Shown in pieces: positions 1 to 64,000 of a DNA stretch of 64,000 bases. Origin of the DNA: an uncultured delta proteobacterium (lineage in GTDB: Bacteria > Desulfobacterota > RBG-13-43-22); assembly GCA_963711835.1 (NCBI GenBank), contig CAVQFQ010000010.1, positions 96,001 to 160,000 of the forward strand. Direction: 5' to 3'. A model generated the notes under the pieces. That model was not told where the DNA came from. It saw nothing but the letters and a program-made list of their open reading frames with translations, and ran no database searches. How positions within the stretch are numbered: position 1 is the stretch's first letter; the number at the start of each line of letters is the position of its first letter. A program made the position numbers and the translations under genes.

Positions 1-2
1 TC

Positions 3-1892
3 CCTCCCCATAATTTGGGCGAAGTCGTTGACGGCCTCCTGGCTTTAATTCAAAACCCCGACCTTCCTTTTGATCGGTTGCTAAAACTGATCCCGGGCCC
101 GGATTTCCCAACGGCCGGATTCATTTACGGAACCGCCGGGATCCTTCAGGCCTATCAAACCGGCCGGGGCATCATTAAACTGAGGGCCCGGGCCTTGATT
201 GAAAAGAAAAAACCTCAGGGCCGGGAAAGTATTATCGTCACCGAATTGCCCTATCAGGTCAACAAGGCCAAGCTGGTCGAACGGATTGCCGAACTGGTCA
301 AAGAGAAAAGGATCGAAGGCATTCAGGAAATTCGGGACGAATCCGACCGGGAAGGGATGCGCATCGTCCTGGATCTCAAGAAGGACGAGATGGTGGAGGT
401 GATTTTAAATCAACTCTATAAATTCACTTCCATGGAAGCCACCTTCGGGATCATCTTCCTGGCCATTGTCAACCAACGGCCCAAAGTCATGGACCTCAAG
501 ACCATGCTGGTCCATTTTCTGGACTTTCGAAAAGAAATCATCCGCAAACGAACCGTCTTTGAATTAAAGGAAGCCGAAAAGAAGGCCCATCTTTTGGAAG
601 GCTTGAAGAAAGCCATCGATCAACTGGATCTGGTCCTGGCCTTGATCCGCAAGGCCAAAAATCCGGCCGAAGCCAAGGCCGGCCTGCTCGCCAAACTGGC
701 CTTAAGTGAGATCCAGGCCCAGGCCATTTTAGAAATGCGTCTTCAGCGCCTGACCAACCTGGAACGGGAAAAGATCCAGCAGGATTACCAGGAAATAATC
801 AAGACCATTGCCCGGCTGAAGCAGATTCTTTCGAGCGAGGCCCTGATCCTGGAGTTGATTCAAGATGAATTGCGTGAACTGAAAAAACGGTACGGCGATG
901 AAAGAAGAAGCGAGATCATCGAAGATACCACCGAGATCCAGTTGGAAGACCTGATTGTTGAAGAAGATATGGTCGTCACCATTTCCCATGGGGGCTACAT
1001 TAAGCGGAATCCCGTCAGTCTCTACCGGAGTCAGCGACGGGGGGGACGGGGCATAACCGGGATGGAGACCAAGGAGGACGATTTTGTCGAACACCTTTAC
1101 ATCGCCTCCACCCATGATTATTTCCTCTTCTTGACCAATTTGGGACGCCTTTATTGGGTCAAGGTTCACGAAATCCCCCAGGGCGGGCGACTGGCCCGCG
1201 GCAAGGCCCTGGTCAATCTCCTCAATCTTCAAACCCAGGAAAAGGTGGCCACGACCCTGCCGGTCCGGTCCTTTGAGGAAGGCCGGTTTGTGGTCATGGT
1301 CACCCGCAACAGCCTGGTCAAAAAGACCAACCTGATGGCCTTCAGCCGCCCTCGAGCCGGCGGCATTATCGCCACCACCATTCAGGAAGGGGATGAAGTG
1401 ATTGCCGCGGATATCACCAATGGAGAGCAGGATATTTTTATCGGAACCCGGAACGGCCTGTCGATTCGTTTTAAAGAAAAAGAAATTCGAGAGATGGGGC
1501 GTTTGGCCCAGGGGATTAAAGGCATTCGCTTAAGCCCGGGGGATCAGGTGGTGGGTATGGAAGTCCTTTCCCGGGAAGGGACCATCCTGACCGTCACCGA
1601 AAATGGATTTGGAAAGCGCACCCGCACCGAAGAATACCACGAACAGGGCCGGGCCGGCAAAGGCTTGATTACCATCAAGACTACCGAGAAAAACGGGCCG
1701 GTGGTCGGCGTCTTACAGGTTACCGATGAAGACGACCTGATGATCATTGCCGATGGAGGCAAGATCATCCGCCTCCGGGTAAAAGATATTTCCGTTATCG
1801 GGAGAAATACCCAAGGGGTCAGGCTGATTAATCTGGAGGAAAAGGAAAAAGTGGTCAGCGTCGCCCGGTCCGCCAAAAAGGAAGAGGAGTAA
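3..1892 (+). CDS. gyrA: DNA gyrase subunit A, 5'-truncated by window edge
   Basis: PPHNLGE...PGPDFPT, TELPYQVNK, DESDREG motifs; GyrA-box QRRGGRG and C-terminal beta-pinwheel repeats distinguish it from ParC. Confidence 0.97.
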   Translation, partial: PPHNLGEVVDGLLALIQNPDLPFDRLLKLIPGPDFPTAGFIYGTAGILQAYQTGRGIIKLRARALIEKKKPQGRESIIVTELPYQVNKAKLVERIAELVKEKRIEGIQEIRDESDREGMRIVLDLKKDEMVEVILNQLYKFTSMEATFGIIFLAIVNQRPKVMDLKTMLVHFLDFRKEIIRKRTVFELKEAEKKAHLLEGLKKAIDQLDLVLALIRKAKNPAEAKAGLLAKLALSEIQAQAILEMRLQRLTNLEREKIQQDYQEIIKTIARLKQILSSEALILELIQDELRELKKRYGDERRSEIIEDTTEIQLEDLIVEEDMVVTISHGGYIKRNPVSLYRSQRRGGRGITGMETKEDDFVEHLYIASTHDYFLFLTNLGRLYWVKVHEIPQGGRLARGKALVNLLNLQTQEKVATTLPVRSFEEGRFVVMVTRNSLVKKTNLMAFSRPRAGGIIATTIQEGDEVIAADITNGEQDIFIGTRNGLSIRFKEKEIREMGRLAQGIKGIRLSPGDQVVGMEVLSREGTILTVTENGFGKRTRTEEYHEQGRAGKGLITIKTTEKNGPVVGVLQVTDEDDLMIIADGGKIIRLRVKDISVIGRNTQGVRLINLEEKEKVVSVARSAKKEEE

Positions 1893-1894
1893 CG

Positions 1895-2923
1895 GTGTAC
1901 AAGATTAAAAAAAAGGAAACCGTCGGTGTTATCGGGGCCGGAAGCTGGGGAACGACCCTGGCCCGATTGCTGGCCCAAAACGGCGCGACGGTTCATTTAT
2001 GGTGCAATGAACCGGAAACGGCCCGGGACATCGACCGGGAGCGGGAAAACAAAACTTTTTTACCCGGGGTTCAGCTTCCCGCGGGCGTCATCCCCTCTAC
2101 GGAACTGGAAGAAGTAATCAGCCAAAAGGAAATGCTGGTGCTGGTGATCCCTTCGCATTTTTTTCGGGATGTGCTCTCCCGGATGAACCCGTACCTGTCT
2201 CGGATTAAAGAAGGCTGCCTCTGGATTTCGGCCACCAAAGGGATTGAGAATGACAGCCTCCTGACCATGACCGGGATTATGCGGGAGGTGCTGGGTCCCG
2301 AATGGCAGCCCGGCCTCGGATGCCTGTCAGGCCCCAGTTTTGCACAGGAGGTCTCCCGGGAACTGCCCACGGCGGTGACCCTCTCCTGCTTTCAGGATCG
2401 GACGGCCCAAAAAGCCCAACGCCTTTTTTCAAACCATTATTTCCGCGTTTATACCAATAGCGATGTGCTGGGCGTGGAAATGGGCGGGGCCTTAAAGAAT
2501 GTGATCGCCCTGGCGGCCGGGACTTCCGACGGCTTAGGCCTGGGACATAATACCCGGGCGGCCTTAATCACCAGGGGCTTGGCGGAAATCAGCCGCTTGG
2601 GGGAGAAAATGGGCGCCCAGCGGGCCACCTTTTTCGGCTTGGCCGGTATAGGCGATCTGGTGTTAACCTGCACCGGCGATCTCAGCCGGAACCGATCGGT
2701 GGGACTCCGGCTGGGCCAAGGAGAAAAATTACCCGCCATTCTTTCCTCCATGCACACGGTGGCCGAGGGGATTAAGACCACCCGCTCGGCCTATCAACTC
2801 GCCTTGCGGGAACGGATTGAAATGCCCATCGTGACCCAGATCTACGGCCTGCTCTATGAGGATCGGGACCCGCGCCGATCGGTCCATGATCTGATGACCC
2901 GGGACTTAAAAGCCGAAGAATAG
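1895..2923 (+). CDS. gpsA: NAD(P)H-dependent glycerol-3-phosphate dehydrogenase
   Basis: GAGSWG Rossmann motif, TKGIE, LSGPSFA, GGALKNVIA, GIGDLVLTC, SRN motifs. Confidence 0.95.
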   Translation: MYKIKKKETVGVIGAGSWGTTLARLLAQNGATVHLWCNEPETARDIDRERENKTFLPGVQLPAGVIPSTELEEVISQKEMLVLVIPSHFFRDVLSRMNPYLSRIKEGCLWISATKGIENDSLLTMTGIMREVLGPEWQPGLGCLSGPSFAQEVSRELPTAVTLSCFQDRTAQKAQRLFSNHYFRVYTNSDVLGVEMGGALKNVIALAAGTSDGLGLGHNTRAALITRGLAEISRLGEKMGAQRATFFGLAGIGDLVLTCTGDLSRNRSVGLRLGQGEKLPAILSSMHTVAEGIKTTRSAYQLALRERIEMPIVTQIYGLLYEDRDPRRSVHDLMTRDLKAEE

Positions 2924-2962
2924 AAAACCCCGGACACCCAAAAAAGGTCTAAAATAAAAAGG

Positions 2963-2991
2963 TTGACAAAAATTTATTTTTAGGCTAACTT
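2963..2991 (+). promoter_or_regulatory. putative sigma70 promoter of NlpC/P60 gene
   Basis: TTGACA-17bp-TAACTT in AT-rich intergenic region. Confidence 0.5.
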
Positions 2992-3045
2992 CTAATTTCC
3001 TTTTCCCTGGGAGTCAAATTTTCTGCCGGAAAGGAAATCAGACCT

Positions 3046-3909
3046 GTGATAATAAAAAGATTTTCTCTGTTTATTACCATAGCACTTTTATTCGTTTTTC
3101 CGATGCAGCTCTTAGCGCTTCCCGCCAAGAACAGCGTCAAAAAAAATGCTTCCAGCCATTCTAAAAAAACCGTTCAAAAAAAATCCCCCGGCGCCAAAAA
3201 AATAACGGCTGAAAAAAAATCCCGGAAGTCGGTCAAGGCCAACAAAAGACGCTCCAAGCAGGTGGCCCGCGAGCACAGCCTGGTCCCGAAAGATGCCCCG
3301 CCGCTGATGAAGGTGACGCCCCTGGAAAATGGAAAGTTTCTACTGGAGCCCATGGATTCTTCCTTGAATAAGGAGACCGCAGAAGAATCGCTAAGTTTAA
3401 TTAAGAAACCGGTATTTGATAATGAATTAAATAGGGATCGGAGCCCGGAAGAGAAAATAGACGGCTTACTCGGTTTTCCCCAATTGCTGGTCCAGGTATC
3501 CAAACAATTATTGGGCAAGGCCTACCGCCTGGGTGGAAACGGCCAGGGCACCGACGGCATTGATTGTTCCGGGTATATGAAAAAGATTTATCAGGCCTTT
3601 ACGCTCTCCCTGCCCCATTCCAGCCGGGAGCAGGCCAAATTGGGTTCCCTGGTAACCACCGATTTGGATTTGAGCCGCCTGCGGATCGGAGACTTGCTTT
3701 TTTTTAAACGAGGCCGCGGTTCTCAGATAGGCCACACCGGCATGTATATCGGCGAGGGCCAGATGATCCATTCCTCCAGCAAAAAAGGGGTCATCATCAC
3801 CAACCTGGATAACTCGGACTACTACAACCGGAATTTCGTCATGGCCAAACGCTTCTTTATCCTCGATCGACCCGATGTCGACGAATTCAAGGAATTTAAA
3901 CAGCCCTAA
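3046..3909 (+). CDS. secreted NlpC/P60 (C40) cell-wall peptidase with Lys-rich N-terminal region
   Basis: signal peptide; GKAYRLGG, GIDCSG, GDLLFF, GHTGMYIG, MIHSSS catalytic Cys/His motifs. Confidence 0.9.
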   Translation: MIIKRFSLFITIALLFVFPMQLLALPAKNSVKKNASSHSKKTVQKKSPGAKKITAEKKSRKSVKANKRRSKQVAREHSLVPKDAPPLMKVTPLENGKFLLEPMDSSLNKETAEESLSLIKKPVFDNELNRDRSPEEKIDGLLGFPQLLVQVSKQLLGKAYRLGGNGQGTDGIDCSGYMKKIYQAFTLSLPHSSREQAKLGSLVTTDLDLSRLRIGDLLFFKRGRGSQIGHTGMYIGEGQMIHSSSKKGVIITNLDNSDYYNRNFVMAKRFFILDRPDVDEFKEFKQP

Positions 3910-3941
3910 CCCCACCTTCATTTTTTTCCAACTCGTCATCA

Positions 3942-4985
3942 CTAAGTTAAAGATAATCCGTTTTGGAGACAGGCCCGGGCTTCTTCGATAAGCAGTCTCC
4001 GGTAAGGAAGGTCGAGGTAGTCGTTGCGGGCGATGCGCAGCTCGGTCAGGGCCATATAGTAGGGATTCAGCAGGCAGAGGCGGCGAAAGGCGGACTCGGG
4101 TTTGGGAAAATGCGAGGCATAACTCGAAATAAAATCATGAATGAAGGACTCTGACCCCTGATAATCCCGGAGCCGCCAGAGGAAGGCGTGCTTGATTTCA
4201 CCACAGACCATCCCGACATCCCACAAGCGATCGGCCATTCTCATTCTTTCCAGGTCGATGGCTACGATTTCCTGCTCCGAAGAAAAAATAAAATTGGTCG
4301 GCGTGGCATCGCCATGAATCAAGACCGGCCGGTCGGCGATTTCCCGGAAACGGTTTCTCCAGTCTTTTATTGTTTCTTCGAAAAAACACCTCTCCAAATC
4401 CCGCAACAATCCCTTTCGGACTAATTGGTCAAGAACCTTGGCCAGATACTGTTCGGCCGGCTGATGGGTCCGAAATTGGAGGCCAATCGTTTTCTGATGC
4501 AGATGAGCCAGAAAAGAAGCCAGTTGACGGAGACGACAGACCAAGGCCTCAGGCTGATTTTCCCAAATGGCTTTCTGGAAAAAGTAATCCAGATTCTTTC
4601 CCGGTTCGGAAGCCACCACCAGGTTCAACCCGATCCGCGCTTCCTTTCCCAGGGGACGGGCTACACGATAAGGCGGTCGATCAAAGCCCAAACGGCGAAG
4701 GAAGACCAGGTTTTCAAATTCTCCGACTAAGGGAGTGGCGCCCTGGGGCAGTCGGGGATCATGGGCATCGGCAAATTTAGCAATCACCCTTAGGCGGGAA
4801 TGCTTTTCCTGGCAGCAAAAGACCCGATGAGAAGCCGAAAGAGGCCTCATCAAAAATTGGAGGTTGGTTTCCCTTAGCCCCAATTTTGGAAAAATTTCTC
4901 TGGCCAAGAAGGGCAGGAGAGAGGCTGGAACCGGTTGGATGATAGGAGAGGGCATGATTAAAGCCGTTATGGGCTGAAGCTTCAT
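3942..4985 (-). CDS. aminoglycoside phosphotransferase/choline kinase-like protein
   Basis: Brenner motif IHGDATPTNF and IDLE (DFG-equivalent). Confidence 0.8.
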   Translation of the reverse strand: MKLQPITALIMPSPIIQPVPASLLPFLAREIFPKLGLRETNLQFLMRPLSASHRVFCCQEKHSRLRVIAKFADAHDPRLPQGATPLVGEFENLVFLRRLGFDRPPYRVARPLGKEARIGLNLVVASEPGKNLDYFFQKAIWENQPEALVCRLRQLASFLAHLHQKTIGLQFRTHQPAEQYLAKVLDQLVRKGLLRDLERCFFEETIKDWRNRFREIADRPVLIHGDATPTNFIFSSEQEIVAIDLERMRMADRLWDVGMVCGEIKHAFLWRLRDYQGSESFIHDFISSYASHFPKPESAFRRLCLLNPYYMALTELRIARNDYLDLPYRRLLIEEARACLQNGLSLT

Positions 4986-5018
4986 TATGAGATGGCCCAG
5001 AGACGGTAAAAGATGACG

Positions 5019-5100
5019 AGGAAACGCGGCGAAACGATGAATCGGAAGATCAAGATGGGCTGATCTTACCGTTTCCCCGGATCCCCGCGTCTCCTCGTTC
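5019..5100. repeat. short-unit imperfect inverted repeat between kinase and thiolase genes
   Basis: gacgaggaaacgcggcgaaacg... mirrored by ...ccgtttccccggatccccgcgtctcctcg. Confidence 0.4.
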
Positions 5101-5124
5101 GGTTTGTTTCAGGGCCCCTGTCTG

Positions 5125-6327
5125 TTAATCCCGTTCGATAATGGTGGTCATGCCCATGCCCCCGCCGACACACAGGGTGGCCAATCCCAACGACAGGTTC
5201 CGGCGTCTCATTTCATAAAGAAGGGAAATGATGATGCGGACTCCGGTGGCGCCGACCGGATGGCCGAGGCCGACACCGCTGCCGTTGACATTGGTGATGT
5301 CTCGATTCAGGCCCAGCCCCTGTTCACAGGCCAGATATTGGGCGGCAAAGGCCTCGTTGACTTCGATCAATTGGATATCCTTCAAGGTCAGGCCGGCCTT
5401 CTTAAGGCATTTTTCAGTGGCCGGCACCGGGCCGTAGCCCATGTACTTGGGATCCACACCGGCGACGGCCTGGGCCACGATCCTGGCCAGGGGCGTCAGG
5501 CCCAATTCCTGTGCCCTGGCCCGGGTCATAACGATGACGGCGGCCGCCCCATCGTTTAAACCCGAAGAATTGCCGGCCGTTACCGTGCCGTCTTTTTTAA
5601 AAGCCGGCGGCAATTTGGACAGATCGGCCATGGTCAACCCATAGCGGACATGCTCATCGGTCTCCACCATCCGGGGATCCCCTTTTTTCTGCGGAACGGC
5701 TACGGCCACGATCTCTTCTTTGAATCTGCCGGCCTTGATGGCGGCCTCGGCATTATGGTGGCTCCGCAAGGCGATAATATCCTGTTCTTCACGGGAGATC
5801 TGGTATTTTTCGGCCAGGTTCTCCGCGGTCTGGCCCATGATGTAGCCTTTTTTCTCCAGAAGGTTGCTCCCGGAATGAAGCATCTCCCACATGGCATCGG
5901 TCATCTGGCCGTGGGTCAATCGCTGTCCCCAGCGGGCCGTCATAAGGACATAAGGGGCCGAGCTCATGGATTCAACCCCGCCGGCTAACACGATTTGAGA
6001 GTCACCGGCCTTGATCTGCTGAACCGCAAAGGCCAGGGCCTGCATGGCGGAAGAACATTGGCGCTGAATGGTAACGGCCGGGACTTCGACCGGGATACCG
6101 GCTTTCAGGGCGGCGGTTCGGGCCGTATTGGCTTCGTCCGGGCACTGGACGCAATCGCCGAGGATGACATCATCCAACTGCTCTCCCGAGATACCGGCTC
6201 GTTTAAGGACCTCCACGATTACGGTTGCGGCCAACTGATGGGCCCGCATACTTTTGAGCGCTTCTCCGAACCGGCCGATAGGGGTCCGGGCCGCGGCCAC
6301 CATGACAACATCGTTTGGACTTTTCAA
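5125..6327 (-). CDS. acetyl-CoA C-acyltransferase (thiolase)
   Basis: RTPIG, QCSSAM (catalytic Cys), NEAFA, GHPVGATG, CVGGG motifs; strong RBS upstream of TTG start. Confidence 0.95.
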   Translation of the reverse strand: MKSPNDVVMVAAARTPIGRFGEALKSMRAHQLAATVIVEVLKRAGISGEQLDDVILGDCVQCPDEANTARTAALKAGIPVEVPAVTIQRQCSSAMQALAFAVQQIKAGDSQIVLAGGVESMSSAPYVLMTARWGQRLTHGQMTDAMWEMLHSGSNLLEKKGYIMGQTAENLAEKYQISREEQDIIALRSHHNAEAAIKAGRFKEEIVAVAVPQKKGDPRMVETDEHVRYGLTMADLSKLPPAFKKDGTVTAGNSSGLNDGAAAVIVMTRARAQELGLTPLARIVAQAVAGVDPKYMGYGPVPATEKCLKKAGLTLKDIQLIEVNEAFAAQYLACEQGLGLNRDITNVNGSGVGLGHPVGATGVRIIISLLYEMRRRNLSLGLATLCVGGGMGMTTIIERD

Positions 6328-6369
6328 AATGCTTCCTCCTCTTCTTTCGCTATCAGGTTTTGAATAGCT

Positions 6370-6398
6370 ATAATAATCCTAACGAGGTGAAAAGTCAA
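6370..6398 (-). promoter_or_regulatory. putative sigma70 promoter of thiolase
   Basis: minus strand TTGACT-17bp-TATTAT. Confidence 0.55.
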
Positions 6399-6491
6399 CT
6401 CTTTTAGTTATTACTTGTATCTGAAACCAAAGGTGATTTACAATACGATCCGCAGAAGGAGAAATCCTTTTCAGCCGAAAGGAGGAGGATC

Positions 6492-7916
6492 ATGACTGTT
6501 CAAGATTGGGAAAAGAGGCTGCCGTTTTTAAAAGGATTGGTTCACATAAATCCAAGCGGAGAAGTTCTTGTTCAAGATCAAAAGGGATTGCAGGGGGAAG
6601 GGATTGATAAGATAGTTCACCAGGCGGTCTTTGGAGAGGAGCGGGACAAGGCCCTGGCCTGCTGGCTGATCTGGGAGCTGGGCCAGGCCCTGGGCCTTTA
6701 TCCGGCTTCCATTCATGAGCTTTATGTAGCTAAAGGACGCGGTGAAATCAAGCGGGCCTTTACCGTACCGGCCATCAATCTGCGGGCCCTGACTTTTGAC
6801 AGCGCCCGGGCCGCTTTCAAGGCCGCCGGGGAAAGAAAGGTGGGAGCGGTTATTTTTGAAATTGCCCGTTCCGAGATGGGCTATACGCATCAGCGGCCCG
6901 TAGAATACTTTTCGGCGGTTATGGCCGCAGCGATTAAGGAAGGGTTCCGAGGGCCCCTTTTTGTGCAGGGTGATCATTATCAGGTGAGCGGGAAAAAATA
7001 CCAGGAGAAGCCCGAGGAGGAAATCAAGGCCATTGAAGCGCTCATTCTGGAGTCCATTCAGGCCGGATTTTACAACATCGATATCGACACCTCCACCCTG
7101 GTGGATCTGAATCAAACCAGCGTAGCGGAACAACAGCGCGTCAATTACGAACGGTGTGCCCAATTCACGGCCTTTATTCGAAACCATCAGCCGCCGGGGA
7201 TGACCATCTCCGTGGGAGGGGAGATCGGCGAGGTGGGCGGAAAAAACAGCGACGAAACGGAGATGCGGGCCTATATGGACGGGTTTACCCGATCCTTGCC
7301 GGCCGGCATGCCCGGCCTTTCCAAGATCAGCATCCAGACCGGCACCAGCCACGGCGGCGTGGTTTTACCGGATGGGACGCTGGCTCAGGTGGCCATCGAT
7401 TTCAACGTCCTGAAGGAGCTCTCCTTAATAGCCCGAAAAAGTTACGGCCTGGGGGGAACGGTTCAGCATGGCGCCTCCACCCTGCCCGATGAGGCCTTCC
7501 ATCAATTCGTAACGCACGAGGCCATTGAAGTGCATCTGGCCACCGGCTTTCAAAACATCATTTATGATCATGAAAAATTTCCCAAGACCTTGAAGCAAGG
7601 CATGTACGACTATCTGAAGACCGAGCAGGCCAAGGAATGGAAATCCGGAAAGACCGAAGAGCAATTTCTCTACAGCATCCGGAAAAAAGGACTGGGACCA
7701 TTTAAAGCGGATCTCTGGGGCTTGCCGGAAGAGGTGCGGGCCGCCATCCGAAAAACCTTAGAGGAGAAATTCGGCTTTCTGTTCGACCAGCTCCAGGCCG
7801 GTGACACCCAGGATCTGGTGCGGCGGCATGTGCCCCCGGTGAAAATTAAAAAAAACCTGGCCGACTTCGGCCTTGGAAAAACCAAGGAGGAGGACGTCTC
7901 GGATCTATCGGATTAG
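6492..7916 (+). CDS. class II fructose-bisphosphate aldolase family protein (long type)
   Basis: VPAIN, QGDH, GEIGEVGG, GTSHGG, QHGAST metal-binding motifs. Confidence 0.85.
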   Translation: MTVQDWEKRLPFLKGLVHINPSGEVLVQDQKGLQGEGIDKIVHQAVFGEERDKALACWLIWELGQALGLYPASIHELYVAKGRGEIKRAFTVPAINLRALTFDSARAAFKAAGERKVGAVIFEIARSEMGYTHQRPVEYFSAVMAAAIKEGFRGPLFVQGDHYQVSGKKYQEKPEEEIKAIEALILESIQAGFYNIDIDTSTLVDLNQTSVAEQQRVNYERCAQFTAFIRNHQPPGMTISVGGEIGEVGGKNSDETEMRAYMDGFTRSLPAGMPGLSKISIQTGTSHGGVVLPDGTLAQVAIDFNVLKELSLIARKSYGLGGTVQHGASTLPDEAFHQFVTHEAIEVHLATGFQNIIYDHEKFPKTLKQGMYDYLKTEQAKEWKSGKTEEQFLYSIRKKGLGPFKADLWGLPEEVRAAIRKTLEEKFGFLFDQLQAGDTQDLVRRHVPPVKIKKNLADFGLGKTKEEDVSDLSD

Positions 7917-7926
7917 TATGGCTCTG

Positions 7927-8198
7927 TCAGGGTTCAGCGGCCAGCTTCCGGAAGCCGGGGATGCAATCGTCATCGGCCAGGGAGTTCTGAAGGGGAGAAA
8001 TCCGTCCGGAAGCCTGCACATAGGCAATGCCGGTAATCACCAGACCGACGCCGCCGCGGGCCAGCTCTTCCACCATCTGGATTTGTTTCGAGGAGACCTG
8101 CCCGTTTCTTCCGCCAGGCCGTCATAGGTGGCGGATCTGACAAAACGGTTTCGCAGGGCCAGGTTCTTTATTGAAATCGGATCAAATAAGGTGCTCAT
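7927..8198 (-). pseudogene. truncated NADH:flavin oxidoreductase (Old Yellow Enzyme family) N-terminal fragment
   Basis: MSTLFDPISIKNLALRNRFVRSATYDGLA then a 1-base frameshift into ELARGGVGLVITGIAYV...DDCIPGFRKLA*; only ~90 codons remain. Confidence 0.8.
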
Positions 8199-8213
8199 AA
8201 AAAATGCCTTTCT

Positions 8214-9536
8214 TTAACGTGCCTTTTTAAGGGCCTTTAAGAAAGGATGGAGCAAATAGGTATTGGCCCCGGCCCGACCGATGACCAGGGCTAAAGCGGC
8301 GGCAACAACACCAACGGTGTCAAAATAGCTGATGGCCATAAATAGGGTCATGACGATAAGCATTAGCTCCAACCCGGTAGCCCAGGTAATAGGTCGGGTT
8401 TGTCGGGCATTGACCAAGACCGATCGTTGAAAGGTGAGGAAAACCCAAATGGCCGGGAGGGGGGTTAAGATCTTCAAGGGAAGAAGGGCGAAACGAGTCA
8501 GTTCCAGCGATAACCCGGATACCTTATGAAACCATAAATAGGACAAGGGAGTAAAACTGATCAAACCCAGAATCCCCACCGTTATAGCACCCAATCCGAA
8601 GGCAAAATTCCGCAAGGCTTTAAAGTTGCGCTGCTGCTCACCCAATAAAGCGATACTCCCTTCGTGGTAAGAGAGGCCGAAACTCATAAAAATAAAGACC
8701 AGTCCAAAGATCACCGGAAGCACGGCCAGGGATTCGATGGCCATCCGGCCGTGGGCCACAAAAAAGGTCACCAAGGGTTGGGTCCCCAAGGCCAGAAAAG
8801 AGGTCATGGCTAAGGGAAGATAAAAATTGATAATGGCCCGATAGGTTAGCGGGGACTCCCGGCTCTCTTTTCCTGATGATTCCGACAACAGTTTATTAAC
8901 GATATTCCGGGCCATCCAGCGGCTGGCCAGGGCTTCCACTATGACGCTTATAGATAAGGCCAGGGCGCCGATAAAGGACCCTTCCAGCGGAAGAAAGAGG
9001 TAGAGCAGGATGCTGGTCAGGATAATGGTGATCAATCGTATGGCAGTTCCAAAGGCCACAAACCGGGTACGGTTGTTTCGAATCAAGACGCCCTGATAGA
9101 AACGGCGGTAACCAATGGCCCAGGGCATCGGTAGAAACAGCAAAGCGGCTTTATGGGTGAGGTGGGTAATATTTTGCGGAAGACCAAGGACCTTTTCGGC
9201 AAGAAAATAGAAAATCGAAGGGAGGAGCATGATGACCATCAGGGAGCTCAAAAGGCCGCTTAGGGCCAGCGTGAACCGATGCAATTTTATAAAAGAATCA
9301 CGGTCCCGGACCAGGGTGGTTGAGGCACTTATAATCATAAGAATAGGGGCCTCAATGAATAGAGTTAATGAAAAGGCCACGCCATAAGCAGCCAGATTGA
9401 ACTTCGGCTCCGCCAGGCGGGCGATAATGGCGCTGAGCAAAGGCCCTTCCAGGGCCATCATCAGCCAGGTGGCTTCCAGGGGAAGCCAGAAGGACAGGAT
9501 TTGATCCCAGGTCAGCTTCGATTTACTTTGATCCAT
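8214..9536 (-). CDS. MATE/MOP-superfamily multi-pass membrane transporter (ANKH-like)
   Basis: ~12 hydrophobic segments in two repeats (FWLPL..., FYLPLA...), NLAAYGVAFS motif. Confidence 0.65.
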   Translation of the reverse strand: MDQSKSKLTWDQILSFWLPLEATWLMMALEGPLLSAIIARLAEPKFNLAAYGVAFSLTLFIEAPILMIISASTTLVRDRDSFIKLHRFTLALSGLLSSLMVIMLLPSIFYFLAEKVLGLPQNITHLTHKAALLFLPMPWAIGYRRFYQGVLIRNNRTRFVAFGTAIRLITIILTSILLYLFLPLEGSFIGALALSISVIVEALASRWMARNIVNKLLSESSGKESRESPLTYRAIINFYLPLAMTSFLALGTQPLVTFFVAHGRMAIESLAVLPVIFGLVFIFMSFGLSYHEGSIALLGEQQRNFKALRNFAFGLGAITVGILGLISFTPLSYLWFHKVSGLSLELTRFALLPLKILTPLPAIWVFLTFQRSVLVNARQTRPITWATGLELMLIVMTLFMAISYFDTVGVVAAALALVIGRAGANTYLLHPFLKALKKAR

Positions 9537-9602
9537 GAAGAAAAAGGGATCCTCTGTGGTTCAGTTGATTTCAGAAATGCACGGCAGGCAACGGGATGTG
9601 AT

Positions 9603-10736
9603 TCAGGGGGTTCGTTTCCTGTCCGTCTCTTCCAGCAACCGGTTAATAAATACAGTGGTATTGTAAATTTCAAAGTTCTGCTTGCGAAATTTGGAATACC
9701 GGGATTTGGCGTTGGAAAGATTATGGACACAGGAATTGCATTCCGTGAGGATCACCTCGGCGCCTGTTTCGACCGCTTCCTCTAATCGGCGCCGGGCCAT
9801 GACGATCGAATTGGAGGGGAAAGCACCCCGGACTCCTCCGCCGGCCCCGCAGCAAAGGGCCTCCGCCCGATTGTGCCGCATCTCCATAAAATGGGGGGCG
9901 ATTTTTCGGATGGTCTGCCGAGGTTCTTCATAAATTCCCGAATGTCTTCCCAGATCGCACGGGTCGTGGTAGGTGACTTTTTTCTCCGTTCTCACCCCCA
10001 GGTCGAAATCCTTGAGGAACTGACTGATATGGATCACCCGGACCCCCTGATCCTGTAAGGGGGCGTATTGGGGTTTCGAGGTGAAAGTCCGGAAACAATA
10101 AGGGCACCCGGTGATGACGGTCTTGGCCCCCTGACGGAGAATGGCCTCCAGGTTACCCTGGACCAGCCCCTGGTTCATGGAATAGCCCACATCTTCCAAG
10201 ATCCCGCTGCAGCAGACCTCGTCGATCAGGGTATAGTCTGCCTGCAGCCGGTCGAGCAGGTTCAACGTTTCCAGGGTGGATTCCATTTCCCGATAGGAAC
10301 CCACGCAGCCGATAAAATAGATTAGTTCGGCCTTCCGGTTTCTTTCCCGCTTCAAGTCCGCCGGCTGTTCTTCTCCATAGATGTTGGTGAACTTCTGCAG
10401 CACCTCGTTCATGCCTTTGAAGGCCGGGTGGCAGGAGCCGATATGGACCATCTCTTTTCTAACCGCCTTGATGATCTCCGGGACCTTTACCCCGGATGGG
10501 CAGCTCTGGGTGCAACTGGCGCAGGTGGTACACTGGAAGAGGGTTTCAATGAGTTCGTCGCCGAGGTCCAGCCGGCCGTCCATGACTTCTTTCAGGAGGA
10601 GCATCTTTCCCCTGGCGTTGAGGGCCGGCCGCAGAGTGGCTCCGAAAGCGGGGCAGACGGCCTGGCAATAGCCGCAGCGGGAGCATTTCAGGATCTGTTC
10701 CCGGTACGTTCTGGCAAAATCATACTTGGCTTCCAT
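9603..10736 (-). CDS. GlcF/HdrD-like (Fe-S)-binding protein with two CCG domains
   Basis: two CxxCxxCxxxCP motifs, CCSG, GCPYC, YHDPCDLGR, CCGAGGG. Confidence 0.9.
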   Translation of the reverse strand: MEAKYDFARTYREQILKCSRCGYCQAVCPAFGATLRPALNARGKMLLLKEVMDGRLDLGDELIETLFQCTTCASCTQSCPSGVKVPEIIKAVRKEMVHIGSCHPAFKGMNEVLQKFTNIYGEEQPADLKRERNRKAELIYFIGCVGSYREMESTLETLNLLDRLQADYTLIDEVCCSGILEDVGYSMNQGLVQGNLEAILRQGAKTVITGCPYCFRTFTSKPQYAPLQDQGVRVIHISQFLKDFDLGVRTEKKVTYHDPCDLGRHSGIYEEPRQTIRKIAPHFMEMRHNRAEALCCGAGGGVRGAFPSNSIVMARRRLEEAVETGAEVILTECNSCVHNLSNAKSRYSKFRKQNFEIYNTTVFINRLLEETDRKRTP

Positions 10737-10737
10737 A

Positions 10738-12118
10738 TTAGAACTCCAAAGACATCTTTCCCGGATTGAGGATATTATTCGGATCAAATAGTTTTTTTAA
10801 AGAGAGCATATACTCCAGGGCCACGGGGTCATGCTCCAGGGGCATGAAAGCGGCTTTCGACAAACCGATGCCGTGTTCGCCGGTCAGGGTCCCTTCCAGA
10901 GCGATGGCCAGTTGAAAGAGTTCTTCAATGGCTTCCTTGACCCGACGGACCTGATCCGGATCATAGCCGTCGTAGAGGATCTGAGGATGAAGGTTGCCGT
11001 CCCCGGCATGGCCGAAGGTGGCGATCTGCAGGTCATGCCGGAGGGCAATGGCTTCTATGCCCTTGAGCATTTCAGCCACCTTGGACATAGGGAACGGTTA
11101 TATCCTCCAGGACGAAGTGGGTTTTGATCCGGGCCAAGACGCCGTAAGCCGATTTGCGGGCCTCCCAAAGCCGGGCGGCTGCTTCAGCCGAATCGGCCTG
11201 CTTTATATCCTGGGCCTGGTTTTCCCTGAAGACCTGGAGAATCTTGTTCATCTGATAAGCCGTTTCCTCCCGGGTATAACCATCGGTCTCAGTCAAAAGT
11301 ATGGCCTCCACTTCAGGGAGATTGAGTTGGGTATTTTGGTTGATGGCCTGGATGGTCTGCCGGCCCAGGATTTCGAGGACGCTGGGCACAATCCCGCTGA
11401 CCATGATCCGGCTGACCGCTCGGCCGGCATCCTCCAGATCCTTGAAGGTGGCCATGGCCGTGGAGGTGACCGTCGGCTTGGGATTGATTTTGAGGATAAT
11501 CTCGGTCACTACTCCCAGGGTTCCCTCGGAACCCACAAAGAGTTTGGTCAGGTCATAGCCGGAAACGCTTTTCATGGTTTTGGAACCGGTCCTCATCATC
11601 CGGCCGTCGGGCAAGACGACCTGCAGGCCAAGCACATAATCCCGGGTGGTGCCGTACTTGGCCCCCTTAATCCCCCCGGCATTGGTAGCCACATTGCCGC
11701 CCAGGGTGCAGACCTTGGCGCTGCCCGGGTCAGGGGGGAAGAAAAAGCCGTGAGGGGCCAAGGCCCGATCCAGGTCGGCATAGACCACCCCGGGCTGAAC
11801 GATGGCCAGGCGGTCCTCAATGCTTATTTCAAGGATCTGATTCATATGATTCAGATCCAGGACAATACCCCCTTTGATCGGAACGGCCATACCGGAAAGT
11901 CCCGTCCCCGCTCCTCTGGGGACCAGCGGGATTTTTTCCCGGTTGGCCAGCTTCAGGATCTGAGAAACCTCTTCGACCGACTCGGCCCAGACCGCACAGT
12001 CCGGACGATAATGATGTTCCGAGGCATCATAGGAGTAGGAAACCAGGTCGATCAGGCTGTCGGTATAGCGTTTTCCGCCTACGATGGCGATCAAGTCTTT
12101 TTTAATGTTTTCATCCAT
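10738..12118 (-). CDS. FAD-linked oxidase, GlcD/D-lactate dehydrogenase-like; frameshift near 11090
   Basis: PRGAGTG, PDPGS, TNAGG, GSEGTLG, GHAGDGNLH, GEHGIG, ILNPGK; the two ORFs join on removing one C at GTT CCC TATG. Confidence 0.88.
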
Positions 12119-12218
12119 GTAGTGCTCCCGAGCTGAGCTTTTCAATCTGAAAAATACTCCTTGATTTTTAACACAAAGTTACCTGGTTGTTAATGAAAAA
12201 AAGGCCAGCCCATTAGCC

Positions 12219-12247
12219 TTGACTTGTAGCCTATTCCGGCCTATATT
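12219..12247 (+). promoter_or_regulatory. putative sigma70 promoter of DUF362 gene
   Basis: TTGACT-17bp-TATATT. Confidence 0.6.
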
Positions 12248-12301
12248 TTTAACATGTTTGTATAAGCATTAACAGGCCGTATAAAGTAATAAGGAGGAAT
12301 T

Positions 12302-13627
12302 ATGGCTAAGGCAAAAATTTGGTTTATGGATGCCCGGGCGAAACGATTTTTGGAGTCCACAGCCATCAAAGGACGACAAATCGTGGAATACTCCGGTTGG
12401 TTGGATAACCTGCAAAAAGGGGACATTGTGGCCGTCAAGACCCACATGGGAGAGGCCTATAATGTGGGCTACCTGCGGCCCATCATCCTGCGAACCCTGG
12501 TGGAAGCCCTCAAGGCCAAAGGCTGCCGACCCTTTGTCACCGATACCACGACCATGCCCTATCATCCCTGGATCAGCCGCACCCTGGCCCTGGATCATTT
12601 GGAGACCGCCAATCGCAACGGTTTTAACCAGGGCACCATGGATTGCCCGGTCCTGATTGCCGACGGCTGGCTGGGGACCGATGATATTACCGTGGATTTA
12701 CAGGGCCGGGGAAATTATCTTAACAAGCAGTTCGTGGCCCGGGCTATTGCCGATGCCGATGCCGTTCTATCGGTCGCCCATTTCAAGGGCCATCCTGCCG
12801 GCGGTTTTGGGGGGGCGCTTAAGAATATCGGGGTAGGCTGCGCCAGCAAGCGGGGCAAAATGAACCTCCACGGGGCACTGGCCGGCGACAAGCCGGTTAT
12901 AGACCTTGCTCTCTGTCCTGGAAAAGAGTGTGACTGGTGGGAGACCTGCCAGGACTGCTGCCCGGAAGGGGCCATTCAGTTTACCGAAAAAGGGATTGAG
13001 ATCGATCAGGAGGCCTGTGTCTATTGTTTCGCCTGTGCCAACCTCTGTGTCAATATGGCCGGCGTAAAGGGGATCCAGCGTTTCGATCATTTGCCGGCCC
13101 TGGGCCGGAGAATCGCCGACTCGGCCCTGGCCATGATGATGACCAAAGAGGAGGGCAAGGTCTTCTTTTTAAACTTTGCCATGGATATCACCCCGGTCTG
13201 TGATTGCTATGGCTGGACCGATACGCCGATTGTCAACGGACTGGGTATCCTGGCTTCCTATGATCCGGTGGCCGTGGATAAGGCCTGTATCGATATGATG
13301 AACCAGGCCCCGGGGCTCATTAATTCCGAGGCCGAAGAGTTCGGCGCCCTGGAGCCCGGCTCTAAAAAACTGAACATCATCAAGGGCAAGGACATCGAAC
13401 CCCAGATCTACGGAGGGGTGGCCAATGGCCTGGGGTCCACCGACTACGAGATCGAAACGGTTCCCCAGGACCGGAGCCAGGAGGCCATCAATCAGTTTTA
13501 TCCGGAAGTACGGGCCCGAAAGCTGAAAGCCATGTATGCTAAAAATCACCCTTTAAGAGGCTTGGATACGGCCTCTTTCGGCAAGATCACCGAAGGGGTG
13601 ACCAATCCGAGGCATCCGAAAAAATAG
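12302..13627 (+). CDS. DUF362 family Fe-S protein with ferredoxin domain
   Basis: VAVKTHMGE, HFKGH, GGALKNIGVGCAS, CxxCCP/CxxCxxC ferredoxin insert, CDC, DPVAVDKA. Confidence 0.88.
   Translation: MAKAKIWFMDARAKRFLESTAIKGRQIVEYSGWLDNLQKGDIVAVKTHMGEAYNVGYLRPIILRTLVEALKAKGCRPFVTDTTTMPYHPWISRTLALDHLETANRNGFNQGTMDCPVLIADGWLGTDDITVDLQGRGNYLNKQFVARAIADADAVLSVAHFKGHPAGGFGGALKNIGVGCASKRGKMNLHGALAGDKPVIDLALCPGKECDWWETCQDCCPEGAIQFTEKGIEIDQEACVYCFACANLCVNMAGVKGIQRFDHLPALGRRIADSALAMMMTKEEGKVFFLNFAMDITPVCDCYGWTDTPIVNGLGILASYDPVAVDKACIDMMNQAPGLINSEAEEFGALEPGSKKLNIIKGKDIEPQIYGGVANGLGSTDYEIETVPQDRSQEAINQFYPEVRARKLKAMYAKNHPLRGLDTASFGKITEGVTNPRHPKK
13555..13627 (+). repeat. direct repeat copy 1: last 73 bp of DUF362 gene
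   Basis: matches 18243-18315 with 3 mismatches. Confidence 0.95.
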
Positions 13628-13753
13628 TTTGGTGGGGCTTGAATCGGTTAACGAGGGGGCAGGCCGATTTTGCTTCAGAAAATCACGTTCACCTACAACT
13701 AAACGGAATCGGTGCGGTTAAAATTTATCGATTACCGAAGGAAATGTGCCAAG

Positions 13754-13790
13754 AAAGGCAGGACCAAATGCCCTGGCCCTGCCTTTGTTC
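13754..13790 (+). terminator. putative intrinsic terminator hairpin
   Basis: AAAGGCAGG...CCTGCCTTT followed by GTTC, between convergent genes. Confidence 0.5.
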
Positions 13791-13898
13791 TCTTCTGGGC
13801 TGTGGCGGCTTCTTTATAAGCAAAAGGGGATAGGTGTTGGAATTAATGGAGTCCTTCCCCCAAACCTCCGACCGAAGAAGGAATCCATTTTATTAGAT

Positions 13899-13956
13899 TC
13901 CTAACGTTCCGGTTCAGCGACGGCGGTACGCCGTCCGCTGGAACCGGTTGTTAGCT
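13899..13956 (-). mobile_element. integron attC site (58 bp) downstream of katG
   Basis: minus strand AGCTAAC-aaccg-GTTCCAGC-ggacggcgtaccgccgtc-GCTGAAC-cggaac-GTTAGGA: R''/L''/L'/R' boxes, 5 and 6 bp spacers, extra unpaired base in L''. Confidence 0.85.
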
Positions 13957-14008
13957 GACCGTTTTTTCGCCGCCCTGTCAGAAGCCCTCGAAGACGTTTA
14001 TGCTACGA

Positions 14009-16206
<2,198 letters not shown>

Positions 16207-16263
16207 AATGTTTCCTCCTTTCGTTGTGTGAACTGTTGAACAGTGCCACTATGAATAATAGTG

Positions 16264-16303
16264 TAGTTTCCATCCGGAAATTTGAATTTCCGGACGGAAA
16301 CTA
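16264..16303. repeat. 40-bp near-perfect palindrome between perR and katG
   Basis: TAGTTTCCATCCGGAAAT-TTGA-ATTTCCGGACGGAAACTA. Confidence 0.75.
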
Positions 16304-16367
16304 ATCAAGTATTTTCGGAACCTGCCTTTTTAAATGAAACAGTCCGCTTCAAGTGTAAAGGACTACT

Positions 16368-16832
16368 TTACTTATTTTTCTTCTGACATTCCGGACAAAG
16401 ACCGAAAAAATCCAGGCGATGGTGCAGGATCTGGAAGCCGGTTTTCCGGCCCATTTCCTGGTTAAGGTCGCTGAGACCGGCCCATTTCGGGTCGACGATT
16501 TTTTTACAACGTATGCAGATGATATGCGGATGGGGAAAGGGTTTGTACCCGTCATAGCGGTTGCTTCCGTCCGGAAAACCCAGTTCCAAAACTTCATTGA
16601 GTTCCTTGAGCAGAATAATCGTCTTATATACAGTAGCCAGACTGGTTGTGGGAAAATCGGCCCTGACCCGCTCATAGACCTGGGCCACGCTCGGGTGCGT
16701 TTCATCCCGGGATAGGATTTTCAAGACCGCCAATCGTTGGGGGGTAAGGCGGAAATTTTTCTCCTTCACCCTGGAAAGCATAGTTTCCAGGCGATTGCCG
16801 TTTTCCCAGGAGGTGTCAGTGGATCTGGCCAT
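16368..16832 (-). CDS. perR: Fur-family regulator, PerR-like
   Basis: RLTPQR, HPS, SLATVYKT, HPHIICIRC, CPEC; directly upstream of katG. Confidence 0.8.
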   Translation of the reverse strand: MARSTDTSWENGNRLETMLSRVKEKNFRLTPQRLAVLKILSRDETHPSVAQVYERVRADFPTTSLATVYKTIILLKELNEVLELGFPDGSNRYDGYKPFPHPHIICIRCKKIVDPKWAGLSDLNQEMGRKTGFQILHHRLDFFGLCPECQKKNK

Positions 16833-16861
16833 GGTTAATATGACTAAAAAAATTATTTATG

Positions 16862-16911
16862 GAGAATTATTATTTCTAAAGATATATTATCAGAAAGGGG
16901 CCGGTTGTCAA
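16862..16911 (-). promoter_or_regulatory. putative perR promoter with Fur/Per-box-like AT-rich operator
   Basis: minus strand TTGACA-16bp-TAATAT followed by TTAGAAATAATAATTCT. Confidence 0.45.
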
Positions 16912-17219
16912 GAAAAATTATTTCAACCAGTGACTGTATCTCGCCGTCCTTCAAAAGGGCCTGGGTATGGACATCTCCGGATGCCTGGGGTTGTATGATC
17001 TGTCTTTAGGCAGATTTAATAAGATTTTGGGAAATACCAAAAAGGGTCCTACTCGGGGAACAGGCATCAAGGCAATGAAAACACTTAAACCCAAGTACAA
17101 TCTATGCATGAAAACCTACCGGAAAGAGAATCTCAGCACCTCGAAGTGAGAAAGTGGGCGATTTGTTAGCGGCCACATGTCAGACATATTCCAAACTCGA
17201 TCCGATCAAGACATCTGCT

Positions 17220-17924
17220 TCACCGGTTCGACTGGAAGCGTTCTTCCTTCCATGGATCGGCGGAGTTACTGTAACCTTGCCTTTCCCAGAATCCGGGCTC
17301 ATCGCGAGAGGTGACTTTGACAGCCTCCAGCCACTTGGCACTCTTGTAGAAGTAGCGATCGGGGATCACGACACGCACGGGGGCGCCGTGCGCCTGTTGC
17401 AGTTTCTTACCAAAGAAACTGTGCGCAAGGATCACGTTCCCCTTTTGAGTTTCGCTTATGGGAACATTGCTGGTGTAGCCTCCGGCGGCCTCAAAAATGA
17501 CAAAACCTCCACTTCTGCGAGGCCTGACTCTATCCATGATTGTTGTCAGGCGAACGCCACTCCAGCGGGAATCCAGAAGAGTCCAGCCGGTGACACAGTG
17601 AATATCACAGGTGATATGCACCTGGTCCAGGTTGAGCAGCTCCTGGTAGGAAAGGACGACCGGTCTTTCCACCTCACCATGGACGCGCAGGCTCCAGTTC
17701 GCAACAGTAGCGGTTCCAGGCGTGCCGCCCATATCCTGAATCTTTTCGACCGCCTGCTGCCCGGGGGGGAGACGGGGCCTGCCGTCCGGTCTGGTGTTGG
17801 CTGCCAGAGCACGTTGCTCCGCATCCGCGAGTTTTACGAAAGCTCCAGGCAACCCTATGCTCACTATGGTTCCGCCTGCTGCGGCCAGGAAGGTGCGCCT
17901 GGAGATCTTCTGGTCTTTTTGCAT
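17220..17924 (-). CDS. Tat-exported sulfite-oxidase-family molybdopterin oxidoreductase (MsrP/YedY-like)
   Basis: SRRTFL twin-arginine signal, RLPPGQ, DIHCVTGW (Mo-ligating Cys), HGAPVR, YKSAKW, GFWE. Confidence 0.85.
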   Translation of the reverse strand: MQKDQKISRRTFLAAAGGTIVSIGLPGAFVKLADAEQRALAANTRPDGRPRLPPGQQAVEKIQDMGGTPGTATVANWSLRVHGEVERPVVLSYQELLNLDQVHITCDIHCVTGWTLLDSRWSGVRLTTIMDRVRPRRSGGFVIFEAAGGYTSNVPISETQKGNVILAHSFFGKKLQQAHGAPVRVVIPDRYFYKSAKWLEAVKVTSRDEPGFWERQGYSNSADPWKEERFQSNR

Positions 17925-18242
17925 TGCCCCTCCTTTGTCAGTTGAGTGGGTCCTTGCCCCCTCGGATCAGCCAGAGCATCCGGGGTGATAGTTAAAATGG
18001 GGACGCTGGTAAGAAAGTAAGAAATTCATGGTTAACTCCAACTGATTCTCCTGAGCGATGTCCCTGCCTCCCTGGCAGCCCAATAGCAAAGAAATTTGTA
18101 GGAGGAATAGGGCCGCTGTTAGGTTATTAACTTTTCAACAGATGGAAACCCTTTTATCTCTGCGGCATCTTTCTCCAATACCACCCCTGACTCATCTCGT
18201 TCAACCTAATAACCTGACAGCGTCCCCTTTCTCTGTAACTTC

Positions 18243-18315
18243 AAGAGGCTTGGATACGGCCTCTTTCGGCAAGATCACCGAAGGGGTGAGCAATCCGAGG
18301 CATCCGAAGAAATAA
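18243..18315 (+). repeat. direct repeat copy 2: orphan 3' end of DUF362 gene
   Basis: encodes RGLDTASFGKITEGVSNPRHPKK*, near identical to 13555-13627. Confidence 0.95.
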
Positions 18316-18388
18316 TTTAAAGGTGTAATTTCTATAAGGGTGGATAGGGCAGAAACCGGCGGCCGGCGGATTCCCGAGCGGAGTTAGC

Positions 18389-19021
18389 TCACCCGATCAT
18401 CTCTTCGTACAATCCCCGTTTATCAATGATCCGGCGGGCCTTGAACTGGGTCCGTTCCAGGCTGCCGGGCGGCAAGGTCTGAACCAGGACCCGAACCCCC
18501 AGGACTTTCTTCAAGGCCTCGGCCAATCTCAGCTTTAAGGTCGCCGCCTGATGCTCTTCCAGGCCCAGGGCCATTTCGACCTGGACCACCAGCTCATCCA
18601 TGGTTTTTTCCCGGGCAATGATGATCCGGTATTCTTCCCCGCAGCCGGCCTGGGCCCGGATGATGTCCTCGATTGCGCTGGGATAAACGTTTTCTCCCCG
18701 GATGGTGAACATATCATCGGACCGGCCGTAAATCCCTCTCGGAAGCCGGGGGTAGGTCCGGCCGCAGGGGCAAGGATCATTGACCCAGGTCGTCAGGTCA
18801 CCGGACCAGAAACGAATCATGGGCTGAGAATCCCTTTCCAGATGGGTATAGACGAGCACCCCCTGTTCACCATAAGGGACCGGCCGTTTGGTTTCCTGAT
18901 CGACCACTTCCGTATAGACCAGATCCTGCCAGAGATGCATCCCGCGCCGCTCCCCGCATTCACTATTGGACATCCAGGGGGTCATTTCAGCCGTGGAGCC
19001 GGAATCAACACAAACGCCTCC
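18389..19021 (-). pseudogene. orphan 3' ~630 bp duplicate of the PaaK-like CoA ligase gene
   Basis: aligns with 20015-20639 at roughly 95% identity (manual count); 5' half absent. Confidence 0.9.
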
Positions 19022-19175
19022 GTTTGAGGGGACGTTGGTGCAACCGTTGCTTCGTTTAGATAACTATCCTTGGCTTTTCGACATTGATCGAGAATGTCCT
19101 TGGCTCAGATATTCAACACGCAACTGATAACATAGCCGTTTTTTACCTATTTCCAATATGTTCCAGACACTCTGC

Positions 19176-19233
19176 TCGGAACCGTATAACTCAGCGGTGG
19201 GTACCAGTCATCCTCTGGTTTTTTTTGTTGGCC
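19176..19233 (-). mobile_element. degenerate attC site (58 bp) overlapping end of DUF2442 gene
   Basis: GGCCAAC-aaaaa-AAACCAGA-ggatgactggtacccacc-GCTGAGT-tatacg-GTTCCGA; same length and spacing as the attC at 13899-13956. Confidence 0.55.
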
Positions 19234-19526
19234 AATGTTTCGACCTTATTGAATCTTGTATCACGACTAAAAGGTCGTGGTGCGGGAATACCAAAAAGCA
19301 TACCTTCAGCACTGATATCCTCATCTATATCAGGCCAATGTACCCCATGACCATCTCCTATAATTCTATAATTGGAGCGTTGCTTAGGTGTTGCATCGGA
19401 CAATCGCCAAGACCACGCAAGCGGGACACTTATTATCCGACCATCAACAAGTTGAGCCGTAATTGTGTCTTTGCTGACTTTTATATCCTTAATTTTTTCT
19501 TCTTGTATTTTCACCACAGTGCTCAT
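19191..19526 (-). CDS. DUF2442 protein, putative antitoxin
   Basis: LVDGRIISVPLAWSWRL...GVHWPDIDEDIS motif; low GC. Confidence 0.85.
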   Translation of the reverse strand: MSTVVKIQEEKIKDIKVSKDTITAQLVDGRIISVPLAWSWRLSDATPKQRSNYRIIGDGHGVHWPDIDEDISAEGMLFGIPAPRPFSRDTRFNKVETLANKKNQRMTGTHR

Positions 19527-19746
19527 ACCACGCCTCCATTATCTTGTCTTTGTTGTTTTTAATTATTCCTCGTATGGTATTGAGTTCTTTTGGAGAAAAA
19601 CCATAATTTTTTACCAATACAACAGGCTCCAGCCAGAATTTGCAGATCATCTTCTCTCTTTGAGTATGCACATGCATTTGCTCATTACAATCAAAGCTGA
19701 AGAAGAAAAAGCGATAGGGTCCTCTGATTTTCTTGACCGTTGGCAT
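19489..19746 (-). CDS. DUF4160 protein, putative toxin
   Basis: MPTV...YRFFFFS...HVH...KFWL...AWYEH motif; overlaps DUF2442 gene. Confidence 0.85.
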   Translation of the reverse strand: MPTVKKIRGPYRFFFFSFDCNEQMHVHTQREKMICKFWLEPVVLVKNYGFSPKELNTIRGIIKNNKDKIMEAWYEHCGENTRRKN

Positions 19747-20000
19747 ATCGTTCCCTATTTAAGCATATACGATCATCGGGCAATCATTCCTGCAGACCCT
19801 CACTTCGAAGAACCCCTTTTTCATTCCTTTTTATCATAAAGTCAATAATATTCAAATTATTTTCATTGGTTAGCGTTTGAAATCTGGCATGGCAAGAGAA
19901 AATTTAAAACAAGGCTTCAAGGAAAATTATTCGCGCAACCTGACGTCATTTGAATTTAAAATTACCCAGTAGTTACCCAAAACGCGACATCCATCACCGG

Positions 20001-21412
20001 TCACTTCTTTCCTACCATCTCTTCGTACAATCCCCGTTTATCAATGATCCGGCGGGCCTTGAACTGGGTCCGTTCCAGGCTGCCGGGCGGCAAGGTCTGA
20101 ACCAGGACCCGGACTCCCAGGACTTTCTTCAAGGCCTCGGCCAATTTCTTCTTTAAGGTCGCCTCCTGATGATCTTCCATGCCCAGGGCCGTTTCGACCT
20201 GAACCACCAGCTCATCCATGGTTTTTTCCCGGGTAATGATGATCCGGTATTCTTCCCCGCAGCCGGCCTGAGCCCGGATGATGTCCTCAATAGCGCTGGG
20301 ATAAACGTTTTCTCCCCGGATGGTGAACATATCATCGGACCGGCCGTAAATCCCTCTCGGAAGCCGGGGGTAAGTACGGCCACAGGGACAAGGGTCATTG
20401 ACCCAGGTCGTCAGGTCACCGGACCAGAAACGAATCATGGGCTGAGAATCTCTTTCCAGATGGGTATAGACGAGCACCCCCTGTTTACCATAAGGGACCG
20501 GCTTTTTGGTCTCCGGATCGACCACTTCCGTATAGACCAGATCCTGCCAGAGATGCATGCCCTGACGCTCCCCGCATTCACTATTGGACATCCAGGGGGT
20601 CATTTCAGCCGTGGAGCCGGAATCAATACAAATGCCTCCATAGCTCTTTTCAATAAGTCGCTTGGTGGAGGGAATGCCCGCACCCGGTTCTCCGGAGAAA
20701 AAAAGGATTCGAAAGGCAAAATCTTTTTTGGGGTCCAAGCCGAGGGTCCGGGCCCTTTCGGCTAAGTAGAGGCTGTAGGAAGGAGTGCCGTAAAAAACAG
20801 AGGGCTTCATCTGCCGGATCCAGTCGATGGCCCGTTCGGTCTGACCCGGAACTCCGGCGCCGAAAGGGAAACAGACCGCACCCAGGCGTTCCCCTCCGGC
20901 CAAGGCCCCCCAACTGCCCATATATAAGCTGAAAAAGGAGCCGATAAAAAGGATGTCGTTCGGCCGGACCCCGAAACTCCACATGATCCGGGCGTGGGCC
21001 TCGGCAATCCGGGTCATGTCTCCCCGGCTGATACCGAAGGCCGTTGGACGACCGGTGGTTCCGGAGGTGCCATGAAGCCGTTGAATATCAACGATGGGAA
21101 CACAGCTATAACTGCCGAAAGGGAGGATGTCTCAGCCTGATCCTCGCGGATTTCTTCTTTGTACAAAAAGGGGATCCTCTCAAAATCGCTCAAAGAACGG
21201 ATATTCTGTGGATGAACTCCGGCCTTGTTCCACTTTGCGCGATACAAGGGGGCCTTTTCATAGGCATGGGTCAGTTGGGCTCTGAGTTTGGGCAGGATGA
21301 TCTTTTCCGATCGCTCCTGCGGGTCCATGGTCTCTATATCCCGGTTCCAGTAGGGATCAGAGGGGGATGGATAGTAATGAGGATTATGTTCTGGGGGCCA
21401 TAAGAGGGTCAT
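20001..21412 (-). CDS. phenylacetate-CoA-ligase (PaaK)-family acyl-CoA ligase; frameshift near 21120-21135
   Basis: HGTSGTTGRPT, GTPSY, SGEPG, IRFWSGD, GRSDDM, GENVYPS motifs across the two joined ORFs. Confidence 0.88.
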
Positions 21413-21441
21413 GAAAAACCTCCATCTTAAAAAAGTTTGAG

Positions 21442-21846
21442 CTATGGAACCAACGAGCGCCTGGCGGCTTCCTGGATTTCCTGCACAATGGTCTTCATCG
21501 GTGTATCCGGACCGTAGATTTTTTCAATGCCTTGTTCCAATAGATAGGGGATGTCCCGCTCGGGGATGATCCCGCCCAGGAAGACCTTGACGTCTCTGAG
21601 CCCTTTATCCCTCAATAAACGGACCACCTTCGGAGCCAGGACACGATGGTTTCCGCAGAGGGTGCTTAACCCGACCAGATCGACATCTTCCTGCAGGGCG
21701 GCCTGGGCAATCTGTTCCGGAAATTGATTGCCTAAATAAATGACCTCCATCCCGGCTTCCCGCAGGAACTGGGCTACCGTTACCGCCCCGCGCCAGTGGA
21801 TATCCAGGCCCAACTTGGTGATGAGAACGCGTATTTTTCTTTCCAT
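21442..21846 (-). CDS. cobalamin-binding small subunit of acyl-CoA mutase
   Basis: KLGLDIHWRG (DxHxxG), GLSTL, FLGG motifs. Confidence 0.92.
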   Translation of the reverse strand: MERKIRVLITKLGLDIHWRGAVTVAQFLREAGMEVIYLGNQFPEQIAQAALQEDVDLVGLSTLCGNHRVLAPKVVRLLRDKGLRDVKVFLGGIIPERDIPYLLEQGIEKIYGPDTPMKTIVQEIQEAARRSLVP

Positions 21847-22054
21847 TATTTGTCCTTCATAAATACAGATCATCTCGGAGACTACTTGTCAGTGATCTCT
21901 GGAATGGCTTTCCAATGGACGTTGAATCTAGCTTTGAGCAGCCTGGAATCCAGTCTGAACTTTAATTCACTGGATTCCGGCTTCTGGGGAATAGACTGCT
22001 GCTTTAATGACATTGTAAAGACGTGTCTGAGACTTTTTGTTTTTATCCAGTTCT

Positions 22055-23762
22055 TCAAGTAATAAGCGGTGAATGCCAGAGGCCGAATTCATTCCGGAAA
22101 AGTTCCGAGATTTCGCCCAGGGTGGCCAGGGACTTGACGGCCTCCAGGGTGTAGGGGTAGAGATTTTCCTTGGAATGGCATTTGCCTCTGAGATGGTCAA
22201 GGGCCTTAGTGATTTTTCCGGAATCTCTTTCCCGACGCAATCGTTCCAGTTTAACCCTTTGACGGGATTCGGTCTCCGGATACTCAAAGACCTCTATGGG
22301 CTGGGATGGAGCCGGAACCCTGGAAGGCATTGACCCCCACCACCTTGATCTCCCCGCTTTCAATTTTTCGCTGATAGTCGAATTGGTAAGAGGCGATTTC
22401 CCGATGCAGCCAACCCTTCTCGGCCGCCGCAACAATCCCTCCCTGGTCTTCAATTCTCCGGATATAGGCCTCGATACGTTTTTCCAGTTCGGCGGTCAGA
22501 TATTCCAGATAGTAAGAACCGGCCAGCGGATCAACCGTCTGGGTCACCCCGGTTTCCTGCTGGATGATCTGCTGAGTTCTTAGGGAGACCAGGGCAGCCG
22601 TTTCCGTAGGGGCCGAATAGGCCTCGTCAAAGGAATCGATGTGCAGGGACTGGGCCCCTCCAAAAACAGCCGCCAGGCCCTGGAGAGCGGATCGGGCAAT
22701 ATTGTTCAGAGGCTCGGTGGCCGGCAAGGTAATCCCGGCGGTCTGAACATGGAAACGCATCAGCCAGGATTTCGGGTCTTTGGCTTTAAAGCGTTCCCTC
22801 ATGATCCGGTACCAGATCTTCCGGGAGGCCCGGCATTTAGCCACTTCTTCGAAGAAGTCGTTATGAAGATCCCAGAAAAAGGAAATCCGGGGGGCAAAGC
22901 CGTCAATCTCCCGGCCTCTGCTCAGCAACTCCTCGGCGGTAGCGACGGCATTGGCGATGGCGATGGCCACCTCGGCCACGGCATCGGTGCCGGCCTCCCT
23001 CAGATTATAGCCGTTCAAGCTGATAGGATTCCAGCGGGGCAGATATCGGGTGATCCAGTCCACCACATCGCATTGCATCCGGAAGGAAACGGCCGGAGGG
23101 AGCATTTCAGGAGCACTTCCGATGACCGTCTCCATGAGAAAGTCGTTCTGGCAGGTGCCGGATAAGCGGGTATAGGGGATGCCCCGCGCCTCGGCCAGGG
23201 CAAAGTACATCCCCGGGATAATCAGGCTGGTACTGGGAAGGTGGGTAACGATGGAAGTGCTGATACCGGCCAGGTCAATCCCGGAAAAAAAGGCCTCCAT
23301 ATCCGGAAGGGAATCCACGGCCGCCCCGCATTGACCGACATTGCCTTCCGCTTCCGGATCATCGGAATCATAGCCCCGGATGGTGGGCAGATCAAAGAGG
23401 ATGCTCACCCCGGTGGCCCCGTGATCCAGGAGATATTTAACCCGCAGATTGCAGTCTTCCGGGGCCCCTAAGCCGGCTAACTGCCGGATGGTAAAGGGTC
23501 GGCCCTGATACATGGTGGGATAAATTCCCCTGACAAAGGGGGGCGCCCCGGGGAATCCCGAATCCTGCAAATAATCCAATTCCTGGATGTCCAGTGGCGT
23601 GTGGAGGAGCTTGACCGGAATCCCTGAAGAAGTGATGTGAACGGCCTCCTCTTTCTTTTCTTCCGACTTAAGCTTTTTCTTGTGCCATTCCTGGTAATGG
23701 GTCCGGATCTCTTGAATCTGCGCTTCATTAAAAAGGAGGTTTTTAGGCTGGTTGTCTTTCAT
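22055..23762 (-). CDS. methylmalonyl-CoA-mutase-family large (substrate-binding) subunit, divergent; frameshift near 22305
   Basis: PFVRGIYPTMY, RQLAG, FDLPT, QND, EAG, EEVAKCRA, RTQQI, DPLAGSYY, ATLGEI. Confidence 0.9.
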
Positions 23763-23856
23763 CTCTTTTTCCTTTGTCCGGCGATAAAGAAAAAAGCCCC
23801 CTTTCCGGTGAAGGAGAAGAGGGCCGGGAGCGGACTTATGATTTTTTTTGACCCGG

Positions 23857-25344
23857 CTAAACCCCTAAAAGCCTCTGGGAAAGTTCCTGGTCGGAAAGGA
23901 GTTCCTGCGGGGTGCCTTCGTAAACAATCTGCCCTTGATCGATGACATAAACCCGATCCGCCAAGGCCAAAGCCATGAGGGCATTTTGTTCTACCAGGAG
24001 AATAGTAACCCCGGCTTTATTGATTTCCAGGATGATCTCGGCTACCTGGCGGACGATGAGCGGGGCCAACCCCTGGGAGGGTTCATCGAGCAACATGCAG
24101 CTCACCTTCCCCATGAGGGCCCGGGCTAAGGCCAGCATCTGTTGTTCTCCTCCTGAGAGACGGTTGCCTTTATGATGGCTGCGGTCTTTCATGGCCGGGA
24201 AATATTCGTAGGCCTGGTCCAATTGGTCCCGCTTCTCCTGAGCCGGGATGCCTTTTAAGAAAAAGGGCAATTCCAGGTTTTCATGAAGGGTGAGATTCTG
24301 GAAGATACGGCGCTCGGCCGGCACCAGCGACAGGCCGCTTTTGACGATCCTGTTGGTCGGCTTGCCGTTGATGGTTTCATTATTAAAAGTGATGACTCCC
24401 GCCCGGGGCGGAGTCAGGCCCAGGATGGAGCGGAGGGTGGTGGTCTTACCGGCCCCGTTTCTGCCTAACAGGGAGACGATTTCCCCTTGACGAACCATTA
24501 AGGAGATATCCTGCAGGACGTGGCTTTCTCCATAATAGGTGTTGACCTTTTCCAGTCGCAGGATCTCCCTTTTGGTGCTTTTGGCTCGCTCGCTTTTTTT
24601 CTGGGATAAGGAGAATCCTTTTTCCATTCCTCCCAGATAAGCCTTCTGGACCTCTTCATTCTGTTGAATTTCTTCCGGAGTCCCCTCGGCCAGTTTCCGG
24701 CCGAAATACAAAACGGTTATGGCGTCTGAAACCTTCAGCACCACATCCATTTTATGTTCGATGAGAATGATGGTATAGCCTTTTTCGTTTTTTAATTTAT
24801 TGATCAGTTCGACGGTTCGTAACGATTCCTCCGGAGGCAGGCCGGAGGTGGGTTCATCCAGAAGGAGCAATTCGGCCTTGCAGGTCAGGGCAATGGCAAT
24901 ATCCAGATGGCGCTGGTCCCCGTGGGAAAGATTTCCAGCCACCTCATTGGTCTTGTCGGCCAGACCGACATCCTCCAGGATCTCCATGACTCGGTCCCGG
25001 GCTTTCGAGCCCTTGTGGTAATACATGGCCGGAATAAGGACATTCTCAAAAACCGTAAGTTCCGGGAAGATGGCGGTAATCTGAAAAGAGCGTCCGATGC
25101 CTTTCCGGGCTATCTTATGGGGTCTAAGGCCGGTAATGTCTTCCCCTTTAAAGCGGATCCGTCCTTTACTGGGGGGATGGACACCGGTGAGGAGGTTGAA
25201 AAAAGTGGTCTTGCCCGCTCCATTGGGTCCGATAATGGATCGGAGTTCCCCTGGGTTGATGGAAAAATTGATATCCTGGACCGCTTCCAAGGAACCAAAA
25301 TTTATTCCCAGCTCCGTTGTTTCCAGTAATTTCATATAGGCCAT
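23857..25344 (-). CDS. fused LivG-LivF-type ABC ATPase (two nucleotide-binding domains)
   Basis: GPNGAGKT/LSHG/LLLDEPT plus GRNGAGKT/LSGGEQQM/LLDEPS in one 495-aa ORF. Confidence 0.92.
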   Translation of the reverse strand: MAYMKLLETTELGINFGSLEAVQDINFSINPGELRSIIGPNGAGKTTFFNLLTGVHPPSKGRIRFKGEDITGLRPHKIARKGIGRSFQITAIFPELTVFENVLIPAMYYHKGSKARDRVMEILEDVGLADKTNEVAGNLSHGDQRHLDIAIALTCKAELLLLDEPTSGLPPEESLRTVELINKLKNEKGYTIILIEHKMDVVLKVSDAITVLYFGRKLAEGTPEEIQQNEEVQKAYLGGMEKGFSLSQKKSERAKSTKREILRLEKVNTYYGESHVLQDISLMVRQGEIVSLLGRNGAGKTTTLRSILGLTPPRAGVITFNNETINGKPTNRIVKSGLSLVPAERRIFQNLTLHENLELPFFLKGIPAQEKRDQLDQAYEYFPAMKDRSHHKGNRLSGGEQQMLALARALMGKVSCMLLDEPSQGLAPLIVRQVAEIILEINKAGVTILLVEQNALMALALADRVYVIDQGQIVYEGTPQELLSDQELSQRLLGV

Positions 25345-25419
25345 CCTTCATAAGACCGGCTTTCCTCAGTTGCGCAAGATATGGTTCCAGGAGGAAACCC
25401 GTTTAATTATTTTAAAGAA

Positions 25420-26382
25420 CTAACGCTTTTTCTGGACAAATCCCCAAATCCCTCTTGGGAAGAAGAGGATAAAAATGATGAAGATCGCCCCGACGAAGAA
25501 TTGCCAGTATTTCGTATAATAGGAGATGAAATTCATCAGATAAGTAACCACTCCGGCTCCCAAAATAGGGCCAAAAAGGGTTCCCAAACCACCCACCAGT
25601 CCCATAATGACCACGTTTCCCGACCGAACCCAGTCCAGGGTCTGGGGGAAGATATAACGGAGGAACATACCATAAAGGGTGCCGGCTACAGCGGCAAAAA
25701 CCCCCGAAATAATAAAAGAGTATAGTTTGTAACGCCGTACATTATAACCTACAACCTGGGCCCGTTTTTCATTTTCCCGGATTGTTTTCAGGACCTGGCC
25801 GAAATGAGACTCGACCAGCCAGTATTTAACCAGAGTAGCGGCCACAAAGAAAACAAAGACAAAATAAAAGAAACTCAGATCATTTTTTAGATTCCAGTTA
25901 AAAAGACCCAGCGAGATGCTATCCCTTGGAATCCCGGTCAGGCCATCCTCCCCTCCGGTAACCGTCTTCCAGCGGGAGGCAATAAAAAAGAACATCTGCC
26001 CAAAGGCTATGGTGAGCATGGCAAAATAAATGCCGGTCTTGCGTATAATGAGGAGCCCGATGATGACAGCGCCCAGGGTACCTACCAGAATCCCAATCAG
26101 CATGCCCAGGAGAATGGACACTTTAAAATTGATGCAGACAATACCCATGGTATAGGCAGCCAGCCCGAAATAAGCGGCCTGGCCGAAGGAGAGTATGCCG
26201 GTGTAGCCCAGGAGTAAATCAAAACCCAGGGCGAAGATGGCAAAAATAACCATCTCAGTGGCCAAGCCGGTATAGCCGCCGATAAAGGGGATGATTTTAG
26301 GCCAAACCGCCACCAGGGCGAAAAGGATGACCATTTTTATTAAGTCTTTGGATCTCGATTTTTCAACAGGTGTTGTTGTCAT
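25420..26382 (-). CDS. LivM-type ABC permease
   Basis: GYTGILSFGQAAYFG, IYFAMLT, TGGEDG, IRENE, GGLGTLFGP. Confidence 0.92.
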   Translation of the reverse strand: MTTTPVEKSRSKDLIKMVILFALVAVWPKIIPFIGGYTGLATEMVIFAIFALGFDLLLGYTGILSFGQAAYFGLAAYTMGIVCINFKVSILLGMLIGILVGTLGAVIIGLLIIRKTGIYFAMLTIAFGQMFFFIASRWKTVTGGEDGLTGIPRDSISLGLFNWNLKNDLSFFYFVFVFFVAATLVKYWLVESHFGQVLKTIRENEKRAQVVGYNVRRYKLYSFIISGVFAAVAGTLYGMFLRYIFPQTLDWVRSGNVVIMGLVGGLGTLFGPILGAGVVTYLMNFISYYTKYWQFFVGAIFIIFILFFPRGIWGFVQKKR

Positions 26383-27272
26383 TCCAATAACCCTTCAACC
26401 CCGGCGATACCTCTCGGGCGGACTAATAATACGATCGCCATCAGAATAAAGACGATGACATCCGACATGGCCGAAAAAACCTCCACGGAAAAACTGACGA
26501 CTACCCCGACCAGTAAACCTCCGATGACTGCGCCCCAGAAACTGCCCATGCCCCCGATGATAACCACTACGAAGCAGGACATAATGATGCCGGTTCCCAT
26601 AGGCGGATAGACACCTTGAATAGGGGCATTAAGGACCCCGGCCACAGCCGCCAGGGCCGATCCGATCCCAAAGGTGATGGTAAAAAGAAGATTGATGGGA
26701 ATGCCCAGGGCAATCACCATTTCCCGGTCAAAGGTCCCGGCCAGGATGGTTTTCCCCATGGGGGTTTTTTGAAAGAAAAACCAGAGAGCAACCAGCAGGG
26801 CGGAGCAAAAAACAATGATAAACAAACGGTATTTGGAAAATATGAAGAGCTTTAAGTCAATGATGCCGCTGAGAAATTCAGGAGGACTCATGGGATAGGG
26901 GGCATCCCCCCAGGTCATACGAATCATATCCTCAATCATCAGGGCCAGCCCGAAGGTCAGGAGCATGGTGTGCAACGGGTCCCTTTTGTAAAGGGGCCTG
27001 ATTAAGGTGGCCTCCATTCCCATGCCGATCAGTCCCAGAAGAATGGGCCCGATGATCAGGCAGGGCCAGAAACCGGTATAGTTAAATAAGGTAACGACGC
27101 TATAGGCCCCCAAGGCGTATATAACCCCGTGGGTAAAGTTTATGACCCGCATCAGCCCGAGGATGATGGTCAGTCCAATGGCCATCAGAACTAAGAGGGT
27201 GCCCAGGGCAAAGCCGTTGAGCAATTGGTTCATAATTGTGGGCAGGGAGAGATTCAAACTTATCATAGCCAC
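26379..27272 (-). CDS. LivH-type ABC permease
   Basis: GLTIILGLMRVINFTHG, VIIGGMGS, RPRG. Confidence 0.92.
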   Translation of the reverse strand: MAMISLNLSLPTIMNQLLNGFALGTLLVLMAIGLTIILGLMRVINFTHGVIYALGAYSVVTLFNYTGFWPCLIIGPILLGLIGMGMEATLIRPLYKRDPLHTMLLTFGLALMIEDMIRMTWGDAPYPMSPPEFLSGIIDLKLFIFSKYRLFIIVFCSALLVALWFFFQKTPMGKTILAGTFDREMVIALGIPINLLFTITFGIGSALAAVAGVLNAPIQGVYPPMGTGIIMSCFVVVIIGGMGSFWGAVIGGLLVGVVVSFSVEVFSAMSDVIVFILMAIVLLVRPRGIAGVEGLLE

Positions 27273-27337
27273 CCCGGCAGTCAGGTCGGCAGCAGAGAAG
27301 AGGGACTTCTCTGCTGCCTTGGATGAAGGATTAATTT

Positions 27338-28669
27338 TTATTTGAACAGGTCATAGGGTTCCAGTTCGTGACCGCCCTCTTTCTTCCATTCGTCGAATGA
27401 AGGGGCGCACTCGTCACCCGGGACATGGCCCAGGATCTTGAAGAGATCGGCCCAGGTCTTGAAGTTGGCCGGGTATTGGGCCTGGGCCACAATGACATCC
27501 TGGATGTTTTGATGATCGAAGTTGCGCCAGTAGCTGGGGGTCCATTTCAAACCGTCAAATTTCCAGCCTTCCAGGGCCTTAATCACCGGAATCATATCCG
27601 TGGTCTTGGCCCGGGTGATGGCCTCAAAGAGCTGTTGGTGGGTAATGTATCCCAAATAATGACGGTAGGAGGCGTCCCATTGAGGGGGTTTATTGGCTCC
27701 AAAACGCTTCCGCAAGGCCGCCCGCAATTTCTGGCTGCCCGGGGTATCCACCGTACAATCCCAGGAAAGCCCCCAAACCCCGTCGGCCGCCGCCCCGACT
27801 CCTTTCATCATGGGTGATCCGGAAAGGGGACCGCAGAGGTGAATGTCTTTGGCCAGGCCGAATTCCTTGAACTGCTTGACCAGGTTGACCTGATCGGCTC
27901 CATAACAGTTACAGCTTAATAAATCAGGCTTAAGGCCCCGGGCCTTGATCAGGTTGGCTGAGAAGTCCTTGGTTCCCAGAGGGGTAAAGTCATTACCGAT
28001 CTCCTTGCAGCCGTATTTGGTTAAGGCACGGTTCATGGAGGTCCGGGCCGTATGCCCCCAGGTGTAGTCGGCGGTGATGTGATAAACTGATTTGGGTTTC
28101 CAGTTTTTTCCCAGCCAGGCCCCTACGGCCGTAGAAAGCATCCAGTTTTGTGAGGTGGTCCGGAAGGTGGTCCGGTGGGATTTCTGCATGGTGGTGTCAT
28201 CGGAATGACTGCCGAAGGCCATAAAAAGCTTTTTCTCTTTAAAGGCTTCTTCGGCAATAGCCAGGGTGACACTGGAGGTCAGGGTCCCGGTCAAGAAATG
28301 GACATTGTCCCTTTTAATCAACTTAATCGTCTTCTGAACCCCGATGCCCGGATTACTGGGGGCGTCTTCGGTGATCATTTTAATTTCCCGGCCGAGTACC
28401 CCGCCTTTGGCATTCCATTCCTCATTGGCCAGCATGGCCCCTTCCATCTCATCTTGACCGGAATCGGCATAGGGCCCTGATATCGGTTCAATATTGCCGA
28501 TCAGGATAGGCGGTCCCGAAAAGGCTTTGAGGTGCGGTGCACTCAAAAACTCCGACAACTGGAAGGCCGTAAGCCCGGCCGCCACCACACCGGTGCGGGC
28601 CAGGAATTGACGTCTGGTCAATCCGGAATGGGTTCCCATTTCTCCATCTTTTTTCTTTTCGTCTTTCAT
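27338..28669 (-). CDS. Tat-exported Leu/Ile/Val-type ABC substrate-binding protein
   Basis: TRRQFL twin-arginine signal; SGPYA, NAKGGVLGREI, DYTWG, DFS motifs; RBS before ATG at 28669. Confidence 0.88.
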   Translation of the reverse strand: MKDEKKKDGEMGTHSGLTRRQFLARTGVVAAGLTAFQLSEFLSAPHLKAFSGPPILIGNIEPISGPYADSGQDEMEGAMLANEEWNAKGGVLGREIKMITEDAPSNPGIGVQKTIKLIKRDNVHFLTGTLTSSVTLAIAEEAFKEKKLFMAFGSHSDDTTMQKSHRTTFRTTSQNWMLSTAVGAWLGKNWKPKSVYHITADYTWGHTARTSMNRALTKYGCKEIGNDFTPLGTKDFSANLIKARGLKPDLLSCNCYGADQVNLVKQFKEFGLAKDIHLCGPLSGSPMMKGVGAAADGVWGLSWDCTVDTPGSQKLRAALRKRFGANKPPQWDASYRHYLGYITHQQLFEAITRAKTTDMIPVIKALEGWKFDGLKWTPSYWRNFDHQNIQDVIVAQAQYPANFKTWADLFKILGHVPGDECAPSFDEWKKEGGHELEPYDLFK

Positions 28670-29042
28670 AAACCCCCCTCTGAAGTATTTTAGGTTGACT
28701 TTATTGCTCGGAACAAACGCGGGATAACTTTGAAAAGACACCCCCTTCCTTTATTTTAGGTGACGTTATAAGGATTCATACTTGGATTGTTAGAGAAATT
28801 AATAATTGGGCTATTGGAAGTGTATCCCTGGTTAAAGGGAGGATCCGTTGTCTTAGGTAAGGAGAATAAGAGGGTTGATTCCGTTTTCGTTCTCGCCTGG
28901 GCCACTGGAATTCCTTATCTTGAACCATGGTCACTGAAACCGGTTTGATTGAAGAAAAAGATTGCCCTCTTCCCGAAAAAAAATTGGGGGGAGGTTTAAA
29001 AATAGGGTTTGCGGTCTTAGGTTAAGATGTTAATGATGGTTT

Positions 29043-29071
29043 TTTATAGTAAAATTATAGAGGTTATGCAA
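29043..29071 (-). promoter_or_regulatory. putative sigma70 promoter for the ABC/mutase cluster
   Basis: minus strand TTGCAT-17bp-TATAAA, ~370 nt upstream of the binding-protein start. Confidence 0.4.
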
Positions 29072-29139
29072 GGATTTTTTTCATCATTCTTTTTGAGCAA
29101 CCCGGCAAGAGGAATTACCAATTTTCCGAAAAAAGGAGG

Positions 29140-29751
29140 ATGGCCGTTATGCCATTTTTCACTTTCTACCGGTTACAATTAAATGAATGCACCCCCCAAG
29201 AATTCTTGCGCCTTTGGGCAGCGTTATACCGGGAAGGACCGGTCAATGACGATCTTTTGAGACAGAATTTAAACCCGGGCCGAAAGCTGGAGGACCGGCA
29301 CCTCGAACCATTGCTGTGCTGGCGCCGGCAGCAATCCTTGGAGGAAAAAGATCTGAACCTGGTTAAACGACTGGGCCAATCATTAACAATAATCAACGCC
29401 TTCAGAATGAAAACTAAAATCTCCGAAGAAGAGACCCTCGATTTTTATGACCAGGCGACTGCCTGGGTCCCTGACGACTTGATCCTGAGGACCTTTATCC
29501 TCCACCTGGCCAGGCCCCACCAGTTCCCTCTCTTTGATGAGAAGATCTATCTGGCCCACCAGGTGATTACCGAGCTTCCCCCTAAAAAACCCAGGCCATT
29601 AGATCCTGATAATGATGCCGCTTATTTTTCCTTTATGAAGACCTTTTTCCAGATGGTTGCGGCCGGGGCCAAACCGGAGGATATCCTCTATCGAGCCCTT
29701 TCAGCCTTTGGTCATTTCTTGAGCCGTTATCAGTCCGTTGTACAATTTTAA
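29140..29751 (+). CDS. hypothetical protein
   Basis: 203-aa ORF with AGGAGG RBS; FILHLARPHQFPLFD and RALSAFG motifs. Confidence 0.7.
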   Translation: MAVMPFFTFYRLQLNECTPQEFLRLWAALYREGPVNDDLLRQNLNPGRKLEDRHLEPLLCWRRQQSLEEKDLNLVKRLGQSLTIINAFRMKTKISEEETLDFYDQATAWVPDDLILRTFILHLARPHQFPLFDEKIYLAHQVITELPPKKPRPLDPDNDAAYFSFMKTFFQMVAAGAKPEDILYRALSAFGHFLSRYQSVVQF

Positions 29752-29768
29752 GATGAGGGCTGAGAAGG

Positions 29769-30095
29769 CTATTTTTCCAGGGATTCCATGGCGATGGTGG
29801 AATGGGCCAGGGAGGCGCCGGCACTCATGGCCATGGCCACAAAGATGGCTTCGCCGATTTCTTCATCCGTAGCCCCGGCCTGCTTGGCCTTTTTGGTGTG
29901 GCCCTCAATGCAATAGGGACAGCGGGTGATATGGGCCGTGGCAATAGCGATCAGTTCCTTGACTTTGGTGGAAAGAGCCCCTGCCTCAAAGGCCTTCTGG
30001 TTGAAGGCCATGAAGGAGTCAAAGAGATCCTTATTCAAGTCCATCAATTTCGGGTAATACTTGCGGGCATCCTTGGGATAGAGATAATCACCCAT
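29769..30095 (-). CDS. carboxymuconolactone decarboxylase/AhpD family protein
   Basis: GALSTKVKELIAIA...CPYCIEGH...GATDEEI. Confidence 0.9.
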   Translation of the reverse strand: MGDYLYPKDARKYYPKLMDLNKDLFDSFMAFNQKAFEAGALSTKVKELIAIATAHITRCPYCIEGHTKKAKQAGATDEEIGEAIFVAMAMSAGASLAHSTIAMESLEK

Positions 30096-30288
30096 TTTTA
30101 CTCCTCCTTGAGATCAGGTTATTTCCCTCCATTTTTATCACTATTATCCAGGCAGGACAAGTCTGTTTTTCGATGGGGATGATCCCCTCAGAGTCGAAGG
30201 CCCCGATGGCACCCTTGACACCCGGGAATAGTAAATTTATGTTAATATTATGAGCTGAAAACGGATCCTGTATCGGAGAGGTTTTGAA

Positions 30289-30966
30289 ATGCGTATTTTA
30301 GTGGTTGAGGATGACGTCAAGATTGCTTCCTTCATTATCAAGGGCCTTAAAGCCGCCGGCTATGCCGTGGATCATGCCCCCGATGGAGAAACGGGCCTTC
30401 ATCTGGCTTTAGCCGAACCTTACGATACCGCCATCATTGACATCATGCTGCCCAAACGGGATGGGTTGTCCCTGATTGAAACGATGCGGAAAGAGAAAAA
30501 GCGTACGCCGGTCATCATCCTGAGTGCCAAAGGATCCATTGACGACCGGGTTAAAGGTCTTCAAACGGGTGGCGACGACTATATCACCAAGCCTTTTGCT
30601 TTCTCCGAGCTTCTGGCCCGGGTCCAGGCCCTGATCCGGAGGACAAGCGGGCTTTCTGAACCCACCGGCCTGACCGTAGGCGATCTGTCCATCAATCTTC
30701 TCACCCGGGAGGTGACCCGGGGGGGAAGAAAAATAGACCTCCAGCCGATCGAGTTTTCCCTGCTCGAATATCTCATGCGCAGTTCCGGCCGGGTTGTCTC
30801 AAAAACAATGATCATGGAACATGTCTGGAACTACAATTTTGATCCCCAGACCAATGTGGTTGAAGCCAGAATCTGCCGACTGAGAGATAAAATTGACCGG
30901 GATTTTGACCGGAAACTGATCCATACCCTTAGGGGGGTAGGATATGTACTTAAGGAAACCGATTAA
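30289..30966 (+). CDS. OmpR-family response regulator (CusR/CzcR-like)
   Basis: VVEDD, DIMLP, GDDYITKPF, TNVVE, IHTLRGVGY. Confidence 0.95.
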   Translation: MRILVVEDDVKIASFIIKGLKAAGYAVDHAPDGETGLHLALAEPYDTAIIDIMLPKRDGLSLIETMRKEKKRTPVIILSAKGSIDDRVKGLQTGGDDYITKPFAFSELLARVQALIRRTSGLSEPTGLTVGDLSINLLTREVTRGGRKIDLQPIEFSLLEYLMRSSGRVVSKTMIMEHVWNYNFDPQTNVVEARICRLRDKIDRDFDRKLIHTLRGVGYVLKETD

Positions 30967-32365
30967 GCTTCGCAACACCCTCGCCGTTCGTCTGACCCTC
31001 TGGTATGCCGGGATCTTCACCGTCTCGTCTTGTATCGCCTTTTTTTTATTCTATATGCTCATCACTTCCTTGATGCAGGACCAGACCGACCAGGAGCTTT
31101 TAGAACAGGTCAATCGTTTCTCAACACTCTTGGCTACGGAAGGGGTTGAGGCCGTCAAAAGCGTGGCCCTGATCGAGGCCCAGGCCGCCGGAGTGAAAAA
31201 GGTTTTTTTTCGCTTTCTCTCCCCGAACGGTCAGGTTTTTTCCTCGTCCAATATGGCCTACTGGAAAAATATCCATATTACCGAAGCAGCCATTCGGGGA
31301 TTGCTTCAAAACAGCCGACCCGTTTTAGAAACCATCACCATCCCGGACCACCCGGATAAAATTCGTATCCTATATGCCATGATCAGTCCCCGCATCATTT
31401 TGCAGGTGGGACAGACCATGGAGAGTTATTCCCGCTTTCTGGCCGCCTTTAAAGGGATCTTCATCAGCACGATGACCCTTCTTATCTTGACGGCCGCGGG
31501 TCTGGGCTGGTTCATGGCCCGGCGGGCCGTCTCCGGGGTGGAAGCGGTGACCCGGACGGCCCGAAAGATATCCGCAGGCACCCTGGAAGAACGGGTTCCG
31601 CTCAAAGGCCGGAATGATGAAATCGATCAACTGGCCCTTACTTTTAATCAGATGCTCGATCGCATTCAGACCCTGCTCACCGAGATTAAAGAAATGAGTG
31701 ACCATATAGCCCATGACCTAAGAAGCCCCCTGACCCGGATTCGGGGAATCGCAGAAGTAACCCTCACTACCGCCGACTCCCTGAAGGAATACCAGACCAT
31801 GGCCGCCAGCACCATCGAGGAGTGCGACCGCCTCCTCGATATGATCAACACCATGTTGCTGATTTCAAAAACCGAATCGGGCCTGGATACCCTCTCCTCG
31901 GAGGAGATCGATCTGACGGACCTGGTGCGGAAGGCCTGTGAATTGTTTTCGCCCTCGGCCGAAGATAAAGCGGTGACCCTGCGCTGGGATCTGCCGGAGA
32001 GAAGCCGTCTAACCGGAGACACTCGAATGATCCAGCGCCTGCTCTCCAATCTTCTGGACAATGCCATCAAATATACCCCTTCAGGGGGATCCGTAACCGT
32101 TTCCCTGGAGGAAAAGGGGGAACACCTGGTGATCTCTGTAAAGGACACCGGGATCGGTATTTCTCCAGGCGATCTTCCCCACATTTTTGAACGGTTCTAT
32201 CGTTGCGACCAAAGCCGGTCCCAGGTGGGCACCGGGTTGGGCTTAAGCTTGGCCCGGGCTATTGCCCAGGCCCACCAGGGAGACCTAACCGCCCAAAGCC
32301 TGACGAATCAAGGAAGCACTTTCAGGGTCACCCTCCCCAAATCCCTGCCTTCCCGATCCCGATAA
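30944..32365 (+). CDS. HAMP sensor histidine kinase
   Basis: two TM segments, HAMP, AHDLRSPL, NLLDNAIKY, DTGIG, GTGLGL. Confidence 0.95.
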   Translation: MYLRKPIKLRNTLAVRLTLWYAGIFTVSSCIAFFLFYMLITSLMQDQTDQELLEQVNRFSTLLATEGVEAVKSVALIEAQAAGVKKVFFRFLSPNGQVFSSSNMAYWKNIHITEAAIRGLLQNSRPVLETITIPDHPDKIRILYAMISPRIILQVGQTMESYSRFLAAFKGIFISTMTLLILTAAGLGWFMARRAVSGVEAVTRTARKISAGTLEERVPLKGRNDEIDQLALTFNQMLDRIQTLLTEIKEMSDHIAHDLRSPLTRIRGIAEVTLTTADSLKEYQTMAASTIEECDRLLDMINTMLLISKTESGLDTLSSEEIDLTDLVRKACELFSPSAEDKAVTLRWDLPERSRLTGDTRMIQRLLSNLLDNAIKYTPSGGSVTVSLEEKGEHLVISVKDTGIGISPGDLPHIFERFYRCDQSRSQVGTGLGLSLARAIAQAHQGDLTAQSLTNQGSTFRVTLPKSLPSRSR

Positions 32366-32379
32366 CCCTTACTCCCAAC

Positions 32380-32433
32380 ATGACCAACTTGTAATCTTCC
32401 GGTCAGCTTCCGGTCAGCTTCCGGGTTTACCAT
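32380..32433 (+). promoter_or_regulatory. putative OmpR-family operator upstream of degP
   Basis: ATGACCAACTTGTAAT then 11-bp tandem repeats CTTCCGGTCAG x2 + CTTCCGG, then -10-like TACCAT. Confidence 0.6.
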
Positions 32434-32493
32434 TCAGTCAAGAAAAAAGGCTGAAACGGCCGAAAATCCATCATCCAAAATGAGGAGGAAAAA

Positions 32494-33957
32494 ATGGAAC
32501 AGAAAAAACGTTTTAAAACAATTTTTATCGCCCTGATCCTATTCGGGGCCATGCTGGGGGTAGGGCTTGGAGTAGCCGCTGCCGTCAGACATTCCGAGAC
32601 AGCGGGGTCGGCCGGCCCTGTCCTTTCCGAGGCCCCCATGGTCCCGGCAAACTTCAGTGAACTGGCGGAAAAGGTTCGCCCCGGGGTGGTCAATCTCCAG
32701 GTGGTCAAAAAAATAAGGAACGTCGGCTTGGGATTCCCCAATTTTCCCGGCCATCCCTTTGGGGACCGGAACCCCTTCGGTGATTTCTTCGGGCCTAATT
32801 CTCAGGGGAACCCGCCGGGGGGTTTTGAACAGCGGGGTGTAGGGTCCGGGTTTGTCATAAGCCGAGACGGGTATATCCTTACCAATAACCACGTGGTTGA
32901 AGAGGCCGACCAGATCAAAGTGAAGCTCAGCAATGGCCGAGAGTATAGCGGTAAGGTCGCCGGACGGGACCCCAAGACCGACCTGGCCCTCCTCAAGATT
33001 GAAGGGGCCTCAGATCTTCACCCCCTCAAGCTGGGTAATTCCGAGGAAATGAAGGTGGGCAGCTGGGTAGTGGCCGTCGGGAGTCCTTTCGGACTGGAAC
33101 AGACCGTTACGGCGGGCATTATCAGCGCCAAGGGAAGAATGATCGGCTCCGGGCCCTATGATAACTTTATTCAGACGGACGCTTCCATCAATCCCGGGAA
33201 CAGCGGTGGCCCCCTCATCAACATGAGGGGCGAAGTGGTCGGCATCAACACGGCCATTATGGCCGAAGGCCAGGGGATCGGTTTTGCCGTGCCGATTAAC
33301 ATGGCCAAAGAGATTTCCGCTCAGCTCCAGGACAAGGGCCATGTCACCCGAGGCTGGCTGGGCGTGAGCATCCAGGAGGTGACCCCGGAACTGGCCAAAT
33401 CGTTTGGTCTCAAGGAGAAAAAGGGGGCCCTGGTTGCCCAGGTGGTCTCGGGCAGCCCGGCGGAGAAGGCCGGGATCGAGCAGGGGGACGTCATCCTTGA
33501 ATTCGACGGCAAAGCGGTTTCGGACTCGAAAGACCTGCCCCGGATCGTGGCCTCGACCCCGGTGGGCAAAATGGTCACGGTGAAGCTGTCGCGGGAAGGA
33601 AAAGGCCTGGACCGGTCGTTGAAAGTGGGAGAAATGGACGAAAAGGTCGAAGGGGCTGAGGCCCCCTCTTCCCATAAATCCCTCGGTATTACGGTCCAGG
33701 ATCTCACGCCTGAAATTGCCCAGGGGTTGGGTTTAAAGAAAGCGACGGGTGTGGTGGTGACCCGGGTTGAACCCGGGAGCCCGGCCGCCGAGGCGGGCCT
33801 TCGGACAGGGGATGTCATTCGAGAGGTCAACCGGAAACCGGTCAAGAGGACGGATGATTTTGTACAGAAACTGGAGAAGGCCAGGGGGCAGGACACCGTC
33901 CTGCTTTTCATCCAGAGAGGAGAGAACCATCTGTTTGCCGCTGTAACCCTGAAGTAA
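32494..33957 (+). CDS. degP: DegP/DegQ (HtrA) serine endoprotease with two PDZ domains
   Basis: GSGF, TNNHV, DLAL, TDASINPGNSGG, two PDZ repeats. Confidence 0.93.
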   Translation: MEQKKRFKTIFIALILFGAMLGVGLGVAAAVRHSETAGSAGPVLSEAPMVPANFSELAEKVRPGVVNLQVVKKIRNVGLGFPNFPGHPFGDRNPFGDFFGPNSQGNPPGGFEQRGVGSGFVISRDGYILTNNHVVEEADQIKVKLSNGREYSGKVAGRDPKTDLALLKIEGASDLHPLKLGNSEEMKVGSWVVAVGSPFGLEQTVTAGIISAKGRMIGSGPYDNFIQTDASINPGNSGGPLINMRGEVVGINTAIMAEGQGIGFAVPINMAKEISAQLQDKGHVTRGWLGVSIQEVTPELAKSFGLKEKKGALVAQVVSGSPAEKAGIEQGDVILEFDGKAVSDSKDLPRIVASTPVGKMVTVKLSREGKGLDRSLKVGEMDEKVEGAEAPSSHKSLGITVQDLTPEIAQGLGLKKATGVVVTRVEPGSPAAEAGLRTGDVIREVNRKPVKRTDDFVQKLEKARGQDTVLLFIQRGENHLFAAVTLK

Positions 33958-33966
33958 ACGGAGGCG

Positions 33967-34016
33967 CACCCGATCGGGGAAGATGTAAAAACCTCCTCGA
34001 TCGGGTGGCCTTTCTT
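33967..34016 (+). terminator. putative intrinsic terminator after degP
   Basis: CACCCGATCG...CGATCGGGTG stem followed by T-rich tract. Confidence 0.6.
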
Positions 34017-34286
34017 ATTCCGTGGATGACCCGGAGAATTCAAGAGCGGAAAGGGCCAAAATCAGTATAAGGTCATAGAGTAAGGTCATTTTCGTCCGTG
34101 CTTTTCTTTGGAGTCCTGCCGCGAACCGTTTTCGTACCCGACCGGCCAGGTTAATACTGTGACTGAAAATCCTGAATGAGTCAATGGGGTTATTGCTGTA
34201 ATTCCGATGGAGGGATGCGGTATTTCCTGTGTTGTTTTTATCCTTGCCCCTGTTCCCCTGACTATTTATACTGGTGATGATGTTCT

Positions 34287-35291
34287 TTGCAGGTTCATCC
34301 TAATCCTTCTCAAACATTTCCTAATGGAGAAACACCCTTGAATGTGGCACCGGTTGATAGGCCCCTGTCAGCCCACTTCCAATTGAAACATTTTTTGGCC
34401 CTATCCCGAACTCCCCATGGATTGTTGGATATGGCTACCCCGGCTCTGGCGGCCCTTTTATGCTACGGCGCCTTCCCGCCGCTGCGGGTGATCCTCCTGG
34501 GTCTAATGACGGCCTTTGCCGGGTACACTGCCGTTTATGCCCTTAACGATTTGTTGGATTTTCGGGGAGACAAAGAAAAATTGGAGCAAGGCGGTTTTCG
34601 GAACACGGAGAATTACCTGGATGCCGTCCTGGTGCGCCACCCCATGGCTTACGGATTGCTGGGTTTCAAGGAAGCCCTGATCTGGGCCATCGCCTGGGCC
34701 TTGCTGGCGCTGATCGGTGCCACCCTGCTAAACCCGTGGTGTGCGGTTTTCTTCCTGAGCGGTTGCGCCCTGGAAACCGTCTATTGCCTTATGTGGAGGA
34801 CCAGTCACCTTCGGACGATGGTAAGCGGGGCTGTAAAGACAGCAGGGGGGATGGCCGCGGCCTTCGCCGTGGATCCCAGCCCTTCCCTTCCCTTTCTCCT
34901 GGTCCTTTTTTTGTGGCTTTTCTTCTGGGAGATCGGGGGGCAAAACATTCCTGCCGATTGGACCGATATTGAGGAAGACCGGATGCTGAAGGCCAAAACG
35001 ATCCCGATCCGATTTGGACCGGATTGGTCCACGGTGCTGATCCTGTCCTCCCTCATCCTGGCGGTCGTGCTCAACGGCACCCTTTTCGCTTTTTCCCAAT
35101 TGGGATCCAAAATCCCTCCTCTGACCGCCTCGCTGTTTGCGGGGCTCTACCTCCTGCTTACCCCCGCCTACCAGCTCTACCGGACCAGGGAAAAACTTCA
35201 GGCCTCCCTCCTTTTCAACCGGGCCAGCTACTATCCCCTCTCCTTGCTCGCGGTGGTCAGCCTCAACCTCATGCTCTTAGATCTCAAGTGA
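34287..35291 (+). CDS. UbiA-family prenyltransferase (start uncertain)
   Basis: YALNDLLD...D and DWTDIEED Asp-rich motifs, multiple TM helices. Confidence 0.85.
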   Translation: MQVHPNPSQTFPNGETPLNVAPVDRPLSAHFQLKHFLALSRTPHGLLDMATPALAALLCYGAFPPLRVILLGLMTAFAGYTAVYALNDLLDFRGDKEKLEQGGFRNTENYLDAVLVRHPMAYGLLGFKEALIWAIAWALLALIGATLLNPWCAVFFLSGCALETVYCLMWRTSHLRTMVSGAVKTAGGMAAAFAVDPSPSLPFLLVLFLWLFFWEIGGQNIPADWTDIEEDRMLKAKTIPIRFGPDWSTVLILSSLILAVVLNGTLFAFSQLGSKIPPLTASLFAGLYLLLTPAYQLYRTREKLQASLLFNRASYYPLSLLAVVSLNLMLLDLK

Positions 35292-35303
35292 AAAGACGGG
35301 TGA

Positions 35304-36017
35304 ATGAAAGAGATTGATTCCCGGGAATTGTCAGAAGGCAACGGGCAAGATGGAAAGCCGGTCTATATTGCCCACCAGGGCAAAGTATTCGACGTGAGCG
35401 AAAGTAAATTGTGGAAAAGCGGCCTGCACATGAAGCGCCACCGGGCCGGAAAGGATCTTTCCACCGAGCTTCAGGCGGCGCCCCATGGAACCGAGGTCCT
35501 GGAGCGATATCCTCAGGTGGCCGTCCTGAAAAAGGAGGTGTTTCCCAAAAGGGAAATACCAAAGGCCCTGTCCCGGCTCCTTCTGCGGGTGCCCATGCTC
35601 CGGCGGCATCCCCATCCCATGACCATTCACTTCCCCATCGTCTTTATGTTCGCGGTTCCCCTGTTCACTCTTTTTTATCTTTTTACCGGGAACCGGGCCT
35701 TTGAGCTGACCGCCTTTCATTGCCTGGGGGTCGGGATTTTCTTCACCCCGGTGGCCATTGGGACCGGTTACTATACCTGGTGGCTGAACTACCTGGCAAA
35801 ACCCATCCGTCCCGTATCGATTAAAAAGAAGGTCTCGGTAACCCTGCTGATGATAGAAATCGCCGCTTTTCTCTGGAGAATAAAGGTGCCGGGAGTCCTG
35901 GAGAGCGTCAGTCTTTCCAGCCTGATCTACCTGGTGCTCATTTTCTCCCTCTTTCCCCTGGTCACCGTCATCGGCTGGTTCGGCGCCCGGTTGACCTTTC
36001 CCATCGAAAGAGATTAA
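35304..36017 (+). CDS. cytochrome b5-like heme domain fused to DUF2231-like membrane domain
   Basis: GKVFDVS...WKSGLH...HRAGKDLS...APHG; HPMTIHFP and four TM segments. Confidence 0.8.
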   Translation: MKEIDSRELSEGNGQDGKPVYIAHQGKVFDVSESKLWKSGLHMKRHRAGKDLSTELQAAPHGTEVLERYPQVAVLKKEVFPKREIPKALSRLLLRVPMLRRHPHPMTIHFPIVFMFAVPLFTLFYLFTGNRAFELTAFHCLGVGIFFTPVAIGTGYYTWWLNYLAKPIRPVSIKKKVSVTLLMIEIAAFLWRIKVPGVLESVSLSSLIYLVLIFSLFPLVTVIGWFGARLTFPIERD

Positions 36018-36208
36018 CAGGCTGCTGAAAAACGCTCATCTTTCCCGCGCCTCGCGGGATTGTCCTCGTCCTTCGTCAGTCCGGCGTACTTCTATGGTCG
36101 CCTCCTTCCTCAGGATTTGTTCGCGTCAACGGCAACGCTCACACCCACCCCTTTGGGGCGGGACCCGGTTTCGGACGCCTTGAATTGTATCATTTTTGAG
36201 CAGCCTGT
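36017..36208. mobile_element. MITE-like element with 16-bp terminal inverted repeats
   Basis: ACAGGCTGCTGAAAAA ... TTTTTGAGCAGCCTGT flanking ~160 bp non-coding, hairpin-rich DNA. Confidence 0.75.
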
Positions 36209-36278
36209 GAAGATTTGGTTTATGACCCTTTGAATCCTGGATCATCGACAACCAATCTGGAAATGATCCAAGATTAGT

Positions 36279-36875
36279 TTATCCTTCCTTGACGGCGACA
36301 CCCAGCAGGGCGAAGCGCTTCAGTTCCAGGGCCTTTTTAAGGGGGAGACCGGCCTGCTTCAGCTCCTCTCGCAAGTCGTGGCTTAAAAAACGGTCTTTCG
36401 GAGGGTGGAAGAAGATCTTCCGGGCAATGAAATTCTGGTAAAGGGCCGGGTAGAGTTCCTCGATATAATAGGCACCGTCCGGCTTCAGGACCCGGGCGAT
36501 TTCCCCCAGAGCGGCGCGCCAATCCACTACGTGATGGAGGACGCCGAAACCGAAAACCGCATCCACGCTCCCCGGATCCAGGGGCAGGCAGGAGACATCC
36601 CCCACAAAAAGGCGGGCCTCTCTTTCTTTCCGAACGGCCGGACCCCGGTGGGCCATCCGGACCATCCGGATATCCAGGTCCATGGCATAAAGCCTCGAGA
36701 GCTGAAACTCTCTGACGAGTATGGCAGCTCCGGCGCCCCGGCCGCAGCCCACCTCAAGGGCGGTAGAACCCGGCTTGAGAGACATCATTGCCTTGAGCTT
36801 CCGGATCTCGATCCGTTGCTCCCAAACCCGGAAGGGATTATTCACCGCGCAGCGTTCAGCCCAGTTCAGTTTCAC
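36279..36875 (-). CDS. class I SAM-dependent methyltransferase
   Basis: LEVGCGRG, MDLD, GDV, VLHH, RVLKPDG. Confidence 0.88.
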   Translation of the reverse strand: MKLNWAERCAVNNPFRVWEQRIEIRKLKAMMSLKPGSTALEVGCGRGAGAAILVREFQLSRLYAMDLDIRMVRMAHRGPAVRKEREARLFVGDVSCLPLDPGSVDAVFGFGVLHHVVDWRAALGEIARVLKPDGAYYIEELYPALYQNFIARKIFFHPPKDRFLSHDLREELKQAGLPLKKALELKRFALLGVAVKEG

Positions 36876-36934
36876 CGTAACGGCCTCGCTTCAATCTCAC
36901 CCAAGACTTAACAAAATTGGTGCAGCCGGTCTTT

Positions 36935-37750
36935 TCAGGATTCATCTTTGAGGCCCAGATGGATGGCCGCAATACCGTTGGTCAGTTTCCGGTAGGTGAC
37001 TTGGGAGAAACCGATCTCCTCCAGAATGGTGCTCAGTTTCTGCGGAGAAGGAAACATCCTGATCGACTCGGGCAGATACGTATAGGCCTGCCGCGACCCC
37101 ACGAGGAGAAGCCCTAAAAAGGGCATAATGCGGAAGGAATAGAAATCGTAAAGCTGGCGAAAGAGAGGTGCGGTCGGTTTCGAGAACTCGAGACACATGA
37201 ACCTTCCCCCGGGTTTCAGGACGCGGTACATCTCTCTGAACCCTTCCTCCAGGTGCGTCAAGTTCCGGATCCCAAAACCCACCATGGCGCCGTCAAACTC
37301 CTGAGATCCAAAGGAGATTTTTTCGGCATCGCCCTGGACATAGAGGATTTTCTCCCGGGAAGCCCTGTTGCTGGACTTGCCTTTCCCGGTTTCCATCATC
37401 TTGCGGTTAATATCATATAAAACCACCTTTCCGGAAGGATGGACCTTTTTCACGGCCAGGATGGATAGATCGCCGGTTCCCCCGCAGACGTCGATAACCC
37501 GGTCACCCGGCCTCAAGCCCAAGAACCCGATGGCCTTTCTTTTCCAGAGGTAATGAATCCCGAAGCTCAAGACGGTGTTCATTACGTCGTACTTCCGGGC
37601 GACCGTATCAAAATGTTCTCGTACCCACTTGACCTTTTCCGGGGCCGGAATTTTTCGGAATCCGAAATGAGCCGTCTCCCCTTCCGTCTCAACCGGAGCG
37701 ACGGACTCCGGTTTGCCGGTTTCAGGGTTGGAAGGGGTAAAAAGGTTCAT
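36935..37750 (-). CDS. ubiE: UbiE/MenG quinone C-methyltransferase
   Basis: AHFGF, FDTVARKYDVMN..LSFGIH, DVCGGTGD, FGIRN, LEFS, AYTYLPESI. Confidence 0.92.
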   Translation of the reverse strand: MNLFTPSNPETGKPESVAPVETEGETAHFGFRKIPAPEKVKWVREHFDTVARKYDVMNTVLSFGIHYLWKRKAIGFLGLRPGDRVIDVCGGTGDLSILAVKKVHPSGKVVLYDINRKMMETGKGKSSNRASREKILYVQGDAEKISFGSQEFDGAMVGFGIRNLTHLEEGFREMYRVLKPGGRFMCLEFSKPTAPLFRQLYDFYSFRIMPFLGLLLVGSRQAYTYLPESIRMFPSPQKLSTILEEIGFSQVTYRKLTNGIAAIHLGLKDES

Positions 37751-37938
37751 CGTTTCGTTTAATTGGTTTTTTGCGGGGGTATCCAGACTGACCAAAAGAT
37801 AACGGGACGGCCGGAGACTGTCAAGAGGTTTTGCGGTCTAAGCCCGGCTTCTTGACTTTGCGGCAAGGAATCTTAATTTAAGATTAGTTTTTTTCTTAAC
37901 TTTTTTTTGAGGGAATGAAAATTCCCGGGAGGAGACCG

Positions 37939-38190
37939 ATGAAGAAAATAGCGATTTTGTTTCTGATAGGGGTCCTTTCGTTCGCTGCTTCCTGTGTGGC
38001 GGTACCCTATTATTATCCGGGTGAGTATTATTATCCTGCGCCATACCTCTGGTACTGGGACGGCTATGACCACTACCGGAATTCCCCTTATCCTTACGGC
38101 TATCGTTACCCGCAGCGGCCTTATTACCGGGACGGCCAGGAAAGGTACGAGCATGGTGGCCGGGATTATCGCGGCCGGGGCCGGGATTAA
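37939..38190 (+). CDS. small Tyr/Pro/Arg-rich putative lipoprotein
   Basis: GGAGGA RBS; MKK-hydrophobic-AASC lipobox-like signal followed by low-complexity Y/P/R/G tail. Confidence 0.65.
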   Translation: MKKIAILFLIGVLSFAASCVAVPYYYPGEYYYPAPYLWYWDGYDHYRNSPYPYGYRYPQRPYYRDGQERYEHGGRDYRGRGRD

Positions 38191-38312
38191 TCTCTCTTTT
38201 TCCCCTTGACCGTCCTGTGTGTGCTATCCTATATTGGGTTTGTTGGCCAGGAAGGATCGTGTCAATCCTCCCGTATGTTTGACCGGCTCCCCATCCCAAG
38301 GAGGTGACCAAG

Positions 38313-38552
38313 GTGAAAGACGGAAAGTGTCCCAAGTGCGGTTCGGAAAAGGTTTTTCACGGGGCGGAAATCCCCGCCAAATTCGGCCCCTTCGGAAGCA
38401 ACAGCATCCCCATTACCCTGCTTTCCATCGCCGCCCTCGACAATTATGTCTGCGCCGAATGCGGATATCTGGAGAGCTACATCGCTGAAGCAACAAAGCT
38501 GAAAGAGATCTCCAAAAAGTGGCCGAGGGTAAAGGAAGCGAAGGCCGCCTAA
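38313..38552 (+). CDS. small zinc-ribbon protein
   Basis: CPKCG ... YVCAECGYLESY; AGGAGG RBS. Confidence 0.75.
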   Translation: MKDGKCPKCGSEKVFHGAEIPAKFGPFGSNSIPITLLSIAALDNYVCAECGYLESYIAEATKLKEISKKWPRVKEAKAA

Positions 38553-38612
38553 GACAAGCCCGTTGCTCCTTTTTTTCCCAGAGCTGTACCATCCTCAGAG
38601 GAGGGAACGCGG

Positions 38613-40301
38613 TTGAAGGTTTTTAGGAGACTCACCGTCATCACGAGGGTGATGATCAAACACGGCCTGGGGGATGTGCTGGAACGTCTCATCGGCCGCC
38701 AAGGGAAGAAAGAAAAAGGGGGCAAGGATAAAGATCTCTTTTTTAGATCAGGATTTCCTTCGCCCAAACGCATCCGCCTGGCCCTGGAAGAATTGGGTCC
38801 CAGCTTCATCAAGCTGGGGCAGCTCATGAGCACCCGGGCGGATATGTTCCCGCCTGAATACATCGAGGAATTCATAAAACTTCAAGACCGTGTGCCCCCC
38901 GTTCCCTTCCCGGAGATCAAAAAGGTCATCGAGGACGAACTGAAAGGCCCCCTCGCGGGAATTTTTAAGGAATTCCATTCGGAACCGATCGCCGCAGCCT
39001 CGGTGGCCCAGGTCCACCTGGCTGAACTTCCGACCGGGGAGCGGGTGGCTGTCAAGGTGATCCGCCCGGGGATCGACAAGAAGATCCGCCAGGACATCCG
39101 TCTGATGGTTTACCTGGCCGAAAAGATCGAAAAAAATTTCGAGATGGGCCGGATCCTGGGGGTGACCAACCTGGTCCAGGAGTTTGAACGAATCATTTTT
39201 AGAGAACTCGACATGTTCATTGAAGCCGGGAGCATGGAGAAGTTTGCGCTGAACTTCAAGGAAGTCGAGGAAATCCATATCCCCAAGGTTTACTGGAACT
39301 TTACTACCCGGTCGGTCCTGGTTATGGAACACATCGACGGGTTCAAAATGGACCAGGTGGAGGCCATCAAGGCCCGGGGCATCGATCCCAAGGAAATCGC
39401 CAACATCGGCCTCCGTTCCTTTTCCCGGCAGTTGATGGAATTCGGCTTTTTCCATGCCGACCCGCATCCCGGCAATACCATCGTCATGCTTGACGGCCGG
39501 GTGGCCCTGGTGGATTTCGGTATCACCGGGTACCTGGACGAACAGATGATGCACCAGATCGCCAATATCTTCCTGGGCTATGCCGAACACGATTACGACC
39601 TGGTCCTGGAAGCCCTCCGGGAGGCCGGGATCATCGACGAACAGACCAGGGACCTTAAGAGTTTCCAGATCGATCTCAAGGACATCAGCGAGCCTTTTTA
39701 CGGCCGCTCCCTGCAGACCATTTCGGTCAGGGATGTCTATGATCAGGTGATGCACCTGGTCTTTAAATACCGCCTTCGGCTCCCCCGAAACCTTTTGCTT
39801 CTTTTGAAAACATTCATTCAAACCGAGGCCCTGGGAAAAATCCTGGGCAGTAACGCCAGCCTTCTCGAAGCCGTCCGACCGTACGCCCAGAAACTGGTTG
39901 AGCGCAGCACCGAAACCGGAGAACTGGTCGGGCGCCTGGTCAAGGATGTCCGCCGCCTGGGAGGCTACCTGGAAGCCATGCCCAAGTTTTTCCACGACAT
40001 CCTCAAACAGACCGCCGAGGGGAAACAGCGCTGGGAAATCCAGCACAGCGGCTTTAAAAACCTGGACGCCCAGTTTGCCAAGGGGGTAAACCGGCTGACC
40101 GTGGGATTGATTATTTCCGCCTCCATCATCGCCGCCGCCATGATCTTGAATTCCAGCCAGAAGGTTTTCGAGGTGACCTTTAACCTCTTTGGCTTGAAGA
40201 CCATTTCCGTTACCGCCCTTTTCGGCCTGGCCGGCTATATTATCGCCACTATCCTGGGCCTTTGGCTTATCTTCTCCATCCTGCGGTCCGGAAAACTCTG
40301 A
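38613..40301 (+). CDS. ubiB: UbiB/ABC1/AarF atypical kinase
   Basis: LGPSFIKLGQ, LQD, AAASVAQVH, VAVKV, FFHADPHPGN, DFG. Confidence 0.9.
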   Translation: MKVFRRLTVITRVMIKHGLGDVLERLIGRQGKKEKGGKDKDLFFRSGFPSPKRIRLALEELGPSFIKLGQLMSTRADMFPPEYIEEFIKLQDRVPPVPFPEIKKVIEDELKGPLAGIFKEFHSEPIAAASVAQVHLAELPTGERVAVKVIRPGIDKKIRQDIRLMVYLAEKIEKNFEMGRILGVTNLVQEFERIIFRELDMFIEAGSMEKFALNFKEVEEIHIPKVYWNFTTRSVLVMEHIDGFKMDQVEAIKARGIDPKEIANIGLRSFSRQLMEFGFFHADPHPGNTIVMLDGRVALVDFGITGYLDEQMMHQIANIFLGYAEHDYDLVLEALREAGIIDEQTRDLKSFQIDLKDISEPFYGRSLQTISVRDVYDQVMHLVFKYRLRLPRNLLLLLKTFIQTEALGKILGSNASLLEAVRPYAQKLVERSTETGELVGRLVKDVRRLGGYLEAMPKFFHDILKQTAEGKQRWEIQHSGFKNLDAQFAKGVNRLTVGLIISASIIAAAMILNSSQKVFEVTFNLFGLKTISVTALFGLAGYIIATILGLWLIFSILRSGKL

Positions 40302-40617
40302 CACCGGACTTACACTTTTTTCCCAAAACCAAATTCATCATCGGCCTCTATCTGCTGCAGTTTTTTATCGGCCTGAAGATCTTCCTTTGAAATGGTTTCT
40401 GCGACAGCAGATCTTGTCCCGCCGGACAGGCCCGTTGGAAAGAGAACGGAGCCGGTGGGACAAGAATTCCATAGGTTTTTATAGGATTCCTAAAAAATTA
40501 TTTTCTGGATTGTCCAGGATTTAGGATATAGTATTTAACTTGATCGGTTGAGAATAATCCCCACTAATAAGGATGGGTTAGAGCCACCCATTCCTTCGGT
40601 TTGACGAACGAGGCGCC

Positions 40618-42036
40618 ATGGACGAACAAAAATATGAGATCGGTCTTATCGGCCTGGGTGAGATGGGCCGTAATCTGGCCTTAAATATTGCCGACCATGG
40701 AATTCCCATTGCGGTTTATAACCGGACGGCTGAAAAGACCCGCCGATTCATGGAAGAAGAAGCCGCCGGACGAGTGATCGAAGCGGCTTACGGCCTGCCG
40801 GAATTCATCGGAAGGCTTCGCCAACCCCGGGCCGTTTTAATGCTGGTCTCCGCCGGCCAGGCTGTGGACGAGCTGATCCGGGAGCTTCTCCCCCTGTTGG
40901 AACCAAAAGATGTACTTATCGACGGCGGCAATTCCTTTTTTGAGGACACCGATCGCCGGCAGCGGGAATTGGCGGATAAGGGGATTCTTTATCTGGGACT
41001 AGGGATCTCCGGAGGCGGCTCAGGGGCCCGTTACGGCCCCAGTCTAATGCCCGGCGGCACCCTGGAGGCCTATGAGCGGGTACGTCCGGTCCTGGAGACC
41101 ATTGCCGCCAGGGTCAACGGCCTTCCCTGTGTGACCTACCTGGGAACGGGGTCAGCAGGCCACTATGTCAAGATGGTCCATAACGGGATTGAATACGGTC
41201 TGATGCAATTGATCGCTGAAGCCTATCACCTCCTCAAACAGGGACTGGGCCTGAATAACAACGATTTGCACCTGGTGTTTAATCGCTGGAATCAAACCGA
41301 ACTCAGAGGCTACCTGGTAGAAATTACAGGCCGGATCTTTCTCCAGGAGGAAGAAAGAAGTGAAGACCGGCTGATCGATCGGATCCTGGATCAAGCCGGA
41401 CAAAAAGGAACAGGCCTCTGGACTTCCAGAAACGCCCTGGAATTGCAGGTTCCGGTGCCGACCATCGATCTGGCGGTGATGATGCGGGACCTGTCCGCAT
41501 CGAAAGAGGAGCGCCGGGCCATCAATCGGGTTCATGGGAGTCTCGTTCTTCCTCTTGAGGGTGACCGGGAAGGTTGGATTGCCGATATCGGTCAGGCCCT
41601 TTTAGGCGGCCTGATTTTAACCTACGGCCAAGGCCTGTCCTTGCTCCGCAAGGCCTCCGGGGTGTATCATTACGGAATATCCCTGGGAGAGGTGGCCCGC
41701 ATCTGGCGCGGCGGCTGTATTATCCGGGCTGTCTTACTGGAAAAAATTTGGGCCGCCTACCGGGTGCAGCCGGACCTGGTTCATCTGCTACTGGATCCTG
41801 ACCTGGCTGAAGATATGAAGTCCTGCCAGGAGCCCCTGCGACGGATCAGCAAAACGGCTGTGGAGCTGGGCATCCCTGCCCCGGGACTGACAGCCTCCCT
41901 GGCTTATTACGACGGCTTACGGAGCCCTTGGCTGCCGGCCAATCTCATTTCCGCCCAACGCGATTATTTCGGCGCCCACAGGTATGAAAGGGTGGATAGT
42001 CCGGGTTTTTTCCACACGGATTGGAAAACGGATTGA
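40618..42036 (+). CDS. gnd: 6-phosphogluconate dehydrogenase, decarboxylating (NADP-type)
   Basis: [37 protein letters not shown]. Confidence 0.96.
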
Positions 42037-42047
42037 GGAGAACAACT

Positions 42048-43610
42048 ATGGCGACTGATCCCCATCCCCGGTCAACCGTTTTTGTCATTCTGGGTATAGG
42101 CGGAGATCTGGCCTGGCGCAAGCTGATCCCGGCCCTCTATGACCTCTTTCTGGAAAACCGGCTGCCCGAAAAATACCTGATCATCGGCCTGGGCCATAAA
42201 TCCCTGGAGGACGAGGCCTTTAGCGAACACCTGCGCCAGGGTGTGAAGCAATTCTCCCGGCACAAAGAAACGGACGGCCAGGGCTGGAAGACCTTTCTCT
42301 CCCATTTCATCGTCCAAAACGCCGACTTCGGGGACCCTCAGGTCTATGCCCAATTGGCCAGGCAGCTTTCCGGCCTGGATAAGGAATGGGAGACCAAGGC
42401 CATCCGAATTTTTTATCTGGCCGTGCCGCCCAAAGCCATTGCAACCATTGTGGAACAGATCGGCAGGGCCCGGATCGCCAGGGAACGGGAACGGACTCGG
42501 GTTGTAATCGAAAAACCCTTCGGCCATGATCTGGCTTCGGCCAGATCACTCAATAAAATCCTAAATCAGGTCTTCGAGGAATCCCAGATTTATCGGATTG
42601 ATCACTACCTGGGAAAGGAAACCGTCCAGAATATCCTGGCCTTCCGTTTTGCCAACGCCCTCTTTGAACCGGTCTGGAACCGGCGTTACATCGATCACGT
42701 ACAGATTACCGTGGCCGAGCAGGTCGGCGTGGAACACCGCGGCCATTACTATGACCAGGCCGGGGCCCTGCGGGACATGATTCAGAATCACCTCATTCAG
42801 ATCCTGTGTTTGATCGCCATGGAGCCGATGATCTCTTTTGAAGACAACGAGATCCGAAACAAAAAAGTGGATGTCCTCCACGCCATCCGCCTGATCCCGG
42901 CGGATGAAATCCATAAGGTTGTGGTTCGAGGCCAATACGATGCCGGATGGATCGAAGGAGAACACGCCCCGGCCTATCGCAGCGAAGTGAATGTTTCCCC
43001 CGAATCCTCCACCGAGACCTACGCGGCCGTCAAACTCTTCCTGGACAACTGGCGCTGGCAGGATGTACCTTTTTATCTGCGTACCGGAAAACGGCTGCCG
43101 GCCAAGGTTTCCGAAATCAATATCCAGTTTCGGCCGGTTCCCCATCAGATCTTCCCCTCCTCGACGGTTTTGGATTGGAGGCCCAACCGCCTGCTCATTT
43201 CCATCCAACCTCTGGAGGGAATTTTGCTTCGCTTCCAGGCCAAACACCCCGGGGAGACGATGCGCTTAAGCCCGGCGGATATCCAGTTCTATTACCAGGA
43301 GGCCTTTAAGGTCCCCCTGCCCGAGGCCTACGAAACCCTGCTTCTGGATATGATGCTGGGGAATGCCGCCCTCTTCATGCGCGCCGATGAGGCGGAGGCG
43401 GCCTGGGCCGCCATTTCTCCGATCATGGAAGCCTGGGAAGCGGTCGTCCCGGCCAATTTTCCCAATTACCAGGCCGGCACCTGGGGCCCGGAGGCGGCTG
43501 AATATTTGATAGCCCGGGACGGGCGGAGTTGGATCATGCCCAGCCTGCGCCGCTACCAAGAAGTCCTGCTCCGCTGCCAGGTCCCGGAGGGAAAACGCCC
43601 GGAGATTTAA
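42048..43610 (+). CDS. zwf: glucose-6-phosphate 1-dehydrogenase
   Basis: [34 protein letters not shown]. Confidence 0.96.
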
Positions 43611-43647
43611 GCGGCCGAGGCGACTCGATAAAAGGAGGAGGGGATCT

Positions 43648-45480
43648 ATGGAGCTCATAGAAAAATTAGAGAAGATAGCCAGGCTGATCCGTTACTACTC
43701 CCTGGTTTCGACTACGACAGCCGGCTCCGGTCATCCCACTTCCTCCCTGTCGGCCGCAGATCTGATGACCGCATTACTTTTTGGCGGCATTTTTCGTTAT
43801 GATCCGGATCACCCGGATTTTCCCAACAACGACCGCCTCCTCTTCTCCAAAGGTCATGCCTCCCCTCTCTTTTATGCCCTTTGGGCGGCCGGCGGAGAAG
43901 TGAGCCAAGAGGAGATGATGTCCTTGAGAAAATTCGGCAGTCCTCTGGAGGGTCATCCGACGGCGGCCTTTCGCTACACCGAGGCGGCCACCGGCTCCCT
44001 GGGACAAGGGCTCCCCATTGGACTGGGGATGGCCCTCAATGCCAAATATCTGGATCGGCTTCCCTACCGGACCTATATCCTTCTGGGAGACAGCGAGATG
44101 GCCGAAGGCTCCCAGTGGGAGGCCATGGAGATCGCCGCCCATTATAAATTGAACAACCTGATCGGGGTGATTGATGTTAATCGACTCGGCCAACGCGGAG
44201 AAACCCTCTTCGGCCACGATCTGAAGGCCTACCAAAAACGGGTTAATGCCTTCGGCTGGAAGACCATCCTGATTGACGGCCATGACTTTGAACAAATCCT
44301 GACGGCCTATCAAAAAGCCCTGGCTTCAAAAAACAGGCCGGTCATGATCATCGCCAGGACCATCAAAGGCAAGGGCGTCCCTTTTATTGAGGATAAAAAC
44401 GGCTGGCATGGGAAGGCCCTTAATCAGGAAGAACTCAAGCGGGCGCTTTCCGGGCTGGGAGAGGTGGATAAGACCATCCGAGGGGAATTCGCCAAACCGG
44501 AAGCGCGGTGGCCGGAGAAACGGGCTGTCGGGAAAAGGGAAGAACCCTTTTACGAAGCGGGCAAGCCGGTGGCCACCCGGAAGGCTTACGGCCAGGCCCT
44601 GAAAAGGATCTTTCCCCAGTATCCGGAAATGGCCGTGCTCGATGCCGAGGTGAGCAATTCAACCTATTCCGAGATCTTTCAACAGGCCTATCCCGACCGG
44701 TTCTTTGAGATGTATATCGCCGAACAGAACATGGTCGGTACGGCCCTGGGCCTTTCCAGCCGGGGGAAAATCCCCTTCGTGTCCACTTTTGCCGCCTTCT
44801 TCAGCCGGGCCTTTGACCAGATCCGGATGAGCCAGTATTCAGCCGCGAATATCAAATTTTGCGGTTCCCATGCCGGGGTTTCGATCGGGGAGGACGGCCC
44901 TTCGCAAATGGGACTGGAAGATATCGCCCAATTTCGGACCGTTTCAGGCTGCGCCGTCCTGTATCCCTCCGACGCCTACTCGACCGAACGGCTGGTGGAA
45001 GAGGCCGCCGCCAACCAGGGGATGGTTTATCTCCGGACCACCCGGATGGCCACCCCGATCCTCTATTCCCCGGAAGACCGTTTTTTTATCGGCGGATCGA
45101 AGGTCTTGAGGGAATCGGCCCGGGATGCCCTTACCGTCGTGGCCGCTGGCATCACCCTTTTCGAAGCCCTTCAGGCCTATGAGGATTTGAAAGCCGAGGG
45201 CCTTTACCTGCGCATCATCGACCTCTACAGCATCAAACCGCTGGATGAGACCACCCTGAAACAGGCGGCCGGAGAAACCCGGGTGCTGATAACCGTGGAG
45301 GACCATCATCCGGAAGGCGGGCTGGGAGAGGCGGTCCGGAGCGCCCTGGCCGGACTAGCGGTTCCCATTTATTCCCTGGCGGTACGAAGAATCCCGGGAA
45401 GCGGAAAGCCGGTGGAGCTTCTGGCCTACGAAGAAATTTCCAAGGGCGCGATCATCAAAAAGGTTAAGGAGGTGTTATGA
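43648..45480 (+). CDS. tkt: transketolase (short, ~610-aa type)
   Basis: SGHPTS, SKGH, LEGHP, TGSLGQG, GDSE...N TPP motif, HGK, GEDGPSQ, EDH. Confidence 0.93.
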   Translation: MELIEKLEKIARLIRYYSLVSTTTAGSGHPTSSLSAADLMTALLFGGIFRYDPDHPDFPNNDRLLFSKGHASPLFYALWAAGGEVSQEEMMSLRKFGSPLEGHPTAAFRYTEAATGSLGQGLPIGLGMALNAKYLDRLPYRTYILLGDSEMAEGSQWEAMEIAAHYKLNNLIGVIDVNRLGQRGETLFGHDLKAYQKRVNAFGWKTILIDGHDFEQILTAYQKALASKNRPVMIIARTIKGKGVPFIEDKNGWHGKALNQEELKRALSGLGEVDKTIRGEFAKPEARWPEKRAVGKREEPFYEAGKPVATRKAYGQALKRIFPQYPEMAVLDAEVSNSTYSEIFQQAYPDRFFEMYIAEQNMVGTALGLSSRGKIPFVSTFAAFFSRAFDQIRMSQYSAANIKFCGSHAGVSIGEDGPSQMGLEDIAQFRTVSGCAVLYPSDAYSTERLVEEAAANQGMVYLRTTRMATPILYSPEDRFFIGGSKVLRESARDALTVVAAGITLFEALQAYEDLKAEGLYLRIIDLYSIKPLDETTLKQAAGETRVLITVEDHHPEGGLGEAVRSALAGLAVPIYSLAVRRIPGSGKPVELLAYEEISKGAIIKKVKEVL

Positions 45481-46340
45481 AACCGGAAAACCTCAAGACC
45501 CGGATTTTCCTCGATGGCGGAAACCCGGAAGAGACCAGGGAGATAATCAGCCGCCTGGGGTTTCTCGACGGCCAGACCACCAATCCCACCCTCATTTCCA
45601 AGAACCCTGAAGTCCGCCGGCGCTTGGAGAAGGGAGGCAAATTTAGCGAAGAGGAGGTCACTCATTTCTACCGGCAGGTGGTCGAAGAGATTTCCAGGCT
45701 GATTCCCCAGGGGTCCATATCCATTGAAGTCTATGCCGACCCGACCACCACGGCGGAAAGAATGTTGGAGCAGGGCCAGGAAATGTTTTTCTGGATCCCC
45801 AATGGCCACATCAAATTTCCCTCCTCCTGGGAAGGATTGACTGCCGCCGAACTGGCCGTCCGAAAAGGGCTGCGGGTCAATATGACCCTCTGCTTCTCCC
45901 AGGAGCAGGCAGCGGCCGTTTACGCCGCCACCAGGGGGGCCAAAAAGGGGGAGGTCTTTGTCTCGCCCTTCATCGGCCGTTTGGATGATCGGGGAGAAAA
46001 TGGAATGGACCTGATCGCCCATATCCTCCGGATGTATGGGAAAGGGGACGGCCATGTGGAAGTCCTGACCGCCAGTGTCAGAAACATGGATCATCTGCTT
46101 TATGCCTTGAAGCTGGGATCGGATATCATCACCGCACCCGCGGCCATCTTGAAGCAATGGGGGGAACAGGGCCTCCCCCTTCCCGATGCGGAGTATGGCT
46201 ACGCTTCGCGGGGCTTAAAAGCGATCCCTTATCGGGAGATCGACCTCAACAAAAAATGGCAGGAATTTGACCCTACCCACGAGTTGACGATCCAGGGTAT
46301 GGAAGGATTTTCCAAGGACTGGAATGCCTTGATACAATAG
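45477..46340 (+). CDS. tal: transaldolase
   Basis: FLD, TTNPT, SIEV, IKFP (Schiff-base Lys), NMTLCFS, SPFIGR, ASVR. Confidence 0.88.
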   Translation: MKPENLKTRIFLDGGNPEETREIISRLGFLDGQTTNPTLISKNPEVRRRLEKGGKFSEEEVTHFYRQVVEEISRLIPQGSISIEVYADPTTTAERMLEQGQEMFFWIPNGHIKFPSSWEGLTAAELAVRKGLRVNMTLCFSQEQAAAVYAATRGAKKGEVFVSPFIGRLDDRGENGMDLIAHILRMYGKGDGHVEVLTASVRNMDHLLYALKLGSDIITAPAAILKQWGEQGLPLPDAEYGYASRGLKAIPYREIDLNKKWQEFDPTHELTIQGMEGFSKDWNALIQ

Positions 46341-46382
46341 GGTTCGAGGTGCCAAAGGGTCAAGGATTCAAAGGAAAAACTG

Positions 46383-46853
46383 ATGAAAAACGCCGAAGGT
46401 TTACTTGGACCCTCATTGAGAGTCGGCCTGGAGCCCTTCAATGTCAGCGGCAGCTTATCTCCCTGGGAAGCGGGTCTCCCGGCCCTTTTCCTATACGGCC
46501 TGATGATCCTGGTTTTAATGGTCCTCCTTCTTTTCCTTTCTTCCTGGCTCGGAGAAAAGAAAATCACTGCGAATAAAGAGCTGCCCTTTGAATGCGGTAT
46601 TATTCCGACCGGACCGGCGCAGATCAACTATCCCGTTCCTTTTTACCGGGCGGCTGTTTTTTTCCTTATTTTCGACGTAGAGGTGGTCTTCATCTTTGCC
46701 TGGGCCGTGGCCATCCTGGAGTTGGGATGGTCCGGTTGGCTCCAGATTTCTTTTTTCATTGTGCTCCTGCTGGCCGGCCTTTTTTATATCTGGAAGAAAC
46801 AGGGATTGGAGTGGGTACAAGGTCTTGAAAACCTTCGATCAGCTCAAAAATAA
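46383..46853 (+). CDS. nuoA: complex I subunit A
   Basis: PFECG, FLIFDVE, three TM segments. Confidence 0.93.
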
Positions 46854-49282
46854 GGCCCTGGACCGAATGGACCTGCTGGTCAACTGGTCGCGGAAGTACA
46901 GCCTCTGGCCCGCCTTTTTCGGACTATCCTGCTGCTTTATCGAAGAGTCGACGGCCCTGACCCCCCGCTATGATATGGCCCGTTTTGGGGCCGAGGTCCT
47001 GCGCGGTTCGCCCCGCCAGTCCGATCTCCTGATCACCTCGGGAACCATTTTTAAGAAAGTGGCCCCGGCCATTTTGCGGTTTTATGAACAGATGGCCGAG
47101 CCCAAGTGGGTCATCTCCATGGGCTCCTGCAGCAACTGCGGCGGGATGTATGACGGCTACAGTGTGGTCCAGGGCATTGATCAGATCTTGCCCGTAGATG
47201 TCTATATCCCGGGCTGTCCGCCGCGGCCCGAGGCCATGCTGGAGGGCTTGATTCTGCTTCAGAAAAAGATCGCATCGGAAAAGCCAAGCCGTTCCATCCT
47301 CCACCTACCCGGCGGCAGTCAAGGATCCCAAAAACCCCTTTTGGTTGACGGCCTGACCAAATCCAGGGATACCCGAGGTCCGGGCTATGAAGGCCTTCCC
47401 TTCCGAGGCACCTCCGTCACCCCCCCTCGATTTTGGGATAGCCGTTCCGACTTGATGTGGACGCCGCCGCCCCGCAGGATTGAACTGACGGCCCGGGACC
47501 GCTCCCTGGCCTCGGTGCTTAAGGAAAAGTTCGGCGAGGCCCTCAGTCAACCCCCCCAAACCTCAGATATGGTAACCTTTGAGGTAGCCGAGGGCCGGAT
47601 TAAAGAGGTCCTCCGTTTCCTGAAGACCGAATCCATCCCCAGATTCCTGCGCCTGGATGATCTGACCGCGGTGGATGAATCGGCCCGTCGGGGCAAGGGA
47701 AATTATGAGATCTATGATGGTACGGTGGGGAAAGAAATAGTCCGGGATAAGCCCCCCAGCCCGGATCTGCAAAAATACTCCGCGTATACTCTGGTCTATC
47801 ATTTACTTTCCTTCGAACCGGCCGGGCGCCTTCGTCTGAAGGTTCCTTTAACTGATAAAAACCCGGTAACCCCAACCATCACCGATATCTGGCCCTCGGC
47901 CAACTGGTACGAGCGGGAAGTCTTTGACCTCTTTGGGATCCGCTTTCAAGGACATCCGGATCTGCGCCGGATCCTCCTCCCCCACGACTGGGAAGGCCAT
48001 CCTTTACGAAAGGATTATCCGGGCCGGGCAACCGAGATGGCTCCCTACACCAAGGCCGAGGCTGAAAAATACCAGCCCCAGGACGCCGGGATCATCGTCC
48101 GGAAGGCCGGAGAAGAGGGCCAGGAAATGGTCTTGAACGTAGGCCCTCATCACCCGGGCTCGCACGGCCTGATCCGTTTTATCCTTTCCCTGGAGGGCGA
48201 AAGGATCTCCGACATCACCATGGACATCGGGTATCACCACCGTTCGGTGGAAAAGATCGGCGAGCACCAGTCCTGGCACCAATTCATTCCCTACACCGAC
48301 CGGGTGGATTATCTTTCCGGCGTTTACAATAACCTGGCCTACCTGAATTCGGTAGAAATCTTGACCGGGATCCAGGTCCCTGAACGGGCGCAATACATCC
48401 GGGTGCTGCTCGGTGAATTTTTCCGCCTGAGTAATCACCTGGTCTGGTTCGGCACCTTTCTGCAGGACCTGGGCGCCATCGGCCCGGTCTTTTACACCTT
48501 TCGGGACCGCGAAAAGATTATGGATATTATCGAGCTCATCACCGGGGGCCGGCTCCATCCCGCTTGGTTCCGAATCGGCGGGGTGGCCGACGACCTGCCC
48601 GAAGGCTGGAAAGAACCGATAGATGAGTTTGTAAAAATGTTTCCCGTCCCGTATCAAGGACTATGAGGCCCTGGCCACCCGGAACCCTATCTTCGAGGCC
48701 CGGACCAGGGGTATCGGGACACTGTCCCTGGAGCAGGCCATGGAATGGGGGGTAACCGGTCCCAACTTGCGGGCCTGCGGTCTCAATTGGGATTTACGTA
48801 AACAATTTCCCTATTCCTCCTATGAGCGGTTTGATTTTGACGTCCCCTATGAAAAGGAAGGGGACTGCTTTGCCCGCTACCGGATACGGGTCGAAGAAAT
48901 GCGCCAGAGCCTTCGGATCATCGAACAGGCCGCAAACAAGATGCCGGCCGGCCGTTATATCACCGACGATTACCGCTATGCCGTTCCCCGGAAAACCGAT
49001 ACCCTGAGGGATATCGAAAGCCTCATTCATCATTTTATTAATGTTACCCGGGGGCCGAAAATCCCCAGGGGCGAGGCCTATGCCGCGGTTGAGGCCCCCC
49101 GCGGAGAACAGGGCTATTATGTGGTCAGTGACGGTCTGCCCAGGGCTTACCGGATGCGGATCCGGGCCCCGGGGTTTGCCAACATCCAGGCTATGCCCCT
49201 GATGGCCCGGGGCGGTCTGGTGGCCGATCTGCTTTCCATTATCGGTTCTCTTGACTATATCATGCCGGATATCGATCGGTAG
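46825..49282 (+). CDS. nuoBCD: fused complex I subunits B-C-D; frameshift near 48645; start approximate
   Basis: [16 protein letters not shown] (B), [15 protein letters not shown] (C), [23 protein letters not shown] (D); removing one C in TTT CCC G joins the ORFs. Confidence 0.9.
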
Positions 49283-49293
49283 GAGGTCCAGAG

Positions 49294-49788
49294 GTGTTGT
49301 CTCAAGAAACCTTGGCTGTCCTCCGGCAAAAGATGACCGAGACCGATCATCCCCGTGAACTGGCCGTGGAGGTAATGTTCGCCATGCAGAAAGAGTACGG
49401 CTATCTCAGTGACGAGGCCCTTCAGGAAGGGGCTGGTCTCCTGGGCTTGACCCCCCTGGAATTGGAGGAAATCGCCACCTTCTACGATTTTATCTACCGG
49501 GAGCCGGTAGGAAAATACGTCATCCACGCCTGTGATGGAGTCGTCTGCTGGATGTTTGGGGAGGAATCCGTCGTGGCCTACCTTTGCCGGAAGTTGGGCG
49601 TTCGGGTGGGAGAAATCACCCCCGACGCCCTGTTCACCATACTGCCTTCGGCCTGCATTGGGTACTGTGATCATGCCCCGGCCATGCTGGTTAACGGGGT
49701 GCCTTACGGTCCGCTGACCCCCGATACAATTGATCAGATTCTGGAAAAACTTAAAGCCGGCCAGGAGACCCCGGTCCCGGATCGATAA
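49294..49788 (+). CDS. nuoE: complex I subunit E
   Basis: ATFY, CxxxxC...CxGxC..AP [2Fe-2S] motif. Confidence 0.92.
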   Translation: MLSQETLAVLRQKMTETDHPRELAVEVMFAMQKEYGYLSDEALQEGAGLLGLTPLELEEIATFYDFIYREPVGKYVIHACDGVVCWMFGEESVVAYLCRKLGVRVGEITPDALFTILPSACIGYCDHAPAMLVNGVPYGPLTPDTIDQILEKLKAGQETPVPDR

Positions 49789-49793
49789 TCGAT

Positions 49794-51065
49794 ATGTCCG
49801 AACAGGTGCTCCTGAAAAATGATCAACCCGGTCAACCGATCCGATTGGCGGCCTATCGTCAGAGCGGCGGTTATCAGGCCTTAGCGGACGCCCTCGGCAA
49901 GCATACTCCCCAGGAGGTCAAACAGATCGTCCTTAGTTCCGGTCTGCGGGGCCGCGGCGGGGCGGGTTTTCCCACCGGACGCAAATGGTCTCTGGTGGCC
50001 GATGATGCGCTTTTCCCGAGATATATCGTTTCCAACATGGATGAGATGGAGCCCGGGACCTTCAAGGATAGAACCCTGGTATCGGTCAATCCGCATAGCG
50101 TCCTCGAGGGGATGATCATCGCCTCCTATGCGGCTTCCGCGGAAAGAGGCTTTTTCTTTATCCGCCCTGCCTACGAAAGCGTGGCCGGGATATTCGAGAC
50201 GGCCCTGGAGGAGGCCAGGGGAGCGGGCCTTTTAGGCAAGAACATCCTGGGGAGCAACCATTCCTTTCATATCGTTCCCCATCGAAGTGCTGGCCGATAT
50301 ATTTGCGGAGAGACCAAAGGCCTTATTCATGCCCTGGAAGGAAAAAGACCTCATCCCAATATAGAAGGACACCTCACCTCGGAAGGACTTTGGGGCCGGC
50401 CCACCTTGGTCAACAATGCCGAAACCCTGGCCTACGTGCCCTATATCCTGAAGAACGGCCCCGAGTGGTTTCGAAACCTGGCCCGGACCAAGACCGCCGC
50501 CGGCAACAAGATCTACACCGTCAGCGGCCGGGTCACCCATCCCGGTTGTTTTGAACTGCCCTTCGGGACCCCTTTATCTGAAATCATCGAAGAACAGGCC
50601 GGAGGAATGCAACCCGGATATGAATACAAAACCTGCTTGCCGGGGGGGGCCTCGACCCGGTATGTGCCTAAAGAATTTTACGATATTGAGATGGATTTTG
50701 ATTCGTTTAAAAAAATGGGTCCGGGCCATCGCTTGGGAACCGGGGCCATTGTGGTCTTCGATCATAAAACCTGCCTGGTGGGGGCCACCTTGAACCTGAT
50801 ACAATTTTTTGCCCGGGAATCCTGCGGCTTTTGTACCCCCTGCCGCGAAGGACTGCCCTACTTAGAGGATCTGCTCCGGCGCCTTGAAGAAGGAGAGGGA
50901 AAGGAAGAATTTATCCCCAGCCTGCTGCGGATGAGCGAACACCTGTCCAAGTCTTACTGTGCCTTTGCCCCCGGGGCGGCAACGCCGGTCAGGGGGCTGG
51001 TGGATGACTTTGTCGAGGAAATTCACGAACACATTTCCCAAAAGAAGTGCCCCTTTAAAACGTAA
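49794..51065 (+). CDS. nuoF: complex I flavoprotein subunit F with atypical nucleotide-binding motif
   Basis: [35 protein letters not shown]. Confidence 0.93.
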   Translation: [423 protein letters not shown]

Positions 51066-51120
51066 AGGGTAACAGGCCTTTAATCCTGATCCACTAAAGG
51101 CTTTCAGGTAATCAACGGAA

Positions 51121-53619
51121 ATGCCCAAATTGATCATCGATAATCTGGAGATCGAAGTCCCTAAAGGGACCAAGGTCATTGAAGCGGCTGAAGAGCTGGG
51201 CATCATCATCCCCCGGTTCTGTTATCATCCGGCCCTGGGATCGCTGGGGGCCTGCCGGATGTGTGCCGTAAAGTTCTTGGAGGGGCCGATCAAAGGGGTG
51301 GAGATGAGTTGCATGGAAGAAGCCCGGGACGGCATGGTGGTCTCCACCACGGACGATGAAGCGGTTGATTTCCGCCGGCAGATCATCGAGTGGCTCATGA
51401 TGAACCACCCCCATGACTGCCCGGTTTGTGATGAAGGAGGCCACTGCCTGCTGCAGGACCTGACCGTAGCCGGCGGCCACGGGACCAGACGTTTTCCGGG
51501 AAAGAAGCGGACTTATCATGATCAGGACCTGGGTCCTTTTATCCAGCATGAAATGAACCGCTGCATCCACTGTTACCGCTGTCGTAGATTCTACCAGGAG
51601 AAGGCCGGCTACCGGGATTTTGGGGCCTTGCAGATAGGGAGCCGGATGTATTTCGGCCGGTTCAGCAATGGTCCCCTGGAAAGTCCCTTTTCGGGCAATA
51701 TCATTGACCTCTGTCCAACCGGGGTTCTGACCGATAAACCGTCCCGTTATAAAGGGCGGCGCTGGGATTATGAACGAAGTCCTTCCCTCTGTATTCACTG
51801 CTCACTGGGCTGTCGGATCGTCGCCAGTGCCCGGTATCGGGAAGTGGTTCGAATGGAAGCCGGCTTCAGCGACACCGTCAACGGCTATTTTATCTGCGAC
51901 CGGGGCCGATACGGATTTGGCTATGCCAACCACCCCCTGCGGCCGCGACGGGCGAGGATCGGCCGGGAGGAAGTACCTTTCGATCAAGCCCTCCGGGCCG
52001 CTGCCAAAAGGCTTTCCGATATTTCCCAATCCAGGGGACCCCAGGCCGTGGTCTGCCAGGGTTCGGGCCGAAGCAGCCTGGAAACCTTGGGCTTGTTAAA
52101 ATGCCTCAGCCGGATGCAAGGCTGGCCGGACCCCGGGTATCTGATCGATTCCTTTAAAGAAGCGAAGGCCAAAAAGGCCGTTTCAAGATTAGAGGCACGG
52201 CTGGCGGTTTCTTTAAGGCAGGTCGAGCAGGCGGATTTTATCCTGGTTGTCGGGGCCGACCCGGTGAATGAAGCCCCTATGGCTACCCTGGCTGTCAGAC
52301 AGGCCTTCCTCAAAGGGGCCCCCGTGGTGGTGATCGATCCCCGGCCGGTTTCCCTCCCTCTGGCCTTTGAACACTTGTCTCTGGCACCCGATGATCTGGA
52401 TCGTTGTTTGGTCCGTTTGATCAAAGGGACCGCTTCCTTCCAGGCGGCCAAAGAATCGGGAGTCGAGGCCCTTCATTTTTATGAGGCCCTACCCGAGGTT
52501 CCATTGGAACCTGCCATCGAAGGCCGTCTCGGGGAAGTGGCCCGAAAGATGAAGGCCAGTCAGCGGCCGGTCATCATCTGCGGCACGGATGTCGTCCGGG
52601 AGCAAACCCCCGCCCTGGCCGCCGATCTGGTCCTTTATCTTCAAGCCATGGGACAGCAGGCCGGCCTTTTTTACTTCTTGGATGAGGCCAACTCATTTGG
52701 CGCGGCCCTTCTTTCTTCTTCGGAAAACCCTTTCTTGAAGATTTTGGAGGCCATTGAAAAAGGTTCTCTGGCCGGTCTGGTCATTATTGAGAGCGATCCC
52801 TTCCGGCTTTTCCCGGACCGGTTCAGATTGGAGCAGGCCTTAAGGAAGCTCGAATTTCTCATGGTCATGGATTTTCTGCCTTCTCGACCGGTCCGGCAGG
52901 CGGATATCTTCCTGCCTACCCAGACCCTCTATGAAGCAGGCGGCTCATTCATCAATCAGGAGGGACGGATCCAAAGGGTCAAGCCGGTTCATAGCGGCGG
53001 CATCCCTCTGGAACAGATCGGTGGCGGAGGCCATCCGCCCCGTCTTTTCCGGAAGGATATTCCCGGAGGTGAGCCGAGACCGGCCTGGCAGGTTTTAGCG
53101 GAACTGGGCCGCCTCCTTTCTTCGGGACCGGGCCTTTCCCTCGTGACCCTGTGGGATTTTCTGGGCCGGGAAAATCCGGCCTGGGCCGGCCTTAAGAATT
53201 TAAATGATCAACCGGCCGAGATTCAAATCCTCTCTATACAGGGGAGGGAGAAGCCTTTTTCCCTGGAGAGTCTGAAGGATCTGGGAAAAAAAGAGGAACC
53301 CGGCGATTCCCTGGAACTGCTCCTGGTCGATTGGACCTTCGGCACGGAGGAACTATCCAACTATTCCGATTTTGTCCGGAAACAGGGGAAAGGACCCTGC
53401 CTCACCCTGCCGGCCGAAGCGGGAACCCGGTGGGGGCTTCAAAAAGGAGACCGGATCAGGATTTCTCTTGATTCAGGATCATTGGAGGTAACGGTGGACC
53501 TTGCGGAAAATATGGCTGCCGGGGTGATGGTCCTGCCGCGCCACGAACAACTGGACTGGCAAAAAACGGCTGCCTATCCGGGAAGGGTGTCCCTGGATAG
53601 AATCAAAAAAGCGTTATGA
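51121..53619 (+). CDS. nuoG: complex I subunit G (long type)
   Basis: PRFCYH, GACRMC, NHPHDCPVC..GGHC, CIHCYRC, extra CIHCSLGC...C (N7-type) motif. Confidence 0.93.
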   Translation: MPKLIIDNLEIEVPKGTKVIEAAEELGIIIPRFCYHPALGSLGACRMCAVKFLEGPIKGVEMSCMEEARDGMVVSTTDDEAVDFRRQIIEWLMMNHPHDCPVCDEGGHCLLQDLTVAGGHGTRRFPGKKRTYHDQDLGPFIQHEMNRCIHCYRCRRFYQEKAGYRDFGALQIGSRMYFGRFSNGPLESPFSGNIIDLCPTGVLTDKPSRYKGRRWDYERSPSLCIHCSLGCRIVASARYREVVRMEAGFSDTVNGYFICDRGRYGFGYANHPLRPRRARIGREEVPFDQALRAAAKRLSDISQSRGPQAVVCQGSGRSSLETLGLLKCLSRMQGWPDPGYLIDSFKEAKAKKAVSRLEARLAVSLRQVEQADFILVVGADPVNEAPMATLAVRQAFLKGAPVVVIDPRPVSLPLAFEHLSLAPDDLDRCLVRLIKGTASFQAAKESGVEALHFYEALPEVPLEPAIEGRLGEVARKMKASQRPVIICGTDVVREQTPALAADLVLYLQAMGQQAGLFYFLDEANSFGAALLSSSENPFLKILEAIEKGSLAGLVIIESDPFRLFPDRFRLEQALRKLEFLMVMDFLPSRPVRQADIFLPTQTLYEAGGSFINQEGRIQRVKPVHSGGIPLEQIGGGGHPPRLFRKDIPGGEPRPAWQVLAELGRLLSSGPGLSLVTLWDFLGRENPAWAGLKNLNDQPAEIQILSIQGREKPFSLESLKDLGKKEEPGDSLELLLVDWTFGTEELSNYSDFVRKQGKGPCLTLPAEAGTRWGLQKGDRIRISLDSGSLEVTVDLAENMAAGVMVLPRHEQLDWQKTAAYPGRVSLDRIKKAL

Positions 53620-54614
53620 CTATGGACTGGATTTCAGCCTTCCTCTTTCTCTTTTTCAAGCTGAGCCTGGTGTTGGTTGCCCTGCTCCTGATGGCCGCCT
53701 ATCTGAGCCTGGCTGAACGCAAGCTCCTGGGGAGGATGCAGGTCCGTTTCGGCCCCAACCGGGCCGGCCGGTTCGGACTTCTTCAGCCCCTGGCCGATAT
53801 CATTAAGCTCCTGACTAAGGAAGACACGATTCCTCAAGGGGCGGACCGCATCCTCTTTCTTTTGGCCCCGGCGGTGGTGGCTGCCATGGCCCTTCTCATT
53901 TTCGCCGTTATCCCTTTCGGAAGGGGCTGGACTTTTTGGGGCAGGACCATTCCCCAGGTTATCAGCGATCTCAATATCGGTCTTCTTTATGTTTTAGCCC
54001 TGTCCTCGATCAGTATCTATGGAGTAGCCCTGGGAGGCTGGTCTTCCAATTCCAAGTACAGCCTCCTGGGAGGACTCCGGGCCGTGGCCCAAATGATCAG
54101 TTACGAACTCTCTCTGGGGCTTTCGCTGGTCCCGGTGGTTATGCTGGCAGGCTCCTTCAGCCTGGTGGATATCATCGAAGCCCAGGCCGGTTATCCCTTT
54201 ATTATCGTGCAGCCGGTGGCCCTGATCATCTTCTTCATCAGCGCCGTGGCTGAAAGCAAACGGATCCCCTTTGATCTGCCGGAGGCCGAGGGCGAACTCG
54301 TTGCCGGGTATCACCTGGAATACAGCGGCATGCGCTTTGGCCTTTATTTTTTGGGTGAATACATTAGCCTGATCGTCTTGGGAGGATTGGTGGCCGCCTT
54401 TTTCCTGGGCGGCTGGCATGGACCGTTACTGCCGCCTTTCCTCTGGTTTCTGATTAAAGTGCTGGCCGTGGTTTTTTCCCTGATCTGGATGCGGACCACC
54501 TTACCCCGCTTCCGGTACGATCAACTGATGAACCTGGGTTGGAAGGTCCTCATCCCTGCGGCCCTGCTCAATATCCTGGCCACCGGGGGGATTATTTTGT
54601 GGATCAGGGGTTAG
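53616..54614 (+). CDS. nuoH: complex I subunit H
   Basis: ERK...R.GPNR, QPLAD, ISYE, PFDLPEAE.EL..GY, PRFRYDQ. Confidence 0.95.
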   Translation: MTMDWISAFLFLFFKLSLVLVALLLMAAYLSLAERKLLGRMQVRFGPNRAGRFGLLQPLADIIKLLTKEDTIPQGADRILFLLAPAVVAAMALLIFAVIPFGRGWTFWGRTIPQVISDLNIGLLYVLALSSISIYGVALGGWSSNSKYSLLGGLRAVAQMISYELSLGLSLVPVVMLAGSFSLVDIIEAQAGYPFIIVQPVALIIFFISAVAESKRIPFDLPEAEGELVAGYHLEYSGMRFGLYFLGEYISLIVLGGLVAAFFLGGWHGPLLPPFLWFLIKVLAVVFSLIWMRTTLPRFRYDQLMNLGWKVLIPAALLNILATGGIILWIRG

Positions 54615-54718
54615 TTTCTTTCTCCGCGTTCATTTGCCCGCCGGACCCCGTATTAATAGCTACGCGGCAGGCTATTCGCCGGGCAAAAAACAGCCGTCGC
54701 TGGCGCGAGAAAAAGCGG
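54615..54718. repeat. hairpin-rich intergenic insert between nuoH and nuoI
   Basis: TTTGCCCG...CGGGCAAA and TCTCCGCG...CGCGAGA inverted arms. Confidence 0.4.
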
Positions 54719-54764
54719 TCTGTAGCAAAAAAAGATCTTTTCCGAATTTTTGGGTTTAGAGTGA

Positions 54765-55349
54765 ATGGCAATGAAGGTTAAGAATTCCGAGGATAGGGAA
54801 AGTTACTCCAGGGCACTCAAGATCTGGTCCGAGGCCCTCCCGGGATTGGGCCGGGCCTTTTGGACTGTTCTGAAGCATCTTTTCCGAAAACCGGTTACCG
54901 AGCCCTATCCGGAATATAAGCGGTCGTTACCCGACCGTTCCCGGGCCCGGATCATCCTTACCCGGGATCCGGACGGCGAAGAACGCTGTGTCGCCTGTTA
55001 TCTCTGTTCGGCCGTCTGCCCGGTAAGCTGCATCTCCATGCAAGCGGCGGAACGGGAGGACGGCCGGCGCTGGGCCCCCTGGTTTCGCATCAATTTTGCA
55101 CGGTGCATTTACTGAGGATTGTGTGAGGAGGCGTGTCCTACTCTGGCTATCCAACTGACCCCGTACTTTGAATTTTGCGGCTATGATGTCTTAACCCTGC
55201 TGGCGGAAAAAGAAGATCTTCTGGTGGATCACGGGGGAAAAAATAAGGAGTATAATTTTTATCGCCATGCCGGTATTACCGTAGCCGGGGGCAAGGGCGG
55301 GCATATCAATGAGGAGAAACCGGTGAATCTGAGGAGTAATCTTCCTTGA
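54765..55349 (+). CDS. nuoI: complex I subunit I with in-frame UGA (55113-55115), putative selenoprotein
   Basis: [13 protein letters not shown] ... RCIY[TGA]GLCEEACP; reading frame continues unchanged past TGA to a normal NuoI C-terminus. Confidence 0.9.
55113..55152 (+). promoter_or_regulatory. putative bacterial SECIS hairpin
   Basis: UGA followed by GGAU.../...AUCC and GAG.AGG/CCU.CUC stems with apical loop CGUGU starting 16 nt after the UGA (folded by hand). Confidence 0.6.
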
Positions 55350-55456
55350 AAAGTCAAGGTTTCAAGGAAGAGGTGCCGCAGTTTTTTGTTGATATTTACT
55401 TGAGGGTTTAATTTTTCTTTGTCATCCTTCGAAATGTTAGAATTTGGACGGAAACC

Positions 55457-55975
55457 ATGAACCTTTATGCCATTTGTTTTTATCTTTCCGCGGCCATTAT
55501 TCTGGCAGCAACGGCATTGGCCATTACCCGACGGCATCCCGTCCATGCGGTGGTTTATTTGATTCTGTCCTTTCTGGGCAGCGCCATGCTTTTCTACCTG
55601 CTCGGGGCGCCCTTTTTGGCCGCCCTGGAGATCATTATTTACGCCGGGGCGATCATGGTCTTGTTTCTGTTCGTGATCATGATGCTCAAAGTGGAAGTGG
55701 CTGAGGATAAGGGTTTTGTCCTGCGGCAATGGGCCCCGGCGCTGCTACTGGGGCTGGCCTTTTTCTCGGTGGCCGTGCTTCTGGTCTTCACCGACCCCCG
55801 GAGCCGGGTCCCTCTCCAACGGGCTATGGCAACGCCGAAGGCCTTCGGCCGTTTCGTCTTTGAGCGCTACTGGTTTTCAGTAGAGATGGTCTCTCTCCTC
55901 CTGCTCGTCGGACTGATGGCCGCCGTCCATCTGGGCAAGGGTCGAGGGGAAAGCGAGGAGGAGGAAAAGCCGTGA
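55457..55975 (+). CDS. nuoJ: complex I subunit J
   Basis: HPVHAV, YAGAIMVLFLFVIMML. Confidence 0.93.
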   Translation: MNLYAICFYLSAAIILAATALAITRRHPVHAVVYLILSFLGSAMLFYLLGAPFLAALEIIIYAGAIMVLFLFVIMMLKVEVAEDKGFVLRQWAPALLLGLAFFSVAVLLVFTDPRSRVPLQRAMATPKAFGRFVFERYWFSVEMVSLLLLVGLMAAVHLGKGRGESEEEEKP

Positions 55976-56277
55976 TCGTTCCTTTCAGCCATGTCTTCAT
56001 CTTGGCGGCCCTTATTTTTTTACTGGGTCTGATCTGTCTGATTGCCCGACGCAACCTGATCATGACCCTGGTGGGTGTGGAGGTCATGATGAACGCCGGG
56101 GCCATTCTTTTCCTGGCCTCCTCTCTGCGCTGGCAGCAGCTTGAAGGACAGGCCTTTGTCCTTTTCATCATCGCCGTGGCTGCCGCCGAGGTCTCCGTGG
56201 GTCTGGCCCTGATTGTCGGGGCCTACCTGCGCAGCGGCACGGTGGATCCGGACAAATACGATATCTTGAAATGGTAG
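55972..56277 (+). CDS. nuoK: complex I subunit K
   Basis: RRNL, EVMMN, VAAAE. Confidence 0.94.
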   Translation: MIVPFSHVFILAALIFLLGLICLIARRNLIMTLVGVEVMMNAGAILFLASSLRWQQLEGQAFVLFIIAVAAAEVSVGLALIVGAYLRSGTVDPDKYDILKW

Positions 56278-56296
56278 GAGAATTATTTTGGGTCTC

Positions 56297-56446
56297 AAAT
56301 CCGAAATCCGAATACCAAAATCGACTCGGCCGAGCTCGTCGCGGGCCGAAACAAATCCAAATGACCAAACATAAACAATTCGAAACTTTTTGTTTGGATA
56401 ATTTGAATTTTGAGAATTTGTGCTTGTTTCGTTTTTCGTGCTTTGG
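56297..56446. repeat. heptamer-based imperfect inverted repeat with nested short palindrome
   Basis: AAATCCG AAATCCG AATACC...AAATCC AAATGAC mirrored by TTTGAA TTTTGAG ATTTGTG CTTGTTTCG; nested CTCGGCCGAG. Confidence 0.6.
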
Positions 56447-56498
56447 GTCCCGAGGTTTAAACCGAAATTGCCAAATTGCCTCAGGCAAAAATCCGTGA

Positions 56499-58385
56499 AT
56501 GGGTAACAAAATGATCCTGGAGTTGTTTAAAGATTGGACCCTGCTGGCTGCCCTTTTGGCGGTCAGCCTCCCCTTCCTGGCTTTTGCCCTGATTATGGTT
56601 TTTACCCGCCCTTTTCCCAGGACCTCTGCTGTCCTTTCCATCGGGGCGGTTACGGTCTCCCTGGTCAACGCCCTTTTCCTTCTTCTGACCAACTGGCGAC
56701 AGGATCATCCAATCCAGGTTGCCGGCCAGTGGCTGGTGGCCGGGAATATTTCCATTTCCTTTGGTTTTTTACTGGATCCGACCAGTTTGCTCATGCTGGT
56801 CGTTGTAGCTGGGATCAGCTTCCTGATCCAGGTCTATTCCCTGGGCTATATGGCCGGAGATCCGGGATTTGGCCGTTATTTTGCCTTCCAATCCCTTTTT
56901 GCCTGGGCCATGCTGTCTCTTAGCCTTTCCTCCGACCTGCTGCAACTCTACGTCTTCTGGGAATTGGTGGGTTTATGTTCCTACCTGTTGATCGGGTTCT
57001 GGTATGAAAAATTCAGCGCCACCCAGGCCGGGAAAAAGGCCTTTGTCATGACCCGTCTCGGTGATGTGTCCTTTTTCCTCGGTCTTCTCCTTCTGCTGCT
57101 GAACCTGGGCCATCTAAGCATCCTGGAAATGAACCGTCCTGAGGCAACCGCCGGCATTTCTTCCGGGCTCCTTACCCTTTCGGCCTTATTGATTTTCGGA
57201 GGGGTTGTGGGCAAGAGCGCCCAGTTTCCTCTAATGACCTGGCTTCCGGATGCCATGGAAGGTCCCACTCCGGTGAGCGCCCTGCTCCATTCGGCTACCA
57301 TGGTGGCGGCCGGGGTTTATCTGCTGGTGCGCCTTTTTCCTTTTTTCAGCCACTCCCGGGCAGCCATGACCTTTTTCCTGGCCGTCGGTACCCTCAGCAT
57401 GCTGATGGGCTCCACCATGGCCCTGGTGGATCGGGACATCAAAAAAATCTGGGCCTACTCCACCATAAGCCAACTGGGGTATATGATCATGGCCTTAGGC
57501 GCTGGAGGAACCTTTGCAGGTTTCTTTCATTTGACAACCCATGCCGCTTTCAAGGCCCTGCTCTTTCTCTGTTCCGGGGTCTGGATCCATTATTTTCAAA
57601 CGAATGACATTTACGAAATTGGCCGGCGAAACGCCAGGGGCTTGAAAATACCCCTGGTTTGTCTCATCCTGGCCGGGGCCAGCCTGTCCGGGGTTCCTCC
57701 CTTAGCCGGTTTCTTCAGCAAGGAGGCCATCCTGGGCACCCTGGCGAACCTGAATAATCCCCTCTGGCTCATAGCCGGAATGATGGGCGTCTTTCTGACC
57801 CCTTATTATGCCTTCCGACCCGTCTTCCTCATCCTTTTCCCAAGGGAAACGGACCGGACCGGCACAAGTGAAATTCCAGAGGGAGATTCCTCTTACCGGG
57901 CCATGGCCTGGCCGCTTGTTATCCTGGCCGCCGTGATTCTTATCCTGGGATTCCTTGAAACCCCTTTGAGGGATTTCCTGATGGGTCAAACGAAGGTGGA
58001 AGGGAATAGGTCTTGGACCCTTTATGGTTCCCTGGCCCTGGTCTTCTCGGCCCTGGCCCTGGTCTGGGCTGAATTCGGCCGAAAAGGTTCCCCACAGATC
58101 GGTTTTGTGGAGCGCCTGGCGCCCATCCGGAAGCTTTTTGCCGAGCGCTGGTACCTGGATCATTTTTACCGGATCTTTCTCGAGAAGGTCATTTACCGGA
58201 TTTTTGCAAATCTCTTAACCCGGAATGACCAACAGGTGATTGACGGCAGCATCGATGGATTGTGTCAATTCACCGTAAGGTGCGGAAGGGTCATCTCTTA
58301 TCTTCAGTCCGGCCGGCTCCGCTACAACTTGATGGTGACCTTCGCGGTCTTGATACTGGTAGCCCTCTATTTTTTCTTTTCGTAG
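56499..58385 (+). CDS. nuoL: complex I subunit L
   Basis: WELVG, KSAQFPL..WLPDAMEGPTPVSALLH, AYSTISQLG, HAAFKALLF. Confidence 0.95.
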   Translation: MGNKMILELFKDWTLLAALLAVSLPFLAFALIMVFTRPFPRTSAVLSIGAVTVSLVNALFLLLTNWRQDHPIQVAGQWLVAGNISISFGFLLDPTSLLMLVVVAGISFLIQVYSLGYMAGDPGFGRYFAFQSLFAWAMLSLSLSSDLLQLYVFWELVGLCSYLLIGFWYEKFSATQAGKKAFVMTRLGDVSFFLGLLLLLLNLGHLSILEMNRPEATAGISSGLLTLSALLIFGGVVGKSAQFPLMTWLPDAMEGPTPVSALLHSATMVAAGVYLLVRLFPFFSHSRAAMTFFLAVGTLSMLMGSTMALVDRDIKKIWAYSTISQLGYMIMALGAGGTFAGFFHLTTHAAFKALLFLCSGVWIHYFQTNDIYEIGRRNARGLKIPLVCLILAGASLSGVPPLAGFFSKEAILGTLANLNNPLWLIAGMMGVFLTPYYAFRPVFLILFPRETDRTGTSEIPEGDSSYRAMAWPLVILAAVILILGFLETPLRDFLMGQTKVEGNRSWTLYGSLALVFSALALVWAEFGRKGSPQIGFVERLAPIRKLFAERWYLDHFYRIFLEKVIYRIFANLLTRNDQQVIDGSIDGLCQFTVRCGRVISYLQSGRLRYNLMVTFAVLILVALYFFFS

Positions 58386-58461
58386 AGTGAGAAAAAGGAT
58401 TCGATCTTCATGATCATAGCCAGTGGAAAAATCAGGTTACATGCTGAATGGGTAGAAATGG

Positions 58462-58516
58462 GTAGGGAGGCGTTAGCCTCCCGGTTTATGGGCGCCTGAA
58501 GGCGCCCCGACCCTAT
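58462..58516. repeat. GTAG-type REP-like element
   Basis: GTAG GGAGGC-GTTA-GCCTCC ... GGGCGCC-TGAA-GGCGCCC ... CCTA. Confidence 0.55.
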
Positions 58517-58580
58517 ACGAATACCTATGGCTGAAAAATCCTGTCTAAGAAAGAATTCGAGTCCTGCCTAGAGAAAACGT

Positions 58581-60062
58581 ATGCTCACGGAATTCGCCCG
58601 ATTTCCTTTTCTGACCGCTCTCCTGCTCAGTGGCCTGCTGGGTCTCCTGGTGATTCTTTTCATCCCCGAAGAACGAAAGACCCTGATTAAATGGGTGAGT
58701 GCGGTCTTTTCCGGAATCGCCCTTTTGATCTCCGTCTATCTCTTCATGGCCTATGACCGGTCCCAGGGAGGCCTCCAGTTTGTGGAAAAGGTCCTCTGGG
58801 TTAAGTCACTGGGGATATTCTATTTCAACGGGGCAGACGGTTTCAATCTGCCCCTGCTCCTTTTGACCGGCATTGTTCACTTTACCGGGGTCTTAACCAT
58901 GTGGGAGCTTAGAGAAAGGGTCAAGGAATTCTTCGCTCTTTACTTCCTGCTGGTGACCGGGGTTTTCGGCTTCTTCATGAGCCTGGATCTCTTTTTCATT
59001 TTTGTCTGGTATGATGTCTCCCTCTTTCCCATGTATCCCCTCATCCTGATCTGGGGCACCACCCGGAAGGAATACGGAGCCATGAAGCTTTTTTTATATC
59101 TTCTGGCGGGGAGCGCCCTAGTCCTGCCGGCCCTGATTTTCCTTTTTGTCAAATCCGGAATGAATACCTTTGACCTGACCAGCCTGATGCATTCCGGTAC
59201 CTTTTCGCCCTGGCAACAAAAATTCGCCTTCCTCCTCCTCTACCTGGGTTTCGGCATCCTGGCCGGCGTCTGGCCTTTTCACACCTGGTCGCCTACGGGC
59301 CATGTGGCCGCCCCTACCTCGGTGAGCATGCTCCATGCCGGGGTGTTGATGAAGCTGGGGGCCTTCGGGGTTTTACGGGTGGCTATCTTTCTCTGTCCCC
59401 TGGGCTGGCAGTTCTGGGCGGAGGCCATGGCGGTTCTGGCTACTATTGGGATTGTCTATGGGGTTTTTGTAGGGCTGACGCAGACCGACCTCAAATTCGT
59501 GGTGGCCTACTCCAGTGTCTCCCACATGGGGATCGTCGGGCTGGGCCTGGCTACGGTCAGCGCGGCCGGGTTAAGCGGCGCCGTCTTCCAGATGTTTGCC
59601 CACGGGATCATGACGGCCCTGCTCTTTTCGTCGGTGGGTTATTTTCATGACCGAACCGGAACCAAGCTGATACCGGAACTGGGCGGAATGAGCAGGATCA
59701 TGCCCGTGGCTTCCGCCTATTTCATCCTGGGCGCCCTGGCAGGCATGGGGGTGCCGGGGTTCGCCAATTTCTGGGCTGAGTTTGCGGTCTTCGTCTCTTC
59801 CCTTAAGACGTATCCTATTCTGGGGGTGCTGGCCCTGACCTCCTTGGTGGTGAGTGCCCTTTTCATGCTGCGCGTGGTCCAAAAGGCCTTTTATGGTAGA
59901 GGGAACGAGCGATTTGCCCATTTGCCTGACGTCTCTTTCGGTCTGGGCCTTCCCCGGCTGATCCTGGTGGGAGTGTTGGTCCTGTTCGGTCTTTTTCCTT
60001 CCCTGATGCTCGACCTGATTCAAACCAGCGTGGTTCCCTTTATGAAAGTCCTGCCCCGATGA
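58581..60062 (+). CDS. nuoM: complex I subunit M
   Basis: PFHTW, AGVLMKLG, AYSSVSHMG, QMFAHG, PGFANFWAE. Confidence 0.92.
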   Translation: MLTEFARFPFLTALLLSGLLGLLVILFIPEERKTLIKWVSAVFSGIALLISVYLFMAYDRSQGGLQFVEKVLWVKSLGIFYFNGADGFNLPLLLLTGIVHFTGVLTMWELRERVKEFFALYFLLVTGVFGFFMSLDLFFIFVWYDVSLFPMYPLILIWGTTRKEYGAMKLFLYLLAGSALVLPALIFLFVKSGMNTFDLTSLMHSGTFSPWQQKFAFLLLYLGFGILAGVWPFHTWSPTGHVAAPTSVSMLHAGVLMKLGAFGVLRVAIFLCPLGWQFWAEAMAVLATIGIVYGVFVGLTQTDLKFVVAYSSVSHMGIVGLGLATVSAAGLSGAVFQMFAHGIMTALLFSSVGYFHDRTGTKLIPELGGMSRIMPVASAYFILGALAGMGVPGFANFWAEFAVFVSSLKTYPILGVLALTSLVVSALFMLRVVQKAFYGRGNERFAHLPDVSFGLGLPRLILVGVLVLFGLFPSLMLDLIQTSVVPFMKVLPR

Positions 60063-61486
60063 ATGGACTGCTCCTTATCCCTGAGGCCTATTTCTTCCTG
60101 GTAGCCGGCGTTTTTTTCATTTTTTCCATGTTCTTTCCCTCCAACCCCCGCCGGGACTTCCGGACCGCCTTTTTCCTGACGGCGGGAGGGCTGGTGGTCA
60201 GCCTTGGGGCTGTACGATTCGAAGGCTCTCTTTTTTCTCAGGTCATTCGGGTGGATTTTTTTTCCCAAGTTTTTAAAGTCATGCTGGCCGGTGGGGTCTT
60301 CCTGATCGTCTGCCTTAGCTCCGAATTGAACGGCATTGAAAGGCGGCGTCATTCTGAATTTTATTTTCTCCTCAGCCTCTGTACCTTGGCCCTGATGCTG
60401 CTGGTGAGCAGCGTCGAGCTGCTCACCATCTATCTCGCCCTGGAGCTGGCCAGCTATTGCCTCTATCTGCTGGTTCCCTTAAGGAAGGGATATGGCATTC
60501 ATTTCGAAGCGGGCCTGAAATATTTCCTGATCGGGGCGGCGACTTCGGCGGTCACGATTTTCGGACTGGCTTCGCTCTACGGCGCCACGGGGACCACCTA
60601 TGTGCCGGACCTCCGTCGGGTGCTTCCCGGCCTGATGGGGTCACCCCTGGCCTTCATCGGCCTGATTTTTACCCTAAGCGGCTTTTTTTTCAAGCTGGCC
60701 CTCTTTCCTTTCCATGTCTGGGCGCCGGGTGTTTATCAGGGGGCGGCCAACCAGGTGACGGCTTACATCGCCACTGCGAGCAAAGTGGCGGCAATAGCCA
60801 TCCTGCTGCGCATGGTCTCCTTGAGCGGGGGCGGCAGCAGGCCGCTGGTCCACATCCTGGCCGTGCTGGCCATTGCCTCCATGACCCTGGGCAATCTGGT
60901 GGCCATGGTTCAAAAGGACCTCAAGAGGCTGCTGGGATATTCAGCCATTGCCCAGGCCGGGTATGTGCTGATCGGCATCCTCAGCTTTAATGAGAGCGGC
61001 TATGCCGGGGCCATCTTTTATGCCCTGGCCTATCTGGTGATGAACTTTCTCTGTTTTCTGGTGGTGGTAAAGGTGGCCCCCGATGGCAGCAATCTGCAGA
61101 TTGCCCAGTTGGCGGGATTGCATCGCCGATCGCCTCTTTTGGCCATGGCGCTGATGCTCGGGGTTTTCAGCCTCGGAGGAATCCCCCCCACCATCGGCTT
61201 CACCGGCAAATTCCTGGTCTTTACCGCGGCCATGAAAAATGGTTATTTCTATCTGGTGTTGATCGGCATGATTAACGTGGCCGTTTCTTTGTATTACTAT
61301 GCCCTGATAGTGAAGGCGGCCTATTTCCTTGAGCCCGATGAAGATCTGCCCCGGATTTCCTTATCCTTGGCGACCCAACTGCTCACATCGGCCCTGATCG
61401 TTATCGTAGTCGGCGGAGGACTTTTCCCCGGTTATCTCTATGAACTCGCCGGAGCGGCCGCCCGTTACCTGATACCCGGCAACTGA
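60059..61486 (+). CDS. nuoN: complex I subunit N
   Basis: EAGLKYF, FKLALFPFHVWAP.VYQGA, KRLLGYS, GIPPTIGFTGK. Confidence 0.94.
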   Translation: MNGLLLIPEAYFFLVAGVFFIFSMFFPSNPRRDFRTAFFLTAGGLVVSLGAVRFEGSLFSQVIRVDFFSQVFKVMLAGGVFLIVCLSSELNGIERRRHSEFYFLLSLCTLALMLLVSSVELLTIYLALELASYCLYLLVPLRKGYGIHFEAGLKYFLIGAATSAVTIFGLASLYGATGTTYVPDLRRVLPGLMGSPLAFIGLIFTLSGFFFKLALFPFHVWAPGVYQGAANQVTAYIATASKVAAIAILLRMVSLSGGGSRPLVHILAVLAIASMTLGNLVAMVQKDLKRLLGYSAIAQAGYVLIGILSFNESGYAGAIFYALAYLVMNFLCFLVVVKVAPDGSNLQIAQLAGLHRRSPLLAMALMLGVFSLGGIPPTIGFTGKFLVFTAAMKNGYFYLVLIGMINVAVSLYYYALIVKAAYFLEPDEDLPRISLSLATQLLTSALIVIVVGGGLFPGYLYELAGAAARYLIPGN

Positions 61487-61642
61487 GGAAAGGGAATTGA
61501 TTCATTCGAGCCTGTTCCAGCAAACCTTTGCAAAAAAGCGAGGAGATTAGCCGGGTTGCGGGTTAAGACCAGCCTCCCATCCACGACCATCAAAAAGGTA
61601 TACGAAGGAGGGCGCCAGAGATCAAAAAACGGGCCAGAAGAA

Positions 61643-61816
61643 ATGGAAAAAGAAAAAGTGGAAGCTTTATGCCGGGAGTGCGGACATGGATTCAAGGTGT
61701 TCGTGGATCGGGTCGTCGGGAAGGATGATCAAAAGAGTGCCCTGGCTGAAACGATCCCCTGCCCGGTCTGCGGTTGTGGAAGCTGGTGCGTAATCCAAAA
61801 CCCGATCGGTTCTTAA
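61643..61816 (+). CDS. 57-aa Cys-rich zinc-ribbon/rubredoxin-like protein
   Basis: CRECGHGF ... CPVCGCGSWC. Confidence 0.6.
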   Translation: MEKEKVEALCRECGHGFKVFVDRVVGKDDQKSALAETIPCPVCGCGSWCVIQNPIGS

Positions 61817-61885
61817 CCGGCGGCTTAAAAAGGGTGGAATGGACCGCTTTATGAAGCCTTAATCCTTATCCGATTAGGAGGATGA

Positions 61886-62227
61886 ATGATGTTCGAACTC
61901 ATACGAAAGAGTTTCCTGGCGAGCCTCGGGGCCGCGGCGGTGACCAGGGAAAAGGTTGAATCCGTCACCAAGAGGTTGGTGGATGAGAATAAGCTCTCCC
62001 GGGAAGAAGCGGAACGATTGGCCAATGAATTGGTTGACAGCGGCCAAAAACAATGGGATGAATTTCAATCGAAGATTTCCGAGACGATCAGGAAAGGACT
62101 GGAAAGTCTGGATCTGATCACCCGGCCTGAATTTGAGAAACTAACCAGGCAGGTCAAAGAGATGGAGGCACGGCTCGCGGCATTGGAGTGCAAGACATCC
62201 CCTGCACCGGAAACACCCGCCACTTAA
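61886..62227 (+). CDS. phasin-like protein
   Basis: LASLGAAAVTREK..., C-terminal coiled coil (TRPEFEKL...LAALE); AGGAGG RBS. Confidence 0.75.
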   Translation: MMFELIRKSFLASLGAAAVTREKVESVTKRLVDENKLSREEAERLANELVDSGQKQWDEFQSKISETIRKGLESLDLITRPEFEKLTRQVKEMEARLAALECKTSPAPETPAT

Positions 62228-62274
62228 ACCGAACGGAAGGAAGGGAGGGAGCGTGGCAAACCCTTCCTCTTAAA

Positions 62275-62868
62275 TCAAAGGAAATTCCCAAGCTCTTCCT
62301 TCAATCCTTCCGGATCCCGGAAAAGGATGGTCCTCCACCCTTTTGAGGAGGCCCTTTTTATATTCTCGGAATTGTCGTCAACAAATAGAATCTCTTCCGG
62401 GTCGATACCCAGGATCTTGGAGACATCAAGGAAAAGGGAAGGGTCATTTTTCCCTTTATGAAGGCGAAAAGAATTGAAGACCGGATCGAAGTATCGCAAA
62501 AAATGATATTTTTGGTCCAGTTCCTCCAGCCAATCGGTCTGGTCGCTCAGGATCCCTACAACGAAGCCTCTCTTTCTCAGGTCCTGAACCATTGCGATCA
62601 GTTCAGGCCGCAAAATGAAGCGATCCAGTATTTCCTGGCGTAATTCGGCATCCTCCGTCTCAAAACCGGCTTCCTCCCTCAAAGCTTTCCAGTAGGCCCT
62701 TTCATCCGCCTGACCGGTAACATAGCCGGTCGAATAAACCAGGTCCCGGGCCAGGGCAAAAAAATGATCGGGATCGAGCCCCTGTCTTCGGGCGATGGCC
62801 TGGAGTCCGTTCTTGAAACCTTCCTCGGCCAGGACCCCTCCAAAATCAAAAAGTATCGCCTTTATCAT
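62275..62868 (-). CDS. HAD-superfamily phosphatase (YihX-like)
   Basis: FDFGGVL, LSD, K.DP, FVDD...N motifs. Confidence 0.88.
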   Translation of the reverse strand: MIKAILFDFGGVLAEEGFKNGLQAIARRQGLDPDHFFALARDLVYSTGYVTGQADERAYWKALREEAGFETEDAELRQEILDRFILRPELIAMVQDLRKRGFVVGILSDQTDWLEELDQKYHFLRYFDPVFNSFRLHKGKNDPSLFLDVSKILGIDPEEILFVDDNSENIKRASSKGWRTILFRDPEGLKEELGNFL

Positions 62869-63041
62869 TAGGCCCTCGCAGCCTACTTAAATAATTTCTA
62901 ATGATAGGATTCATCTTATCTTAATCCATCTCTAAAATACAGACTTCCTCTAAATATACAGGATAACCCTTATTTACTTATTCCGCCTCTCAGGTAAAAA
63001 TTAAGCCCTAATTTAAATTTCATCAAGAAGGAGAATAGGCC

Positions 63042-63195
63042 ATGGCCAAGCCGTTAAACCCGATCCCGGAAGGCTACCATACCCTGACCCCCTATTTGAC
63101 CATCCATGACGGCGCCGGATCGATAGATTTCTATAAAAAGGCCTTCGGGGCCTCGGGAAACCATGGAAGCTGTCAAGAAGGCGGAAGTAACCTGA
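63042..63195 (+). pseudogene. internally deleted VOC/PhnB glyoxalase-family gene
   Basis: AGGAG RBS; MAKPLNPIPEGYHTLTPYLTIHDGAGSIDFYKKAFGA then abrupt loss of similarity. Confidence 0.75.
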
Positions 63196-63460
63196 GCCGC
63201 AGGGGAACCCTTTAGGTAACGGCTATTGAGTTCAACAATTTCCACAACCCCCCCGCCCCCCTTTTCAAAGCGAGGCAGGGGGGATTTTTAAGATCCTCTG
63301 TTTTTACCAGGTCCGGCGAGTTCAACCGACTCTCTGTCACAATAAGTCGTGAGCTGCATAATTTCCTCCTTAAATTATTTGATAAATGCCCCGAAAAATG
63401 ATCTAATCTCTCCTAATTTTAAATCGGCAAAGAGGATTCTGATTTATCCTGGACTGATCC

Positions 63461-64000
63461 ATGTTTGAGCTCAAACGCCGCGACTTTTTGAAGATAATAG
63501 GTTTGGCCGGAACAGGCAGCGTCCTGGGCTGTTCTCCGGAAACCCCTAAGACCCTCATTCCTTACATCATCCCTCCCGAAGACATTATCCCGGGCGAGGC
63601 TACCTGGTATGCCAGCACTTGCCGGGAGTGCCCGGCCGGCTGCGGCCTTCTGGCCAAGAACCGGGATGGACGGGTAATCAAAGTTGAGGGAAATCCCCTC
63701 CATCCGGTCAGCGGAGGAAAACTCTGTGCCCGCGGACAGGCCTCCCTCCAGGGACTCTATAATCCCGATCGATTCCGGGGTCCTTTGAGGCAGGAAGGGA
63801 AGGGGAAATGGGGGCCTGTCTCCTGGAAACGGGGTGAAGAAATCCTGGTTCAAGCCCTTAATGATCTGGTCCGTAAGGGGAAGGGGGAAAGGATCGTTTT
63901 CATCAGCGAGCTGATGAACGGAAGCCTAAAGTATTTGGCCGCCCACTGGCTTTCGGAAATGGGATCCCCGGGACCTCTGCTCTATGAATCGTACGCCTAT
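63461..64000 (+). CDS. Tat-exported molybdopterin-oxidoreductase-fold subunit, ActB/QrcB-like, 3'-truncated by window edge
   Basis: not in the ORF track; MFELKRRDFLK...VLGC, LIPY..PPE..IPG.ATWYASTCRECPAGCG, KVEGNP.HP...LCARGQA...LYNPDR. Confidence 0.85.
   Translation, partial: MFELKRRDFLKIIGLAGTGSVLGCSPETPKTLIPYIIPPEDIIPGEATWYASTCRECPAGCGLLAKNRDGRVIKVEGNPLHPVSGGKLCARGQASLQGLYNPDRFRGPLRQEGKGKWGPVSWKRGEEILVQALNDLVRKGKGERIVFISELMNGSLKYLAAHWLSEMGSPGPLLYESYAY

Follow-up and report, generated by a model that had tools for sequence, protein, structure and literature searches.

We propose that a seven-gene cluster in the window (the whole 64,000-nucleotide stretch of DNA analysed here), combining an ABC importer, an HCL-type acyl-CoA ligase and an RcmAB-like mutase, probably allows free 2-hydroxyisobutyrate, or a closely similar tertiary 2-hydroxy acid, to be used anaerobically. 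The seven genes all lie on the minus strand, in the order binding protein, two permeases, ATPase, mutase large subunit, mutase small subunit and ligase, as described in the original prediction. The similarity of the ligase to 2-hydroxyisobutyryl-CoA synthetase (HCL) and the pocket signature that the mutase shares with its family suggest, together with gene content and family placement, that the cluster likely feeds 2-hydroxyisobutyrate into ordinary fat breakdown. It is best read as a known type of pathway in a less usual host, equipped with an ABC importer and devoid of a local chaperone gene. The host is a sediment bacterium with a sulfite reductase, its genome encoding dsrA (608.8 bits).

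The large subunit of the mutase (22058..23762, minus strand) matches the MM_CoA_mutase family (PF01642) with an E-value of 1.7e-157 and scores 523.2 bits against TIGR00641 (cut-off 303.8). It is read in two frames, the main ORF spanning 23762..22284 and a C-terminal piece 22453..22055. The small subunit (21442..21873, minus strand) comprises the adenosylcobalamin-binding domain (PF02310, E-value 6.6e-23; TIGR00640, 128.9 bits against a cut-off of 57.45), and its DxHxxG cofactor motif is intact as DIHWRG at residue 24. The two proteins are accordingly predicted from their sequences to form a two-subunit adenosylcobalamin acyl-CoA mutase, in which the barrel and the B12-binding subunit are separate chains. 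The motifs FTIRQLAG, QNDFLMETVIGS and NGYNLREAG of the large subunit are present as quoted in the original prediction, and the key residues are Leu95 (codon TTA, 23478-23480), Leu122, Gly215 (23118-23120) and Asn253 (23004-23006). In alignments with PDB sequences, Leu95 falls opposite the Tyr of wild-type methylmalonyl-CoA mutase (MCM; human 8gju and 2xij; 6oxc) and opposite the Ile of HcmA, the residues previously ascribed to these enzymes, while a fifth aligned MCM chain (5req) has Phe at this site. Gly215 lies opposite the MCM Arg of FMVRNT and Asn253 opposite the His of GYH, and the substitutions earlier proposed from a manual alignment thus hold. At the position of this Asn, which is shared by the clade of the window mutase, all solved acyl-CoA mutases in the alignments carry the histidine of GYH.

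An MCM is defined by the triad Tyr89, Arg207 and His244 (in the numbering of P. shermanii) together with a score above the equivalog cut-off. The replacement of this triad by Leu, Gly and Asn and a score of 450.9 bits against NF006944 (cut-off 876) rule out an MCM, in agreement with the original prediction. Isobutyryl-CoA mutase, whose hallmarks are Phe at the first of these sites and Gln replacing the MCM Arg while GYH is retained, is ruled out as well, given that the Phe/Gln/His signature is missing from the clade and that the IcmF model NF045497, with a cut-off of 1500 bits, yields only 220.8. The best PDB match of the large subunit is HcmA (PDB identifier 4r3u, E-value 3.5e-124). An HcmAB-type mutase as in Aquincola is nevertheless rejected, since Leu95 and Leu122 stand in place of Ile90 and Asp117 of 4r3u; Asp117 binds the substrate hydroxyl, according to a reviewer comment excerpted from the peer-review file of PMC11599936.

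The Leu/Leu/Gly/Asn signature occurs in all of the 120 best homologues and in 43/43 related genome loci, and RQLAG, ILFD (IVLD in six loci), QNDF[IL]MET..GS and NGYNLREAG are common to all clade members tested. In a quick tree of 44 rows the clade has an SH-aLRT support of 100. The nearest tree neighbours with Phe/Gln/His are only 43-50% identical to the window mutase, and most neighbours in this range (L056, L058, L060-L077 and L082) carry that signature. One clade locus, L033, lies on contig BBCC01000052 of Desulfosarcina cetonica; its large subunit is identical in signature class to, and shares 68% sequence identity with, that of the window. The gene order of this locus (mutase large subunit, small subunit, MeaB, SDR and MBL, then HMG-CoA-lyase-like, thiolase and AMP-ligase) and its contig number fit the locus that Frey et al. 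2021 describe under the IMG tags 105217, 105216, 105214, 105210 and 10528. Excerpts of that paper (PMC7888143) report that the proteins of the locus are induced on acetone, butanone and pentanones, that D. cetonica extracts isomerise 2-hydroxyisobutyryl-CoA in a B12-dependent manner, and that the D. biacutus orthologues, which are 85.5-85.6% identical, were confirmed as heterologously produced, active enzymes. The D. biacutus mutase is termed RcmAB-like in an excerpt of Rohwerder et al. 2020 (PMC7176365). Grouping with the enzymes of D. cetonica and D. biacutus and sharing their pocket residues, the window mutase probably belongs to the RcmAB-like, sulfate-reducer 2-hydroxyisobutyryl-CoA mutase clade; the name RcmAB-like rests on this published sentence and the orthology chain, as the comparison set contains neither Kyrpidia tusciae nor Bacillus RcmA sequences. 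The set likewise has no pivalyl-CoA mutase reference sequence. The residue numbers V92, E102 and E137 given for the B. massiliosenegalensis enzyme in an excerpted supplement fall on I92, E102 and E137 here, which serves as a numbering hint only.

The ligase (20001..21412, minus strand), recognised by its match to PDB entry 6hdw as a relative of 2-hydroxyisobutyrate-CoA ligase, is also read in two frames (21412..21131 and 21131..20001). It scores 462.6 bits against HCL (6hdw) and 209.4 bits against PaaK (PDB identifier 2y27), the corresponding values for the full-length orthologue at L050 being 546.9 and 260.7 bits, and with the PaaK equivalog model it reaches 212.3 bits where the cut-off is 646.3. 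Nearer to HCL than to PaaK and with its adenylation P-loop TSGTTG intact, it is a putative HCL-type enzyme; an HCL-like ligase adjoins the mutase in 19 of the 45 clade loci. A partial duplicate of the 3' end of the ligase gene, covering only the C-terminal ~224 residues, is located at 18389..19063 on the minus strand (blastn alignment of 20016-20639 with 18398-19021, 95.0% identity over 624 nt, no gaps). The ORF of this duplicate (18985..18389) bears AMP-binding_C_2 only and the translation upstream of it is unrelated to a ligase, and it was discarded as a second ligase gene because it copies the 3' end alone. A small-gene pair matching the Pfam families DUF4160 (E-value 8.3e-17) and DUF2442 (E-value 3.6e-20) is inserted between the ligase and the duplicated fragment (19191..19758, minus strand), and metagenome contig depth is far higher over 19220-19771, the region of this insert.

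The importer is of the HAAT/Liv type. Its periplasmic substrate-binding protein (27338..28741, minus strand; Peripla_BP_6, E-value 2.9e-72) has a twin-arginine signal, TRRQFL, which lies at residue 42 counted along the longest ORF; its PDB relatives are generic (at most 89 bits) and give no clue to the ligand, which we predict to be 2-hydroxyisobutyrate or a close analogue. The minus-strand permease genes encode a LivH/UrtB-like protein (26379..27272; BPD_transp_2, E-value 2.3e-37), for which every NCBIfam match is under its cut-off, and a LivM/UrtC-like protein (25420..26382; BPD_transp_2, E-value 2.4e-41). The ATPase (23857..25344, minus strand; ABC_tran, E-value 1.8e-68) is a fused double ATP-binding cassette with LivG-LivF-like halves in one protein, with ABC_tran in two stretches as well as BCA_ABC_TP_C, and its two halves are similar to UrtD/UrtE and to LivG/LivF. 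L009, L010 and L050 are the closest relatives; in all three the binding protein is 86-91% identical and the gene order is shared, running from GntR through aldehyde dehydrogenase, the ABC genes and the mutase to HCL. Relative to these, the window locus is rearranged: the GntR and aldehyde dehydrogenase genes are absent and a cassette has been inserted along with the duplicated ligase end.

Both frameshifts named in the original prediction are real features of the assembly, with a single break in the mutase large subunit (near 22308-22320) and another in the ligase (near 21120-21131). The 567-residue mutase of L050 maps to the window in frame -1 over residues 9-484 and in frame -2 over residues 465-567, and residues 1-94 and 53-469 of the L050 ligase likewise map to two frames. 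A 96%-identical metagenome contig is one base shorter at 22311 in the mutase, and in related contigs the ligase frame is restored by the absence of two bases (21120 and 21131). The single-base breaks could be genuine, with the cluster decaying and the pathway non-functional here, an explanation compatible with any functional reading. Two of the seven cluster genes are broken, against about 4 of the 136 genes sampled elsewhere (the rate for the whole genome being estimated at about 3-5%); all four of the long essential genes examined (rpoB, rpoC, dnaE and ileS) are unbroken, and errors are therefore not everywhere in the assembly; and the loss of GntR and aldehyde dehydrogenase and the gain of the DUF4160/DUF2442 cassette with the duplicated ligase end would suit a decaying locus. 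We nevertheless consider decay rather unlikely, since there is exactly one break per gene with no further stops and the contigs of 95-97% identical relatives are in frame at both sites. Moreover, katG and an FAD oxidase gene in the window are also split once each, three of the genome's five mutase loci are split, one in two places, more split genes are found on contigs C7, C12 and C17, and the assembly of a relative (L010) is fragmented likewise. No sequencing run contains this very strain, the best share of words being 0.33. As other genes of the assembly are also split, sequencing error appears likelier than decay.

In the route that we envisage, the acid would first bind to the Tat-exported binding protein and then enter the cell by way of the permeases and the fused ATPase, whereupon the ligase would form 2-hydroxyisobutyryl-CoA at the expense of ATP. 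The mutase would then move the thioester carbon in a radical 1,2-rearrangement to yield 3-hydroxybutyryl-CoA, from which housekeeping 3-hydroxyacyl-CoA dehydrogenases and thiolases could produce two acetyl-CoA. The genome has nine matches above the 3HCDH_N cut-off, at least eight of them substantial, and a thiolase is encoded in the window. An acetone module was not found in the genome, where the TPP enzyme finds a best match of 28-29% identity and the SDR one of 35-36%, and a ligase-fed route fits this absence. Genes of the MCM type with Tyr/Arg/His are present separately on contigs C4 and C15. The window has no MeaB gene, consistent with the original prediction, and the single match in the genome, on contig C25 beside another mutase, would have to supply the chaperone if one is needed. 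MeaB is found beside the small subunit in 27 of the 45 clade loci but is absent from the three closest relatives. Having no local G-protein chaperone gene, the window cluster departs from the canonical hcl-mutase-meaH operon.

The same chemistry may have another natural substrate, a tertiary 2-hydroxy acid with a longer chain (for example 2-hydroxy-2-methylbutyrate), which the importer and ligase would accept and the mutase would turn into the matching 3-hydroxyacyl-CoA. In the excerpts cited above, C4-C5 ketones induce the D. cetonica enzyme too, which means that the acid used in nature may be a homologue; pocket-adjacent positions of the window sub-clade differ from those of acetone-type enzymes (FTI against FTV and FLMETVIG against FIMETCVG), and the binding protein is without an assignable ligand. 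However, these pocket differences are conservative and the ligase is very near the 2-hydroxyisobutyrate ligase, and we regard a longer acid as improbable. The original prediction had instead proposed a mutase of new specificity acting with a PaaK-like ligase on a bulky non-hydroxylated branched acid (pivalate-like, aryl-branched or other). While its scheme of uptake, activation and rearrangement stands, and its aside on 2-hydroxyisobutyrate clusters was the right lead, such a substrate is unsupported and appears highly improbable. The pocket does lack both Tyr/Arg/His and the Ile/Asp of HcmA, having the small or apolar Leu, Leu and Gly instead, and the activity data for the clade come from outside the sub-clade of the window, L009 and L050. 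Yet the clade-wide pocket signature is that of a family for which 2-hydroxyisobutyryl-CoA mutase activity has been demonstrated, the bit score of the ligase with HCL is over double that with PaaK, and the Phe/Gln/His neighbours are distant in sequence.

Beyond 2-hydroxyisobutyrate use by this cluster, we tentatively suggest that sulfate-reducing Desulfobacterota have a dedicated anaerobic route for the free acid, in which an ABC importer and HCL are combined with an RcmAB-like mutase that has no chaperone of its own, that the ligase-linked form is the older on the tree, the acetone-pathway mutase having been recruited from it, and that the whole clade rearranges its substrates with Asn replacing the GYH histidine. 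If this holds, Asn at this position would represent a distinct catalytic solution, for which there is no structure yet.

Among known systems, MCM (PDB identifiers 1req and 2xij) shares the fold family and cofactor domain and forms the second-best PDB group (E-values about 1e-104 to 1e-97), differing in the Tyr89, Arg207 and His244 that are Leu, Gly and Asn in the window mutase, and PaaK shares with the window ligase the small adenylate-forming ligase family and the AMP-binding_C_2 domain. The best solved relatives of the mutase and ligase are HcmA (4r3u) and HCL (6hdw), respectively, although HcmA has Ile90, Asp117 and the GYH histidine where the window mutase has Leu, Leu and Asn. The acetone-pathway mutases of D. 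biacutus (RcmAB-like) and D. cetonica (Ga0122881_105217/105216) consist, like that of the window, of two separate subunits. In these organisms a TPP enzyme produces the substrate from acetone, and the cluster includes MeaB and an SDR dehydrogenase, whereas the window cluster has an importer and an HCL-type ligase and lacks a TPP enzyme, a matching SDR and a local MeaB; an excerpt of PMC7176365 states that HCL is missing from D. biacutus. An operon of hcl with hcmAB or rcmAB, often with a GntR gene, is a known organisation of 2-hydroxyisobutyrate clusters in the excerpted literature. The hcl-hcmAB/rcmAB-meaH clusters described there include a chaperone gene, unlike that of the window, and the excerpts describe none of the four hosts as a sulfate reducer, Aquincola and Methylibium being aerobic fuel-oxygenate degraders. 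In those same accounts, Aquincola tertiaricarbonis, Methylibium petroleiphilum, Kyrpidia tusciae and Bacillus massiliosenegalensis join a ligase to a two-subunit B12 mutase in an operon-like arrangement, as in the window, where this arrangement is accompanied by an ABC importer that the excerpts do not describe for the hcl clusters.

The seven co-directional genes at 20001-28741 on the minus strand encode a binding protein (Peripla_BP_6, with the twin-arginine motif TRRQFL), two permeases (BPD_transp_2), a fused double ABC ATPase, the large subunit of an acyl-CoA mutase, a B12-binding small subunit (DIHWRG) and a ligase of the PaaK family, whose TSGTTG loop is intact. This is the gene set of the original prediction with matching domains; the motifs cited there are present, and the Leu95 codon lies at 23478-23480, as had been claimed. 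The cluster is probably the known ligase-mutase module for 2-hydroxyisobutyrate as it occurs in an anaerobe, combined with an ABC importer. Comparison of the binding protein with the PDB gave no pointer to its ligand.

Alignments to solved structures place Leu95 of the mutase on the Tyr of the printed wild-type methylmalonyl-CoA mutase (MCM) chains and on the Ile of HcmA, the large subunit of the Aquincola 2-hydroxyisobutyryl-CoA mutase (PDB identifier 4r3u), Leu122 on HcmA Asp117, Gly215 on the carboxylate-binding Arg of MCM, and Asn253 on the His of the GYH motif of MCM and HcmA. The earlier manual alignment of the mutase is thus upheld. The pivalate-like or novel specificity that had been proposed is not supported, since the same signature (Leu95/Leu122/Gly215/Asn253) is borne by a characterised kind of mutase, that of Desulfosarcina cetonica JCM 12296 (locus L033, contig BBCC01000052), with the motifs FTVRQLAG, ILFDLPT, QNDFIMETCVGS and NGYNLREAG. 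The 'non-canonical' residues of the window mutase are thus those normally present in a kind of 2-hydroxyisobutyryl-CoA mutase that has already been characterised, and no mark of a new specificity. A search of the literature for the term 'pivalyl-CoA mutase' found no match.

The D. cetonica locus runs mutase large subunit, small subunit, MeaB, SDR and metallo-beta-lactamase, then HMG-CoA-lyase-like protein, thiolase and AMP-ligase, an order that fits the IMG tags Ga0122881_105217, 105216, 105214, 105210 and 10528 in the available part of Frey et al. 2021 (PMC7888143). According to the same part of that paper, growth on acetone, butanone or pentanones induces the proteins so tagged, extracts catalyse a B12-dependent isomerisation of 2-hydroxyisobutyryl-CoA, the mutase subunits are 85.5-85.6% identical to D. 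biacutus proteins, and the activity of the latter was confirmed with heterologously produced enzymes. The D. biacutus mutase is termed RcmAB-like, and the organism described as having no 2-hydroxyisobutyrate-CoA ligase (HCL), in the accessible text of Rohwerder et al. 2020 (PMC7176365). In D. cetonica, the genes immediately upstream of the mutase induced by acetone encode a 777-aa molybdopterin oxidoreductase and a 638-aa fusion of acetyl-CoA hydrolase/transferase with GNAT (3983-6316 and 7823-9739 of L033). Variants V92I, E102K and E137K are listed for the B. massiliosenegalensis enzyme in supplement 4 of PMC11599936; these positions fall by number on I92, E102 and E137 of the window mutase, a numbering hint only. 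The supplements of that paper hold variant names and no list of pocket residues.

The best 120 homologues of the mutase (68-97% identity, about 565-575 aa) belong for the most part to Desulfobacterales, Desulfobaccales and other Thermodesulfobacteriota. RQLAG and NGYNLREAG occur in every one of the 120, and QNDF[IL]MET..GS in nearly all. Among 79 genome loci, the signature is present in 43/43 relatives of at least 61% identity that passed a motif and length filter, and the next-nearest proteins, at 43-50% identity, combine the GYH motif with signatures of the Phe/Gln type. In a quick maximum-likelihood tree of 71 rows, a long stem with a support of 100 leads to the signature clade; the rows are ORFs longer than 350 aa that fit two motif patterns, a filter that omitted L010, L081, L052-L055, L078, L080 and L084-L087. 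Asn replaces the GYH His and Leu replaces HcmA Asp117 throughout the clade (mutase ORFs of L009-L051 and L083), and the available excerpts of the literature on these mutases contain no discussion of either exchange. A basal sub-clade from Desulfarculaceae and others (L045-L049, L083) has IVLD in place of ILFD in the region of HcmA Asp117, and the first site is Ile instead of Leu (RQIAG) in three of its six loci (L045, L048, L049). In a search of representatives the best 150 matches are at most 60% identical to the window mutase; only a few of them, viz., P0125 (a Streptomyces), P0144 and the fragment P0223, have Asn at the GYH site, and no Kyrpidia or Bacillus name occurs among them. A protein atlas search returned nothing beyond generic mutase clusters.

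The in-frame part of the window ligase scores 462.6 bits against the 2-hydroxyisobutyryl-CoA synthetase (PDB identifier 6hdw) versus 209.4 against PaaK, and its full-length orthologue in the close relative L050 scores 546.9 against HCL versus 260.7 against PaaK; the ligase score is far under the PaaK equivalog cut-off. Published 2-hydroxyisobutyrate clusters, as described in the available passages, have hcl, meaH and either hcmAB or rcmAB in one operon, and a GntR regulator is often part of the cluster. A second ligase-like ORF, considered as the conserved partner, was rejected: it is only the duplicated 3' end of the ligase, a 624-bp copy at 18398-19021 with 95% identity. Downstream of the full ligase, between it and this copy, lies a DUF4160/DUF2442 pair of small genes (within 18389-19758). 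Over 19220-19771 the depth of metagenome contigs rises several-fold, as a repeated or mobile cassette would lead one to expect. The arrangement at 18389-19758 could reflect either a true insertion accompanied by duplication or an artefact produced when mixed strains were assembled.

The mutase and ligase genes each contain one frame shift and are otherwise free of stops. The intact 567-aa mutase of L050 spans the two window frames end to end with a junction near 22308-22320, and its intact 469-aa ligase does likewise with a junction near 21131. Public sediment metagenome contigs of 95-97% identity have one base fewer at 22311 and two fewer at 21120 and 21131, so that both genes are in frame there; the window strain itself was found in no sequencing run examined, the best share of words being 0.33. 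Contigs from the RNA run X13 overlap portions of both the ligase and the mutase at 95-97% identity, and no claim of expression is attached to them because DNA may be present in an RNA library and the contigs come from relatives.

We regard assembly error as the likely source of the breaks. Were they real, the cluster would be decaying in this strain, a reading consistent with the unbroken state of rpoB, rpoC, dnaE and ileS (4/4) and with two broken genes among the seven of the cluster, which is above the background rate. It has to be set against breaks elsewhere in the same window, where katG (14009-16079, minus strand) is split once by a frame shift into pieces of 169 and 559 aa and the GlcD-like FAD-linked oxidase (10738-12178, minus strand) once into pieces of 368 and 119 aa near 11085. 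Moreover, three of the genome's five mutase loci are broken, one at two places, the two split large-subunit genes outside the window being at C4:156943-158486 and, in three pieces, at C21:190164-191708. A survey with proteins of related loci flagged 12 of 144 genes as split; five flags were rejected, a fused query having matched two adjacent ATPase genes, and 7/139 remain, four of them beyond the 64 kb of the window. The assembly of the relative L010 is fragmented in a like manner, and on balance decay appears less likely than error.

Among the 45 clade loci, all from Desulfobacterota, MeaB follows the small subunit in 27, an HCL-like ligase is found in 19, an SDR in 15 and the acetone route's large TPP enzyme in seven. 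The ABC importer is shared by no relatives other than the closest three, L009, L010 and L050 (80-88% identical). There GntR and an aldehyde dehydrogenase come first, followed by the binding protein, the two permeases, the ATPase, the mutase and HCL, and then by DUF362, a GlcD-like oxidase and a CCG/Fe-S protein. In L009 the flanks of the importer-mutase-ligase unit lie at 2362-4756 upstream (GntR, aldehyde dehydrogenase) and 14283-18312 downstream (DUF362, oxidase, CCG/Fe-S). GntR and the aldehyde dehydrogenase are absent beside the binding protein of the window, and its DUF362, oxidase and CCG genes (9603-13627) are displaced and lie 6-10 kb away, with katG and fur in between. The flanking genes of the relatives might form the acid by oxidising a diol or an aldehyde, as MpdB and MpdC do in aerobes. 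The two earliest branches of the tree are ligase-linked, one comprising six Desulfarculaceae-type rows (an HCL-like ligase adjoins the mutase in 6/6 loci of the basal sub-clade) and the other the window with L009 and L050, and the acetone-type clusters are nested inside the third; we therefore infer that ligase linkage would be the older state.

The host genome encodes dsrA (608.8 bits), holds no orthologue of either the acetone TPP enzyme or the SDR, has a single MeaB, on a contig other than that of the window, and gives nine matches to 3HCDH_N above the cut-off, at least eight of them substantial; these features make a coherent case for a route that is fed by the ligase and finishes with ordinary beta-oxidation steps. 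The genome's only MeaB adjoins an intact mutase with an RMFAG/AFHMPT/AQK signature (contig C25).

The available parts of the literature tie 2-hydroxyisobutyrate metabolism to few bacteria, several of them aerobic fuel-oxygenate degraders and none a sulfate reducer. In the same passages this mutase type is known in sulfate reducers from acetone degradation only, and the one organism discussed is said to have no ligase. Our search of the literature on anaerobic 2-hydroxyisobutyric acid with CoA ligase and mutase found no sulfate reducer with HCL. Since an HCL-type ligase accompanies the mutase in 19 of the 45 Desulfobacterota loci, anaerobes in sediments may commonly use the free acid, which bears on the fate of breakdown products of fuel oxygenates and isobutene in anoxic zones. 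Of modest interest are the spread of HCL-linked clade mutases among Desulfobacterota and the Asn that the whole clade has at the position of the GYH histidine; a clade member does the same reaction as HcmA despite the Asn and Leu exchanges. Substrate specificity is not safely read from two or three 'signature' residues: HcmA has Ile/Asp/His, whereas the clade of the window's mutase has Leu/Leu/Asn, for the same reaction.
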